A stretch of 62,908 bases of DNA, filler included, from Jimgerdemannia flammicorona (lineage: Eukaryota), in the NCBI GenBank assembly GCA_003990765.1. It is 3 parts of 3 records of this genome, joined end to end, with 100 filler letters (N's around TTAATTAATTAA, not from the genome) between each part and the next. Parts side by side here need not be neighbours in the genome. Positions count along the whole stretch, not along the records: positions 42,029 to 62,908 come from RBNJ01001574.1; 2 more parts are not named here. One strand, given 5' to 3'. The position numbers and the translations under genes are program-made. Below the pieces are notes generated by a model, which did not search any database, was not told the DNA's origin, and saw nothing but the letters and a program-made list of their open reading frames with translations. Below are positions 1 through 62,908 of the stretch, piece after piece (within the stretch, counting starts at the first letter, position 1; every line of letters starts with the position of its first letter).

Positions 1-173
1 GAAATTGTGATGAGTGATTTGTGATTTGGCTTTAATTTAAGGCCAAAATTGTGACTGGTCTCAATATTTATTATAAAATAATAAAAAAACTATTTTTATT
101 AAAATATTATATGTAAAAATAAAAAAAGCTCTCTATTTGACTAAACTTTATAGGATGTTTTATCAATTTACGA

Positions 174-636
174 TTTTTTTTATTTTTTTATTAAATACAA
201 TAAAAAGGAGATAGAAAAAGTTGAGTATAAGTATGGTGCACTATACAGTAAACCCACCCCCTATCCAATCCTCCTAGGGGGGCCCCTCTCTCCTACCCCT
301 TCTCGACAAAACACTACTCTATTGAATACAATCGCCACCCTTCCACCATTCTGTTCACATATCCTTGCCACCAAACCTTGCCACTGCCTCCCTGAAGGAC
401 CCCAACCTATCCACCATCCAGTCATCAGATCCCCCAACAGCTCCTCCCACCTTAAAACCTTCTCCTGCAGTCTCATCTGCCACCCCTCCTCAAACACAAA
501 TAGCCAATATCCCATCAATCTCACCCAAACTACTAACACCCATCTGACAGTGAGCCAACTCTTTACCTGCTGGCCTGCACTCCATACCCATGACATCACC
601 ATCAATGATATTATCTCTGATAAAGTAGTCATCTAG
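174..636 (-). mobile_element. 3' end fragment of an L1/Tx1-like LINE (ORF2 C-terminus, 3' UTR, A-rich tail)
   Basis: ORF 261-632 (WWIGWGPSGRQWQGLVARICEQNGGRV..RVVF) aligns by eye with the ORF2 C-terminus of the LINE at 25996-26313 (WWLDWGLQGGRRRCLVVKICGQSGGRV..RVVF). Minus-strand AATAAA and A-rich tail near 174-195. Confidence 0.75.
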
Positions 637-1035
637 GAAAAGTAATTTGCAGATTACTTCTCCTTATTCACTGAGATAATAATATATTGGGACTTCATCA
701 CTATTCTACAAGATAGCATCATCTGTCTCATATGCTGGATAAGGTGTTGATAGGTGAAGGAGAGATATGTCATCTTCACTTTTATCAGATTCACTGTCTG
801 TATACCTTCTATAGGTTACAGCACTATGAGTTATGGGGTTGTAGTAAGCTGGCAGCTATGGTTCATGTCTCTCATACTCAGGTAGTGGAGTGGTTGATTC
901 AATCTCAAGGGTTGTCTAGAGGTACAGGTTGTGTTCTCCAGTCTCTTCATTGTAGTTGAAGTAATCAGGAGTGAATGCAGGTTGGTATTTATGCCAGTGG
1001 TTATTGTTCCAATAGGTCTTGTAGGTGGTTATAAA

Positions 1036-1662
1036 CTATTGTAAGTTCATTGGCAATATTGGCAGAGTGATCAAAGTTGGCAGAGATTCTTGGCTAGAGG
1101 TCATATTAGTATCAGAGAGATTATTATCTTCTGCTTCATCTTCATTGAACCAGATTATATTATAGACATCTTTCATAGTATATCTGACTTGAGGCATTTG
1201 TAGAATATAGTCATCGGGGTTTGGAAAGGTTCTATCTGTGGTCTGAATGTACTTGAGGTACTTGTGGTTGAGTTCTTGTATCATGTTGTCAATTTGACTA
1301 TAGGACAGGGTAGCAACCATTTCAGTAGTAGTAACTCAGAGGCAGGGAATAAAGGTGCTATAATCATAAAAGAGTTCTTGTTGTTTGTGGGCAATGAGTT
1401 TCTGGTGTTGAGACATCTGGGTAATGTCCATGTCATGGTAGTGTTTGACTATGTCTTCCAGGAGGCAGCCAATCTGATAGTAGCTTGAGATTTGTCCAAT
1501 TTGGTAGGCCTTGCTAAGTATGTTCAGGGCATTCCATCAGGCTTCTACAAAGTAAAGGGGTGCTAGACTATGGATATTCATGAGGGGCAGAGGAGATGTA
1601 GCTTGGTTGACAATGGCATTCCAAATGTCAGTACAGATGTGGTTATAGATCTCAGTAGTCAT
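1036..1662 (-). pseudogene. Degenerate LTR-retrotransposon accessory ORF (homolog of 38762-39625) in a decayed retroelement remnant (~637-2060)
   Basis: ATG at 1662, TATA-like TATATAAA ~110 nt upstream. Translation MTTEIYNHICTDIWNAI..YFVEA*WNAL..SYYQIGCLL..(frameshift)..VATLSYSQID resembles IFEAIKKAIW..YFINYR..HDYEIGHRL. Contains a stop and a frameshift. Confidence 0.5.
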
Positions 1663-2584
1663 GTTTGTATATGTTCAGAAGTTGTGGTTGTTGTTTATTT
1701 TGGTTCTCTATTCAATATATCTCAATGTTCAGTATATATGTATTTGGTCCTGTTTGGTAAGATTCTGTTTATATAAATCTTGTGTTCCGTGACTTCATAT
1801 TGACTCAGCTTTGTATACTGTGACTTTGGTTTGACTCAGCTTTATGACTGAGCAGGTGATTTCCAGATTTGTTCAGAGGTTGCGTGTGATTTTGCTGGCT
1901 TGTTTGGAGAGTGATATGTATGTGATTTCAGTGGCTTGGAGGTTGTGCACTTACATAGATATAGAGAGAGCTCAGGATGCTTCATACTTAGGTTCTTCTT
2001 TCTTGGTTTAAGTCTTTTTCTTATTGAATTGTCTTTGAGGCAGAATTGGTCCAGCTGTTAGGATTTACTTAACCATAGTCTTGATTCTTACCAGATACTA
2101 TTATTGATAATCATAACCAACTAGATGTCCTTGTTTTTGAATTTTCCTTATAAGCTATTTAGATAGTATATTGAATAAATAGTCTACTCTTATACTATTT
2201 CATACTTCATCATTGGCAACATATTCAAGGCCAACAGTGTTCAGTAGTAACTCAAGTTTTGTATAAAAGGGTTTAAATTCCTCCTTACCATATATCAAAT
2301 TTGAGGTTATGAAGTTTGATTCAAGATTTAGTAATTATGATTTTACTGCAATATTGAGCAATCATAAGTTGTTTGAGTCTAGAGACTATGGGATAGTCTC
2401 TATATTCTGGGGTATTATTTACTATATTCTAGATAACAACTGTAAGTCAAGTGTTCTATATGAGGGATTTTTCAGGAAGAGTTCATCACCATTCTTCAGT
2501 AGATCCTTGGAAGAATGTAAAAACTCAACAGACATAGGCCATAGTAGTAACAAAGAGTTGTTCCAGAGTGTAGTCTTAATTGTT

Positions 2585-3086
2585 GAGGAGGAAGAAGGCC
2601 CAGCGGGAGCCAAGGGAGCGAACCCAGAGCCAGTGTCAAAGCGAACGGAAGACATGTGGAAGAGCATGTATAAGGGGGACGAACAAAGAACATAACCGAA
2701 ATTGCATCAGCCATTTATTACCATGTAAAAACGCGGTCCTTATATACAAAATACGACATCCCAAAAGGGAGGACGCGCCACAACTCGGGGCGAACCAAAT
2801 TAGGAACCACATGACTGCCGGAGATAGGCGGAGATAAAGAGGGAGCCAATCCCAGTTGCAGGATAAAAATCACAAACAAACACAAACAAAACAAATCCAA
2901 ATCGAGATTAAAAAACATCCGCAGACCCCGGAGGGGTGAGCGCGAGCGAGGGGTGAGGCCGAAACAGAGCGAGCCACAGCAAGCCTGAGCGAAGCGAGGG
3001 GCCGAAGGCAGCAGAGGGGAGCGGAGTAAGGCCGAGACCCCAGAGCGAGCGTGAGACCCCAGAGGGGGCAAGGATGTTTTTTAATC
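2585..3086 (-). repeat. PLE 3' pseudo-LTR with a 15-bp stem (2906-2920/3072-3086) around a 151-nt GC-rich loop
   Basis: GATTAAAAAACATCC and GGATGTTTTTTAATC are exact reverse complements. The sequence is repeated at 6243-6743. Confidence 0.9.
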
Positions 3087-5165
3087 CTCTCCAGCAGAAC
3101 CGGAGGCACCAGAAGGTGATGAAAACGCAAAGCGAGAGCAATGGATTGAAGAAGAAACAGAAGGAAGATGCGAACGAGCAATCAGAGGGCGTCGGGAAAG
3201 AGATGAAAGTCCATGGCGTGAAAGAGAAGAGCACAGGATGGTATCAGGGCGTTGAGCAACCCAGCGAGTATGATCAAATGGTATGACAAGAATTGGGGGT
3301 GGGAAAGAAGAGGGGGTATGGAGAGGGTAAGGGGGGAGAGAGGGAAGGGAGGGGGGATAAAGAGGAGAGAGGAGGGTAGAGCGAACAACAGACCATTCAA
3401 CAGAAGCAAGCAGATCACGAACGATAGAAATAGGGTAGGCACGACAATGGACCATGAAGTTACCAAGAACCCGAACAGCAGACACCCAATCAGAACGACG
3501 GGAGCAGCAGAGTGCAAGACGACGAGCCTCACCCCAAACACATTCAAGAAGAGTGCGATGAGGATGGTTGGACACGAAGTCAGGGAACTGTTGGGAACGG
3601 GGAAAACGAGAATAAACAACAGTTCAGAAAGGAGAAAAAGAAATGGAAAGGTCCAAAAAGGGAATACTAGTCGTACCGCACACCCAGGTAATAGAATGGT
3701 GGGGAGGGTAGACACCCAGGAACACACTAGGGATATCAATACCAGCAATAGTGAAGACAATAATGTCATCAATGTATCGGCGAAAGAAGATGTCCCCAGC
3801 CCGAAACGCAATGGAAAGAGGTGAAGTAATATCACGTAACACACGCAATTCATGGGCCAGGCCAATGAGGTTGGCAAGGGTGGGAGCACAGTTCGTACCC
3901 ATGGCAATACCAGAAGTCTGGTGAAAGGAGCCAAGGGCCAACTCAAAATAATTAGAGCCGCAGACAAGGAGCATAAGCTCAACAATGGAAGCCAGCAAAA
4001 CCAGGGAATCCAAAGGAAAAACCAAGGAACCCAAGAAGCGAAGGCAATCATCGATCTCATCAAAATGAATAGCAGTATAGAAGGAAGAGAAGTCACCAGA
4101 GGCCAAATGGGAAAAACGGTGAACAGGCACAATGGTGGAGCAGAGAAGGGCGAGCTCCTGAGTATCACGAAGAATAGTATACTCAGGCCCAAGACAGTGT
4201 TGTAAGAGAGCCATCCAGGAGAGAAAGAAGTGGGATAACCACTTCGAAATCTTGGTGGTAGGAGAACTGTAAGCAGCCATAATAGGATGCCAAGCCAAAA
4301 CAGGCTTGTGAACTTTAGGAAGAGCATAGAAAACTGGAAGAGAAATATCCGGGGAGGACAAAGAGTCCTGGAAGAAGTTAAAAATGGGGTTCGCGAATGG
4401 GGAATCCAAAAGCAATCTAGCATGAGCCAGAGAAACCCGAAGAAGAGTGAGAATCTCATCCAATCCAAGAGCACTAGGCTCATAAGCCGTGGCTCGAAGG
4501 AGGGCAGAAAGGCCATCAAGGTAGAGCAACTTAGGAATAAGTGCAAAACCCTGATTCTTATCAGTGACTGTGAGCAAATGCATAGGCAATTGCTTGACCA
4601 ATTTAAGCATGGTACGCACGGTATGGTCCGAAACCAAGCAAGAGCGAGCACGTCCAGGAATGGACAATGAGCAAGCCATGTCAAGGAATATGCAGTGTGA
4701 AGAGACATTGGGAGGGGGGACCCAATTGCTAGGAACAAAATAGCGAGAGGGCATCTCACCACGATCTTGAAAGAAGATGGCAAGGTCAAGAGCACGACGA
4801 AAACTGGTTAGACGAGCCGGATCAGTGAAGGAGAATTGTGAGGGAGTTGCAGGAAAAACAAAGTGAGGACCCAAGGATAAGGCAAAGACTTGAAGGGGAG
4901 AAAGGGGGCAGTCAGCCGAAGAAAAAGGAGCAGATAAAAGAGTTCCAAGAGAAGAATAAACCCGAAAGTTCAGGACAAGCAACTGGGAAAGACAAAGGGG
5001 GAACAACATGAGGAACCACTCACGGTGTACCAGAAGCGACAACGGAATCCGAGAAGGGACGGGGACACTGGGGGAGAACCACGCCGGGGGGAAGTTTAAG
5101 AGCGGGAGGCCTTCCCCTTCCCTCTGACTTTTTTTGAAGGTGGCGAACTCGACGAATGGGAGCAC
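3081..5165 (-). pseudogene. PLE reverse transcriptase (ORF2) with one in-frame TGA at 3624-3626
   Basis: Motifs LSLGPHFVFP, TDKNQG, FYALPKVHK..PI, GDFSSFYTAI, GIAMGTNCAPTLANL, FRRYIDDI, FLDLSI. The same frame continues past the TGA as TVVYSR..SNHP..GEARRL..CS (thumb); ORFs 3624-5165 and 3081-3575 share one frame. Confidence 0.9.
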
Positions 5166-6312
5166 ACCCCATCAGAGTGCCAGACCTTGCGGCCACAGGC
5201 TTTCGTGCAGCCCTTACATTCAGGGGCATGTGGAGAGGAGGCGGAGGAGGAACCGGCAGAGGAGGCCGAAGGCGAGCAAGCAGCCGAAGGGGCAGCAGCG
5301 CGAGGAACACCACCATGAGGACAGACGGACTTGGCCGGGTGCCAGTAGGCACAGTGGAGGCGACCGGAGCAGACAGCACAAGGCCAGGCCCCGACAGGGC
5401 GAGAACCAAGTTGGCGGCCATGCTTGGGGGCAGGGGGAATGGAGGAGGAAGCCTTGGCGGGGGAGGGGGACCGGGAAGAGGCCGACGAAGCCTGGTTGGG
5501 CTTGGCGGGGGTCTTGGCAGGGGTCTTGGAGGGGGCCTTGGCGGCGGCGGCAGCGAAGGAACGAACCTCAGCACGAGCAGCAGCACGAGCTTTGGCACGA
5601 ATGGCCTTGGAGACCAAAACCTCAGGGGAGGCACGGAGGGGAGCAGTGGCGGCAGTGCGAGCAGCAGCGGCGGCACGTGATGACTCCTGCTTGTGAAGAT
5701 GAGTGACAAAGGAAGTGCCGGCAAGGAGGAAACAATGCACAGTGTCGATGTTGGCGGCGACCAAAGGAACCTCGTGGATGGCAAAGCCACAGAAAGGGGC
5801 GGCATCTGAAAGGTGGGAGGAGGCGAAGGCCACGAAAGTGGCACAGGCATGGTGGAAGGCAGTGGAGGCGGCGGCGGCAGAAGCAGCAGCGGCATCAGCG
5901 GCGGCGAGTTTGGCGGCGGCGGTGGTGGCACGAACCTCTTCAGAGAGGGCTTGGCGGCGGGCCTCAGGGAGAATGGAGTAGTGGACGGTGGGCAGAGCGA
6001 CGATGTCGATGTCACAGCGGAGACGAGCCTCCTTGGCGGAGAGGGCAAGAACTGACCAGAACTGAGAGAGGAGCGGACAACCAGAAGGATGAAGGTCCAG
6101 GGGGAGGGAAAGGATGGCAGAAGAGACGTAGGTCTCGAAGGAGACAGTGGCGGGGGTAAAGGCAGGGGGAGGGGGAGGAGGAAGCACCTCATCCATGAGC
6201 TCATCGACGAGGATGGAGGCCCCGAGGGCAGGCAATACAGCAGGGAGGAAGAAGGCCCAGTGGGAGCCAAGGGAGCGAACCCAGAGCCAGTGTCAAAGCG
6301 AACGGAAGACAT
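5096..6312 (-). pseudogene. PLE ORF1: Ala-rich helical/coiled-coil-like protein with two C-x2-C-x8-WH-x4/5-C-x-H motifs; 1-bp frameshift near 6244
   Basis: ORF 5096-6235. The two outer repeat copies read ..TCCTCCTC where the internal copy reads ..TCCTCCC; restoring that T joins ATG 6312 (MSSVRFDTGSG..) to this ORF. Confidence 0.75.
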
Positions 6313-7064
6313 GTGGAAAAGCGTGTATAAGGGGGATGAACAAAGAACGTAACTGAATTTGCATCAGCCGTTTATTGCTATGTAAAAATGTGGTCCTTAT
6401 ATACAAAATACGATGTCCCAAAAGGGAGGACGCGCCACAACTCGGGGCGAACTGAATTAGGAACCACATGACCGCCAGAGATAGGTGGAGATAAGAGGGG
6501 AGCCAATCCCAGTTGCAGGATAAAAATCACAAACAAACACAAACAAAACAAATCCAAATCGAGATTAAAAAACATCCGCAGACCCAGGAGGGGTGAGCGT
6601 GAGCAAGGGGTGAGGCCGAAATGGAGCGAGCCGCAGCGAGCCCAAGCGAAGCAAGGGGCTGAAGGCAGCGGAGGGGAGCGGAGTAAGGCCGAGACCCCGG
6701 AGCGAGTGCGAGACCCTGGAGGGGGCAAGGATGTTTTTTAATCTCGATTTGGATTTGTTTTGTTTGTGTTTGTTTGTGATTTTTATCCTGCAACTGGGAT
6801 TGGCTCCCCTCTTATCTCCGCCTATCTCCGGCGGTCATGTGGTTCCTAATTCAGTTCGCCCCGAGTTGTGGTGCATCCTCCCTTTTGGGACGTCATATTT
6901 TGTATATAAGGACTGCGTTTTTATGTGGCAATAAATGGCTGATGCAAATTCGGTTATGTTCTTTGTTCGTCCCCCTTATACATGCTTTTCCACATGTCTT
7001 CCATTCGCTTTGACACTGGCTCTGGGTTCGCTCCCTTGGCTCCCGCTGGGCCTTCTTCCTCCTC
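6243..7064. repeat. PLE 5' pseudo-LTR extended into a ~335-bp fold-back (6243-6577 pairs with 6729-7064)
   Basis: 6729-7064 is the near-exact reverse complement of 6243-6577; loop 6578-6728. Confidence 0.92.
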
Positions 7065-9076
7065 TGATATTATTATCTACAGCAAGATAGCTGAGGAACA
7101 TCTGCAGTACATCCAGCAGATGATAGAAAAGTGGAGACAGTATGATCTTTATATCAAGCCCAAGAAGTGCAAATTCATGGAAATTGAGATTATCTATCTT
7201 GATCATATCATTAATCAAGATAGAATACATACAGATACTCTCAAGATTTAAGCAGTAGCAGCTTACCCAAGGCCCACCACAGTTACTGAAGCCCAAGCCT
7301 TCATGGAACTTACCTCATACTCCTGCCAGTTTATTAGAGAAATCTCTAATATTGCAGAACCAATCTATAAACTCAATAAGAAGAATACTAAGTTCCAATG
7401 AACTGGCAGATAACAAAAAACATTTAAAGAACTTAAGGTCAGACTGACCCAGACACCTATCCTCAGAAGAACTGATTGAACTCAAGAATTCATCCTGCAG
7501 ACAGATGCAAGTGCCCAAGAACTAGGAGTAGTCCTAGCTCAAAAGAAAGATAAAGTAGAGTATGTCATTGCATACCTAAGTTGAGGAACCCAAGAAGCTA
7601 AAAAATAATATGATTCCTATAAGTTGGAATGCCTTGCAGTCATCTGAGCTATAGAAAAGTTCCACTACTACCTTACTGGAAGATACTTCACCATTCAGAC
7701 AGACCACTCTGCTCTCACTTGGCTACTGACTACTAGGCAATCTAAAGGAATCTACATATGCCAGATGGATTATGAAGTTGCAAGCATATGATGTAATCAT
7801 CATGTACTGCTCAGAAAGAATCAATGTCAATGCAGATGCCCTCTTATGGATACTCTGAAGGACTTCCAACCAGCAAATTAATTATGAATAAAGAGCTCTA
7901 AAATGAAATAATTATCTATCTGGAACAGTGAAAGATGTCCCAATATCTGGAAGAATGAATACAAATAATTATCAATAGAACATGGAAACAATTTGAAACT
8001 GATGAAGAAACATTGAAGAAAAGAAAGCTACTAGTTATACCAGAATACAAGAAGGAGAAAGCAATGAAATCAGTATATAAACTTAGCTATCTGAGAGAAA
8101 CAAATACCTATGATAAAGTAAGAAGAACAATATGGTGGCCAGGAATAGAGGAAGATATCAGACAATTTGTCAAAATCTGCAACAAATGCCAGAAACAGAA
8201 ACAAGATCAATGAAATCAAGCCCCAGAATCAGCACACATAGAACTGGTACCATTTGCCTATATTGCAAGATGTGATTAGTCCTCTACCCCTAACTTTGAC
8301 TAGCAACTGATATATCATTGTTATTGTAGACCTTTTCGTGAAATGGATAGAGGTAGGACCTCACAAGGAAGCCAAAGTATAGTCAATTGCTGATTTCTTT
8401 AACAAAGAAATCATCTGCTGGTTCAAGACCCCAATATAAGTAACCACAGACAGAGGAACAGAATTCATAAACCAGTTCTCTGAGGTTCTCTACAAAAAGT
8501 ACAAGATCTAGCACATTCAGACCATAGCATACATACTATCCTCAGGGAAATAGACAGGTGAAAAGGACCAATAAGACCCTCAAAAATGCTATTGTCAAAA
8601 TCTGTAATAATTACATAAACTGGGATCACTATCTGCTAATAGCATTATCTGCTCTCCAGGATATTTGATCACAAAGCATCCATTTTACCTCTTGGAAAAT
8701 GCTGTTTAGAGAAGAAGGTTCTCAAGAAACCCTATTGTCTAATAGAGATACTATATGGAAATGTATAGATAGAGAAATATAGAGACTATATTAAATCAGG
8801 AAGAAGGCTGAGGATTATATAACCAAGGTGCAGGCACTACAATAGAATAATACAGAGAAGGTTCACAAGCTCCTGGAGATCATCAAAATAGGAGATAAAG
8901 TTCTGATATATCAGAATATAGTAGAAGCTTCATGGTCATGAAAACTAGAGCCTAAGTTGGAAGGATCTTACCTTGTATAAGATATAAAAGAGACTACCTT
9001 TTGGCTATGAAAACTCTCATATACAATCATTCATACTATCATTCACTAAAACTGACTCAAGAAGTATCATGGCTAG
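7065..9076 (+). mobile_element. Degenerate Ty3/Gypsy pol (RT C-terminus, RNase H, integrase); host of the nested element at 9077-17224
   Basis: DIIIYSK..EEHL, FILQTDAS, KLECLAVI, TDHSALTWL, IWWPGI..CNKCQ, TDRGTEF, EGSY motifs, with many stops. Confidence 0.88.
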
Positions 9077-10539
9077 TGTAACAGACCATAACGTACCACC
9101 TGAATTATAACTTAGCCAGATGACACGAACAATTAGCATACTTACTCAGCATGATGTGACTTCCAGTGTATCATAGTTACTCATGCCCACCACACTTATA
9201 ATTAGTCAAGACACCAGATCAGGATTGTTTACCTGTGTCCTGAGGACACACTCATGTCCAGTGGACACACTTATGTCCTGCGGACACACTCATGTCTGGC
9301 AGACACACTCATGTCCTACGGACACACTCATGTCCTGTGGACACACCTGTACCCAGAGGACACACCCAAATATTACCAAAGATAGCAAATCTATAGTTAG
9401 CCGCATAGCAACCAGATAGTAACTAACTTGTATAAATTACCCCAGAGGTGAGAGTGAAAAAAACCTCAGTCCGAAATACAAATACCAAACAAGCCTCTAA
9501 AGATTGAGCATTGGTCCCCTTTCCACTCTGGTCCACTTTCCGATACAAAGCAGATTTTGCTGCCAAGTTCGAGGAAGAACTTTGCCACCCTTGGAACTAT
9601 TGGTTTGCTTGCCAGACAAGCCTGAAGATTTGCCACCGAGTTCAAGGAAGAACTTCGCCACTGTTTTCTAGAAGATCGCCATTTCCGAGTTATCCTCCAC
9701 CTTTCCAAGAAAGCCGCCTTGCTCAAGTCAGTTTCTGATGCAACTTCGCAGTGATCTGTTCACACAAATGAAGCCAGTCTTTGATGCAACTTTGCCAAGA
9801 GACCCTTTCCAAGAATGCCACCAGTAGTTCATATTCCCAGTTGAAGCCGCCAATTTAGAAGAATCCATGCCATCCCATTTCCCAGTTAGAACCCTGCCAA
9901 TTCAGGAAGAATCCATGCCATCCGAGTTAATTCCCAGTTAAGCTGCCATTTTCAAGAAGTCCGCCGATTCAGGAAGAATCCGCATCATTCGCTGTTTTCA
10001 AGCTTTCCGCATTCCCAGAGAATTCGCGCCACCCGAGTCGTTGTCCCCAGAGGAGCCCAACCCATGACATCCAAGTTATTCATCATTCCCAGTAAGCCTG
10101 GAAGAATCCGCCACCTGTACTATTTCCAGTAACAAGAACCCGTGCCATATATTCCCAGTGAGCCAAATCGAGTTATCCGCCAAATCCACATAAGGAGAAC
10201 TGCTAAATTGCCAGACCGTCATGCATAAGGAGATTGTCGTGCTACACAGAGATCGTCACGCAGAAATCAGAAGATCGTCACTCAAGAAGGAAACTGCTCA
10301 TGCTATACACAAATTCTGCCATTCCCAGTTGACCAAAGAAGGAGAAGACACACAAATCGCCGCTACACCCAGAGAACTGTCCCAATAAGGAAATCGCTCG
10401 CACAGTATCCAGATCTTGACTATTATACTACTAAATACCAAAAACATTTTGTTGCTTTTAACAAAGTAACTGTGTGCTCAAGCCAAACTACATCAACCTC
10501 CAACCTTGTAATTTGCCTCTATTGAGCTGGCATGTTACA
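9077..10539 (+). repeat. 5' LTR
   Basis: Direct repeat of 15763-17224; TG..CA ends with a 7-bp inverted repeat; TATAAAT near 9431. Confidence 0.95.
9243..9365 (+). repeat. ~19-bp tandem repeat (GGACACACTCATGTCCNGN) in the LTR, about six units; also present in the 3' LTR
   Basis: Directly visible. Confidence 0.85.
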
Positions 10540-10541
10540 TT

Positions 10542-10559
10542 TGGGGGCTCAACTGGGAA
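10542..10559 (+). promoter_or_regulatory. Primer-binding site, probably tRNA-Pro
   Basis: TGGGGGCTCAACTGGGAA begins 2 nt after the LTR and resembles the tRNA-Pro PBS TGGGGGCTCGTCCGGGAT. Confidence 0.75.
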
Positions 10560-11124
10560 GATTTCAAAATCGACATAACTTTTCAGCTCACAAGAACCCA
10601 CAGTCAAACTGGATACATTTGATACAACACCAACCTCTGCTACTATAGGAGAACCAGTCATTACTAGTATTTGGACAGGAAGAGAAGTAATTACCTCAAG
10701 ACTTGCTAACTACCCAGCATCAGAAGGATCTCAACCAGAAGCAGGAGGCAGTACAGCCTGAAATCCTCAGCCAGATCAACCAGATCAACCAGATCAACCA
10801 GATCAACCAGACAATACAGGCAGCCCTGCTGGAGATTTTGGAGAACTTACACAAGAACTAGAAGACTTTATTACCCGGACCCAACACCTTACAGCCAGAT
10901 ACCCCACACCAGTTCCACCAATTTCACCAATAGAACCCCTACCACAACCTCTTGCAGAACCAGAAGTAGCTCCTACAAGGATACCTAGGCCTACTCCATC
11001 TCATCCAAGGACCAGAACACCATCTTCTAGATACCCAAGCACCCTGGTCTCTAGTGACAGTTCAGAAAGTGAATCAGAATCAGAATCCAAATTCGAACCA
11101 GAATCAGAAGAAAGTGATGAAGAA

Positions 11125-12030
11125 ATGGCCACCTCATTACCAATCTTTGCAGGATACCCAGAGGAAGACCCCAGAGAATTCCTTGATGGAATCGAAGGAA
11201 TCGCAGCCTTGAGAAATCTCTCAGATGAAAGGAAAATCGCCATCTACAAAGCTCAGCTCAGAGAACTAGCCAGAGGGATTTTCCATCGAACAGCAAACAA
11301 CCCAGATTCCAAACTAGTAAGACAGATACAAGCAGCAGTCTCCTATGAGCTAGAATTTCAGGCCATGGTCTACTGGCTCATAGAAAAGTATGCAGGAAAT
11401 GAAACCCGCCACAAGGCTCAGGAATCCATCATGGGAATGAAGATGAATCTTGGAGAATCACCCAGAGCCTTCTTCACAAGAATCCAGAAGAGAATGCACT
11501 CTGCCAGGTTCAATGCCACCAACCAGGACATCATAGGTCCAATGACCTTCATGAATGGAATTCCCCTGAATATTGCCCAGCATGTCCACACCCTAGGCAT
11601 CAGAAGGTCTGAAGAGCAAGTAGATACAGCCCAAGGATTCTTTGATGTCAGGCAAGGAACTACCTGGAGTGACCATGACAAGAAGGAAGATAAAGAAGAT
11701 ATCCTGGTCAAAGCCCTACAAGGACTTCTTCAAGGACAAGAAAGGTCTGAAGAAAGAAGGCCAGCCAAAGAAGAAAAGAAGGACAGAAGTGAAATTCAAG
11801 ACCTCAGCTCCAAGTTAGACCGATTGGTTGGGCAGATTGAAAAACTCACCATACGTGAAAATCAGGACTACCAAAACAACAGAGGATACCCACCACAGAG
11901 GAACCAAGGTTATCCAACAAGAGATAACAGGAATTACCAGCAAGAAGAAAGAAGGTACCCTGCCTGGGACAGAGCCCAAGTCTAATGCTTCCACTGTGGA
12001 CAACTCAGACACTATGCCACTGAATGTGAC
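11125..12030 (+). pseudogene. gag: Gypsy gag with CCHC zinc knuckle
   Basis: FAGYPEEDPREFL..ESPRAFFTR; after a TAA the frame continues CFHCGQLRHYATEC. Confidence 0.85.
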
Positions 12031-12639
12031 AACAAAAGAAGTGACCGAAGGGACTCAGAACCACCAAACCAAAGGAATGACACCCAGTACAAGAAGACTG
12101 AAGCCCATCCTGTTGAAGATTTCGAGGAAGCAAGCAACAGTGAAGACTACAGTGACCTAGACTTGTACCCTACCAAGGTTACCACCCGAAAGACAGTCTA
12201 CCCAGCAGAGAAAAGAAAGAGACCTGTGGGAAGACCATCCAGGAACATCAGCAGGAGAATTATTCAAGAAGAAGATGAAGAACATGAGGAGGAACAAGTT
12301 GAAACACCTCCCTGAACCCCTTCACCTTTCATGCCCGAAACAAATGAGTTGCCACCAGAAGATGAAGAAATGGAACAAGAAGAACAGGAACCTGCTGCTC
12401 CAAAGTCTAAAAAGAAGTACACCCCAAAGACCATGCCTAGGGATATTTACAATGAAGCATGGCAGAAGATTCAAGAAGCCAAGATGGAAGTCCTTCTCCT
12501 GCAGTTCCTGCAACTGACACCAGCTGGAGTCCGAAACAAATTGCTGAGAACCACCAGGTCTAGCACCAGCTGAGTCCCAATCCCACAGCAAGAGCCAGCC
12601 TCCATCCCTGTCCAAGCAGCTGAAAGACATGTCAGCACC

Positions 12640-12990
12640 TACTTACATGGAGACATTGGAGGACAAAAAGCAAAAATCCTCATAGATACAGGAGCAGCTG
12701 TCTGTGTCATTGCCAAACGATTCTTGGACACCCTCCAATGGCCCATTGATGGACCATCCAACCTCAGCATCATAGTAGCAGATGGAGCCCGAACTCAACC
12801 CCTTGGAGAAGTATGAAATATTACCATCTCCCTTGGACATATTCAGTTCTCCATCCCCAAAGCTGTTGTCACCGAAGCTGTCACCTATGATATGATTCTT
12901 GGTGAAGGAAATGAATGCAGTTGTTGATATTGGCCAACAAGTACTCAAGTTTGACTACCGAGGCAAGAAGTATAGAGTTAAGGTGACCAG
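12640..12990 (+). pseudogene. Gypsy aspartic protease
   Basis: KILIDTGAAVCVI..IIVADG..PLG..YDMILG motifs. Confidence 0.85.
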
Positions 12991-14299
12991 CTACAAGCAA
13001 TCGAAAAAGAAGAAGAAGGTCACCATCCAAGAAGAATATGCCAGCTGTGAGGAGCCTACTACAGAGGAGGAAGAAGAATCTGAAGATGGGAATGATCCCA
13101 GACTCAATCCTCGAATCAACCTGGTGGATGACAGACCAGAAGACAATGTGTGGGCCAAGAACACTATCCCTATCACCATTGGAGCCATCGCAGGAGCAGC
13201 CAAAGGATGCCCTACATACCTCAAGAGACACAAGTGTCCTGAGCACTCCTCCAAGATCATGGGAAAGAGGAAATCGCCCGGTGCAGCTTGCCCAGAATGC
13301 AGAAGAAAGAAGAAGAAATGCAGACATGTTCCAGAAACACCTGTGACCAAAGCTGCAGAAGTACAAGCAATTTGGGGTCAAGAATCATCTGAGGAGGAAG
13401 AAACTTCTGACTAAGAAGTTCCTGAACAAGAAGTACCTAATGAAGAAGAAGTCCTCGAACTCATCCCCTGGGATGACCCCCACTGGACACCACCTGAGGA
13501 CAATGACCCCTGGAATACAGAGGAAGGACCCAGTACCATCATCATTATCCCCAAGAAAGAAACCCACCAAGAGAAAGCCTTCCGGCTAGGAAGATGTCCA
13601 CATCAAATTGTCTTCCACTCTCCCCGAGACTACTGCTATCAGTATCATCTGTTGGATCAACAAGAAAGACAGAGACCTCAGAGACCAGAACCCCCAACTA
13701 CTCTTGCACAGTCCACCACCTTTCAAGAGGTCACCACAAGGTTACAAAGTCGATTTAGGGGACAAGGCTTCTTCACCCAAACAGAAATATACCCCTTGTC
13801 TACCCTTCCCCCAACCTATGATCAAGATGGGTACCGATTCCCAGGACAACAAGAGATAAATAGCAGGGAACATCATTTCCGAGCAATGGAATATTGCAAC
13901 CATGGGAGACATCCTGATTGCTGAGACTGCAGACATCAGAAGATTCACCTCAGTCATGATGTTGCAGTACACACCCTGAAGAAAGGAGATAACCGAAGCC
14001 AGATCCAAAAAAGCCAGATTCGAAAAAGCCAGACTGAGAAGCCTGGAAAAAGAATTCTCAAGATCTACGATTTGGGAGAAGACATCCTAGCTCTTATCAG
14101 ACATGCAATCCGCCAAGGATGGGCAGAAGATGTCACCAACTTCATGGAAGCCCTTGATCCTATAGGAAGAAGGGGAATCAATTACCTCAGAGACCCCTCT
14201 ACTGGAGCCAGATGGCCACACCTCAACCTTAGAGCTTGGAGGCTTTCCGCCAGTGGAGCTTCAGCCTTAGGGAAGCCCGAACTCAGCAAGGATATTGCT

Positions 14300-14705
14300 C
14301 AGTATGCCCTGCTGCACCCCAAGGCCAAACCCCCGACCAAAGCCCACCCAGAGGATATAGGATATGATCTTCACAGCCTGGAGGATGAATCTATCAAGCC
14401 AGGAAAAACCTTCATGATCAGAATGGGATTAGCCATGCAGCTACCCCAGGGAGCTTACATTCAACTGACCTCAAGGTCTGGACTTGCCAAACAGGGGATA
14501 ACTGTAGAAGGAGGAACCATTGACTCTGGATATATAGGCGAAATCAAGGTTATCCTACACAACAGCAGTGCAGAATGGCACCGAATCATTAGAGGACAGA
14601 AGATTGCCCAGGCAGTCTTCATGAAGGTCAAGACCCCACAGTTACAGGAAGTCTCTGGACTAACTGAAAGGATAAGACAAGCTGAAGGATTTAGAAGTTC
14701 AGATA
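14300..14705 (+). pseudogene. Retroelement-borne trimeric dUTPase domain
   Basis: GYDL, SRSGLA, GTIDSGYIGEIKV, KIAQ and RQAEGFRSS match dUTPase motifs I-V in ORF 14072-14944. Confidence 0.92.
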
Positions 14706-15211
14706 GGAAAGAGGTACATCTCCTTCAAGTCAACCACCTCAAAAGGAATGTACCCCAGCAAGTATACCACCAACCAGTCAGACTGTACAAGAATCTCATC
14801 CTGGAGCCTGGAGAACAAACCACTTTCGAAATCTTTGCACCACCCGACCCCAGGAACCTTTTCTTTGAACCCAAGGAAGATATCCCACACCTGGACATAG
14901 AGGGACACACATTCCCTGACAAGATGAACCCAGTACACTCCTGAGCAACCAACCAAAGTTGGGAGACCATCATCCTGCCAAAAGGAACCATCATAGGACA
15001 TCTGGTGCCTTTTCTCAACCGAACTCATAGGGAAGTTTATGAACTAAACCTATCAGGAAACGGCAAAAGGTCCCAGAAGAAAGGAAAGGCCCCTCTGCGA
15101 CCCAGGAGACAGTGAAGCCTTCCACCAACATTGGAGAAGAATTGACACCTCAACAACAGCAACAACTAGTAGAACTTCTCAACAAATATCAAGATATCTT
15201 CACTACCAATT

Positions 15212-15670
15212 ATGGCAACCCCATCATATCACCACAGCATAAATACAGGAAGTGCAACACCCATCTGGCAGAAACCCTATAGAATACCCCATCACTTGAA
15301 AACATTCGAAAAGGAGCACATCCAAGAACTCTTGGACAATGGAGTCATCCGACCCTCTACTAGCCCCTGGGCTAACCCTATACTTATTGTACCAAAGAAA
15401 GGAGGATGGAGACTCTGCGTGGATTACAGAAAACTCAACTCAGTCACTGAGAAGGATGCTTACCCTTTACCCAGAATCGATGACCTTTTGGCCCAGTTAC
15501 AAGATGCCAGATACTTCAGCAGTATGGACCTCTTCGCAGGATTCCACGAAATCCCCATGGACCCCAAGGACATTCAAAAGACAGCCTTCCTTGCTTTAGG
15601 AAAACTGTTTGAATATCTCCGAATGCCCTTTGGACTTTGCAATGCACCCCCCACCTTTCAGAGAATGATG
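15212..15670 (+). pseudogene. Gypsy RT N-terminal half, truncated
   Basis: SPWANP..WRLCVDYRKLN..YPLPRIDD..DLFAGFHEI..KTAF..MPFGLCNAPPTFQRMM, then an abrupt end. Confidence 0.93.
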
Positions 15671-15750
15671 ATGGAACAGGTATAGATGCAGAAGCTACTT
15701 ATGCCTATTGGGATGATGACTGAAGAATAGTCTGGGGCAGACTACCCTTC

Positions 15751-15762
15751 AGTGGGGGCTGA
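15751..15762 (+). promoter_or_regulatory. Polypurine tract
   Basis: AGTGGGGGCTGA immediately precedes the 3' LTR; the same motif precedes the LTR at 19652 on the minus strand. Confidence 0.75.
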
Positions 15763-17224
15763 TGTAACAGACCAAAACATACCACCTGAATTATAACTTA
15801 GCCAGATGACATGAACAATTAGCATACTTACTCAGCATGATGTGACTTCCAGTATATCATAGTTACTCATGCCCGCCACACTTATAATTAGCCAAGACAC
15901 CAGATCAGGATTGTTTACCTATGTCCTGAGGACACACTCATGTCCAGTGGACACACTCATGTCCTGCGGACACACTCATGTCCGGCGGACACACTCATGT
16001 TCTGCAGACACACTCATGTCCTGTGGACACACCTGTACCCAGAGGATACACCCAAACATTACCAAAGATAGCAAATCTATAGTTAGCCACATAGCAACCA
16101 GATAGTAACCAACTTGTATAAATTACCCCAGAGGCGAGAGTGAATAAAACCTCAGTCTGCAATATAAATACCAAACAAGCCTCTAAAGATTGAGCATTGG
16201 TCCCCTTTCCACTCCGGTCCACTTTCTGATACAAAGCTGATTTTGCCGCCAAGTTCAAGGAAGAACTTTGCCACTCTTGGAACTATTGGTTCACTTGTCA
16301 GATAAGCCTGAAGATTTGCCGCCGAGTTCAAGGAAGAACTTCGCCACTGTTTCCTAGAAGATCACCATTTCCGAGTTATCCTCCGCCTTCCCAAGAAAGC
16401 CGCCTTACTCAAGCCAGTTTCTGATACAACTTCGCAGTAATCTGTTCACACAAACGAAGCCAGTCTTTGATGCAACTTTGCCAAGAGACCCTTTCCAAGA
16501 ACGCTGCCAGTAGTTCATATTCCCAGTTAAAGCCACCGATTTAGAAGAATCCGCACCATCCCATTTCCCAGTTAGAACCCTGCTGATTCAGGAAGAATCC
16601 GCGCCATCTGAGTTAATTCCCAGTTAAGCCGCCATTTTCAAGAAGTCCACCGATTCAGGAAGAATCCGTGTCATTCACCATTTTCAAGTTATCTGCATTC
16701 CCAGAGAATTCGCACCACCTGAGTCGTTGTCCCCAGAGGAGCCCAACCTGCAACATCTGAGTTATTCGTCATTCCCAGTGAGCCTGGAAGAATCCACCGC
16801 CTGTACTATTTCCAGTAACAAGAACCCACACCATATATTCCCAGTGAGCCAAATCGAGTTATCCGCCAAATCCGCATAAGGAGAACCACTAAATTGCCAG
16901 ACCGTCACACATAAGGAGATCGTCGCGCTACACAGAGATCATCATGCAGAAATCAGAAGATGTCACTCAAGAAGGAAACCGCTTGTACTATACACAAATT
17001 CTGCCATTCCCAGTTGACCCAAGAAGGAGAAGACACAAAAATCGCCGCTACACCCAGAGAACTGTCCCAATAAGGAAATTGCTCGCACAGTATCCAGATC
17101 TTGACTATTATACTGCTAAACACCAAGAACATTTTGTTGCTTTTAACAAAGTAACTGGGGGCTCAAGCTAAACTACATCAACCCCCAATCTTGTAATTTG
17201 CCTCTATTGAGCTGGTATGTTACA
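15763..17224 (+). repeat. 3' LTR
   Basis: Direct repeat of 9077-10539; differences are mostly at CpG/TpG/CpA positions. Confidence 0.95.
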
Positions 17225-18200
17225 CTAGTCAACAGAATATGGCCACAGCTCTCAAGATCACTAGTGCTACACAATGAGCCATAGAAAGACAATGGTGTAC
17301 TACCAAGCTGCCAACAATGAAGGAATTCTTTGACAGCATCCAAAGTATAGTACAGATATATCTGTCACAAATTTCACACTTCAAGACTTACTAGAATTAG
17401 ACAGAGCTTCAAGAATATTTCAAGATAGGACAGCTACTGAATTTATAGTCAGAAATGAGAAAAGAAGACTGGATCAGAGAGTGTCAGCTCTCTCACTCTC
17501 AGATCACAATTGCCAAATAAGTTATAAGCTGTTCTAAGATGATGAGGCAGTTCTAGCCCATTTCTGAAAAGTAGTTTCAGGAGATTTCAGATATATCAAG
17601 AAATGCTATTGGGAGAATATAATAATGCAAATTGCACAGTATAAGGAGATATAAATCATAGAAGCTTGTAAGTGAATAGGATGTTTTAGAGATAAATCAC
17701 CTATTTAGGAGGAAGTTATGATGGTTGATCTGAATTAGAAATAAGAATCAGAGGAATTAGACATTTGATTGCAGTATCTAAACCCAATTCCCAATATAGT
17801 ATAATCTTACAAATAGCAGTCATTTCACAATTGTTATAGTTTTCACAAATGTTAAACTCTTTACAAATGTCAAGAATTTATAGATGTTAAAGTCTTGATG
17901 ATTGTCAAAGTTTTAACAGATTTTAAGGATTAATACTTATGAAAAGTGACTTATAACTTAGTCATAACTTAGATATCTTATAGCTATCAAACTTATATAA
18001 ATATCCCCAGTATCTAGAGTAAATAAACCTCAAATCGAAATAGTTCAAAAGCAAAGAGAAAGTAAAGAAACTAGTAAGCCTACAAATAGATATACTTTGA
18101 ACTCACCCACCCCAGCATTCTGAGGACTCTGTAGAGTCAATGAAGATCAAGTTTTCAAGATACAGAAATCAACATACTTCTAAGGTTGAGTGTCTACTAT
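17225..18200 (+). mobile_element. 3' continuation of the host Gypsy element: degenerate post-integrase ORF and probable LTR from ~17717
   Basis: ISYKLF*DDEAVLAHF*KVVSGDF resembles the accessory ORF. Purine tract AGGAGGAAG at ~17707; TATATAAA..GAGTAAATAAACCTCA LTR motif at ~17995-18031. Confidence 0.55.
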
Positions 18201-18321
18201 GTTACATTATATATATAAGTCAAACTTTATCTTTAAAAGAGCTTTATTTAATAAATCTGCAATTATATACTCTATTAGGGTATACTCTAGATTTATATTA
18301 TTGTTTTCTATATCTTTCTGT

Positions 18322-20871
18322 TGTAATATGCCTGACTCAATAGAGACAAATTACAAGATTGGGGGTTGATGTAGTTTGGCTTGAGCTTACAGTTACTTTG
18401 TTAAAAAGTAATAAAATGTTTTAAGATTCTTGATATCCTTATTGGTATTTAGTAGTATAATAGTCAAAGCTGGATATCTATGAGTGATTTTCTTATTGAG
18501 ACAGATTCTTGAGTACAGCAGCAATTTGTATATATAACAGATGATTTTAGTGAAGTTTGACAATCTCTAAATAGTATAGTAATCTTCTTATATATAATAG
18601 TCTAGTAATTTAGCAGTTTTTCTTCTTGGGTAGCAGGTGATCTCTGTGTGACAATCTTGGTAGTATTCCATATTTGGTGAGAACTTGGTTTGGCAAAGAT
18701 TCTCCTAAATCAGACTTACTTAGAATAGAGAATAACATGGATTTTTCTGAATTGAGCATACTGGAAATGAACAAATAACTCAGATAGCACAGATAACTTA
18801 GATAACTTGGATGATATAGATAACTTAGATAACTCAGATAATGCAGATTCTTTCTGAATCAACAGGCTTCTGGGGAATATCAGATAACTTAATAATTCAG
18901 ATAACTTTGATAACTTGGATATTGCAGATTCTTTCTGAATTGTTGGCTTCTGGGAACTATCAGGTTTCTTGAGCAAAGTTGCATCAAGACTGACTTTATT
19001 TTTATGGAGTTATATCATTAGATGAGCTCTACTATAAAGTTGCATCAATAGACTGACTTTGTGACAAGGTTTCATATAGTGAGTACTCTGGAAATGGTAG
19101 CAAAGTCCTTCACTTGAACTTGGTGACAAACTCAGATTCTTCAGACTTAGTCTGGTAAGTATATCAAAATACAGTGACTTATTCCTTAAGCAGCAGGTTT
19201 CTCTTCAAAAGGCAGTGATGTTTTTCACTCAAACTTTGGTAATAAATCTTCACACTATCTGATAAGTGTACTTATTAATCTTTAAATTAAAAAGTGGACC
19301 AGAGTTGGAAAAAGAGACCAATGCTCAATCTTTAGAGGCTTCTTTGGTTTACTTCAACTTTTCAGACTGAGGTTTATTCACTCTTGTCTCTGGGGTATTT
19401 TATATAGTTATGGTTACTATCTAGTTATTATATTGCTAACTATATATTGCTATTTAGAGCAAGTATTCCTAGATAGTATAGTGTACTCACTTGGTATAGT
19501 ATACCTACTTGGTATAGGTAAACATACTGTTTCTGATATCTCTGGCTAATTATACAAATTGGTACAGTAAAGCAGTCTTTTTTACTTAGTGCACTAGATT
19601 TGATATATGGCTAATTTATGATTTCAGTGATACAATTCTGCTGCTTGTCATATCAGCCCCCACTAAAGGATGGTTTGCTCTCAGACAATCCTTTAGTTAT
19701 CATTCTAATATGCATAAGTATCTTCAGTATCAATATTGGAATTAGTATCTTTATTTGGATCAGAGTCACTCTATTTGACAGGTTCTTCTTCTTCCTCTGA
19801 AAACAGGATTTTGACATAGTTGATAATGTATCAGTAGGTAGCAGGATTTATATTTTATATATTATTCAGGAAGAATTGTACCTATATCAATGCTGGGATG
19901 TTTCATTTGTAGATTATGTATAGTCTGTCTGTAGCAGTGGTATTTTTCAAGGTGAGGCCAGTAGAGTTCCTGATGTAGGTTAGGTCTGCTGCTGGAAGGT
20001 TTTGCAACTGATCTCTAATTACATAGTAGGCCTGTAGCTAGTGGGCTTGCAGTAAACATCTGGTCAGGGTGAGATTCTCTTGATAGGTCTGGATTCATTG
20101 AAGGGGGTTTCCATTGGCTTGTTGGAATTGTGAAAGAAGAACTGGGAGTAATTGGAATGAACTCAGACCAAGGGTCTGAAGGTACTGGTCAATTGTCTAG
20201 TTTATGGTAAAAGAGGTATATCTTGAGGCAGTTAATATATACTGGTATTCTGAGAGTTCATCCATCCATACTTTTTAAATAGATACTGGTTCCTCTGATG
20301 TTGTGTACAAGATAAGGTCCTTCAACTCCAGTTTGGTGGCAAAATTTGTTTCAATTATACTTCTTCAAATTAGTACTTGATCTCCAATCTTGATCTTCTG
20401 ATTCTTCTACTTCTGGTCATAGTACTTCTTTTGTCTTTCTTGGCCTTTGATAATCTGAATCCATGCTTGATTATATAATAGTTCTGTATTCTTGAGGAGG
20501 TCTCTAAGATTCTCATAGTTAGCAGTTCTGATTTTCTTGACAAATATAATCTTGAAGGGCTTTTGTTTGGTAGAGGTCACAGATGTATTCTGGATTTCTC
20601 ATAAGATCTCAGATAAGCAGATGTTCTAGTTAGTAGGATTGACTCAAGCAAGTCCTTTCTTGATGGTCTGGTTCATTCTTTCTGTCATGCCATTAGTCTG
20701 AGGGTAGTATGATGTGATCTGTTTGAGGTGAGTCTTGTAAATTTAGACATAACTTGTGATTATATTATTGATAAATTCTGTGTCTTAGTTAGAGATAAGC
20801 TCTTCTAGAGGTTTATATCTAAGTGTGAGTCCATGGAGAAGACCTATAATCATCAAGACATCTGCAATTTT

Positions 20872-20875
<4 letters not shown>
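18322..20875 (-). mobile_element. 3' part of a degenerate Gypsy element related to 9077-17224 (integrase, accessory ORF 19693-20114, PPT, LTR 18322-19652)
   Basis: LTR end matches the reverse complement of ~10470-10539; PPT at 19653-19664; integrase motif PQTNGMTERMNQTIKKGL at ~20650-20710. Confidence 0.85.
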
Positions 20876-20919
<44 letters not shown>

Positions 20920-21019
20920 NNNNNNNNNNNNNNNNNNNNNNNNNNNNNNNNNNNNNNNNNNNNTTAATTAATTAANNNNNNNNNNNNNNNNNNNNNNNNN
21001 NNNNNNNNNNNNNNNNNNN
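20920..21019. other. Assembly gap (100 nt, central TTAATTAATTAA linker)
   Basis: N-run with an artificial all-frame-stop linker. Confidence 0.97.
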
Positions 21020-21063
<44 letters not shown>

Positions 21064-23698
21064 ATTAATAAAAATAATAATCACATCAGTTCTCTTCTTT
21101 ATTTTTAGTAGTTAGACAATAAAGTCCATTCTGATGTAGTCCTAATTTTGAATAAAAACTAATAATAACTAAAGTATTTCTATTGAAACTTAGTTACTAG
21201 ACTTGTATCTTTGACAAATATTATAGAATACAATATAGTTCTTAATATTGACTATTATCTTAGACTAGTAGAAGTCTTAGATGATATATTAGTACATCTT
21301 GTCAAATTCTATATAACTAGCTATAGAATTTATAAATAGATAGAGATGTCTGAAATCTAAATTCTTATATTATTAAGATATATATATTTATTTTGAATAG
21401 AAATATTCTTGTATATTTTCCTTATAATATTGTTTTCTTTTGAAAATTTGTTTTATAATTTTTTATTATATTAGTATTATGATGAGTAATATAAGTATAA
21501 TGAAAAGATATAACTCTTATATATTATGATTATCCTCATAGTTACTTAGTTATTATAGAAATTATATAAATAGTACAAAATATCTAGACTAAGATAACTA
21601 AATCTTAAAGATACTATATCTCAAAAGTACTATATTCTGAGGATACAGAAGAAGTTACATACTATATTTAATTATCTAGATAGTAGCTGAGATACCAATT
21701 AACTTGGATAAAATACCCTAGAGATAAGAGTAAATAAACCTCAGTTTAAAATTAAATCTAAAGCAATAGCTTCTCTGGTCTACTTTCTAATACAAAGATT
21801 GATAGGTATACTTATCAGATAAGCCTAAATAATCTGAGAAATCTGCCAAGTTTGAGTAAAGAACTTCATTACTATTTGAAGGAGAAATCCACTACTTAAG
21901 AAATAGACCACTATTTAAGTAAACCTACTACTCAAGAAAGAGCTGCCATTTTTAAGAAGTCTGACTCTTGTTACAAAGCCAGTCTATTTGATACAACTTT
22001 ATAATAGAGCTAGTCCTTGATATAACTCTATATAAATGAAGCCAGTCTTTGATGTAACTTTGTCAAGAGCCTGCTATCTGAGCCATTTCTCAGAGAGTCT
22101 GTCTACATTCCAATATAAAATCAGTCTACTTTAATGTAACTTTGCAGTAGAGCCAGTCTATCTGACATAACTCTATACAAATAAAGCTAGTCTTTGACAT
22201 AACTTTGCCAAGAATTCATACTATCTGAGTTATTTTTCAGAGAGTCTGCCAAGATCATTATATTAGAAATTATTTACTTTTAGAGATCAGTATACTATAT
22301 AGAGATCATTATACTATATAGAAGATCATCATACAGAAATCATATAAGAAATCTGCTCATACTACATATACAGATTACTGTAATATTTAAAGAACCATTT
22401 CAATAAGGAAATTAACATACAAATTAGCCCCTATATTTAGATTTAACTACTATTATACTACTAAATACTAAGAACTTCAGGAATTATAAAATATTTTATT
22501 ACTTTTTAACAAAGTAACTAAGAGCTCAAGCCAAACTACATTAACTTCTAACCTTGTAATTTACCTCCATTGAGTCAGGCATATTATATTTGGAGGCTCA
22601 ACTGAGAAGATTTTGAAATCTACATAAGAACTTTTAACTAAAAAGATTTCAAAATCAATATAACTTCTTAGCTTACAAGAACTTACAGTCAAACTGGATA
22701 TATTTAATATAACACTAATCTTTATCACTATAGAAAAATTAGTTATTACTAGTATTTGGATAGAAAGAGAAGTAATTACTTCAAGACTTATCAATTATCC
22801 ATCATCAGAAAGATTCTAACCAGAGGCTAGCACAGTATATAATTTTCAGTCAGTACTAACAAACTTTCTATCAGACTAACCAGATCAATTAGATTATACA
22901 GACAGCTCTGCCAGAGTCTTTAACAAGCTTACACAGGAGTTAGAAGACCTCATTATACAAGCCTAATTTCTTACAGAAGTTCCACCAATTTTGCCTATTG
23001 AATCTCTACCACCAACTATCACAGAATTAGAAAAACTAGAAATAGCTCTCTCAAGAATACCTAGACCCATTGTACCTTGCCCAAGATCTATAATACTATC
23101 TTTAGAATACCCAAGTATCCTGAACTCCAGTAATAACTCAGGAAGTAAACCAGAATCAAAATTGGAATCTGAATTAGAATTAGAATCAGAACCAGAAGAC
23201 AGTAATGACAAAATAGCTATCCAAATACTAACTTTTGCAGGATATCTAGAGGAAGATACAAGGAAATTCCTTAATGAAATTAAAGAGATCATAGCTCTGA
23301 AGAACCTTCTTTCTGAAAGAAAAATTGCCATCTATAAGACCCAGCTCAGAGAACCAGCCAAGGGAATTTTTCATTAAGTAGCAAATAATCCACACTTAGA
23401 TCTAAGAGCTACCATTTATATAACAACAATCTATCTAATAGAATATAAAGCCATGGTCTACTAGCTTATTGAAAAGTATATAGAGAATGAAATCTGCTAC
23501 AAGACTTAAGAATCTATTATAAGAGTGAAGATAAATCTTAGAGAATTACCTAGAGTATTCTTTATAAGAATTCAAATAAGAATATATATAGCTAGGTTCA
23601 ATGCCACCAACTAAGATATTATAGGCCCAATGACTTTATGAATAGGATTCCCCAAAATATTACTCAGTATATCTATATCCTAGATATCAGAAGGTCTG

Positions 23699-24792
23699 CA
23701 TCAGGCACCCCTTTCTCTGCTACCTTACTGGTCACAATGGTTTGGTAGGCCACAGGCAACACGGGCAATACAGGCAACACAGGCAACACAGGCAATATGG
23801 ACAAGATGGGCAAGATGGGCAAGACAGCAAGATGGCAAGACAGGTGACATAGGCAAGACAGGCAGATAGCAAGACAAGTGATATGGGCAAAATGGACAAC
23901 ATGAGCAATATGGGCAATACAGGCAACATGGGCAACACAGGTAATACAGACAACATGGGTAGGCAAGACAGGCAAGACAGGCAAGATGGGCAAGATGGCA
24001 AGACAATAAGATAGATGATATGGGTAAGATGGGCAAGACAGGTAAGATGGACAAGATGGGCAAGACAGGCAAGATGGACAAGATGGGCAAGATGGGCAAG
24101 ACAGGTAAGACAGGCAAGACGACAAGATGGCAAGATGGGTGATATGGGCAATATGGGTAGACAGCAAGACAGGTGACATGAGTAAGATGGGCAAAATGGG
24201 CAAAATGGGCAATACAGGCAACACGGGCAACACGGGCAATACAGGCAGGCAATACAGGCAATATAGGCAACATGGGCAACATGGGTGGGCAACATAGGCA
24301 ATATGGGCAATATGGGTGGGCAACATGGGCAACACGGACAACATGAGCAATATGGACAACATGGGCAGGCAAGACAGACAAGACAGGCAAGATGGCAAGA
24401 TGGGTAACATGGGCAATATGGGCAACACAGGTGGGCAAGATGGACAAGATGGGCAAGATGGGCAAGATGGCAAGATAGCAATATAGGCAATATGGGCGGG
24501 CAAGACAGGCTAGATGGACAAGACAGGAGGTACTAATAGGAGTAGGTCAGGTACACTAGATGCCAAGTACTTGAGGTGGTTGGGGCTTACAACCCATACC
24601 CACTGGATGGGGCAGACTGGGTAAGAGGATCTAGTTATTTGGGCATTGAGGTCACAACTCACACTCTAAAGGTACAAGGCTGAGAGTGGGTTGAGATTGG
24701 GGTAGAATGGGACTACTGATGTTGTATGAGGATATGTGGCATGTTATAGATAGTTAATAAATGAGGATTAAAAAAAAAAAAAAAAAAAAAAA
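23699..24792 (+). mobile_element. Non-LTR (TPRT-type) retro-insertion carrying a 9-bp-unit minisatellite
   Basis: 17-bp TSD AGATATCAGAAGGTCTG (23682-23698, 24793-24809); AATAAA at 24756-24761; poly(A) at 24770-24792; interrupts gag. Confidence 0.88.
23750..24528 (+). repeat. Degenerate minisatellite (GGCAAGATG/GGCAACACG/GGCAATATG units)
   Basis: Directly visible; explains the three Cys/Pro-rich minus-strand ORFs. Confidence 0.92.
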
Positions 24793-25995
24793 AGATATCA
24801 GAAGGTCTGAAGAGCAAGTAGATGTAGCCTAAGGATTTTTCAATATTAGATAAGGAACTATCTGAAGTAACTATGATAAGAAGAATGATAAGAAGGACAT
24901 CTTAGTTAAAGCCCTAAAAGAACTCCTCCAAGGATAGAGAAAGAAAGCCAGCCAAAAAATAGAAAAAGGAAAGAAATGAAATTCAAGACCTCAACTCTAA
25001 GCTAGACTGATTGGTTAGACAAATTGAAAAACTCACCATATATGAAAATTGAAGTTACCTACAAGACAACAGGGGATATATACTATAAAGAAATCAAGAT
25101 TATTCATCTAGAGACAATAGGAGCTATTAGTAAGAAGAAAGAAGATATTCTATTCAAGACAGAGCTCAAGTTCAATGTTTCTATTGTAGATAATTTGAAC
25201 ACTATGCCACTGAATGTAACAATAAAAGAAGTAACTAAAGGGACTTAAAACTATCAAATTAAAGGAATGAAACTCAGTATAAAAAGACTAAAGCTTACCT
25301 TGTTAAAGACTTTGAAAAAGAAAGTAATAGTAAAGACTATAGTAAACTAGGCTTATATCCAGCTAAAGTCATTGCTAGAAAGACAGTCTATCTAACAGAG
25401 AAAAGGAAGAGACCTGTAGAAAGGCCATCCAGAAATATCAGCAGAAGAATTATTTAAGAAGAAGATGAGAAATATGAAGAAGAACAAGTAGAAATACCTC
25501 CATAGTCTCTTTTACCTTTTATTCCTGAAACAAATGAACTATCTCCAGAGAATGAAAAAATGGTACAAGAAGAACAAAAGCCTACTATCTGAAGGTCTAA
25601 GAGGAAATACACTCTGAAGATTATGCTTAGAGATATCTATAATAAAGTCTGACAAATAATTCAAGAAGTCAAGATGAAAGTCTCTCTCCTCCAGTTTTTA
25701 CAACTAATACCTGCTGGAGTCTAAAATAAATTATTTAGAACTATCAGATCTAGTACTGACTGAGTTCCAATTCTACAACAAGAACCAGCTTCTATCTTTA
25801 TTCAAGCTATAAAGAGACATATCAGCACCTATCTACATTGAGATATTAGAGGACAAAAAGTAAAGATTCTTATTAACACAGGAGTAGCTGTCTGTATAAT
25901 TACTAAATATTTTTTTTTTTTTTTTTTTTTTTTATAGTCCCTTGGACTCCGTCTTTATTACCAGTCTATAAATAAGTATACAATATCACCATCCA

Positions 25996-28900
25996 CTATC
26001 CGATCCCCATCGGGTGGCCCCACCCCACCTTGTCACATATAAAGACCACCCTCTCACCAACAACTCCAACTCTCCCACCACTCTGCCCACAGATTTTCAC
26101 CACCAAGCAGCGCCTCCGACCCCCCTGCAGCCCCCAATCAAGCCACCAGCCTGTCAAGGTATCCTCCATAAGGAACTGCCACCTTGCTAACCAGCTCCCC
26201 AAGCTCGGTCGCTTCTCCTCCTCAAATACAAATAGCCAGTGGCTGGCCAGCCCAACCCAAATAGCCAACACCCAGCCTAGAGTAATCCACTCTTCCCCAA
26301 CCCCTCCTATCAATCAATCCCACAGGTCCTCCCACCTCCCCTGTACATCATCACCTGTATGCCTTACCCCCAAGCGGTCCCCAACGGCCTGCCAAAAGTC
26401 TCCCAGCACCTCACACTCCCCTAGCCAATGTTCCGGCGTCTGTACCAATCCCCCTTCCTGCCTGACATTATGGCACTCCTTGCAGTCAAAGCAGCCCCCT
26501 ACAACAAGGTGTCCTGAGTGGAAGTTAAGCATCACATTCCTCCTCAGTATACGCCACCAGACTACCCAGTACTTCAGCGGCATCCAACTCTTCACTGCGG
26601 CACTCCAGGTCCAAACCCCATGCCAGTCCCACTCCTCACCAATTCCAACTCCTTGCCAATCACTAGGCCACAGATCCTGGCCTGGACCCCTTTGGCATTC
26701 GATGCCATCACTAATGTTGAACTCCAGTAAAGGCATGCCACCCAGAAGAATGCTATCCCATCTCCACATTGCCAGGTCCCAAGCCCTCTCCCCCTCATCC
26801 CCTTACCAGTGAATACCAATGTGGTGTGCCCCCTTGGCTATCCCCCACCAGAAGCCTTTATATCTCAGTTGCGCAGTATTCGGAAGCCTAACCAATGAAA
26901 GAAGATCACCAGTCAAGCCTCTAGGCGACATCCACCTCTCCCATATCTTCTGCAGCAGGGGGACCCAGCCCCCTCCATGCAACTCCACTGCCCTCCTCAG
27001 CCACCAAGCCCTCAAGCAGTGTAGGCGTTTGGGGAAGTCCACCAGCCCAAGACCCCCTCTCACCACTGGTAGGGACAAAGTCTCCCAACCAATCTGACTC
27101 CATCTGCCAGCCCAAATCCATCCCTTGGCCACCTTCACCAATCTCTTCACTACCCAGGCTGGGAAGTCCAGATGATAGGCCAAATACCATAGCTTTGGTA
27201 GTCAGTATACATTCAAAATTGAGATCCTTCCTACCAGAGAGAAGTGTCGACCCCCCCAACCCCGCAGGTCCTCCTCCCAAATTCCAATCCTCTGCTCCCA
27301 CCACAGCCTGGGCAAAACAGACCCATAGACCGATAAATAGATGCCCAAGTACCGCACTGCCTCTCCAGTGGGGACAATTGTTCCAATAACTTCTCCTCCC
27401 ACCAAGCCATTGCCCAGCACCATTGTTTTGCACTTGTGCCAATTCAGCTTTGCCCCAGAGTTCTCCTCATACCACTCCACTGTCTTCTGGAGCTCCTCGA
27501 CATCTGCAGTCACTCTCAAACCAACCACCATATCATCCGCAAAGGCTCCAACCTTCCAGCCAATGCCATAGATAGAGAGCCCCATGATCTTCCACTGAAT
27601 CCTGTCCATCAGAGGTTCCAAGGAAAGAGCATACAAAATGGGGGACAGTGGGTCCCCCTGGGACACTCCCCTACCCAGAGGGAAAGCCACCCCTCTATGC
27701 CCATTACATATGAGCACAGCCCTACTCCTTTCCAGTAGGCTGACCATTGCCAACCGAAATGGGCCCGGAACTCCAATTCTATCTAATACTTTCGCCAGCC
27801 AGACTCGCCACACCCAGTCATAAGCCTTCTCCTGATCCAAGAAGACAAGATGCCCATCTAGTCCACAGGCTCAAGCACCTTCAATAACTCCATGTACCCA
27901 GGCCGTGCCATCTCTAATAAGCCGACCCCCTATGAAGTCTCTCTGCTCAACACCCACAATTTGCTGGGCTACCTTCTGTAGCCTTGCGACCACCACCTTA
28001 GTCACCAACTTCCTGTCCATATCTAGTAACATTATCGGCCACCAGTTCTTCCAATCCTCACACCTTCCCTTGTTCTTATAAAGCAGCATCACCAGCCCAA
28101 GGTCTTGCTCCCCCACCCATCTCCCTGATTGCAATATAGAGTCACACAGTGCTGTCAACTCCCACAATATGCCTGGGACTCCAACCATTCACTTCCAGAA
28201 GTCCCAAGGGAGGCCATCCTCCCCAGGCGCCATACCCGAGGCTGTCGCGGCAAGAACCTGGTGGATCTCATCCTCCTTTACAGACATCACCAGGTTACCT
28301 AGTCCCTCAGCTTGTGGTGGGTGCCAATCTTCTAATGTTTGGTCAATGGCTGTAGCATCCACCCCACCCTCCTCCTCACTCCACAATCCACTCTATCATG
28401 CCTTCAGCGTTCCAAGGATGTCCTGTACACCATGCACTAATACATCATCCGAGTCAAGTACCCCTTCCCACCACTGTTGTGCCCTTCTTGCTCAAAGTGT
28501 CCTTGTGAGAAACTTGGAAGGCCTCTCCCCTTCCTCCAGCCCCTGCCAATGAAGCCGTGCCACCAGGCCTTGCACCCTTGACTCTTTCTCTTCCTGCAGC
28601 ACCTGTTGCAGTTCCCCCACCTCCATCCTCACCCTCGTTATTCTCCAATCCTCTTCTCCCTCCACTGTCGCCAGTCTCGCCCACTCCTCCAGGAGCCTAG
28701 CCAATCTAGTAGAAGCCCAACACACTTTCTGCCTTTGCTGCTTCCCAGCCACTCTTCCAGCCTCGCTCCAATACATCCTGGCCATCTCTTTCATCCTCGT
28801 CCACCGAACCCCAATCGCGGCCCCTTCCTGCCACCAATTCACCACCTTCGGCTGAATGTCTTTCACCCACTCCACCCACCGGGCCTCATCATCCAACAAG

Positions 28901-29679
28901 GAGGAATTTAGGCACCAATGTCCAGACCTATCCCTACTTCCCCCAAAACACCCCTGTCCCAAGAGGCCCCAGTGATCTGACCATGGACACCATTCTACCT
29001 CTACCACCTTCCAAACATTGTGGCCCCAACAGTCAGCTGTCAGAATCCAGTCAATCCTTGTCCCCAGACCTCCAGCCCAATGTGTATATACCCTCCTGTC
29101 CCTCCAGTGCTCTCTACCAGCATCCACCAGTGCTCCTAGCCATTCAACCTCCTCCCACGTCGCTAACCCCCCACTCCTGCTCTCTGCACCCTGCCCTCCA
29201 TCAGTTCTATCCAGCCGTACATCCTGAACCATATTGAAATCTCCTCCAAGCATATCCAACCCAGCTTCAGTAAGGATCCCACTCTCCAGGAGCCCTTTCA
29301 CCCAATCCACACGCTCCCCCCGCACAGCAGGGCAGTAACAGGAGCCAACAGTGACTGGCTCCCAACCTGCACGAATCCACTCACCCCAGACCAGTCTCTC
29401 CCCCCAGCTCCTCACATCCTTTATCTCCCCTCTGCCTTTCCGAACCAGAATCCCGACCTTGCTGTTCCAAGTTGCCATACCACCCCATTCCTTAGTCCAT
29501 TCCATCCTATCAGCATCATCCTCGCACCTGACATCCTGCAAGAGAAAGAGATCGGTCTCCAATCCCTTCAACCAATTAAAAATGTTCCTGTGTCGAACCG
29601 CGCCCCTCAGCCCATTCACATTCAAAGAAAAAATGTTGGTTGTACTGTTCATAGTAAAATACGGTTTGTTCTCAATCAA
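25996..29679 (-). pseudogene. LINE ORF2 (APE endonuclease, RT, C-terminal Cys/His knuckle), several stops/frameshifts
   Basis: SLNVNGL, GGDFN, RIDWIL, SDH (APE); APGEDGLP, DQEKAYD, QGDPLSPILY, AFADD, YLG (RT); CKEC..HWLGEC. Confidence 0.93.
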
Positions 29680-29745
29680 TCCCTATTGCTCTATGCCCCT
29701 CTCCTCCTGTACCATGTCCAGATTATGTTCAGCCATCACCTCCTC

Positions 29746-31713
29746 CTATTCAGCCCTCTGAGCCTCCATTCCAGCCAACAGCTCATTCATCTCCTCATCA
29801 GCCTTCTCCTCAAAATCCTCTCGGTACTCAATGCAAGCCTCCTGCCAAAGCTGCAACCCATGGCACCTATTCCAACAGTACTCAGCCTTCTCCCCAGTGA
29901 CCACCACCAATTCCGCCTCTCTCTTCTTATCCACCTCATACCCTTCCTCCTCCAGATACACTGCAAGAATTTCTGCCTTCAGCGCCATTGCCACTCCTTC
30001 CTCCTGCAAAATTCTCGTCCAGTGCTCATCACCCATCCCATGCAAGTCCACCTCCCCCAGCTCTTCTGCCACCAGGTTATTCATCATCTGGCACATCCAA
30101 AGTAGGTTCCCCACCTCCTTTCCACCAGGGGTCGCTGGCCTCCTGCCATCCAGCATCATGGTGTCAGCTCCCGCACTTGTGTCCTCATCCCATACCTCTG
30201 GGACATCCACCAGTTCCTCCTCCCCTGCCGCCACTACTTGGTCCCCATCCAATACCTCCAGAATGCTGAATTTCACCTGCTGGATCCCCAGCATCATCAC
30301 GTCTACCCCAGACTTGTTCCTGGAAGCCGGGCCATGCCTGATAAGAGGGGAAGGGGTGGGAGAATTCTCCCAGACTTCATCCCAAACCTCCAAGGTGCCG
30401 TCAGTATATAGGTCACTAATCTTCACCTCCTTAGCCTTCTCTGACTTTGCCCCATCATTCCCACTCCTCTCACCAGCCCAGACACTCGCTCCGGCCCCTT
30501 CTGCACCTGTCTTCATGCTCGCATCCTTCTGTGGTCCACCCCCCAGCTTAGCCAGCAGATCCTTCTGCCTCTTCCGCCCCTGAGCCCTTTCCCACTGCAC
30601 CTTATCTACTCGAATCCTCTTTCCATCCACCACCTCCAGGCATGTCGACTCCTCGAAAATCTTCCAGGCCTTAGCTCGCTGTTCCACAGCCACATCCAGC
30701 TCCTCCAGCACTTCCAATAAATCTTCCTCCTCTTCTTCACTTCCTTTCACCTGTATCACCTTGAACAGGAAAGCTCCCCAGACCAACACCGAAGGCCAGT
30801 CCCTCATCTTCCCAGTAGCCTCTTTCCCAGCCAGCCGGATCCTCACATCCACATCCCCAGTCCTGAGCATGGTCCCTTCCCAGACCCTGAACCTGATATC
30901 CACCACCTCTCCATACTCTGCCATGACATCCTCCACTCTCTTCCTCGTCTCCATCGCTGTCACCATGGGCACTCCCTTCACCAGCAGTTGGACCACCCTC
31001 GGATCCCATTTCTGACACCTCACCATCAGAACACACACCTCCCCAACCACCAATCCAACCTTCAGTGTCTCCTCCAGCGGTTCAACCTCCTCAAATCCCA
31101 CCTCCACCCCCTCCAGTCCCTTCAGAAACTTCACCGAAGCCGCTCCTGCCACCTGTTTAGCGATAAGCCCCAACACCATTTTTGCCATCACTGCTAAGCC
31201 CCGGAAGTACAGCGTGACTGCGAATACCGAGATCAACTTCTTGAGTAACGGAGCCACCACCAGTCCTGTTACACCATCCGCCAGGTCCCTGGGCCTCATG
31301 CCCTTCCCACTGCTCGGCTCACCATCAGCAGTCCCATCTAGATTTTTTTCCAGATCACCCATCACACCCCCATCAGCAGTCCCCGCTCCAGCCGCTACCC
31401 CCCCAGCCCCACTCCTATGGCCCGCTAGAGAGGTACCCCCAAGAGGTTGCTGCCTGGAAGCCACCACTAGTACCTTTCCCCCTCTCAGCCAGCTCTCCAG
31501 TCCAGCTCCCTGCCGACCCCCCTTCACCTTCTCTGCAAAGCTCACCCTGTCAGACCCTTGACCTCCAGCTCCACCCCCTCTTCCACTGTGGCCCCCTGCC
31601 AGCAGGCCCCTCATACTTCCCCCCAAGCTGGGGCCTCTCCCCACTTGCTGCCATTCAAATGCTCCAGGGCCACCCTGCCTAGTACACACCTTTGGATGCT
31701 CATTGGTTGCCAT
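29746..31713 (-). CDS. LINE ORF1, RRM-like central domain, open for 655 codons
   Basis: Located upstream of ORF2; VQLLVKGVP..EYGEVVDI..RTG..VRI RRM-like pattern. Confidence 0.8.
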   Translation of the reverse strand: MATNEHPKVCTRQGGPGAFEWQQVGRGPSLGGSMRGLLAGGHSGRGGGAGGQGSDRVSFAEKVKGGRQGAGLESWLRGGKVLVVASRQQPLGGTSLAGHRSGAGGVAAGAGTADGGVMGDLEKNLDGTADGEPSSGKGMRPRDLADGVTGLVVAPLLKKLISVFAVTLYFRGLAVMAKMVLGLIAKQVAGAASVKFLKGLEGVEVGFEEVEPLEETLKVGLVVGEVCVLMVRCQKWDPRVVQLLVKGVPMVTAMETRKRVEDVMAEYGEVVDIRFRVWEGTMLRTGDVDVRIRLAGKEATGKMRDWPSVLVWGAFLFKVIQVKGSEEEEEDLLEVLEELDVAVEQRAKAWKIFEESTCLEVVDGKRIRVDKVQWERAQGRKRQKDLLAKLGGGPQKDASMKTGAEGAGASVWAGERSGNDGAKSEKAKEVKISDLYTDGTLEVWDEVWENSPTPSPLIRHGPASRNKSGVDVMMLGIQQVKFSILEVLDGDQVVAAGEEELVDVPEVWDEDTSAGADTMMLDGRRPATPGGKEVGNLLWMCQMMNNLVAEELGEVDLHGMGDEHWTRILQEEGVAMALKAEILAVYLEEEGYEVDKKREAELVVVTGEKAEYCWNRCHGLQLWQEACIEYREDFEEKADEEMNELLAGMEAQRAE

Positions 31714-32699
31714 GATACTAGTAGCTTTTCTCCAGAAACTGTGTTGAAAGTGTTGCCAAAGGGTTGTGTAACCTGAATGTTACCGGAGAAAGATGGAGGA
31801 TATCGGGATTGGTGGTTCTTATTGGTTGCTGTTATTGCAGTTCCTTGATCCTTCTTTTATATTCTTCAGGATGCTTGTGCTGTGGTCACAATGACTCACA
31901 GTTGGTCATCATTACTCATCTTGTATGCTGTATGATCTTCTTGTGCTCCGATCTGGTGGCTTGTAAGGAAAGGCTGTCTCTAGTGCTGATGTCATCATTC
32001 TGGGGTTACCATTACAATAAATACTCTCTATATAGAGTATATTGTAATCTTAGCTTTACTTTTCTCAAATATAAGAATAAAGTAATATTTTTATTACAAA
32101 ACTCTCAGATCTAACTTATTAATAATTCTAAGTCTGATCAACTTGAAATATAAGTATAGTATTTTTATTAGCATAAGAACCCAAAAGTGATATTTAGACT
32201 ACACTACTACAATAGATAATTGAAACTTAGTACTTCCTCATAAGAACTCAGAACTTAGGACCAATAGTTATCTTAATTATTTACAATATATTAATTCTAT
32301 CAGTATATAGTTTTATTACAATTTAATAGTAGCAGAAGTTATTCTCACCTATAAGTAAGCTTCTCTTAAGAAACTTACTATAAATATAGACAACTTAGTC
32401 AATATTATCAATATTATTAGTAATAATTAAGATTAAATTTATTCAGATGAGATTTGAATCAGATTTATTATATGTATAATAGATTTGAATCAACTCAGAT
32501 TTACATATCTCATAATCTAATCTAAATCATCTGGATTAATTTAAATCTTTGAATTTAAATTTTTAATAATATTATCTCTTTTTTATATATATTTGAATAT
32601 ATTTGAATATATTTGACATACTACCTTTATATCTACTACCTTTATATTTACTATCTTTATTATAATACCACATCTCCTTCTCTTCTCAGAAAGACTGTT

Positions 32700-33850
32700 A
32701 CTTGATATACCACTCATTTTAGCACTTTCTACTACTTACTATAGTTATTTAATATTGTTTTAACTTATCACTCATTCTAATATATCTCAACTTATCACTC
32801 AATTCAATATACCTTGACTCATCACTCATTCTAATATATCTTGACTTATTACTTATTTCAATATACCTTAACTTATCACTTATTGCAACATGTCTCAACT
32901 TGTTACTCATTCAACTTATTACTCATTTTAATCAGTAGAGAAGAAAAAAAAAAAAAAAAACAGAAGGTTCAGAGCTTTTAGAATTCTTCTTATTATATAG
33001 TCCAAAACCTTGTTCTGCCTTTCTACATATCTTCTGAAGCTCTTTTTTTTTTTTAGAGGGGTCCAATACTTAATATACTCTCTACTACTTATTTTAGTAT
33101 CTTCTACCACTTATTCTGATATCTTTTACCACTTATTCTAGCATCTTCTACCACCTATTCTAGTATCTTTCACTACTCATTTCAGCTATTCAACATTATC
33201 TTTACTTATTACTTACTCCTCTATATCTTAATTCATCACTTATTCCAATATATCTTGACTCATCACTCATTCTAACATATCTCAACTTATCACTTATTCT
33301 AATATATCTCACTGTCTATTCTAATTAGTAAAGAAGAAGAAAAAAAAAAAAATAGAAGATTTGGAGCTTTTAGAATTCTTCTCATTATATAGCCTGAAAC
33401 CTCACCCTATCTTCTTATCTTCTAAAACTCCTTTTTGAGAAAGAAGATCTAATATTCAAAACACCCTCTACTACTTATTATAGTACCTTCTACAACTCAT
33501 TCTAGTACTTTCCACTACTCATTCTAGTATCTTCTATTACTCATTTCAGCTGTCTGATATTGCCTCAATTTGTTACTTATTCTAATATATCTTAACTTAT
33601 TACTCATCTCATCACTCATCTCACTGCTTATTTCAGTCAGTAGAGAAAAAAAGAATCAGAAGATTTAGAGCTTTTAGAATTCTTCTCATTATATAGCCCA
33701 AAATCTTGCTCTACTTTTCTGTCTTTCTGATGCTTATTTTTTTTAAAAAAGAAGGAAGAGGAATTACTACTCATTCCAGTACTCTCTACCACTCATTTCA
33801 GTACTCTCTACTACTTATTCTAGTACTCTCTACCACTCAATCCAATATCT
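32700..33850. repeat. Compound tandem repeat: three ~310-390-bp units with an A-run and AGAGCTTTTAGAATTCTTCT, each with ~21-bp CACTCATTC.. subrepeats, in AT-rich decayed DNA
   Basis: The anchor motif recurs at ~32970, ~33364 and ~33668. Confidence 0.7.
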
Positions 33851-36800
33851 TCTACTATATCTTCTTTTTTACTTCTTTTAATTTGATATAGTCTCACCTT
33901 ATCTTGTCTCATTATATCACTTATTTAATACCATATTGCTTATTTTATCTATCTAATTAATTAGTAGAGTAATTAATTCAGATTAAATAAATAAATTAAT
34001 TAATTTACTTATATTAATTATTTTATCTTATATATTTTATCTTATCTGCTGATAGGTCTATAAATAAATAAATAGTGATACTTAATTCTTCTATATATTA
34101 TATTCTATCCTATTCTATCTTACTTAATAATTATCAAAAGAGAGAATATTTGAGATAGAAAAGTACTTTCAGCTAATAATGTTAAATTCTTTCTCATATA
34201 AATAGTATATAAGCAGTTTATCAAAAGTAGTAATAATGGTAATAATGGTGATAATAGTAACAATAGTGATAATAGTGATGATAGTGATAATGGTGATGAG
34301 AGAGAGTTCTGATAAAAAATTATACAGATTCTATAGATTTCAGAATTCATCAACCTCACAGCTATATATATAGCAGCCTAGTCTATAGTAGATATAAGTT
34401 ATAATTATACAATACATTTTTATCACAGAACAACTAATTTCACTTTAAGCTAAATTTTTTTTTTTTTTTTTTTCTTCTATCCTTAAGGTTCACAACTCTA
34501 TAGTGAGATCTGCTAACTTTATTTATAATATCTGATTAAGATAAAGAAAGACTGAAGAAAAATTCAAGATATACTTTTGGTAATTGAGCTTTTGAGTTAG
34601 TGTATTATATAGTAGAGGTCTCAAAAGAAACAGAAGTATAAGTATTCTTATATAACTCAACTATACTCAATTCTCATACTTATACTAAATACTCACTCTT
34701 TTTTTAAAACTTTTTATCCAAAATTGCATATAACTTATAACTTAAACCATAATCTATTCTCAGATCAAGGCTCAGTTCTACTATAGGAAGGAATTAAAAA
34801 TAATCTAAGTTTAACTATATTTAGCTTCTAATAAATTAAAGAAGTTTAAGAGTAAGTTATTTAGTATAAGTAATACTAGCTTGACTATTAAGGCTTGAGA
34901 TTCAATATTTAAATCAAAATCAATCATTCTCAACTATGAAATCTACTGGCTAGCAGAAGTTTTCAATAATGAAGAGAACTATATTATTATTAATTAATGT
35001 AGAGAGGTAGTTATGATAGTAGTAAGAAGTCTCTATAGTGAAAAACCTTACTACTATATTAATGAAATTTGTGAGGATTGTATCAAATATCAGATAATAG
35101 AGAAAAGAGGATATAATAAGTAAGAAGGGGGAGTTGGAATAGAAATTAGGTATATAGTAATATTAGTAAAGAGTGGATTTCTCAATTTTTTCTAAATTCC
35201 TCACACTTGATGATATTTTGGAGAATTTAATCAATCTTATTAAAAATATCCAGAGATATATAGAATACTATATCTCTACTGAAATTTCAGAAGTAAAGTC
35301 AAAGAGTAAGTTGTATGTAAGCATAATATGGCCTATATAATAATAATGACTATGATCTGGAGATCTTTGAGCAGATTGCTAGAGTGAATAGCAGACTAGT
35401 ATAGTAGTGCTCTTGATATAGCCATATGTATATTTTTGGTACAATTCAGTATATTATATAATATAAGTATTTAATTATTTATGTGACTAAAAGAGGGTTA
35501 CTTATGGAGCAGAAGAATTGACCAGATACTGATTTATTTTGGTAGATATTTAAGCCAGGGCTCCTAGGACTTGATGAAAAGTAAGTCTCCTCCAGTACTA
35601 TCTGGCAGTCCAAGGTTCTAGTCTAAGAGTTCATACAACTATATACTAATATTATATTGAGGTATATTGGATATAATATTTCTCTACTCATATATATAGA
35701 CAACGATATCACTCTGGTAATATTCCATATATATTTCAGAAAGAAAGTACCCCACTTGAGAGAACAGTAGAGATATCTGATATAATCTTACTTATAGCTT
35801 TGGGGTTCTATTTACAGCTAATATAGTAGTCTTATTTCAGCTACATAATCTCTATAGTACTATTGTCCTTAAAGAGAGCTCAGATATAACTATTATTATA
35901 TTTATAATATATAAATAATAGACTTATTATGGTCTGGAACTAGTAAGTATAGTAGTTTTGTAGATATTGAGGATTCTAGTACTAAAAACATAATCTCTCA
36001 TAATTGTGAGATAGAAATAACTATTGTTATATAGACTGGGCAGTTCAATATTATATCTATAGATATAATTATTATATAGTATATATGTAATCCTTGTTTA
36101 AGGAATATAATTCAGTAAGAAAGAACTTAGTAGATGGATTGAATGTATATTCTTTTTATTTACATTTAGTAAATAAGTATATAGATTATATATTATAAGA
36201 GAAACTTTTTTAAATATATATTTTATTATAAACACATAGTTGAACTAAATAGCCAAGTATATAGACTGAAAATACAATTATATAAACTTAATATTACTTA
36301 CAATTATGATCAGTTTTCATTTAAGGAGTGTGTAGTAGTATTAGAAGTATATATATATTCAATAGTGAATTATATATAATATAAGAGTCTATAGATTATT
36401 ATTGAAATTAAATCTTTATTGATATAAGTTGAGATTTATATAGTTTTGTATATAGTATTTGTAGTATTCATTGTTTATAGTATTCATAGTATAGTTCATA
36501 GATTCATTACAGATATATTTTATATAGTAAATATATCTGATCTTTTCATATTCAAGTTAAATTTCATTTACTTACTCCTTATAGATAACAGATCTGGTTT
36601 AGTATTAAATGAGAAGTTTGGTCATAAATCTGACATGTTTCTTTAACTGTGTTGTTTCACTTTTGGTCTTCTTCTCTTTCAGTAAGATAAGGTAGTACTT
36701 TTTTGACCAGATGGATTATTACTATTTCTTATCCTTTCTTGGTCTTATTATACTGAATTTGTTTATTATGTTATAATTTTTTACTGAATAGATGTTTTCC

Positions 36801-38390
36801 ACAATATTATCCTTAGAGGTAGTATTGATATCACATTTATATAATTTAGAGTATATTTTGATTGAGTTCATTAACTCTGAGTTTTGTCCAGGAACTATAT
36901 CTTGAGCTTATCTAAGGATAGCATCAATTTATTGAAATGTTTTATTGACTTTATTAGTCTGTTTGGCTTTCTTTATAAGTCACTATCACTTTTGGTACTC
37001 AGCATTTTATTTGGCACTAATAGTGGTTTTTTATTTTATTAAGATTTATTCTCTATTATCAGAGGACTCTTCATTACTGGCTAGAGATAGTAATGACATT
37101 ATTCACATTTTGCTTATACAAAACAATCCTTCATTGGCTGTAATTTGTATTTCTTTCTATCTTATCTATATAGTAATAAATATCTGAATTTTATCAATAG
37201 TATTAAGAATATTATTTAAAAAATCAGAATGGTTGAGTTATAGATATATCTTGATAATAAATACTATTTGTTTATTATTTTTCTTATTCAGGTAGCCATG
37301 CTTGCTAGTCCTGAACTAAGTCTCAAATTTTTATATATTTTATAAACTAAATTGCTAAGAATATAGATAGAAAAGTATAATATATAAACTATAATTTTAT
37401 AATGTAAATTTGAATAACTGCAGATATATATAAACTAGTAGATGTTAACAGATTTGATTTTTTGAAAATACAGCTATATAAACTATTGTGATGTTCGGTT
37501 TGTATCCCTAGTTGCTTCTGGCATAGCTCAATGTGTCACTTGGTGAAGTATGCGATGGATATGAGTGTGTTTGCGACAGTTGCGGGTCATTGGTCACATG
37601 ATTGGGTCATTCGATTTGTGCAGTAATTGATAGAGTTCGATTGTTTGTTGGCTCAGAACATCGATGATGAGGTCGTTTGATTGTTCAACAATGGTGGCTC
37701 AATTGTTTAGTAGATAAGGGTGGCAATTATGCTGGCTAAGTTTCCTGGCAGTGATTAACTTGGCAGCAAACTCAAATTTATGCAGCAACGACAGGCTTGC
37801 TCTTTATGCGATCAATTAAAGTGGTCCGTAGTGCAGTAGGTCGGGAAAACGGAGGTTGATGGCTCACTCGTCCATCTTGACTTATTAACTTGAAAGGTTC
37901 CTGGCAGTCGTTCAGATCTTTGGCAGCGGGTCAGTCTTTTGGCGGTCTAGTATCCTTTGGCTGGGTATCCTTGGGTTTCTGGGTCTTGAATCTCGAATGG
38001 CAGTCTGAAATGCGCAGCGGTCATAGTCTTGAATCCTTGGCTGGGTCTCGAATGGTGGTGGTCAGGTAACGTTTTCTTTCCATGGCAAGAAAAAATTCTT
38101 TAACTCAAACTTCTGAGCGATCTGTTGCTCTAGGTTGTTATCTTGTTCTCAGAATTTATCCAGTCTCTTGGAGGCAGTGGTTTCTTTGTAATCCTTTTTA
38201 CTTTTAAACACAAGCTGACTGAGGCTTTATTCACTCTAAGAATATGGGTTATTTATACAAGTTTGCTAGCTATGGGGGAGGGGGAGCATGACTAAGGCTA
38301 AGGTATACTACGTTGTGGTGAACTTATACTATTGGTTTGTATGATGCAAGGTGCAGGCTATTGTTTACTACGGATTGGGTTGTAGGGGAT

Positions 38391-38612
38391 AGCAATGCTG
38401 GATTCGGATGAGCTGACATGATACGATGATTGTTGCCAGAAGTGGTTGTGGAGGGTGGCAACACTGAATTCGGACCTGCTGACAAAATGCTGAAAATGGT
38501 GGTACTGGGTAGCAATACTGGATTCGGATGAGCTGACATGATATGATGATTGTTGCCAGAAATGGTTGTGGAGGGTGGCAATGCTGAATTTGGACCTGCT
38601 GACAAAATGCTG
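38391..38612. repeat. Tandem duplication with ~120-bp period inside the LTR
   Basis: AGCAATGCTGGATTCGGATGAGCTGAC..GACAAAATGCTGA occurs twice. Confidence 0.9.
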
Positions 38613-38761
38613 AGTTCTCACAGCTGATGAGCGGTACTCTAGAGGGAATAGTACCCTTTGTCTGTGGCAGACAAATCTTGCTGGGTTGTGATTTCTTCTT
38701 CATCATATCTCTCCTCAAAAGGGGGAAGCGCTGGCCAAGAGGTGAGGGGGTAGAAAAGTGG

Positions 38762-39625
38762 TCAGTCATCTTCAACAACATTTTCCAATCCCTGAACTGC
38801 TTGAATGTGGACAGAGGACTGGTAGACTCTCTGTTGCTCCTCTTCTTCTTCTGAAGACTCGTCAGTTTCAGTGTCAGAGGGGGTTTCTTCAGGGGTAGGG
38901 CCTTGGAGTTCTTGGGCCTCCTCTTCAAAGACAGGAACTTCTTGGGCTTCTTCTTGATTCAGTTCCCAAATGATGAGATGTGAATTGTGGCTGACAAGGT
39001 GATGGGTGGTTGGGGTAGCTCCAATGGGTACTTCTATGATAATGGGCAGTCCTTCAAATATCTCCATAAGACTCATTAGGTGATCTTGATGGTTGTCTCG
39101 GAGTGGGGTGGTGTGGAAACCTGGCTGAGTAGGTTTGGTTTGTTGGCTTTCTATGGCGATGCAGTTGCTGCCAATAGCATTGGCTACTTCAGATTCTATC
39201 CAGTCAGCATCTTCAGTTGATAGGCAGGAGAGGCTACCAGCTGTTACTCCTTACAAGTGTGCTATAGCCCAGGGAATATGGTGGAAGATTTGGTAGACAC
39301 GGAGGGCTCTCTTGATTAGCCGGCTGGTGGTTAACATTTCAGCAATGAGGTCTTCCTGGTTGTCTTCTTGAGTCTCATTGCGAAGGCGGTGTCCGATTTC
39401 ATAGTCATGCCAGAGGGTCATTCGTTCGGTAGTATCTTTGAGCTGTTGGATCATTATATACCGGTAGTTGATGAAGTATCCAAGGTCCTCGGTGTAGAAG
39501 TTCAAGTGTTCAGAAGTATCTGGGCACCAGATGGCCTTCTTGATAGCTTCAAAGATCAGGGTCTTTGGGCCAGACAAAGGGGTAGAGCAGCGGGAGGTCT
39601 GGTTAGATCGGCAAATGGGAGGCAT
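38762..39625 (-). pseudogene. LTR-internal accessory ORF (~287 aa, acidic tail), one internal TAA
   Basis: ORFs 39251-39739 and 38762-39076 share a frame and are separated only by TAA 39251-39253 (probably from CAA); TATTTAAG lies ~60 nt before ATG 39625. Confidence 0.7.
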
Positions 39626-41928
39626 TGTGTGGTGGGTACTTGGTTCTTTGGTGCCGGTCTCTGAGGCGGAGTATGGTTCCTTAAATAACGTGGTCTTCAT
39701 TTTGGCTCGGATCATCTTGTCTTCTTTTGGGATGATCACCTAATGGGTCAGGCTGTCTATTTGATTGTCACACCATTATGTCATCTGATCTTAGCAGTCA
39801 CTGGTACTCTATTGTCAATTGTGTACGTCACATCTGTCCCTTGCAAAATTAGAGCCGTCCTCGGTGGTGAGGATTATACAGAGTTGGGTGGTCTTAACTC
39901 CAGGGATGAGCAGAATGCTGGCGCATTTGTGAGGACTGGCCATCCTTGTCTAGGGTGAGGGCTTCCATAGTTATGACTGGGGGTTCGAACCCATCGGAAA
40001 TAGTATTACTTGTAATCCGAGGCAATTTCTTAGTAACAATGTCTGTCACATGGATGGACTTGAGTCTGGTTCCAACGTTGTTGGCTTTCTTGAGTTCCGA
40101 GTGAAACGTCCATCATATCTCCAGCAGAGACGATACAGACAGAGTGAACAGGATTGTTCAAATGCATTTTGCTTCTCTTGAGTAGTAGAGTCTTATGTGG
40201 TTATGATGTATCTTAGTCTTGAGTATAACTCCATCCAAGGTCTTGAGTTGATAAGTGTGGTTTGAGAATACTTGGTGTATGAGATAGGGACCTTCCCATT
40301 TTGGTTCAAGCTTGGCACTCCAATTTCCTTCTATGATAGTACAGTACACCAGAACCTTTTGTCCAATGAGCAGGGGTTCGAGGTCGGCTTTGCGGTCATA
40401 GTACCTCTTTTGTCGTTCTTGTGCCTTGGCAATAAATCCTCGTGCTTGCTGGCGTATGTCGTGTAACCAGGTGATCTCTTCTGTGACTCGTTTTGACAGA
40501 TCTAGCTGAACTGGTTCAGTAGGATCTTGTGCTTCTCAGCCATACACCAAATAGAAGGGGGTCTGTTGGGTAGTGGTTGCCTTAGAGGTACGGATGCTGA
40601 ACAGAATTGCCAGTAGATAGATATCCCAGTTTAGTTGATCACTAGTTCTACTGAGACCTCGCTTGATGGTCTGGTTCATTCGTTCGGTGAGTCTATTTGC
40701 CTGTGGGTAGTAGGCTGTTGTCAGTCATAGCTTGATCTTGAAGTTGCTTGCAAAGGTCTTCATGGCTTGGTTGATGAATTCTTGGCCTTGGTCTGTAATG
40801 ATTTCCTTGGGCACACCATGGCAGCTGAAAACTTCATCATACAGGATCCCAATAATTGTCTGAGCATTGGCTGTCTCAATGGCAAAAGCTTCAGGCCATT
40901 TTGTCAGGTAGTCTTCGATGGTGAGGATGTAGCATCTTCCTTGGCTGGTTACTGGTAGGGGTCCAATAATGTCTATTCCTAGTCTTTGAAAGGCTCCAGC
41001 TGGTGCTGCGATCAGCATTAATGGTGCTCTGTCGGTAGGCTTTTGTCGGTATCTTTGGCAGATATCACATTATTGAATGTGTATTGAAATTTGTTTTCTC
41101 ATCTTGGGCCACCAGTATTGCTTCTTGATTCTTGCGATTGTGGCACCAATTCCTTGGTATGCATTTTGGTCATGATTTGTTGTCAGGATCTTCAATATTT
41201 CTTCTTCTCTTGGAACTCGGATATACTGCTCTCCTTCTACTCTCCAAAGTTCACCATCACCTTCTTGGAATTTCTTGAAATTCCTTTGAATAAACAACTT
41301 GTGGGCAGGTTGGATTCCTTTCTTGAAGCTTCTATGGTGCAGACTCCAGGTGAGGGCAAGGTGCAATTCTTGGTTCATTTGGATAAGCAGGAAGCAGCCT
41401 TCTCTTGTGGGGGCTCCTTCCCTTCTTGTTGATTTTGCGGGATTCTTGACAGGGTATCAATGTTGGAATTCTTAGTACCTTTCTTGTAGACAATAGTGAA
41501 CTGATATTCTTGCAGAGACATGATCCATCTAGCGAAGATTCCTGAGGGCTCTGGCTTGTTGAACAACCATTGTAGAGCTTGATGATCAGTGATGAGGGCG
41601 AATCTCTTTCTCAAGAGATAGTGTCGGAAGTGGTCCACAGTCCAAATTACTGCTAGGCATTCCAACTTAGTGGCTCCATAGTTCACTTGTGTTTCATTCG
41701 TGACCTTGCTAGCATATTCAATAACATGCTCCCTCTTCTGGTCATCTTGCTGAGATAGAATTGATCCAAGTCCTAAGGCTGAGGCATCAGTTGCCAGGAT
41801 GAATGGTTTGCTAAAGTCTGGTCGCACCAGGACAGGGGCTTCGGTAAGGGCCTTCTTGAGTAGGTCGAATGACTTTTGTTGTTCTTCTTTCCAGTAGAAT
41901 GGTTGGTCCTTCTTGGAGATATCTCGGA

Positions 41929-42028
41929 NNNNNNNNNNNNNNNNNNNNNNNNNNNNNNNNNNNNNNNNNNNNTTAATTAATTAANNNNNNNNNNNNNNNN
42001 NNNNNNNNNNNNNNNNNNNNNNNNNNNN
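41929..42028. other. Assembly gap (100 nt, TTAATTAATTAA linker)
   Basis: N-run. Confidence 0.97.
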
Positions 42029-42422
42029 AAAAAAAAAAAAGAAAAAAGAGAGGAGCGGTATATCGATTCTCAAATGTTCAATTTAATTTTGAAAAGTGGC
42101 ATGACAAATTGATTCATATCTACTCAAATCCGGACCCTCCATAATATCTATACACCCCGCTGGCTCCCACCTGTAACTTTCGTCATATTTGTAGCTCCTT
42201 GATTCTATTTCACGATGAGTGTTTATAATATATATGAGTGGGACATTATATCATATAACAAGAGCAGGGAGTGAAAACAAAACAATTAATGTAATGCTAA
42301 GCAAAACAGGTAACCCGCTAATTAGGTCACGTATCCGACGTAATGCCCACTAAGCTGCCATAGACATATACTTGCCGAGATAGCCAGAAACGACTATACC
42401 AATCCATCCACCTTGCAAAGCA

Positions 42423-42947
42423 TCACAACCCAGACGCCTCATGCTCACTGACAGCGCATCCCCACGAGTCGCGTTCCGTGCACTCACAACAGCTCCACCT
42501 CATGGCAGGCTTGAACCCCGTTATTGTGATGGACTGCTCAGTAACAACAACATTCCACCCGAACTCTCCGGGATGGTAAATGCATCGTTCAGCGGCAGCG
42601 GGATCGAATTCGAGCCTACACCTTGCGCAAAAGGGCGGCTTTGTGAAGGGAACACCGTAGAAATCGGCCTCGCACATGACCTCACGCCGGAGGGCCGCGT
42701 CAACGGGGAGAACAACGTCACCGCCGCGACGGAGATTGTCGAGGATGTAACGGAAGGGCGCTGGATCACGGTCAATGAAGATGCCGCCGTCCACGGTCAG
42801 CGGTGTGTAGGACGGGTCGAGGAGGCCATGGAAGAAAGTATCAGGGATAGAGAGGAGGGTCGTGCGTGTGGTGGTGAAGCGGAGACCGCCCACGTTCAGG
42901 TGGACGACGTCGTTACTGAGGATAGCGTTGGGCTGTTTCGTGGTCAT
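42423..42947 (-). CDS. KCTD-type BTB/POZ (T1) domain protein with C-terminal Cys/His zinc motif
   Basis: VHLNVGGLRFTTTRTTL..IFIDRDPAPFRYILDNLR..EADFYG, then CARC..CIYHPG..WSCC..GC..H; single intact ORF. Confidence 0.9.
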   Translation of the reverse strand: MTTKQPNAILSNDVVHLNVGGLRFTTTRTTLLSIPDTFFHGLLDPSYTPLTVDGGIFIDRDPAPFRYILDNLRRGGDVVLPVDAALRREVMCEADFYGVPFTKPPFCARCRLEFDPAAAERCIYHPGEFGWNVVVTEQSITITGFKPAMRWSCCECTERDSWGCAVSEHEASGL

Positions 42948-43187
42948 TGGGAGGTGCGGGCGGTTTGAAGGACAGGGTGGTTGGCAGTGTTCGTTTGCGG
43001 GTCACTGATGTAGTGTATGCCCCACGTGGTCTCATTTCTCATTTGCCCATTTGCGTCATCATCTGTCATCCGCTGATATATATAGACCCCCGGAATGGAA
43101 TTCGAGGAGGGGGCAACTGACAACCACCGTAAGCATATTTAATTCCATCCCCCATTTTCTGCTTGCCACCATCCATTCAAACAAAAC

Positions 43188-43640
43188 ATGCCCAGCCAAC
43201 ATGCCGAGCCCAACCGCAGCCCCGCTTAGAAGCCGACTTGGAGGCCAAGCAGCTGCTCGACATGTTAGGCGACCCGCTCGCAGCGCTCATCCGCAACTCA
43301 GTCGACCAAACCATCGCCTATGTCCCCAGGTGTCGAACACCCAATAAAAACGAAGAATGGCGTGCGGGTGTGCACTTGAGCTTGCGTCCGGATAACTAGT
43401 ACTTCCAGTTTCCGTGTATTCCACATACAAGCTTGACAGGAGAGACTCGAAGGGAGTCCCGCACGGCCGCCGGAGATTGACCAGCACATCAACTGGTGGG
43501 CCTTGTCGAAATTCATGGCAGAGCAGTGCAAGTCTGGCCTAAACCGGCAGATGTCGTATGCCGCCGGGGGATTCTGGGATGAGGTCATGGCCAAGGTGGA
43601 ACGCGACTGGTTCGCAAAGGTTTGGCGATTCAATTGGTAA
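43188..43640 (+). pseudogene. Possible small hypothetical gene or pseudogene
   Basis: Protein-like segments (LEADLEAKQLLDMLGD..; EIDQHINWWALSKF..KVWRFNW*) in different frames, GC-rich; TATATATA at ~43076. Structure unresolved. Confidence 0.35.
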
Positions 43641-44071
43641 TTCACGCTAGGTTTTCCCCGAATTGAACTTGGGTAGTTGCATATACATGTATATATACGC
43701 ATATAGGAATCTGATGTTGGCTACCCATCCGAATTTTACCCGTCTCAAAGCATGTGGAGATAGGGGTACCATTTTTTTTTTTATATTATCAGAAAGTAAT
43801 GTATTGAGTGTAATAGCCAATAAATCCACATGTCACTCACTTCCATGATGATACCTTTGTGCAAAATCACAAAAGTGTGAATGGGGCCTTCTGCATACGC
43901 CCTTGACTCGCATATCATGATATGGAGAATTGTAGATTGTGAATACAAGACAGGAGGCAGCAGATTTCGTTACCCAACAGACAGTCTCGGTCTTTTCGCA
44001 CCGCCCTGTGGCGTAGCATCGTGACAGCTATAAAAATAGCTGACTCACCTTCCTCCGCCACCCAAGACTCA

Positions 44072-45591
44072 ATGCACCTGTTCCCCGAACTGGACGACCT
44101 TGTCTGCGCCGTCCTACAAGATCACCTTAGCGCCTCGAATCCGGCCGCAAGTGCCGTCGACCACACGAATGGTGGCCACGACATGTCGTGGCCGGCGCTG
44201 TGCGAGGAGCTGTTGAAGCCCGAGGTTTGTCCTTTCGGAAACCGGTTCACTTGTTCGTGGAACACGCACTCAATTCCCCCACTCCAAACCCCTAGTCAAC
44301 CGCACCACCCACCTCTACCCCGGATGACTTCGATCCCTTATCGCATCTTCGTTTGTGCCTGGCCTCCGCGATCACGACGACCTCCTCACGCTTCGCCGTA
44401 GGCGCACTCCAGCGCCCGTTGTACCTTTCTGTAGCCGAGACACTGCGCGGATGCTTTGGACGCTGTGGCGCATGGCCTGTGGAGGTGGCAGGTAGCGGGG
44501 TTACTCTATTGGCGGATGTCAATGTGGCGAGGTTGGTGAGTCTTTGCGTGTGATGTTCGGAGTTCCAGCGTTGAATTACTTCCAGTGATGACTAAGGAAA
44601 TGTTTTGTTGCGCAAAACAGGTTGAAGGAGATTGAAGAGGAAATGGTGCGGCTTGTGGCATTGTACACCAATCCCGCCTCTGATCTGACCGCTAAGCAAA
44701 ACCTCTTGCAAACCTTCTTCTTCACAGTAAGCACATCTATCCAACAATCATCTTTCACACACGCCTCCACCTTTCCACTGATGTCCTTCCTCCTCTATGC
44801 AGACGCTGCACCCGCCGGATATTCGTCCTTTCCTGCACCTCCGCACGACGACGGGCTCGCGCCTGGCGCGGATGCCACCAACGCTGAACGAGTGTCTCGT
44901 CTCGTTCACGACAGTGCACGAGCGCAAGAACTTTCAGCCCGTTCGCAAGGGGGTCAAGCCCAGCACGCTCACTGTCGGAGCCAAGGCGCTGACCAAGCAC
45001 TGGCATCGGGATGTCGGAAGCGGGTTTTGGGGAGTTGCGACTGGGTGTGAGTTTCTCTTTTGAGTTTTTGTGATCGGTATAATATTCGGGTGGCTAGAAG
45101 AATGACAAAATTGGGTGAGGCGTATTGTTGGGAGATAATTTTACTGAAAAGCTCTCTTTTTACCATTCACATTCAGCTGAACGCGCCAAGAACGAGACCG
45201 CAAATGCTGTCCTCGCCAAGATCCTGACCGACCCCGCATGGATCAATTTGCACTGGCTTCCTGTACGCTCTACCTAACTCCACTTGTCTCTTCGACTTAA
45301 TCCCAACACCGTTCCTCGCTCCTAATCTTATCTCGTCCGTACCCTCAGCACGATATTACGGCCTACGAGATCCGCAACGCGCAGGGCTACGGCGCGCGGT
45401 GGGAGGTCCGCGAGTCAGGGTCGAGTTTCGGTACGGCTTCCGTTTTGCCAACCGCGAACCCCGCTAGCACAGCTGCCGACGTCTTAACCGCAACAACCGA
45501 CCTCGTGGAGGAAACCGAAGAGAGGTGGACGTTCCGCGGGTTTCTGGAACCGCAGATGGTCGGGGGGCATGAGAAAGGATGGGTGCATTGA
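44072..45591 (+). CDS. Six-exon conserved protein with C-terminal LTVGAKALTKH..GYGARW..FRGFLEP domain (CdiA-CT/BECR RNase-like)
   Basis: Exons 44072-44224, 44296-44531, 44621-44726, 44803-45046, 45177-45262, 45349-45591; all introns are GT-AG and splice in frame; TATAAAA at 44029. Confidence 0.85.
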
Positions 45592-46255
45592 GGTGTACTG
45601 TCGGCGTAAATAAAGATATGTGTATATGTGCGTGTGTGCGTGTGTGCGGAAGAAGGGGTGGGATAAAGTCCGAGTGCGAAACAGAGATGATGCTATGCGG
45701 ATAATTTATTGTGCATGAACGTATGGAATTGGTTGCTTTAGCGGGTAGCATCCGTCCTTGGCGGGGTGTTTGTATTACTTGAGCTTATTGCGCTATATAC
45801 ACAGAGGACAGAGGACCGACAAATGCATCACGTGTTTTAATTATCAGTTGTTGTAATTACATAATACAAGAAAAAAAGAAAGTGGAAAATATCCTCTCTT
45901 ATCTTCTAATTAGATGTAACATTTTGTAAATAAATATTTCTTATTAAGTATCTATATTTTTAATAATATTTAAATTTTAATTATTTAAAATTATTTCAAC
46001 TACAAAATATTCAATTCTGTTATATATTAATTAATTATTTAATCTAATAAGTAATAGAGTTAAAAATAAAACTATAAACATTTATTTTCTAGCCAATAAT
46101 TAGTAGAATGGTTTATAATAAAAGGTTGTTTTACTATATTACCAAGATATCGTTGTTTTAATATAGAATTTTCAACATCATATTTTCATTATGGTGGCTT
46201 GTGTGTGGCACATGAGCTAGGAACACACGTGCAGGTGCCCACGTTCCCGCAACCA

Positions 46256-47373
46256 ATGCTGCCGACTCCCCCACGCATCCTAACCTGCGCGCGGATCCAC
46301 CGTCAAAATGCCTCCACACACCCCATCGACCTGACGCTCCTAGCGCGTCTCCTGCACGCCTCCCCAACCTACAGCGCCGGCCTGGCCATCGCGACGGACG
46401 GCGACGATCCGGATCTCGTGCGGGCGGTTGAAGCGCTCATACGGGTGGAACCCGCGCGCAAGGGGTTTGAGGTACTCATCATACCTGTCAGCCCGTATGG
46501 ACGCTTTGTGACGCCTCTTAATGCCATGATCGCGAGGGCGGCGAAGGACGGGTACGAGCGCGTGCTGTTCCAATCGTTGGAGGTCGTTGTCGGGAGAGCG
46601 GAGATTGAGGCCTTGGCGGGGATGATGGATGAGGGTGAGTAGTAGGTTAACTATGTGATTGTTTTGAATATAGTTGCCATTTTAGGAGGTTCTGATAATT
46701 GAATGGGACAGATTCGCTGGTGGTCGGCAAGGCCTTCGATTCGCACGCGTTCGTGTTGGGAATGAATAAGCTCACCGGGCTGACGACGCCGTGGAACACG
46801 TGCGCGTTGTGGGATGTGAAGAAGATTGCCCTGGTATGTGGTTATTATATTAAGAACTTGTCATATGATATCATTTCGCTGAAATTTAACAATTACTAAC
46901 CGGTAAACCTGGTAGACGGGCTTCCTCCTCGTTGCCGACGGCCTTGATCCGGAAGTCGTACCTGCCACGGAGGTCTGTCCGATATCTCCAAAACGATGTC
47001 CTTATTCCCCTCTTTGTGCTAATAAGTGAATTATTGAACCCACGCCCACCCTCCAGGAAGCTTCCGCCATCGCCTTGCACCAGCTCTTGCGCCCCACAAC
47101 TTCCAAAGCTGTTCTCGTGCGTACATCGCGGCTCGGCGAGGGGGACGGGTGGGAGGCCCATTGGTATGTCTCCTTTCCTTGATATTTCTCTCTCCCTCTT
47201 TACGACCGCGACCAACTTGGTACAACATAACACCATGCCTCAGGTCCGATCCGGAACGCCGCGCATGGCACGCTCGTAAGATGGCCACTAAAATCTCGAG
47301 CGTTGAGAGCCAGCTGCCGAGGTTGGGAATTTCTGACCATGGAATGGTCGCACACGTTGATCGGTCGTCGTGA
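46256..47373 (+). CDS. Five-exon conserved hypothetical protein (TTPWNT..GF..WH..KM motifs; possibly glycosyltransferase-like fold)
   Basis: Exons 46256-46634, 46712-46833, 46916-46972, 47057-47163, 47244-47373; GT-AG introns splice in frame. Confidence 0.8.
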
Positions 47374-48319
47374 GGTAGAGCAGAGAAGAAAGGTGGGGCC
47401 GCGGGCACGTGGTTGTGGAAGCCAGTAGAGTGATGTGGGGCCGTGGTTGGCCCCGAAGAGAATTTGATACATACTCACCTATCTTGTAATTTCATTCTGG
47501 CCAGACTTATTGATCGTTTTTATCCGTATACCTTACATTACAATTCTAATTATATCTCTGTACCATCTCTGTAAAGGGTTTCCAGTGTTTATATAATAGG
47601 CGTGCAATCACCTTTATCATCCCAATAGTGTATTACCATTAGCATATTCACAACGATTTATACTGTTTGTCTTTTCCTCAAATTGTTTTATGCATGTCGC
47701 ATCATGTCGAGTTGCGTGGTACATGTGCTGGGGCCTGGCTCATACACACCGAACGCCGACGGCCGTGTTTGGGCTTAATGGTGATTTTAGTTTTGGAAGC
47801 GTTGGATGTGTCTATAGGTTAGTGTGGGGGTGAGATCTCGGAGGAATCGTTAGTTTAACATGGAAACACTCGCATGGCAGGCGGGGCCTAGATGGAGTAT
47901 TCTCTGGTCATTAAACATTAGTTTATCGTGGCCTTGGTTCTTTCTAATGGTCTTCCCTTAGAAAGGTGTCTATTGCTTCGCTTTGCTCGTTTTGGCTTTT
48001 TTGTTGCAACATTGGGAGTATGACTGCATGTTAGTGCTACTTCGCGGAAATTATACCTATTTACTCGTTGATTATGTTATCTCTCCGATGTGAGATTTCA
48101 TTCCGCTACTATTTGGTACGCAATTTCCCCTGACTTCGACATACTTCCCCGACCAGAAAATGATTAGTAATGGTTAACGCTCTTCTCGAGTATGAAACAG
48201 AACCGGGCGCAAAGGGTTAATCATGAGCCATATCCGTTGCTGTGCATGATGGCCCAGCCCCACCGCAGTTTATTACCCAGTATGGATATGGCGGCGGGTA
48301 AAGTTTGATGTTTCACTTC

Positions 48320-48495
48320 TGCAGCTTCTCGATTGTCAATAGTACTCTCTTGATGCCAAATAGAATGGCTAATCATTTTTTCTCGATGTCAACTAATTTT
48401 TTTCTCGATGTCAAATAGTACGGGCTAATGATTTTCTCGATGCCAATAGTATGGGCTAATGATTTTCTCGATATCAAATAGTACGGGCTAACTAT
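48320..48495. repeat. ~31-33-bp tandem repeat (TTCTCGATGTCAAATAGTACGGGCTAATGATT), about five degenerate units upstream of array gene copy 1
   Basis: Directly visible. Confidence 0.75.
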
Positions 48496-48791
48496 TTTAT
48501 TTGTTCCGTGCGCATGAAACGAGAGTGCCTGCGATATTGTTTCTCAAGTTTAATTGGTCCACGAAGCGCACCCCCCCGATGAAGCGTCAGGGACCAGCCG
48601 ATTCGAGCAAAAAAACAAGGTCTGAAAATGTAAAAATAAGTCAATTTACTTGTTTTTAACAATCATGCGATCTTGGCCTTCGTTTGGTTTAGTTCTATTA
48701 TGTAAGGTTGGTTCCTCCTGTCGAGCTTTTGATAGTCACGCGAAATGTTCGACTATTTAACCGCTGCAGGCAGAACAATGGAGGGCAAATA

Positions 48792-49676
48792 ATGGCTTAC
48801 CGGCGAATCCTACCTATGCCTCAACAAGACTTGTTATTCCCACACAACTTCCTCAATATCAATTCCAGCTATTCCAAAATATCTCTCTATTCCTATCCCT
48901 CCTACCTCCGCTGCCCCTTTCCCACATGCCCAACGACCTTCAGTAATATAGAAATTCTTCAAGCACACCTGATGCTAGAATCTCACATCATAGCAACAGC
49001 CAATGCCGTTTGGGTCAATACAATTATACCTCTCCCGTCGCCTGGTGAATTTTGTGAGAGAATAAACAACCAGATGTATATGCCTCAAGCGCAACCCCTC
49101 CCCGGCGTACCATCGAACGACACCGCAATCGATCACACAACATTGAGTCAACTTTTCTCGCAACCCCTCGGTGCAAACGGCGCAGTGCAACAATTTGAAG
49201 CAGCAATTTATACAGCCAAACCGGAGCCATATAAACAGTGTACCAGCTGCTCAACAAGGAAGAGGCGATGCCCCATACACGCCGCTGCCACCACCAACAA
49301 ACCGAAACGAACCGCGCCGGGGAAAGCGTGTGCTCGGTGCAGGATGGACAGAAAATCATGCCGTGACACACCTTGCACTCGTTGCAGCAAATCCTGCAGG
49401 ATTTGTTTAGGAGACGATAATTTTCATAGCCTCATTGCATCGTCGTTCGACGGATTGGCGTCCACAAACGAAGGCGACGTTAACTTGGCGCTCAAAACCA
49501 TCAAGGAGATCTTCGAGATCGGCGACAGATCTGGTCATCGCTACGGTCGTGAGGGCGGTGACCGCTACGCGGAATGTATCTACTCATGCGGGGGTATACA
49601 GAAACTTCGCGATCTCGAGCAACGCATGGGACATAACGGCGTTGGAAGGAACATATCCTGGCCGTCATTAAATTGA
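48792..49676 (+). CDS. Zinc-finger/Zn2Cys6-like/importin-alpha-ARM-like protein, copy 1 (1-nt deletion near 49637 alters the C-terminus)
   Basis: CPFPTC..HLMLESH, CTSC..RRCPIH and CARC..C..CTRC..C motifs. CATAACGGCG here versus CATAACTGGCG in copy 4. Confidence 0.75.
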   Translation: MAYRRILPMPQQDLLFPHNFLNINSSYSKISLYSYPSYLRCPFPTCPTTFSNIEILQAHLMLESHIIATANAVWVNTIIPLPSPGEFCERINNQMYMPQAQPLPGVPSNDTAIDHTTLSQLFSQPLGANGAVQQFEAAIYTAKPEPYKQCTSCSTRKRRCPIHAAATTNKPKRTAPGKACARCRMDRKSCRDTPCTRCSKSCRICLGDDNFHSLIASSFDGLASTNEGDVNLALKTIKEIFEIGDRSGHRYGREGGDRYAECIYSCGGIQKLRDLEQRMGHNGVGRNISWPSLN

Positions 49677-50195
49677 TTCACGGTGACGCTGACAACATAT
49701 ATGCCGATCTTTTTGCGGGCGAGGATTCCGTTACCGACGATTACTCTTCCTTCCAGCAAGATGTCACCGAGGAGTGGGGTTTGCTATATTCCACGTGATT
49801 TCGAATCCGTTCTATTTTAATTCATTAGCCATCACACTCCCTAGTATATATATAATTATATATCGTGACAACACTGTATTTCATATAAATACTATAATAC
49901 CCTAGCACTTTGTCTGAATAAACAAGTCGAATACTTAGTACAAACTTTGAAAGCCTGTGCGCGTTTCGAGGGGACGAGGATCCGAAAAATAGAGGGCGCA
50001 TAGTGATCCGCAGTTCTATCTCGCCGTGATTCTTATTGATTTATTCTCCTCCAAGAACCGTTAACTTTTACCCCCACAATAAATATTCAGGTGTACAATA
50101 ACTGCTCGTTGAAGCCCGCTGTTAGGCAATGCAACATATACTGATACGTTTAGTGTCGTGAGTTAAGTTCTACTCAACGTCTTCTATTGTATATA

Positions 50196-50233
<38 letters not shown>

Positions 50234-50256
50234 TACCAAAAAAAAAAAAAAATACA

Positions 50257-51085
50257 CGCTAACAAGAGAATTATTGAATCCACTCCCACCCTCCAGCCAC
50301 CGACTTTCACCAGCTCTTGCGCCCCACAACCTCCAAAGCCGTTTTCGTGCGTACATCGCGGTCCGGCGAGGAGGACAGGTGGGAGACCCACTGGTAAGCA
50401 TCCTTCCCTTGTTATTTTCTCTCTCCCCTGACCGCGACCAACTTGGTACATTCCCCCATAACAACATCACCAAACCACGCCCCAGGCCAAACCCGGAACG
50501 CCGCGTATGATATGCTCACAAGATGGCCACATAAAATCGAGCGTTGAGAGCCAGCTGCTGAAGTTGGGGTTCTCTGGGCATGGAATGGTCGCACACGTTG
50601 ATCGGTCGTCGTGAGGTAGAGCGGAGAAGAAAGTGGGGCCGCGGACGCGTGGTTGTGAAACCAGCAGTGTGATGTGTGGACGTGGTAGGCTCGGGGGAGA
50701 ACTTGATACATACCCACCTGTCTTGTAGTTTCATTTTAGATTGAGTTACTATCGTTTTACCATTACAAATTCTAATTAGATCTTTGCATCACTCTGGGTT
50801 GTTTTTGTAAAGAGTTTCCGGCGTTTACATAATAGGCGTGCAATAACTCCTATAATCCCAACAATGCATTTTCGTTAGCACATTCACAATGATGCCATGC
50901 CATTTGTCTTTTCGTCAGTTTGTTTTAATCAGGCCACATCATGTTGAGTTGCGTCAGGCGTTTTGGTACATGTGTTGACCTGGCTCATAAATACCAAACT
51001 CTGACGGCTTATGGCGACTTTATTTTTGGAAGCGGACGTGTCTGTAGGTTAGTGTTAGGGTAAGATCTCGGAGGAGGAATCATTG
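50257..51085 (+). pseudogene. Duplicated 3' fragment (intron 3 to downstream flank) of the 46256-47373 gene, unit 2
   Basis: Colinear with ~47015-47850, with indels. Confidence 0.85.
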
Positions 51086-51539
51086 CCCTTGCGATCATAC
51101 ATGTTCAATTCACCCAAACACTTGCATATCGGTCGAGACATAGATGTGATATTCTCTGGTCGCTAATAATTAGCCGGTAGCCATCCCGCGATGTTAGTTT
51201 ATTTTGGTTTTTTGTTATCTTGGTTGTTTCTAGTAATCTTCTCTTCACCAAGCGTAGTTCGTGCAAAAATGAAAAAAAATAATTGGCTAGGAATTCCATC
51301 ACATGACCTATTGGAAAACCCAGATAGGTCATTCGCCTGCAGGACGGTCTGGCCTGGGAGTTGAAGGTTTGTTCGGGGTTTGAGTTTAAGGTTTTGGGGT
51401 TTTGTGTGCTTAGTTTTCTTCAAGATCGTGAAGTGAATGTTGATCCTTTTGGGCGTTGGGAATCGGGAAGGATAGATCGTATCGAGGATCTTTCGAGAGC
51501 TGATGATGTCAAGTTGAATATACATATAGTTCGTGTTTA

Positions 51540-51577
<38 letters not shown>

Positions 51578-52450
51578 CGGATGACAAGCCAAAGTAACCA
51601 TTGTCGGTCGAAGTGGAAGGGTACAGAGCCATGCCACAGTTGGTATCGGTACACATTTCCCATTATTATGGTATATTTTTTTCTGTTTTGCAACGGCTGG
51701 CGGTAGATCGGTACCATCGCTGGGGGGCGTTGCAGTGCATATATTCATTTTCCAATCGAAGGATGCAGGTAACGAAAAAATTAAGGTTGTGGGTAGGTGT
51801 GCACATGGAGCAGGTCACCGTTTTGCTCCGAGTGGGTGGGGTGGGGAATAGTTTATTTTGGGTGTGTTGTGTGATATTGTGGGGGGAAGGGTAGGGAAGG
51901 ATGTCCATGGAGAGAGTATATGCATGTGGATAGTGTACTGCAAAGGCCGGAGGATCGGACATTATCGTCACACGGGCATAGATTAGATAAGCTGTAGTGG
52001 AGGGGGGGGGGTAACAGTCGACATGACGGTTGCGACACTTGTGGGCCCGCGGCTCAAATGTTGATTTGTGTAACATGTTTGGATTACGGATCGGGGTTGG
52101 ATCGCCCCTCACACCGAAGTCCGCCACATCAAAATCTGCCACATACACTAAAGTCCGTCACATGCTATTGTGCTTTTTTCCCTCTCTAATAAGGTTTCCT
52201 CAAAGAGTACGGGGCGTCGTTCAAGCTATTTGTTCGGGCGCATGAAACCTACGCGCAGCTTGAATGGGGGTCCTGCGATATTGGTATTTTCAAAATGGTG
52301 GTATACGAGAGAAATAATTGATCGTCAGTGCTGTATCCGATTGCAAACCGCAGCTAAAATCACAACCCTGTCAATGGATTGCCATATATGGTATATGAGG
52401 CTATGCAGATCATATGTATAATAGGATCCACCCGATTTTTTCCTCCACCT

Positions 52451-52733
52451 GATTTTTTTGCCATCCGATTTTTTGTGATCAGGGTTTTATCGCCAACTAA
52501 TTTTCACGTATATGCTTTCGTCAAACGCCTAAACAAATGAATTACGCAGCCTTTTATACTGAATGTGGGATTCATTTATGTACTACACACATAGGCAACA
52601 GGCACAGCCATCTGTCTGGCAGTTAGTTGAAAAAAGGAATAGTCCAAGTGACAGACGATTTAAGTAGACGCGTTTGTTTACAAAGAACGCACGATAAAAA
52701 CCAGATCTCAAAAAATCGGACGGCAAAAAAATC
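52451..52733. mobile_element. Small inverted-repeat element (MITE-like remnant)
   Basis: ~42-bp imperfect IRs at 52451-52492 and 52692-52733; no TSD found. Confidence 0.55.
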
Positions 52734-53071
52734 AAAATCTAGTGGTGCTATCCGAGCGATGCGAATACCAATAATGAAGCGCTGTAACGCTAACTGTTTG
52801 GGGCGTTTTTAGTCATGTGGCATTAAGGAGGCGTTGAATAGCCCAATCCTCGTACAATAAACCAAGAATGCCTCATTGTTGGGCCCGTTTCATTAAGCTG
52901 ACTGGCCAGTGGACTATGGCCAGTGCACTCTTATAAATGCCCATAAATAAATTAAAGTATTTGTATAACGAAGCCAAGTACAGTACAACCGATGCAGGCA
53001 GAGCATAGAAGAGCAACGAAGGGTACTCTAACAACACTAGTCTATTGAAATAACCACTACATCCACAAAAA

Positions 53072-54019
53072 ATGGCTTACCGACGAATCCTACCTATGCC
53101 CCAACGAGACTTGTTATTTCCGCATAACTTCCTCAATAGCAATTCCAGCTACTCCAAAATATCTCTTTATTCCTGCCCCTCTTACCTCCGCTGTCCCTTT
53201 CCCACGTGCCCGACCTTCAGTAATATAGAAAATCTTCAAGCACACCTGATGCTAGAATCTCACGTTATAGCAACAACCCATGCCGTTTGGGTCGATTCAA
53301 TTATACCTCTCCCGTCGCCTGATGAATTTGGTGAGAGAATAAACAACCAGATATATATGCCTCAAGCGTACGTCAACTTGCAACCCTTCCCCGGCGTACC
53401 ATCGAACGACACCGCAGTCGATCACACAACATTGAGTCAACTTTTCTCGCAACCCCTCGACGCAAACGGCGCAGTGCAACAAATTGAAGCAGCAATTTTT
53501 ACGGCCAAACCGGTGCCATATAAACAGTGTACCAGCTGCTCAATAAGAAAGAGGCGATGTCCCGTACACGCCGCTGCCACCACCAACAAACCGAAACGAA
53601 CCGCGCCGGGGAAAGCGTGTGCTCGGTGCAGGATGGACAAAAAATCATGCCGTGACACACCTTGTACTCGTTGCAGTAAATCCCGTAGGATTTGTTTAGG
53701 GGACGATAATTTTCGCAGCCTCATTGCATCGTCGTTCGACGGATTGGTGTCCACAAACGAAGGCGACGTTAGCTTGGCGCTCAACACCATCAAGGAGATC
53801 TTCGAGATCGGCGACCGATCCGGTCATCGCTACGGTCGTGAGGGCGGCGACCGCTATGTGGAATGTATCTACTCGTGCGGGGGTATGCAGAAACTTCGCG
53901 ATCTCGAGAAACGCATGGGACATAGCTGGCGTTGGAAGGAACAGATCCTGGCCGTCGTTAAATTGATTCACGGTGACGCTGACAACATATATGCCGATAT
54001 TTTTGCGGGCGAGGAGTGA
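53072..54019 (+). CDS. Zinc-finger/Zn2Cys6-like/importin-alpha-ARM-like protein, copy 2 (open ORF, 315 aa)
   Basis: Uninterrupted ORF; TATAAAT at ~52932. Confidence 0.85.
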   Translation: MAYRRILPMPQRDLLFPHNFLNSNSSYSKISLYSCPSYLRCPFPTCPTFSNIENLQAHLMLESHVIATTHAVWVDSIIPLPSPDEFGERINNQIYMPQAYVNLQPFPGVPSNDTAVDHTTLSQLFSQPLDANGAVQQIEAAIFTAKPVPYKQCTSCSIRKRRCPVHAAATTNKPKRTAPGKACARCRMDKKSCRDTPCTRCSKSRRICLGDDNFRSLIASSFDGLVSTNEGDVSLALNTIKEIFEIGDRSGHRYGREGGDRYVECIYSCGGMQKLRDLEKRMGHSWRWKEQILAVVKLIHGDADNIYADIFAGEE

Positions 54020-54462
54020 GTTTTGCAATATTCCACGTGATTTCGAACCCGTTCTATTTTTATTCATTCCATCACAATCCCTAGTATATATCGCGACATC
54101 ACTGTATTTCATATAAATACCTTAGCAATTTGTCTGAATAAACGACAAGTCGAATACTTAGTACAAACACTGCACGTTTCGAGAAGACGAGGATCCGAGG
54201 GCGCAAGGTAATCAGCAGTTCTAGCTCGACGCGATTCTTGATTTATTCTCCTCCAAGAACCCTTAACCACTTTATCCTGTGACACGAGCCAAAACGGATT
54301 CCACAATAAATATTCGAGCGTCCAACGACTGTTCTTTGGGGCTCGTTGTTAGGAAATGCATCACATACTGATACCGGTTCGTGTCGTGAGTTAAGGTCTA
54401 CGCAGCGTCTTCTGTTTTGTTTTGTTTTTTGTTTTTTGTTTTGAATTTGTGTTAAAAAATAC

Positions 54463-55240
54463 ACGCTAACGAGCAAATGATTGAACCCTCCAGCTACCAC
54501 CTTGCACCAGCTCTTGCGCTCCACAATCTCCAAAGCCGTTCTCGTGCGTACATCGCGGTTCGGGAATGAGTCCCTTATTATTTCTCCGGGGGGGGGGGGG
54601 GAAGGCGCGCCACACAATCTGCCGCAGCGGTCCTTATTTGAACCACAGTGTCAATCTATCCCCATCCCACGACAAACTTGGTACAACCTGCACATAACAC
54701 CATAACCAAACCGCGCCCCAGGTTCGACCTGGGCACGATGGCCACCAAAATCGTGAGTATTGAGAGCCAGCCGCTGAGGTTGGGGCTCTCTAAGAATGGA
54801 ATGGTCGCACATATTAATCGGTCGTCGTGAGGTAGAGCAGAGAAGACAGAAATATGAGAGGCAGCAGTGTGATGTATGGGCGCGGTAGGCCCGTTGATAC
54901 ATACCCATCTGTCTTGCACATTATTTTGGCTAGACTTATCTATCGTTTTTATCCGCATTGCCTTACATTACAAATTCTAATTAGATCTATATCACCTCTG
55001 TAAACGATTTCCAGTGTTTATATAAAGGTGTGCAATTACCTTTATTATCTCAACAGCGCATATTCACAACCATGTTATACCGTTTGCCCTTTCGTCAATT
55101 TGTTTTATTCACGTCGCATCATGTTGAGTTTGTCGAGTGCGTTGGTACATGTGTTGGCCTGGCTCATATATACTGAACTCCGACGTATTGGGTTTAAGGA
55201 GATTTTAATTTTGGAAGGGTCAGACGTGTCTATAGGTTAG
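54463..55240 (+). pseudogene. Duplicated 3' fragment of the 46256-47373 gene, unit 3
   Basis: LHQLLRSTISKAVLVRTSR..MATKIVSIESQ..GMVAHINRSS remnants. Confidence 0.8.
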
Positions 55241-55492
55241 TGTGCTCGCATGTAACCGCTTAATAGTGTGACTCTTCTGTCCTACGTCCGTACAGCGGTA
55301 GAGGCCACGTTGTGGCTTGTGCGACGGCGGATGAAACGGAGACAACAGCGGTAGTTTTCATAGGTCATAGCTACTTTATCCATTCCGATTCAAGTTGTAT
55401 AAATATCCATGAATAAATTGACAAGGAAACCAAGTACGGTACAACCGCTGCAGGCATTAGTCTTATTGAAATAACCACTGCATTCATAAATA

Positions 55493-56480
55493 ATGGCTTA
55501 CCGGCGAATCCTACCTATGCCTCAACATGACTTGTTATTCCCGCACAATACCAATTCCAGTTGTTCCAAAATATCTCTTTATTCCTACCACTCTTACCTC
55601 CGCTGCCCCTTTCCCACGTGCCCAACGACCTTCGGTAATATAGAAAATCTTCAAGCTCGCCTGATGCTAGAATCCCACGCCATGGCAATAAGTAATACCG
55701 TTTGGATCGATGGAATTACACCTCTTCCATCATCTGGTGAATTTGGTGAGAGAATGGACAGCCAGATATGTATGGCCCAAACGCACGTCAATTTGCAATC
55801 CCTCACCAGCGTACCCTCGAACGACACCGCAATCCATCACACAATACTGAGTCAGCTTTTCTCGCCGAAAACGGTGCAGTGCGATAGCTTAAAGCAGCAA
55901 TTTTTACGGCCAAACCGGAGCCATATAAACAGTGTACCAGCTGCTCAACAAGAAAGAGGCGATGCCTCGTACACGCCGCCACCGTCACCAACAAACCGAA
56001 ACGAATCGCGCCGGGGAAAGCGTGCGCTCGGTGCAGGATGGACAGGAAATCATGCGGTGGCACACCTTGCAATCGTTGCAACAAATCTCGTAGTATTTGT
56101 TTAGGAGACGATAGTTTTCGTAGTCTCATTGTATCTTCGTTCAACCAATTGGCGTCCACAAACGAAGGCGACGTTAAATTGGCGCTCGACACCATCAAGG
56201 AGATCTTCGACGTCGGCGACCGATCCAGTCATCGCTACGGTCGCGATGGCAGTGACCGCTACGCGGAATGTATCTACACGTGCGGGGGCATACAGAAACT
56301 TCGCAATTTCGAGCAACGCACAGGACATAGCTAGCATTGTAAGGAACAGATCCTAGCCATCATTAAATTAATTCACAATGACGTTGACGACATATATGCC
56401 AATCTTTTTGCGGGCGAGGATTCTGTTACCGACGATTACTCTTTCTTCCAGCAAGATGTCACTGAGGAGCAGGTTTTGCA
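55493..56480 (+). pseudogene. Array gene copy 3, frameshifted, with a premature stop
   Basis: Frameshift near 55865; TAG at 56332-56334; C2H2 His changed to Arg. Confidence 0.85.
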
Positions 56481-56857
56481 ATATTCCAACCCGTGAGGCG
56501 GACGGTCTAGAACATATCTATTTTCATAATATAGCACTTTGTCTGAATAAACAAGTCGAATACCAAGTACAAACACTGAGGCTTAGGATCCGAGAAATGG
56601 AGGGCGCAAAGCGATACGTAGTTCCCTCTCGACGCGATTCTTATTGATTTGTTCTTCTCTAAGAGCCCTTAACTACTTTTACCCTGTGGCACTTGAGCCA
56701 AAACTGATCGTCACAATAAATATTCCGGCGTGCAATGACTGTTCGTTGAAGCTCGTTGTTAGCCAATACATAACACACTGACTGATACAAGTTCGTGTCG
56801 TTACTTAGCGTCCTCTGTTATATATATATATTGTTTTGAATTTGTGTCAAAAAGTAT

Positions 56858-57668
56858 ACGCTAACAAGTGAATGATTGAATCCCCTTCCACCTTCCAGCC
56901 ATCGCCTTGCAACAGCACTTGCGCCCCACAACCTCCCAAGCTGTTCTCGTGCGTACATTGTTGTCCGGCGAGGGGAACGGGTGGGAGACCCATTGGTACG
57001 CTCCTTCCCTTGTTATTTCTCTCTCCCCCTTTACGGACGCGACCAACTTGGTACAATTCCTATATAACGTCATCGTCAAACCGCGCCCCAGACGCGACCC
57101 GAAACGCTGCGCATGGAACGCTCACTAAAATCTCAAGCGTTGAGAGCCAGCTGCCGAAGTTGGGCTCTCTGGGCATGGAATAATCATACATGTTGATCGG
57201 TCGTCGTGAGGTAGAGCGGAGAAGAAAGTGGGACCGCGGACGCGTGATCGTGAAAGCCAACAGTGAGACAGATGGCCGTGGTAGACCCGGGGAAGTATTT
57301 GATACATAACCTGTCTTGTAGTTACATTTTGGACAGACTTATCGATCGTTTTATCCATTACAAATTCTAATTAGATATTTGTATTACTCTTGGACCGTCT
57401 TTGTAAAGGGGTTCCAGTGTTTGCACAATAGGCATGCAATCACCTTCATCACCCTAGTAGTGTATTGTCATTAGCTTATTCACAACGATGTTATACCATT
57501 TGTCTTTTCGTCAATTTGTTTTATTCATGTCGCATCATGTCGAGTTGTGTCAGGCGTGTTGGTACATGTGTTGGGGCTCTGGTGAGCGTATTGGGCTTAT
57601 GGCGATTTTATTTTTGGAAGCGTCAGACGTGTCTATACGGGGGTGAGATCTCGGAGGAGGAATCATTG
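56858..57668 (+). pseudogene. Duplicated 3' fragment of the 46256-47373 gene, unit 4
   Basis: QHLRPTTSQAVLVRT..GWETHW..KISSVESQLPKLG remnants. Confidence 0.8.
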
Positions 57669-57811
57669 CATGTGAAAAAAAAAAAAAAAAAAAAAGAGGA
57701 ATTCACGCGTCAATTATCACATGACCGCTTATCGCCCATGCCACACCGAAGTACCAAAGCACGTGTTCCTTCCTTTGTTGTAGTTCCAACACATGGCAGA
57801 GGTTTCGCTAT

Positions 57812-58182
57812 TAGTGCTCCCAACGAATCAAAGGTCCAATTCAATTTGATTCAAATCTAATCCGATTTGAGGTCTGATTCGAACCATATTTTTTGAAATG
57901 TAATAACTTGACGAATACACATCCAAATTCAATAATCTTTAGCTTGTTAGATTCCTCTTATATAGGGGAATCTAACAAGCTAAAGATCATTGAATTTGGA
58001 CATATATTTGTCGAGTTGTTACATTTCGAAAAATAGGGTTCAAATCAGACCCTCAATTCGATTTAAATTCGATTCGATTCGATTCGAACTTGATTCGAAT
58101 TAAAAAATCCCCAATTCGATTTGATTTGAATGACCCACAATTCGATCCGATTCGAATTGATTCGATTCGTTTGGGAGCACTA
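57812..58182. mobile_element. hAT-type fold-back MITE (371 bp)
   Basis: TIR TAGTGCTCCCAA(A)CGAATC; 8-bp TSD TTCGCTAT (57804-57811, 58183-58190); long internal palindrome centred near 57960; ATTCG subterminal repeats. Confidence 0.9.
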
Positions 58183-58810
58183 TTCGCTATTGTGCCTATA
58201 AACCGAGGTCGGCCTTGTGCTTTGTGTCATGGGTCTACGCGCATCTTCAATGGGGGTCTGCGATATTTACATATATCTGCATTTCCAACAGGGCCTATTA
58301 TCCTGTCCCTCTGATGCATGAAGCAACGATAAGTATGCAAGTACGACAGAAATAACTAATCGTCAGTGCTGTAGTTCGTTCGCAGGTGTAATGGGAAAGC
58401 AGGCGGTCCGATTAAATTGCGAAAGCTATACTGCATGAGAACGAATCGCAGTTCCGTCACCGCAAGCCCACGATTGATTATATCGATTATCGTATATGAG
58501 ATGCACGATCACATGATCGTGGGTATTCTGCTGAATAGTCTATAATAGGGATAAGTGGCATTGGTCATCTCCCCGAAAGGCAGGGTTGTGTGAGGGTATG
58601 TAGTGCAACGAATCGAATTTCGTGCGGAACAGTTGTGACGCAAGCGGAAACGGACCCGACAAAATAATATCTTATCCATATCCGATCCAAGTTGTATAAA
58701 TACTTGTATAAGGAAGCCAATTACAGTACAACCGCTGCAGGCCTAGAAGAGCAACGAAGGGTATTCTAACAGCATTCGTCTTACTAAAATAACCACTGCA
58801 TCCATAAATA

Positions 58811-59815
58811 ATGGCTTACCAGGGAATCCTACCTATGCCTCGACAAGACTTGCTATTCCCGCACAACTTCCTCAATATCAATTCCAGCTGTTCCAAAACA
58901 TCTCTTTATTCCTACCCCTCTTACCTCCGCTGCCCCTTTCCGGCGTGCCCAACGACCTTCAGTAATATAGAAAATCTTCAAGAACACCTGATGCTAGAAT
59001 CTCACGTCATAGCAACCCATGCCGTTTGGGTCGATACAATTATACCTCTCCCGTCGCCTGGTGAATTTGGTGAGAGAATAAACAATCAGATATATATGCC
59101 TCAAGCGCACGTCAACTTGCAACCCTTCCCCGGTGTACCATCGAACGACACCGCAATCGATCACACAACATTGAGTCAACTTTTCTCGCAACCCCTCGAC
59201 GCAAACGGCGCAGTGCAACAAATTGAAGCAACAATTTTTACGGCCAAACCGGAGCCGTATGAACAGTGTACCAGCTGCTCAACAAGAAAGAGGCGATGTC
59301 CCGTACACGCCGCTGCCACCACCAACAAACCGAAACGAATCGCACCGGGGAAAGCGTGTGCTCGGTGCAGGATGGACAAAAAATCATGCCGTGACACACC
59401 TTGCACTCGTTGTAGCAAATCCTACAGGATTTGTTTAGGAGACGATAATTTTCGCAGCCTCATTGTATCGTCGTTCGACGGGTTGGCGTCCACAAACGAA
59501 GGCGATGTTAACTTGGCGCTCAACAACATCAAGGAGATTTTCGAGATCGGCGACAGATCCGGTCATCGCTACGGTCGCGAAGGCTGTGACCGTTACGTGG
59601 AATGTATCTACTCGTGCGGGGGTATGCGGAAACTTCGCGATCTCGAGAAACGCATGGGACATAACTGGCGTTGGAAGGAACAGATCCTGGCCGTCATTAA
59701 ATTGATTCTCGGTGACGCTGACAACATGTATGCCGATATTTTTGCGGGCGAGGACCCCGTTACCGACGGTTACTCTTCCTTCCAACAAGATGCCACCGAG
59801 GAGCGGGTTTTGTAA
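58811..59815 (+). CDS. Zinc-finger/Zn2Cys6-like/importin-alpha-ARM-like protein, copy 4 (open ORF, 334 aa, longest version)
   Basis: Uninterrupted ORF; TATAAAT at ~58695. Confidence 0.85.
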   Translation: MAYQGILPMPRQDLLFPHNFLNINSSCSKTSLYSYPSYLRCPFPACPTTFSNIENLQEHLMLESHVIATHAVWVDTIIPLPSPGEFGERINNQIYMPQAHVNLQPFPGVPSNDTAIDHTTLSQLFSQPLDANGAVQQIEATIFTAKPEPYEQCTSCSTRKRRCPVHAAATTNKPKRIAPGKACARCRMDKKSCRDTPCTRCSKSYRICLGDDNFRSLIVSSFDGLASTNEGDVNLALNNIKEIFEIGDRSGHRYGREGCDRYVECIYSCGGMRKLRDLEKRMGHNWRWKEQILAVIKLILGDADNMYADIFAGEDPVTDGYSSFQQDATEERVL

Positions 59816-60237
59816 TATTTCGAACCTGAGGAGGACGATCTAGAACACATCTATTTTTATTCATTCCGCAGTATACCCAGCAGTATATATCGTGACATCA
59901 CTGTAATTCATATAAATACCCTAGAACTTTGTCTGAATAAACGACAAGTCGAATACTAAGTACAAACACTGAAATCCTGTTCACGTTTCGAGAGGACGAC
60001 GATCCAAAAGTACAGGGCACAAAGTGATCAGAAGGTCTATATCCTCCAAGAACCTTTAACTACTTCTACTTGAACCAAAACTGATCGCCACAATAAATAT
60101 TCGAGCGTGGACTGTTCGTTAAAGCTTGTTAGCCAATACATCATATACTGATACCGGTTCGCGTCGTAAGTTAGTTCTGCTCAGCGTAATCTGTTGTACC
60201 CTTTTTTTTTTTGAATTTGAATTTGTGCCAAAAAATA

Positions 60238-61090
60238 CACGCTAAAAAAAGCAAACGATTGAACCAACTCCCATCCTCCAGTCATCGCCTTGTACCAACT
60301 ATTGCGCCCTACAACATCCAAAGCCGTTTTCGTGCGTACATCGCGGTTCGGGGATGGGAGGTTCATTGGTACGCCTCTGTTCCTTATTTCTCTGGGGGGG
60401 GGGGTAGGCGTCAAACCGCGGCTGCGAAAAGCAATGCAATGCCCAATTGTCAAGGTAAGAAAAAATAAGAAAATCCCTCCGCCACGTTTTGGCATGCAGG
60501 TCTGACCTGGGCACAATGACCACTAAAATCACGAGCCAGTTGCTGAGGTTGGGCTCTCTGAGCACGGAAATGTCGCACACGTTGAACGGTCGTCGTAAGG
60601 CAGAGCAGAGAAGAAAGGTGGGGCCGCGGACGCGCGGTTGTGGAAGCAGCAGTGTGATGTGTGGGCAGGGTAGGCCCGGGGGAGAATCTCCTGTCTTGCA
60701 ATTTTATTTTTGCCACACTTATCGATCATCTTTGTCCGCATTGCCTTACATTACAGATCTCTACACCACTCTGAGGCAATATCTGTAAAGGGTTCCCATT
60801 GTTTACATAATAGGCGTGCAATAACCTTCTCGTCTTAACAGTACATTGATATTAGCATATTCACAATGATAAATACCGTCTGTCATTTCGTTAATTTGTT
60901 TTATTTACGTCGCATCATGTTGAGCTGCGTCGCGCTTTGGTACACGTGTTGACCTGGCTCATATGTACCGAACTCCGACGGTCGTGTTGAGCTTTTGGCG
61001 ATTTTAGTTTTAGTAGCAGACGTGTCTGTAGGCTAGTGTAAGGGTGAGATCTCGGAGGAGGAATCATTGCCCTCGCGATCATACATGTTT
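60238..61090 (+). pseudogene. Duplicated 3' fragment of the 46256-47373 gene, unit 5
   Basis: YQLLRPTTSKAVFVRTSR remnant; shared GAGATCTCGGAGGAGGAATC end motif. Confidence 0.8.
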
Positions 61091-62351
61091 AATTCACGGA
61101 GGCACTGGCATGTCAGTCGGGACCAGCTGGTAGCCATCTCGTGATATTAGTTTATTGTTGTCTTGGTTGTTTCTAGTTATTTTACCAAAGAAAGTATGGC
61201 TCAAGCGTCAATTATGTAAACTCCATCACATGGCCGCTTAATAGTTCCCCATAGTCCCTGTTGGCGGCGCAGACAATGTGCCATGAAACCAAAAGCAGTG
61301 AATGTCCGTGATTGTGCGTGAGTTGACGGCATGTCTCGGAAAGGGTTAGCAGCAAGCACACACGTAGAAAGGTGTTATGATTGGTGTTCGCCACATGCTC
61401 GTGCGCTTTATTTATCTCAGGTTTAGTAAGATTTTTCGCGATGTCAAGGAGTACGAGCATTGTTCCGTGCGCATGAAACGAGTCATGTAACGGAAAGCTG
61501 AGCCAAGGCGACAACAAATAAGGACCATGACTCAATGTCAACCTGCGCTCGCATGGTTCATCCCTCAAATGGTTAGTTATTTCGCCACGGCTAGCAATTG
61601 AGCACGATCGTTAGAGCATAGATCTGCTGCATTATCCCATGATTTTAATCGAGTTGTTGAGGTTACATATGCGGTGCGTGTGCTTCTAAACAATGCTATA
61701 CTACTTTCGTGCTCTTCTCCCTTCCATCCCCTCCAGGGAGTTCCTGCGTGCTAAACTCTGTCATAGATCAACGCGGGGGCCTATATATCTGCATTTACAA
61801 CATTGCATATTATTTTGCCTCTCTGATTACAATAATTTGCATGCAGGAATGGCATGCATGCAGTATTAAAAAAAAAACAAAATAAATAAATAACTAATCG
61901 TCAATGTTGTAGTTCGTTTGCAAGTGTGAATTACGGAGGGTAATGCCGACCCCGCAATGATCATCGCGATCATGAGATTGTGACCCGGTGAAACCCTCGT
62001 ACAAAGGCGCGAATCGTATGGGTTCTACAAAAAGCCCAATAAATTATTTCACAAAAAGCCGGCCAGAACATAATTAATACCAATCTATCAACCTTTCAGT
62101 TACTATCCTTTATTAAGACTTGCAGGCAAATTTTCCTGCAAATTATTTATACAGATTTTGAGTTTTTAGTATCAAAACGTTTAACTATGGATGAACAGGA
62201 TCGTCATAAGGGATAGTCTGGAGAGCTGATTTGCCGGTGCAAGCTTATCCAAGTTGTATAAATACCCCCAACCGCTTCAGGCAGATAGAAGAGCACTCTA
62301 ACAACTCTAACAGCGCTAGTATTATTGAAATAACCACTACATTCACAAATA

Positions 62352-62884
62352 ATGGCTTATTAGCAAATCCTACCTATGTCTCAACAACATACTTGTTATT
62401 CCCGCACAACTTCCTCAATATCAGTTCCAGCTGTTCCAAAACATCTCTTTATTCCTATTCCTCTTACCTCCGCTGCACCTTTCCTACGTACCCAACGACC
62501 TTCAGTAATATAGAAAATCTTCAAGCTCACCTGATGCTAGAATCTCACATCATAGCAACAACCCATGCCGTTTGGGTCGATACAATTATTCCTCTTCCAT
62601 CATCTGGTGAATTTGATGAGAGAATAGACAACAAATATGTATCCCCAAGCGCACGTCAACTTGCAATCCCTCCCCGGCGTACCCTCGAACGACACACCAA
62701 TCGATCATACAACATTGAGTCAACTTTTCTCGTCACCCCTCGACGCAAACGGCGCCGTGCAACAATTTGAAGCAGCAATTTTTACCGCAAAACCGGAGCG
62801 GTATAAACAGTGTACTAGCTGCTCAACAAGAAAGAGGCGATGTCCCGTACACGCCGCCACCATCACCAACAAACCGAAACGTAG
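62352..62884 (+). pseudogene. Array gene copy 5, stop at codon 4, frameshifts, truncated at a terminal T-run
   Basis: ATGGCTTATTAG; colinear with copy 4 up to TNKPKR. Confidence 0.85.
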
Positions 62885-62908
62885 CTTTTTTTTTTTTTTT
62901 TTTTTTTT

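Follow-up and report, generated by a model that had tools for sequence, protein, structure and literature searches.

How does a retroelement with no detectable endonuclease come to end in inverted copies of its own terminal sequence, joined at a hairpin and finishing at the same base on both sides? The question is raised by an insertion in a 62,908-nt stretch of DNA from Jimgerdemannia flammicorona (assembly GCA_003990765.1; hereafter the window), which consists of three joined pieces separated by runs of N at 20920-21019 and 41929-42028, with 1-20919 alone coming from contig C1568. The original prediction was that the 3′ end of the cDNA snaps back on a built-in stem and self-primes second-strand synthesis to a defined end. 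Having followed the element through the genome we favor, with moderate confidence, a model in which this endonuclease-less, two-ORF Penelope is reverse transcribed from both ends of an existing DNA break and the products are joined at the hairpin.

The anatomy of the insertion (Table 1) is as first described. Perfect 15-bp stems (2906-2920/3072-3086 and 6563-6577/6729-6743), each with 151 nt inside, open both pseudo-LTRs (pLTRs), and the ORF2 stop codon lies within a stem arm. Departure of the 5′ copy from the direct repeat occurs immediately past 6743, at the predicted stem end, and the sequence then folds back: 6244-6577 and 6729-7062 match over 334 nt (94%), and 2585-2920 and 6729-7064 over 336 nt (95%), with the end at 7064 corresponding to base 2585, so that the inverted termini match as claimed. 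We refer to the 336-nt arm as X, to base 2585 as X1 and to the loop as L. Because the loop is itself an imperfect rod-like palindrome (fold z-scores of -3.8 as DNA and -3.5 as RNA), we count the module as a 181-nt hairpin. All 19 differences between the two adjacent arms of the window are transitions, which rules out an assembly fold-back; decay at CpG and CpA is seen family-wide and these transitions are consistent with it. The window copy is dead, with a premature stop in ORF2 and a 1-bp loss in ORF1. At other loci canonical monomers span 4.46-4.50 kb. Transcription may start near X128, a position that the TATA-like box and pieces ending at X117-129 (loci L031 and L119) both fit.

Table 1. 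Features of the Penelope insertion and its flanks, in window positions.
Feature	Position	Strand	Remarks
Left flank	1955..2584	.	unrelated high-copy repeat; its other copies show no contiguity with the right flank
Whole insertion	2585..7064	-	4480 bp; monomer, common loop orientation; 3′ pLTR - ORF2 - ORF1 - 5′ pLTR - inverted arm
Arm X of 3′ pseudo-LTR	2585..2920	-	336 nt; X1 (2585) is the invariant host junction and putative reverse transcription start
3′ pLTR hairpin, 181 nt	2906..3086	.	15-bp stem plus 151-nt imperfect palindrome; cDNA (+) strand purine-rich; GCGAAGC near centre
ORF2	3081..5171	-	Penelope-type RT and thumb, without GIY-YIG; stop 3081-3083; in-frame stop 3624-3626 in window copy
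ORF1	5096..6312	-	start within 5′ pLTR; frameshifted near 6243 in window copy
A7 run, ORF1/ORF2 overlap	5129..5135	-	candidate -1 frameshift site
7-nt 'tail' adjoining X1, ORF1 side	6236..6242	+	putative primer-alignment region
5′ pseudo-LTR	6243..6743	-	direct repeat of 2585-3086
TATA-like box	6397..6403	-	about 85 nt upstream of ORF1 ATG
Hairpin at inversion axis, 181 nt	6563..6743	.	both orientations in the family
Inverted arm X′	6729..7064	+	7064 is the second host junction and putative second RT start, bottom strand
Right flank	7065..9000	+	high-copy, decayed LTR-retrotransposon pol region

The window holds several other repeats. The pol region of the right flank is, by its motifs, presumably Gypsy-like. 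Farther along, 9217-9387 and 10762-11985 hold a 19-bp tandem array and the gag-like ORF, with PDQ repeats, of a neighboring LTR element. The minus strand at 25907-31800 carries what we take from its motifs to be an L1-type element, with a poly(A) tail at 25907-25933 and a presumably endonuclease-like ORF at 28495-29682. Three related open frames of ~330 codons (48693-49673, 53054-54016 and 58808-59812) follow one another at 4-6-kb spacing as a tandem repeat family.

The layout is that of a family. In the 231-Mb genome the hairpin junction has 142 exact matches and the ORF2-stem junction 102; reversed controls have none. We classified 70 junction loci, picked by junction pattern (the 30 first listed and 40 more of 100 listed, from the total of 142): 48 have the common orientation, one of them with an ORF1 fragment on the far side too, in 8 the orientation of the loop with respect to ORF1 is flipped, 11 are head-to-head dimers and 3 are without ORF1. 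The outer arm reaches X1-6, as bounded by BLAST, in 54 of the 56 monomer-type loci. Since loci picked by their junction cannot test whether the axis is invariant, we collected a separate set by ORF1 alone (n=15, including the window). Eleven reach the hairpin and all eleven turn inside it, nine exactly, one with a 19-bp loop deletion and one switching in the loop at paired positions; three others stop at a contig end, and in the last, foreign DNA takes over after 17 nt of X. The inversion point and termini, which the original prediction proposed to compare among genomic copies, are thus fixed family-wide. In the copy that switches within the loop (L253:2115-2300) the axis lies at mutually paired positions (~40 and 113), forming a flip/flop chimera. 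A flipped loop at the 3′ pLTR had no match in the genome with one mismatch allowed.

Less regular forms are also present. Tandem copies, in which the stem is followed by ORF2, occur at L013, L029 and L103, and some arms start after X1, at X27, X55, X88, X98 or X119. At two loci (L067/L092 on contig C456 and L072 on C750) it is the 3′ arm that begins at X98, reflecting either a second start site or a shared deletion. Locus L119 (C7023:5000-10254) is a dense collection of short pieces on both strands with recurrent ends at X59, X128-129 and loop 88-89, some of them consisting of X and then a flipped loop; it was probably copied from a complex parent. One DNA run, a soil metagenome with a small share of the words, covers all 30 bins and lists no joints, and so speaks neither for nor against the axis.

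ORF2 is open over 696 codons in L101, L114 and L115, and ORF1 of the intact copy L114 encodes 405 amino acids with a helical alanine-rich middle and two Cys/His clusters, and has no match in Pfam. An alignment of ORF2 contains DKN, PKxHK..RPI, YxRYIDD and RGYP, which we take to be the motifs of Penelope-type RTs. The model built from this alignment (pLDDT 85) has telomerases as its six best structural matches and predicts an RT that folds like telomerase; folding from the single sequence reached a pLDDT of only 37, and a single-sequence search matched no solved structure. The absence of an endonuclease, as originally proposed, is supported. ORF2 has no Pfam match to a C-terminal GIY-YIG domain, the query does not carry the motif that is found in one of 64 aligned proteins, and 116 residues follow the thumb motif compared with 240-268 in five relatives that have a GIY-YIG motif. 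Neither ORF contains an N-terminal GIY-YIG of the Naiad/Chlamys type, a detectable nicking or Rep domain, or a Pfam match to the tyrosine recombinase or RNase H of DIRS-like elements; the model comprises RT plus thumb only. Our first protein search returned one match, the sole named close relative is a partial protein from Racocetra fulgida (36% identity) and a pattern scan of metagenome contigs found no relatives.

A search with a distant relative uncovered further Penelope families in the same genome. The RT of the second is 41% identical to that of the first, with DNA similarity limited to 27 bp. Both of its two copies have a 3.9-kb unit whose pLTR begins with an A/T stem of 17 bp enclosing 166 nt, and in both the head-to-head axis lies exactly at this stem. 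The role of the hairpin as joining point, proposed for the window, therefore extends to a second family; the stop-in-stem arrangement is not kept there, since the reading frame ends ~30 nt ahead of the stem. On the cDNA strand, the hairpins of both families are rich in purines and have GCGAAGC close to their middle; the two have a local match of 34 nt, which 0 of 500 shuffles reach. In a tree of 169 RT matches the two families group (SH-like support 0.99) with P0002, P0003, P0004 (Racocetra fulgida) and P0006, none of which has a nuclease motif; the tree holds no named Coprina or Athena references. One second-family copy (L242:799-870, on C720) ends at its 3′ side in ~70 nt of reiterated A-rich units that look like repeated, telomerase-like copying of a terminal template; another (L243) has a short oligo(A). 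The third family (L258 and L259, on C24122 and C787) has a single long ORF and direct repeats of 264 bp, is bordered by TTAGGG and lies within a 26-kb contig; with no inverted arm within the 5 kb examined it is of conventional type.

We then asked where the first family inserts. Among 25 full insertions there is neither a short target duplication nor a mirrored host flank. The host telomere repeat is TTAGGG, and arrays of it stand at contig ends, which together with the Racocetra fulgida relative suggests a fungal host; tandem TTAGGG is absent from all 135 flanks of 60 nt, and the elements are flanked by internal repeats rather than terminal sites. A search covering canonical hammerheads found the core in 0 of 57 copies and no Rfam match. 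Empty sites reconstructed from related repeat copies indicate a blunt joint at L107 (0 bp) and losses of ~1 bp at L095, ~6 bp at L096 and ~7 bp at L101, the last two extrapolated from alignments that end up to 60 bp from the junction. Long direct duplications flank L105 and L130, with 543 and 770 bp of them observed at 97-98% identity; in full these probably measure ~880 and ~1000 bp, and such duplications are detectable only within the 0.1-1 kb of flank examined. The window insertion sits between two different repeats. This spectrum of sites would fit entry at existing breaks.

Several lines of evidence bear on the polarity of X1. The host bases at -1 to -4 match the 7-nt tail beside X1 at 120 of 228 positions for 57 3′-type ends and at 162 of 288 for 72 hairpin-arm ends (background 0.25), the two kinds of end being no different (p=0.42) in a collection whose junction pattern favors X1 and under-counts ends elsewhere. 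Over positions -3 to -7 there are 294 matches compared with 176 expected and 135-205 in shifted registers, and among junctions mismatched at -1 or -2 (88 of 134, the total after one misclassed junction was removed) the enrichment persists at -3, -4 and -7. The match keeps a fixed register and tolerates gaps. Element DNA other than ORF1 precedes 27 of 268 X1 junctions. At L062, L066, L098, L100, L101 and L107, pieces that start at X1 and have variable inner ends are stacked at the 3′ and inverted-arm sides; on the inverted side, the order going inward from the host is X1-330, X1-329, X at L098 and X, L, 779 nt of ORF2, X at L101. The host-side end of every stack is X1. In target-primed reverse transcription of non-LTR elements the invariant end is the start, and by this rule we read X1, with its variable inner ends, as a start. 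The nucleotide that the original prediction regarded as a defined stop appears, on this evidence, to be where reverse transcription begins at both ends: the fixed-register pairing is the same, restarts are stacked inward, both sides of dimers end at X1 without mirrored host flank, and the loop is flipped in 8 of 56 monomer-type loci. Reverse transcription often stalls and restarts within the 181-nt hairpin, which makes up 5% of the unit and holds 11 of 21 break points (p ~1e-9 relative to the unit, 0.015 relative to its first 502 nt). That count omits three repeats within L119 and three of opposite orientation; two further break points, in L102 and L120, fell outside the filter and both are in ORF2.

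Variants carried by the arms bear on their origin. Transversion variants are common to arms within an insertion in 282 of 481 cases, compared with 11% between insertions, and beyond X128 in 42 of 166. Because arms within an insertion share private transversions, they appear to be remade from one source each cycle, and arms and dimer halves almost always have private variants in common. In the window and in L093 the inverted arm tracks the adjacent arm rather than the distal one, the window resting on one transversion. We considered a scheme in which the distal pLTR serves as template for the inverted arm and copying continues off the end of the cDNA, and set it aside: the window and L093 favor the adjacent arm and the other copies do not discriminate.

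We envision the following scenario. The element would enter DNA breaks that it does not itself make, and each host 3′ end would pair loosely, in a fixed register, with the 7 nt of element RNA beside X1 and prime reverse transcription at X1; the sequence signature is present at both ends and the enzymology is extrapolated from it. In a monomer X1 adjoins the tail nowhere but at the 5′ pLTR-ORF1 junction, which makes internal initiation probable; such initiation is shown in vitro for an Anolis element (PMC11167929). A jump to the 3′ pLTR copy could follow, which would keep all arms identical. The two inward cDNAs would have the same polarity and could pair only via the hairpin, either through the 15-nt stem or after one arm is first extended by a short snap-back. 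One long and one short cDNA would yield the window layout, a loop carried by the other cDNA the flipped form, and two long cDNAs a head-to-head dimer. After fill-in by host repair the joint would be blunt or lack a few bases, or the insertion would be left with a long duplication or with flanks unrelated to each other. Several points weigh against priming from both ends. Independent RNPs should sometimes mix subfamilies, and snap-back explains the sharing of private variants without extra assumptions; the adjacent arm is the closer match to the inverted arm in the window and in L093; the hairpin turn of the long cDNA on a second pass, after read-through on the first, is left unaccounted for; and a host or LINE nuclease could act in trans.

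The alternative closest to the original prediction is that one target-primed cDNA ends at the stem, self-primes outward, stops at X1 (monomer) or at full length (dimer) and joins the other host end. The turn exactly at the stem end, the private variants common to all arms and dimer halves, the adjacent-arm match in the window and L093 and the switch at paired loop positions in L253 all agree with it, and self-priming at inverted-junction palindromes was proposed in the available text of PMC3846280. Snap-back gives no cause for stopping at X1, however, and dimer synthesis would continue into the left host flank, yet a mirrored flank is absent from the 25 insertions. It does not anticipate restarts on the inverted side with X1 fixed and the stem-side end variable, or mismatch-tolerant, fixed-register pairing that is equal at inverted and 3′ ends, and it requires an extra step for flipped loops. 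Snap-back thus retains a place as a possible sub-step, but a single cDNA stopping at a defined end is not supported as the main route and we consider it unlikely.

Less probable again is inheritance. Here a long RNA that starts within the inverted arm or outside it, in sense or (following the 2013 proposal) antisense direction, would include the entire hairpin, and a flipped copy would stem from a parent that was itself flipped or dimeric. The TATA-like box is almost palindromic, and flips are confined to the 5′ hairpin, with none at 3′ ends, as expected if ends are inherited separately. Against this, arms are homogenized within insertions, beyond X128 too; flipped L109 has a private transversion common to both loops, at one site; and the 48:8 bias suggests that each cycle remakes the common form. 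We give still less credence to a free linear or hairpin cDNA with fixed ends, end-joined into breaks after parvovirus-like hairpin transfer with flip and flop. This would account for the two loop orientations, the dimers and, in both families, the imperfect palindrome whose cDNA strand is rich in purines and has GCGAAGC at its core, but neither ORF has a nicking or Rep domain, the flip:flop ratio is 48:8 rather than ~1:1 with the 3′ loop never flipped, and end joining predicts contiguous microhomology and ragged ends instead of the gapped, fixed-register pairing seen.

A nuclease supplied in trans by another Penelope or a LINE, with the layout made as in ordinary endonuclease-bearing Penelopes, seems to us very improbable. 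Candidate sources exist in the endonuclease-like ORF of the window's L1-type element and in 34 GIY-YIG matches in the genome, but a Penelope RT lies within 1.5 kb at none of the 10 GIY-YIG loci examined of these 34, the third Penelope family has no room for a nuclease and the 25 insertions show no short duplication. Palindromes are a known amplification artefact and the assembly is fragmented (35,354 contigs), but an amplification or assembly chimera, which the original prediction had already discounted, can be regarded as refuted by the 19 transitions between the arms, by an axis fixed at 142 places, absent from reversed controls and recurring in the second family, and by unique host flanks on both sides.

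Priming from both ends of a break, the reading we prefer, can be set beside what is known of related elements. With its telomerase-related RT and thumb, and pseudo-LTRs that are direct or inverted with partial tandems, the family is Penelope-like. According to the available text of PMC3846280, published in 2013, the typical Penelope structure, exemplified by Pen2a_Av of Adineta vaga, combines two direct pLTRs with an inverted pLTR that overlaps by 15 bp, and fungal and protist nuclease-less elements are said not to have this organisation. The window family resembles Pen2a_Av, as far as it is described there, in its direct pLTRs, the adjacent shorter inverted pLTR overlapping by 15 bp, the ORF start in the pLTR, the TATA-like box and the junction palindrome. 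Unlike Pen2a_Av, it lacks GIY-YIG, an 8-10-bp target duplication and a retained 30-40-bp tail, and it has two ORFs with a probable frameshift, >140 copies, flipped loops and full dimers. The layout and the self-priming idea are thus already published for endonuclease-bearing Penelopes. Our literature search, with subscription papers and supplements outside its scope, found no nuclease-less fungal element with fixed inverted ends.

In the accessible parts of PMC8557442, the endonuclease 'very likely' determines tandem and inverted pLTRs, and Athena and Coprina are defined by telomeric attachment and hammerheads; Coprina-1_Alen, in the portion of PMC13159263 available, is a telomeric two-ORF Coprina. 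From these descriptions the window family shares with Coprina and Athena a DKN-type RT with thumb, no endonuclease, an ORF1 plus RT, direct terminal repeats, a fungal-type host and priming on an existing DNA end. In contrast to them it is non-telomeric, with no TTAGGG at its ends and no canonical hammerhead core, and its inverted termini are fixed. The element has the layout of nuclease-bearing Penelopes, yet it carries neither their nuclease nor the telomeric attachment and hammerheads of Coprina and Athena. PLE-X (Chara, Selaginella) and MjPLE01 are likewise nuclease-less and away from telomeres, PLE-X being genome-wide in Chara braunii, but they belong to other clades with a CxC motif and hammerheads, and no fixed hairpin axis is described for them in the same accessible parts (PMC8557442).

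In vitro, the Poseidon element PAc of Anolis carolinensis has fixed internal RT starts and both strands are extended (PMC11167929, as available); the starts near the pLTR-ORF junction and the extension of both DNA strands are the points of likeness. PAc makes its own cut in the target, to which its start site has no homology; the window family is nuclease-less, and its 7-nt tail would pair loosely with the host end. L1 bridges DNA ends, as reported in the available text of PMC11702581, and LINE-1 twin priming and bridging likewise involve priming of both target ends on element RNA, give inverted products and join ends that lie far apart. In LINE-1 twin priming, the second priming event takes place internally at varying positions; in the window family the two ends begin at one and the same base, and a hairpin belonging to the element forms the joint.

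The full layout in two nuclease-less families, one of them with >140 copies, contradicts the statements in PMC8557442 and PMC3846280 as these stand in the available text. More tentatively, it is possible that a nuclease-free, telomerase-like lineage spreads by healing breaks from both sides, that a dedicated single-stranded DNA hairpin, whose position and core are conserved in both families, serves as a programmed stop-and-join site and that RT and RNA alone make the inverted layout. An RT, its RNA and two DNA ends constitute a minimal system for a direct test of how Penelope ends arise. Should priming occur at both ends of a break, a telomerase-like RT would be bridging breaks within chromosomes and could generate 8-kb palindromes, duplications of kilobase size and junctions between unrelated loci.

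Follow-up and report, generated by a model that had tools for sequence, protein, structure and literature searches.

Self-BLAST of the window, the whole stretch of 62,908 nt from Jimgerdemannia flammicorona that was analysed, showed five diverged tandem copies (c1 to c5) of a unit of ~2.3 kb at 48.7-62.9 kb, four of which lie within the range covered by the first-pass annotation (48792..59815). In a three-frame reading c2 and c4 were intact, c1 was frameshifted by 1 nt, and c3 and c5 were dead. The reference copy, c4, was identified by ORF reading as an intact frame of 334 aa (58811..59815), and c2 as an intact ORF of 315 aa with a shortened tail (53072..54019). c1 can be read from its ATG to a 1-nt deletion (48792..49637), a segment that includes all of the zinc modules and the beginning of an ARM-like domain. 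Relative to c2 and c4, the nucleotide lost is the T of the TGG codon that follows ...RMGHN, so the frame is shifted ahead of the last helix; in the out-of-frame continuation (WKEHILAVIKLIHGDADNIYADLFAGED..., 49643..49795) conservation persists at the peptide level. The c3 pseudogene (55493..56493) has a frameshift near codon 130 and in-frame stops, a TGG to TAG change among them. The c5 pseudogene fragment (62352..62882) has a stop as its fourth codon as well as frameshifts; it is truncated at the end of the window, where there is a poly-T run. A partial repeat unit upstream of c1 (47018..47965) holds only the downstream non-coding part, with 72-76% identity to segments downstream of c1, c3, and c4. 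All of these features, like the zinc modules and the tail segment described below, lie on the plus strand.

The spacers between the units are of unequal length. The neighbourhood is transposon-rich, with a LINE (Exo_endo_phos, RVT_1) and an LTR element (dUTPase, RVT_1). Short contigs of a public run contained variants of the coding sequence, one type with 9 substitutions and a 6-nt gap and another with 4 substitutions and a 9-nt insertion, which may be alleles or extra copies elsewhere.

Three zinc-binding motifs were located in c4. A putative C2H2-like finger, C41-x4-C46-x12-H59-x5-H65 (residues 41-65, 58931..59005), was assigned from its spacing alone; its Pfam matches were Zap1_zf1 (E 0.013) and, below the gathering score, zf-C2H2 (E 0.32), and it matched 2dlk_A in the PDB at E 0.0083 as a single sequence and at 0.071 as a profile. 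The second motif, C153-x2-C156-x6-C163-x2-H166 with RKRR inside it (residues 153-166, 59267..59308), resembles one half of a Zn-cluster motif. The third is a candidate Zn2Cys6-like cluster, C183-x2-C186-x6-C193-x4-C198-x2-C201-x6-C208 (residues 183-208, 59357..59434), with weak, sub-threshold matches: Pfam Zn_clus was matched in four of the five scanned segments, at best with E 0.0018 and 18.5 bits against a cut-off of 21, and in the PDB the profile matched the DNA-binding domain of S. pombe Pho7 (E 0.0047). The zinc region of c4 is very basic, with 16 K+R within 60 residues.

The first-pass annotation had placed all three motifs in each copy. All were at the place it gave in c4, as were the C-terminal string that it quoted and an acidic tail, and the C-x2-C-x6-C-x2-H module was present in all five copies, with the six cluster cysteines kept in all four copies that extend that far. 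The statement was too broad for the finger, which has the x12 spacing only in c1 and c4; the spacing is x11 in c2, the first His is replaced by Arg in c3, and the second Cys by Tyr in c5. Of the five copies, moreover, only c2 and c4 are intact; c1, c3, and c5 are frameshifted, the latter two with stops as well.

Over its last ~100 residues the protein shares homology with the end (Arm + Arm_3) of fungal importin-alpha. The segment concerned, c4 residues 224-321 (59480..59773), is supported by hhalign, PDB profile search, AF2, Foldseek, and VIA. It comprises a portion of the last canonical Arm together with Arm_3 and the acidic tail. A profile of the tail searched against the PDB matched a single sequence at E ≤ 10, the Neurospora crassa importin-alpha 4rxh_B (E 0.00097), and the match was colinear, with the tail on the C-terminal ARMs, C-terminus to C-terminus. 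In phmmer searches of the PDB the same chain was the top match for the tails of c3 (E 0.0065) and c2 (0.079) and the second-ranked match for full-length c4 (E 0.1), in every case over residues about 376-439. These single-sequence values of E 0.01-0.1 weigh little alone, because a control, an ORF on the opposite strand of this DNA, reached a PDB match at E 0.018. An hhalign comparison with 19 importin-alpha C-termini gave a probability of 92.4%, P 5e-7, and 29% identity over 84 columns; the 19 came from metagenomes, and since they were picked via a motif of the first match, this P value is a directed one, not a database-wide one.

Of 81 metagenome loci with the ECGGMEKI motif, 66 could be read as C-terminal exons of importin-alpha, and the three that were tested all had Arm_3 (E 1.6e-20 to 4e-25) and Arm. 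The tail profile scored 9.8-28.2 bits on the 66 importin segments, compared with at most 5.2 bits on the 15 chance bearers of the motif. After removal of the motif, the 95 upstream residues retained a median of 6.4 and a maximum of 10.9 bits, compared with a maximum of 4.4 bits for 1280 shuffles. The tail beyond the GGM motif, in other words the last helix and the acidic stretch, did not by itself score above shuffled controls. The tail retains the C-G-G-M-x-K motif along with the hydrophobic core positions and an F-x-x-E-D acidic stretch. Of the 25 importin-invariant positions covered, eleven have changed, each a polar, charged, or aromatic one; the Glu of GGMEKI is among them and is Arg or Gln in the copies. 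All four copies that extend there have the stretch F-x-G-E-D/E and a tail of net acidic charge, which in c4 (residues 301-334) has 9 D+E and 1 K+R.

The AF2 model of the tail (pLDDT 66, pTM 0.61, five helices) is a predicted pair of ARM repeats and fits the last two of importin-alpha in superposition. Importin-alpha chains made up 31 of the 42 rows listed by Foldseek against the PDB; the best row (E 0.041; 20-24% identity in the importin rows) was 1wa5_B, which is Kap60 in the Cse1:Imp-alpha:RanGTP complex, and no row reached E ≤ 0.001. VIA placed model residues 1-95 on the last ARMs in every importin-alpha row (for example KPNA2 410-497 and Kap60 418-510) with Z 9.5-10.5, though a Z of about 10 is within the range of helical repeats that share no kinship, and the ARM domains of SARM1 and beta-catenin were tied with the importin rows. 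Language-model neighbours were Arm_3 fragment clusters (score 0.82), a lead only. AF2 and the language model draw on the same sequence signal and are not independent of the sequence evidence. The full-length AF2 model was poor (mean pLDDT 39.8) and leaves out the zinc modules.

The importin-alpha-like C-terminus proposed in the first-pass annotation was recovered by PDB profile, by hhalign, and by superposition of the predicted structure, and the AlphaFold and Foldseek comparison that it had proposed returned an ARM pair with mostly importin-alpha rows. The Pfam comparison that it had also proposed gave no Arm or Arm_3 match at E ≤ 10. Its remark that no described protein has this architecture agrees with the searches of protein sets: the whole protein had no match at E ≤ 1e-3 among 1.84e9 (1.84 billion) protein representatives, none of 427 word-sharing candidates passed, and no relatives were found among longer proteins or in metagenome or viral contigs. 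The architecture is new, in that no named or widespread family has it in the protein sets searched.

The coding sequence, including the ARM-like part, is under purifying selection. For pairs among c1, c2, and c4, dN/dS (Nei-Gojobori) was 0.29-0.33 over the whole CDS and 0.25-0.30 over the C-terminal part, and low values (about 0.3) were seen in all three domains. Per site, synonymous changes outnumbered non-synonymous ones; Fisher's test gave p 5e-6 to 6e-5 over the full CDS and p about 5e-3 over its C-terminal part alone. Between copies the CDS is 91-96% identical, compared with about 80% for the flanks. This constraint could predate a recent loss of function. A TATA-like element, TGTATAAATA, lies 118 nt upstream of the c4 ATG (58693..58702, plus strand), and identical 10-mers lie 97 nt upstream of the ATG in c3 (55396-55405) and c5 (62255-62264). 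In total there were 5 matches to the 10-mer in the window, where 0.17 would be expected; 3 of them are at the equivalent position of the unit, 97-118 nt from the ATG in three of the five copies.

The reading that we favor, with a probability of roughly 0.6, is that of a lineage-restricted tandem family of intronless chimeric genes in which zinc modules are joined to a tail derived from importin-alpha. The intact protein (315-334 aa) would run from a C2H2-like N-terminal region through a basic zinc stretch, formed by the half-motif C-x2-C-x6-C-x2-H and the short-looped Zn2Cys6-like cluster, to an ARM-like tail. The ~100 tail residues directly after the last cluster Cys would derive from the C-terminus of an importin-alpha of the fungal type, comprising a portion of its last canonical ARM followed by the atypical Arm_3 repeat and the acidic tail. 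Judging from the basic residues of the zinc region, the protein would probably be nuclear. It may bind DNA through the cluster, and the captured two-ARM module would be a putative protein-docking domain in the place of the Zn2Cys6 linker and dimerisation element. The hydrophobic core is kept and the polar surface is rewritten, so the module would be expected to bind some new partner, or to make no more than a weakened contact of the Nup2 or Cse1 type, rather than to mediate true export of the importin-alpha kind. With two copies intact, one freshly frameshifted, and two dead, the family would follow a birth-and-death course, and with three of five copies broken it may be on its way out. The locus would then be a case of a new gene made from old parts, its tail copied long ago from the end of importin-alpha.

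Some weight, although well short of an even chance, goes to a decaying relic of a chimeric duplication that is unexpressed now or always was, with the frames of c2 and c4 merely spared so far. The three disabled copies, the altered finger spacing and shortened tail of c2, the transposon-rich neighbourhood, and the lack of relatives in the protein sets searched would all fit a relic. It does not readily account for a dN/dS of about 0.3 in each of the three domains (p around 1e-5 for the whole CDS), a CDS clearly better conserved than its flanks, a conserved TATA-like element at a fixed distance from the ATG, or a cluster whose metal ligands are all kept in four of four copies. A good deal less probable is an unrecognised mobile element, for example of the Helitron type, that captured an importin-alpha fragment and multiplied. 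The five local copies with the partial unit, the neighbouring transposons, and the variant contigs of the public run, if these are copies elsewhere and not alleles, are what such an element might leave. However, the unit is not bounded by terminal inverted or long terminal repeats, the sole inverted repeat in 57.5-61.6 kb being a hairpin with 128-nt arms (57831-58091) outside it; no transposase, Rep, or helicase ORF was found within the unit and no Pfam match among the spacer ORFs; self-BLAST found no further copy in the rest of the 62.9 kb window; and unequal spacers are as for segmental tandem duplication.

Two further alternatives concern the tail. A helical repeat of the generic ARM/HEAT-like kind that arose independently and resembles importin-alpha by chance or convergence is to us the least probable reading of all. 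The absence of Arm and Arm_3 in Pfam, the tie of importin-alpha VIA Z-scores with many other solenoids, the antisense control at E 0.018, and a tail identity to importin-alpha of only 20-29% leave it some room. Against it, the database-wide profile match is to importin-alpha only and colinear to the C-terminus, the hhalign P is 5e-7, the 66 importin segments are cleanly apart from the 15 motif-bearing controls, the upstream signal survives removal of the motif and exceeds all 1280 shuffles, and Foldseek, which combines 3Di and amino acids, favours importin-alpha above every other ARM protein, with 31 of 42 rows listed. The first-pass annotation had proposed that the captured tail still works as a docking site for Cse1/CAS-RanGTP, and Nup2 may be considered as a partner as well; the protein would then be a putative self-shuttling factor that leaves the nucleus in the importin-alpha manner, or a transport decoy that titrates the exportin or the nucleoporin. 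We regard this as doubtful, slightly less so than the mobile element. The mapped CAS-binding region, 383-497 in Imp-alpha2 with a critical acidic stretch at 496-501 (PMC2132842), is the one to which the tail is homologous, and the N-terminus of Nup2 binds this C-terminal region of importin-alpha, overlapping the Cse1/RanGTP site (PMC7891619). The Kap60 chain of the export complex as best Foldseek row, and the F-x-G-E-D/E stretch with a net acidic tail in all four copies extending there, point the same way. However, the tail corresponds to about KPNA2 410-497, shorter than the mapped 383-497, and the Imp-alpha2 deletions 136/394 and 136/406 lose CAS binding (PMC2132842, Table III). The protein is also without the IBB domain, whose Arg44 makes a contact with Cse1 Asp220 that is described as central to the export complex (PMC7891619). 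Finally, substitutions affect 11 of the 25 invariant positions covered, the Glu of GGMEKI among them, and the part after GGM has no significant similarity alone.

Compared with known systems, the favored chimeric family has two parental types. Importin-alpha (karyopherin-alpha; Srp1/Kap60, KPNA) shares its last Arm (PF00514) and Arm_3 (PF16186) with the last ~100 residues of the copies, and the predicted fold of the tail equals its last ARMs. The copies lack the IBB and ARM 1-8 with their NLS-binding grooves, retain about 1.7 repeats only, show either an insertion of 13 residues or a shift of the last helix, and are fused to zinc modules; the tail is a derivative of an importin-alpha fragment and not a member of the importin-alpha family. 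Fungal Zn2Cys6 factors usually have the cluster followed by a linker and a coiled coil as dimerisation element. With Gal4-type factors the copies share the six-Cys pattern C-x2-C-x6-C...C-x2-C-x6-C and flanking basic residues, the nearest solved structure being that of the Pho7 DNA-binding domain (6o19/6e33). The loop from the third to the fourth Cys is 4 residues in the copies, one shorter than in Pho7 as aligned; their cluster is mid-protein rather than N-terminal, is followed by an ARM pair, and is not accompanied by the fungal-specific transcription factor middle-homology domain. The C-terminus of KPNA5 bound to Ebola VP24 (4u2x) shows that such a piece of importin-alpha can be a folded binding module, and it is among the best structural matches of the tail (Z 9.3-9.9, rmsd 2.2, 21-22% identity), although that fragment, of 170-175 residues, is about twice the length of the tail segment and a laboratory construct, not a natural fusion. 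In Drosophila, new genes were repeatedly born from nuclear-transport components and are discussed in relation to meiotic drive, a link made there for those transport-gene duplicates and not for the copies here (PMC8645118). Those retrocopies are whole-gene duplicates in insects, whereas the copies here join a fragment to zinc modules.

Self-comparison of the window showed that its last 16 kb contains a tandem array of a unit of about 2.3 kb, with the coding part present in five copies (c1 to c5) and the downstream part present once more, as a partial copy, at 47018-47965. Identity over whole units was 72-88%, and no further copy of the unit was found by self-comparison in the rest of the window. 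Two of the copies were intact by three-frame reading: c2 (53072-54019, 315 amino acids) and c4 (58811-59815, 334 amino acids), the latter serving as the reference for residue numbers. Three-frame reading and local alignments showed that in c1 (ATG at 48792) the frame stays open across the zinc modules and the greater part of the tail, that is, the C-terminal 100 residues or so. A single T is missing from the TGG codon that follows ...RMGHN, so the last helix and acidic end of c1 (49643-49795) are out of frame. By the same methods c3 (ATG at 55493) was found to carry a frameshift and in-frame stops, and three-frame reading of c5 (ATG at 62352) showed codon 4 to be a stop, with frameshifts besides, in a copy that ends in poly-T at the end of the window. 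No inverted repeats, long terminal repeats or transposon termini were found flanking the unit, and the array had no match in Rfam or tRNA scans.

Several other features of the array and of the window were recorded. In each unit the stop codon is followed, some 400 nt further on, by a T-run and then an A-run (50187-50262 and 60205-60250), the T-run consisting of 40 or more T in c1 and being far shorter in c4, and past these runs the unit is about 80% conserved, without a consistent reading frame. A hairpin at 57831-58091 (two 128-nt arms, 78% complementary and 5 nt apart), which is outside the repeat unit and about 720 nt upstream of c4, resembles a MITE-like or foldback element. An LTR-retrotransposon-like element at 10700-15700 (+), with a dUTPase (E 1.5e-27) upstream of a reverse transcriptase (RVT_1, E 6e-17), is probably degenerate, because its frames are interrupted. 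A LINE-like retroelement at 26900-31800 (-), one ORF of which encodes an endonuclease of the Exo_endo_phos type (E 3e-9) and RVT_1 (E 3e-20), lies within a block of high G+C (53-55%) and strongly negative GC skew. Blocks at 18000-24000 and 32000-38000 are AT-rich (26-34% G+C) among blocks of 45-55% G+C; a long proline/leucine-coding simple repeat at 23.7-24.5 kb is open in three frames, and there is a run of N near 41.9 kb. An ORF at 42426-43001 (-) has a BTB_2 (KCTD-type) domain (E 3.7e-15), and the ESM Atlas contains its sequence starting at residue 19; the language-model clusters closest to it carry the label Nucleocytoviricota (score 0.90, no more than a lead). What points to a fungal source is the Zn-cluster motif together with the type of importin-alpha that gives the best match.

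The first-pass annotation had described three zinc modules in each copy. All of the motifs that it quoted were found in c4 exactly as claimed, but "each copy" was too generous, since the finger spacing C-x4-C-x12-H-x5-H occurs in c1 and c4 only: the middle interval is x11 in c2, c3 is without a His and c5 without a Cys. The C-x2-C-x6-C-x2-H module was present in all five copies, and the six cluster Cys in all four copies that reach them. C2H2 fingers (PF00096) follow the spacing C-x(2-4)-C-x12-H-x(3-5)-H. This spacing, together with weak matches (zf-C2H2 at 12 bits against a cut-off of 25.2; PDB 2dlk_A at E 0.0083 with a single sequence and 0.071 with a profile), weakly suggests a C2H2 finger. 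Zap1_zf1 scored 15.6 bits against a cut-off of 27.2.

Members of the Zn2Cys6 family (PF00172) have the spacing C-x2-C-x6-C-x(5-12)-C-x2-C-x(6-8)-C, and the c4 cluster, C-x2-C-x6-C-x4-C-x2-C-x6-C, differs in a middle loop one residue short. In Pfam scans, Zn_clus matched four of the five segments scanned (best E 0.0018-0.0023), with a best score of 18.5 bits, below the 21-bit gathering cut-off, and 14.7 bits on the full protein. A profile of the zinc region matched the Zn2Cys6 DNA-binding domain of Pho7 (E 0.0047), compared to which the stretch separating the third Cys from the fourth is one residue shorter. When full proteins were scanned, the only Pfam families reported at E ≤ 10 were Zap1_zf1, Zn_clus, zf-C2H2 and zf-C2H2_4. 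Residues 151-210 of c4 include 16 Lys or Arg and 9 Cys.

The tail alone matched no Pfam family, and Arm_3 was not reported at E ≤ 10. Against all solved-structure sequences, the importin-alpha of Neurospora crassa recurred, always over residues ~376-439/459. It was the best match for the tails of c3 (E 0.0065) and c2 (E 0.079), the second match for full-length c4 (E 0.1), and the sole match at E ≤ 10 for the tail profile (E 0.00097). A control ORF, antisense on the same DNA, matched an unrelated PDZ domain at E 0.018. Single-query E-values of this size are therefore thin on their own, and a directed test against importin-alpha C-termini was made.

A degenerate DNA pattern for ECGGMEKI, taken from the profile alignment with N. 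crassa importin-alpha, retrieved 81 metagenome loci, 66 of which read as importin-alpha C-terminal exons (Arm and Arm_3, the latter at E 1.6e-20 to 4e-25, were found in all three of the exons tested); the other 15 bear ECGGMEKI by chance and were used as controls. All 66 importin segments scored 9.8-28.2 bits with the tail profile, while no control exceeded 5.2 bits. With the motif excised, and the selection bias thereby removed, the 95 upstream residues still scored a median of 6.4 and a maximum of 10.9 bits, colinearly, against a maximum of 4.4 in 1280 shuffles. Profile-profile comparison (hhalign) of the copies' tails with 19 non-redundant importin-alpha C-terminal segments, a directed comparison in that these segments were fetched via ECGGMEKI, gave a probability of 92.4% (P 5e-7) over 84 columns at 29% identity, covering residues 224-321 of c4. 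The motif itself reads G-G-[MI]-[RQ]-K-L in the tails and G-G-[LM]-[DE]-K-I in importin-alpha. All evidence taken together, descent of the tail from the C-terminal end of an importin-alpha has, in our estimate, a probability of about 0.9. The homology to importin-alpha proposed in the first-pass annotation is supported by the hhalign and solved-structure profile results.

The part of the tail downstream of the GGM motif, when compared alone with importin-alpha, did not score above shuffles. At residues 287-321 of c4 (59669-59773) there are two adjacent candidates for the counterpart of the last importin-alpha helix, KEQILAVIKLILG and DADNMYADIFAGED, predicted structure favouring KEQILAVIKLILG at that place and HMMER and hhalign favouring DADNMYADIFAGED. 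The backing for the alignment of KEQILAVIKLILG with the last helix, as first made, therefore comes from the predicted structure only. The pair may have arisen by internal duplication on a small scale or by an insertion of 13 residues. In some of the metagenome loci (L006, L013, L065 and similar) the frame of the last importin-alpha exon breaks right after ...IIET/IIDRY, which indicates an intron there in some importin-alpha lineages; the lineages most similar to Neurospora have one long unbroken last exon.

The full-length model had a mean pLDDT of 39.8, with residues 211-300 confidently helical; the ARM-like helical part is confined to residues ~207-300, and the remainder consists of the zinc modules and low-confidence sequence. 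Modelled alone, the tail was predicted to form five helices (pLDDT 66, pTM 0.61). Importin-alpha chains made up 31 of the 42 Foldseek matches listed, of which the top one was Kap60 in the Cse1:Imp-alpha:RanGTP complex (E 0.041) and none was at E ≤ 0.001. With VIA-align, every importin-alpha match fell on the last ARMs (KPNA2 410-497, Kap60 418-510, rice 402-494; Z 9.5-10.5), and these matches tied with the ARM domains of SARM1 and beta-catenin. The language-model neighbours of the tail were clusters of Arm_3 fragments (score 0.82, a lead only). These predictions agree with descent from importin-alpha, yet they depend on the same sequence signal. A homodimer prediction with two copies of residues 176-312 scored 0.03, with a "no answer" verdict.

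Identity among the coding sequences of c1, c2 and c4 was 91-96%, compared with about 80% in the flanks. Nei-Gojobori dN/dS was 0.29-0.33 over the three pairs, with similar values when the N-terminal, zinc and tail parts were taken separately (tail, 0.25-0.30). The synonymous excess per site was significant for the whole coding sequence (Fisher p 5e-6 to 6e-5) and for the tail alone (~5e-3). RIP was considered as a source of the divergence between copies and rejected, the substitution spectrum having no RIP-like bias: C>T changes preceded A in 25 of 88 cases and G>A changes followed T in 19 of 79, so the CpA context is not dominant, and transitions and transversions numbered 295 and 143. In c3, c4 and c5 the ATG is preceded at a distance of 97-118 nt by a TATA-like element, TGTATAAATA (at 58693 for c4), with five matches in the window against 0.17 expected, and no upstream ATG lies between it and the start of c4. 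One public run sharing words with this DNA (0.21; the kind of run was guessed) yielded 15 short, low-depth contig pieces on 47000-62908, some of them exact on c1 (48819-49001 and 49109-49259) and c4 (58742-59069) and some falling on non-coding parts; these pieces speak neither for nor against expression.

Searches for relatives of the whole protein were negative at near lengths by word index (0 of 427 candidates at E ≤ 0.01), by exhaustive phmmer against 1.84 billion representatives, which stand for about 15 billion proteins (0 matches at E ≤ 1e-3), and among the metagenome and viral contigs searched. The tail profile matched none of 7999 candidates among longer proteins at E ≤ 10. A literature search found no published fusion of Zn2Cys6 with importin-type armadillo repeats. 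The chimeric architecture is new, and the gene family that carries it is an orphan, tandemly duplicated and partly decaying.

The analysis establishes this architecture, the selective constraint on it and the descent of its tail; beyond that, we infer that the protein is probably a nuclear zinc-cluster factor, in which the two-ARM module would be a putative protein-docking surface. The mechanistic reading offered by the first-pass annotation, in which the tail would dock Cse1/CAS and the protein would act as a shuttling factor or a decoy, is a hypothesis with some evidence against it. One study places the CAS-binding region of Imp-alpha2 at 383-497, identifies the acidic residues 496-501 as a critical stretch, and reports that the M2 and M3 mutations abolish CAS binding and export (PMC2132842); in another, the site of the Nup2 N-terminus overlaps the CAS-binding region (PMC7891619). 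The tail corresponds to the region so mapped for CAS, which overlaps the Nup2 site. Three points speak against conserved docking. The fragment is likely too short for CAS binding, because its alignment starts at about KPNA2 410 and Imp-alpha2 deletions reaching 394 or 406 are reported already to abolish binding (PMC2132842). The IBB domain, whose contact is described as central to the export complex (PMC7891619), is absent here, the N-terminal 150 residues having no such match in the PDB. Finally, c4 covers 25 importin-invariant columns, of which 9 are identical and 5 differ by conservative hydrophobic changes; in the remaining 11 the residue is replaced (D>N twice, N>E, K>E, N>D, E>S, Q>E, K>D, Y>L, Y>I, and Arg or Gln for the Glu of GGMEKI), a pattern that reads as a fold kept and a surface rewritten.

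A bolder proposal is that the family is an agent of genetic conflict, made from a captured piece of the nuclear transport apparatus, whose tail would dock in the nuclear pore basket, at the Cse1/Nup2 site, and disturb importin-alpha recycling. Such a transport decoy might serve in spore killing, meiotic drive or control of the surrounding retroelements; the gene would amplify in tandem with fast turnover, and its zinc region would bring it into the nucleus or direct it to particular DNA. We regard this as very improbable, and favour a nuclear zinc-cluster factor.

If expressed, the family would be a clean natural case of gene birth via domain shuffling, in which a fragment of a highly conserved eukaryotic housekeeping protein was grafted onto zinc modules, its core kept and its surface rewritten, and was then amplified in tandem and partially lost. 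It offers a small, defined two-ARM module (about 100 residues) for which a binding partner can be looked for, and allows asking whether the Cse1/Nup2 face of importin-alpha works outside its parent protein; the understanding of nuclear transport is unchanged unless the decoy or shuttling reading holds. Within the ARM array of importin-alpha, the alignment of c4 is restricted to the last repeats, as at KPNA2 410-497. Zn2Cys6 factors usually carry a linker and a dimerisation element after the cluster, and in this family the two-ARM module would occupy that place. Both kinds represented here, a Zn-cluster protein and a new gene made by fragment capture, are already known.
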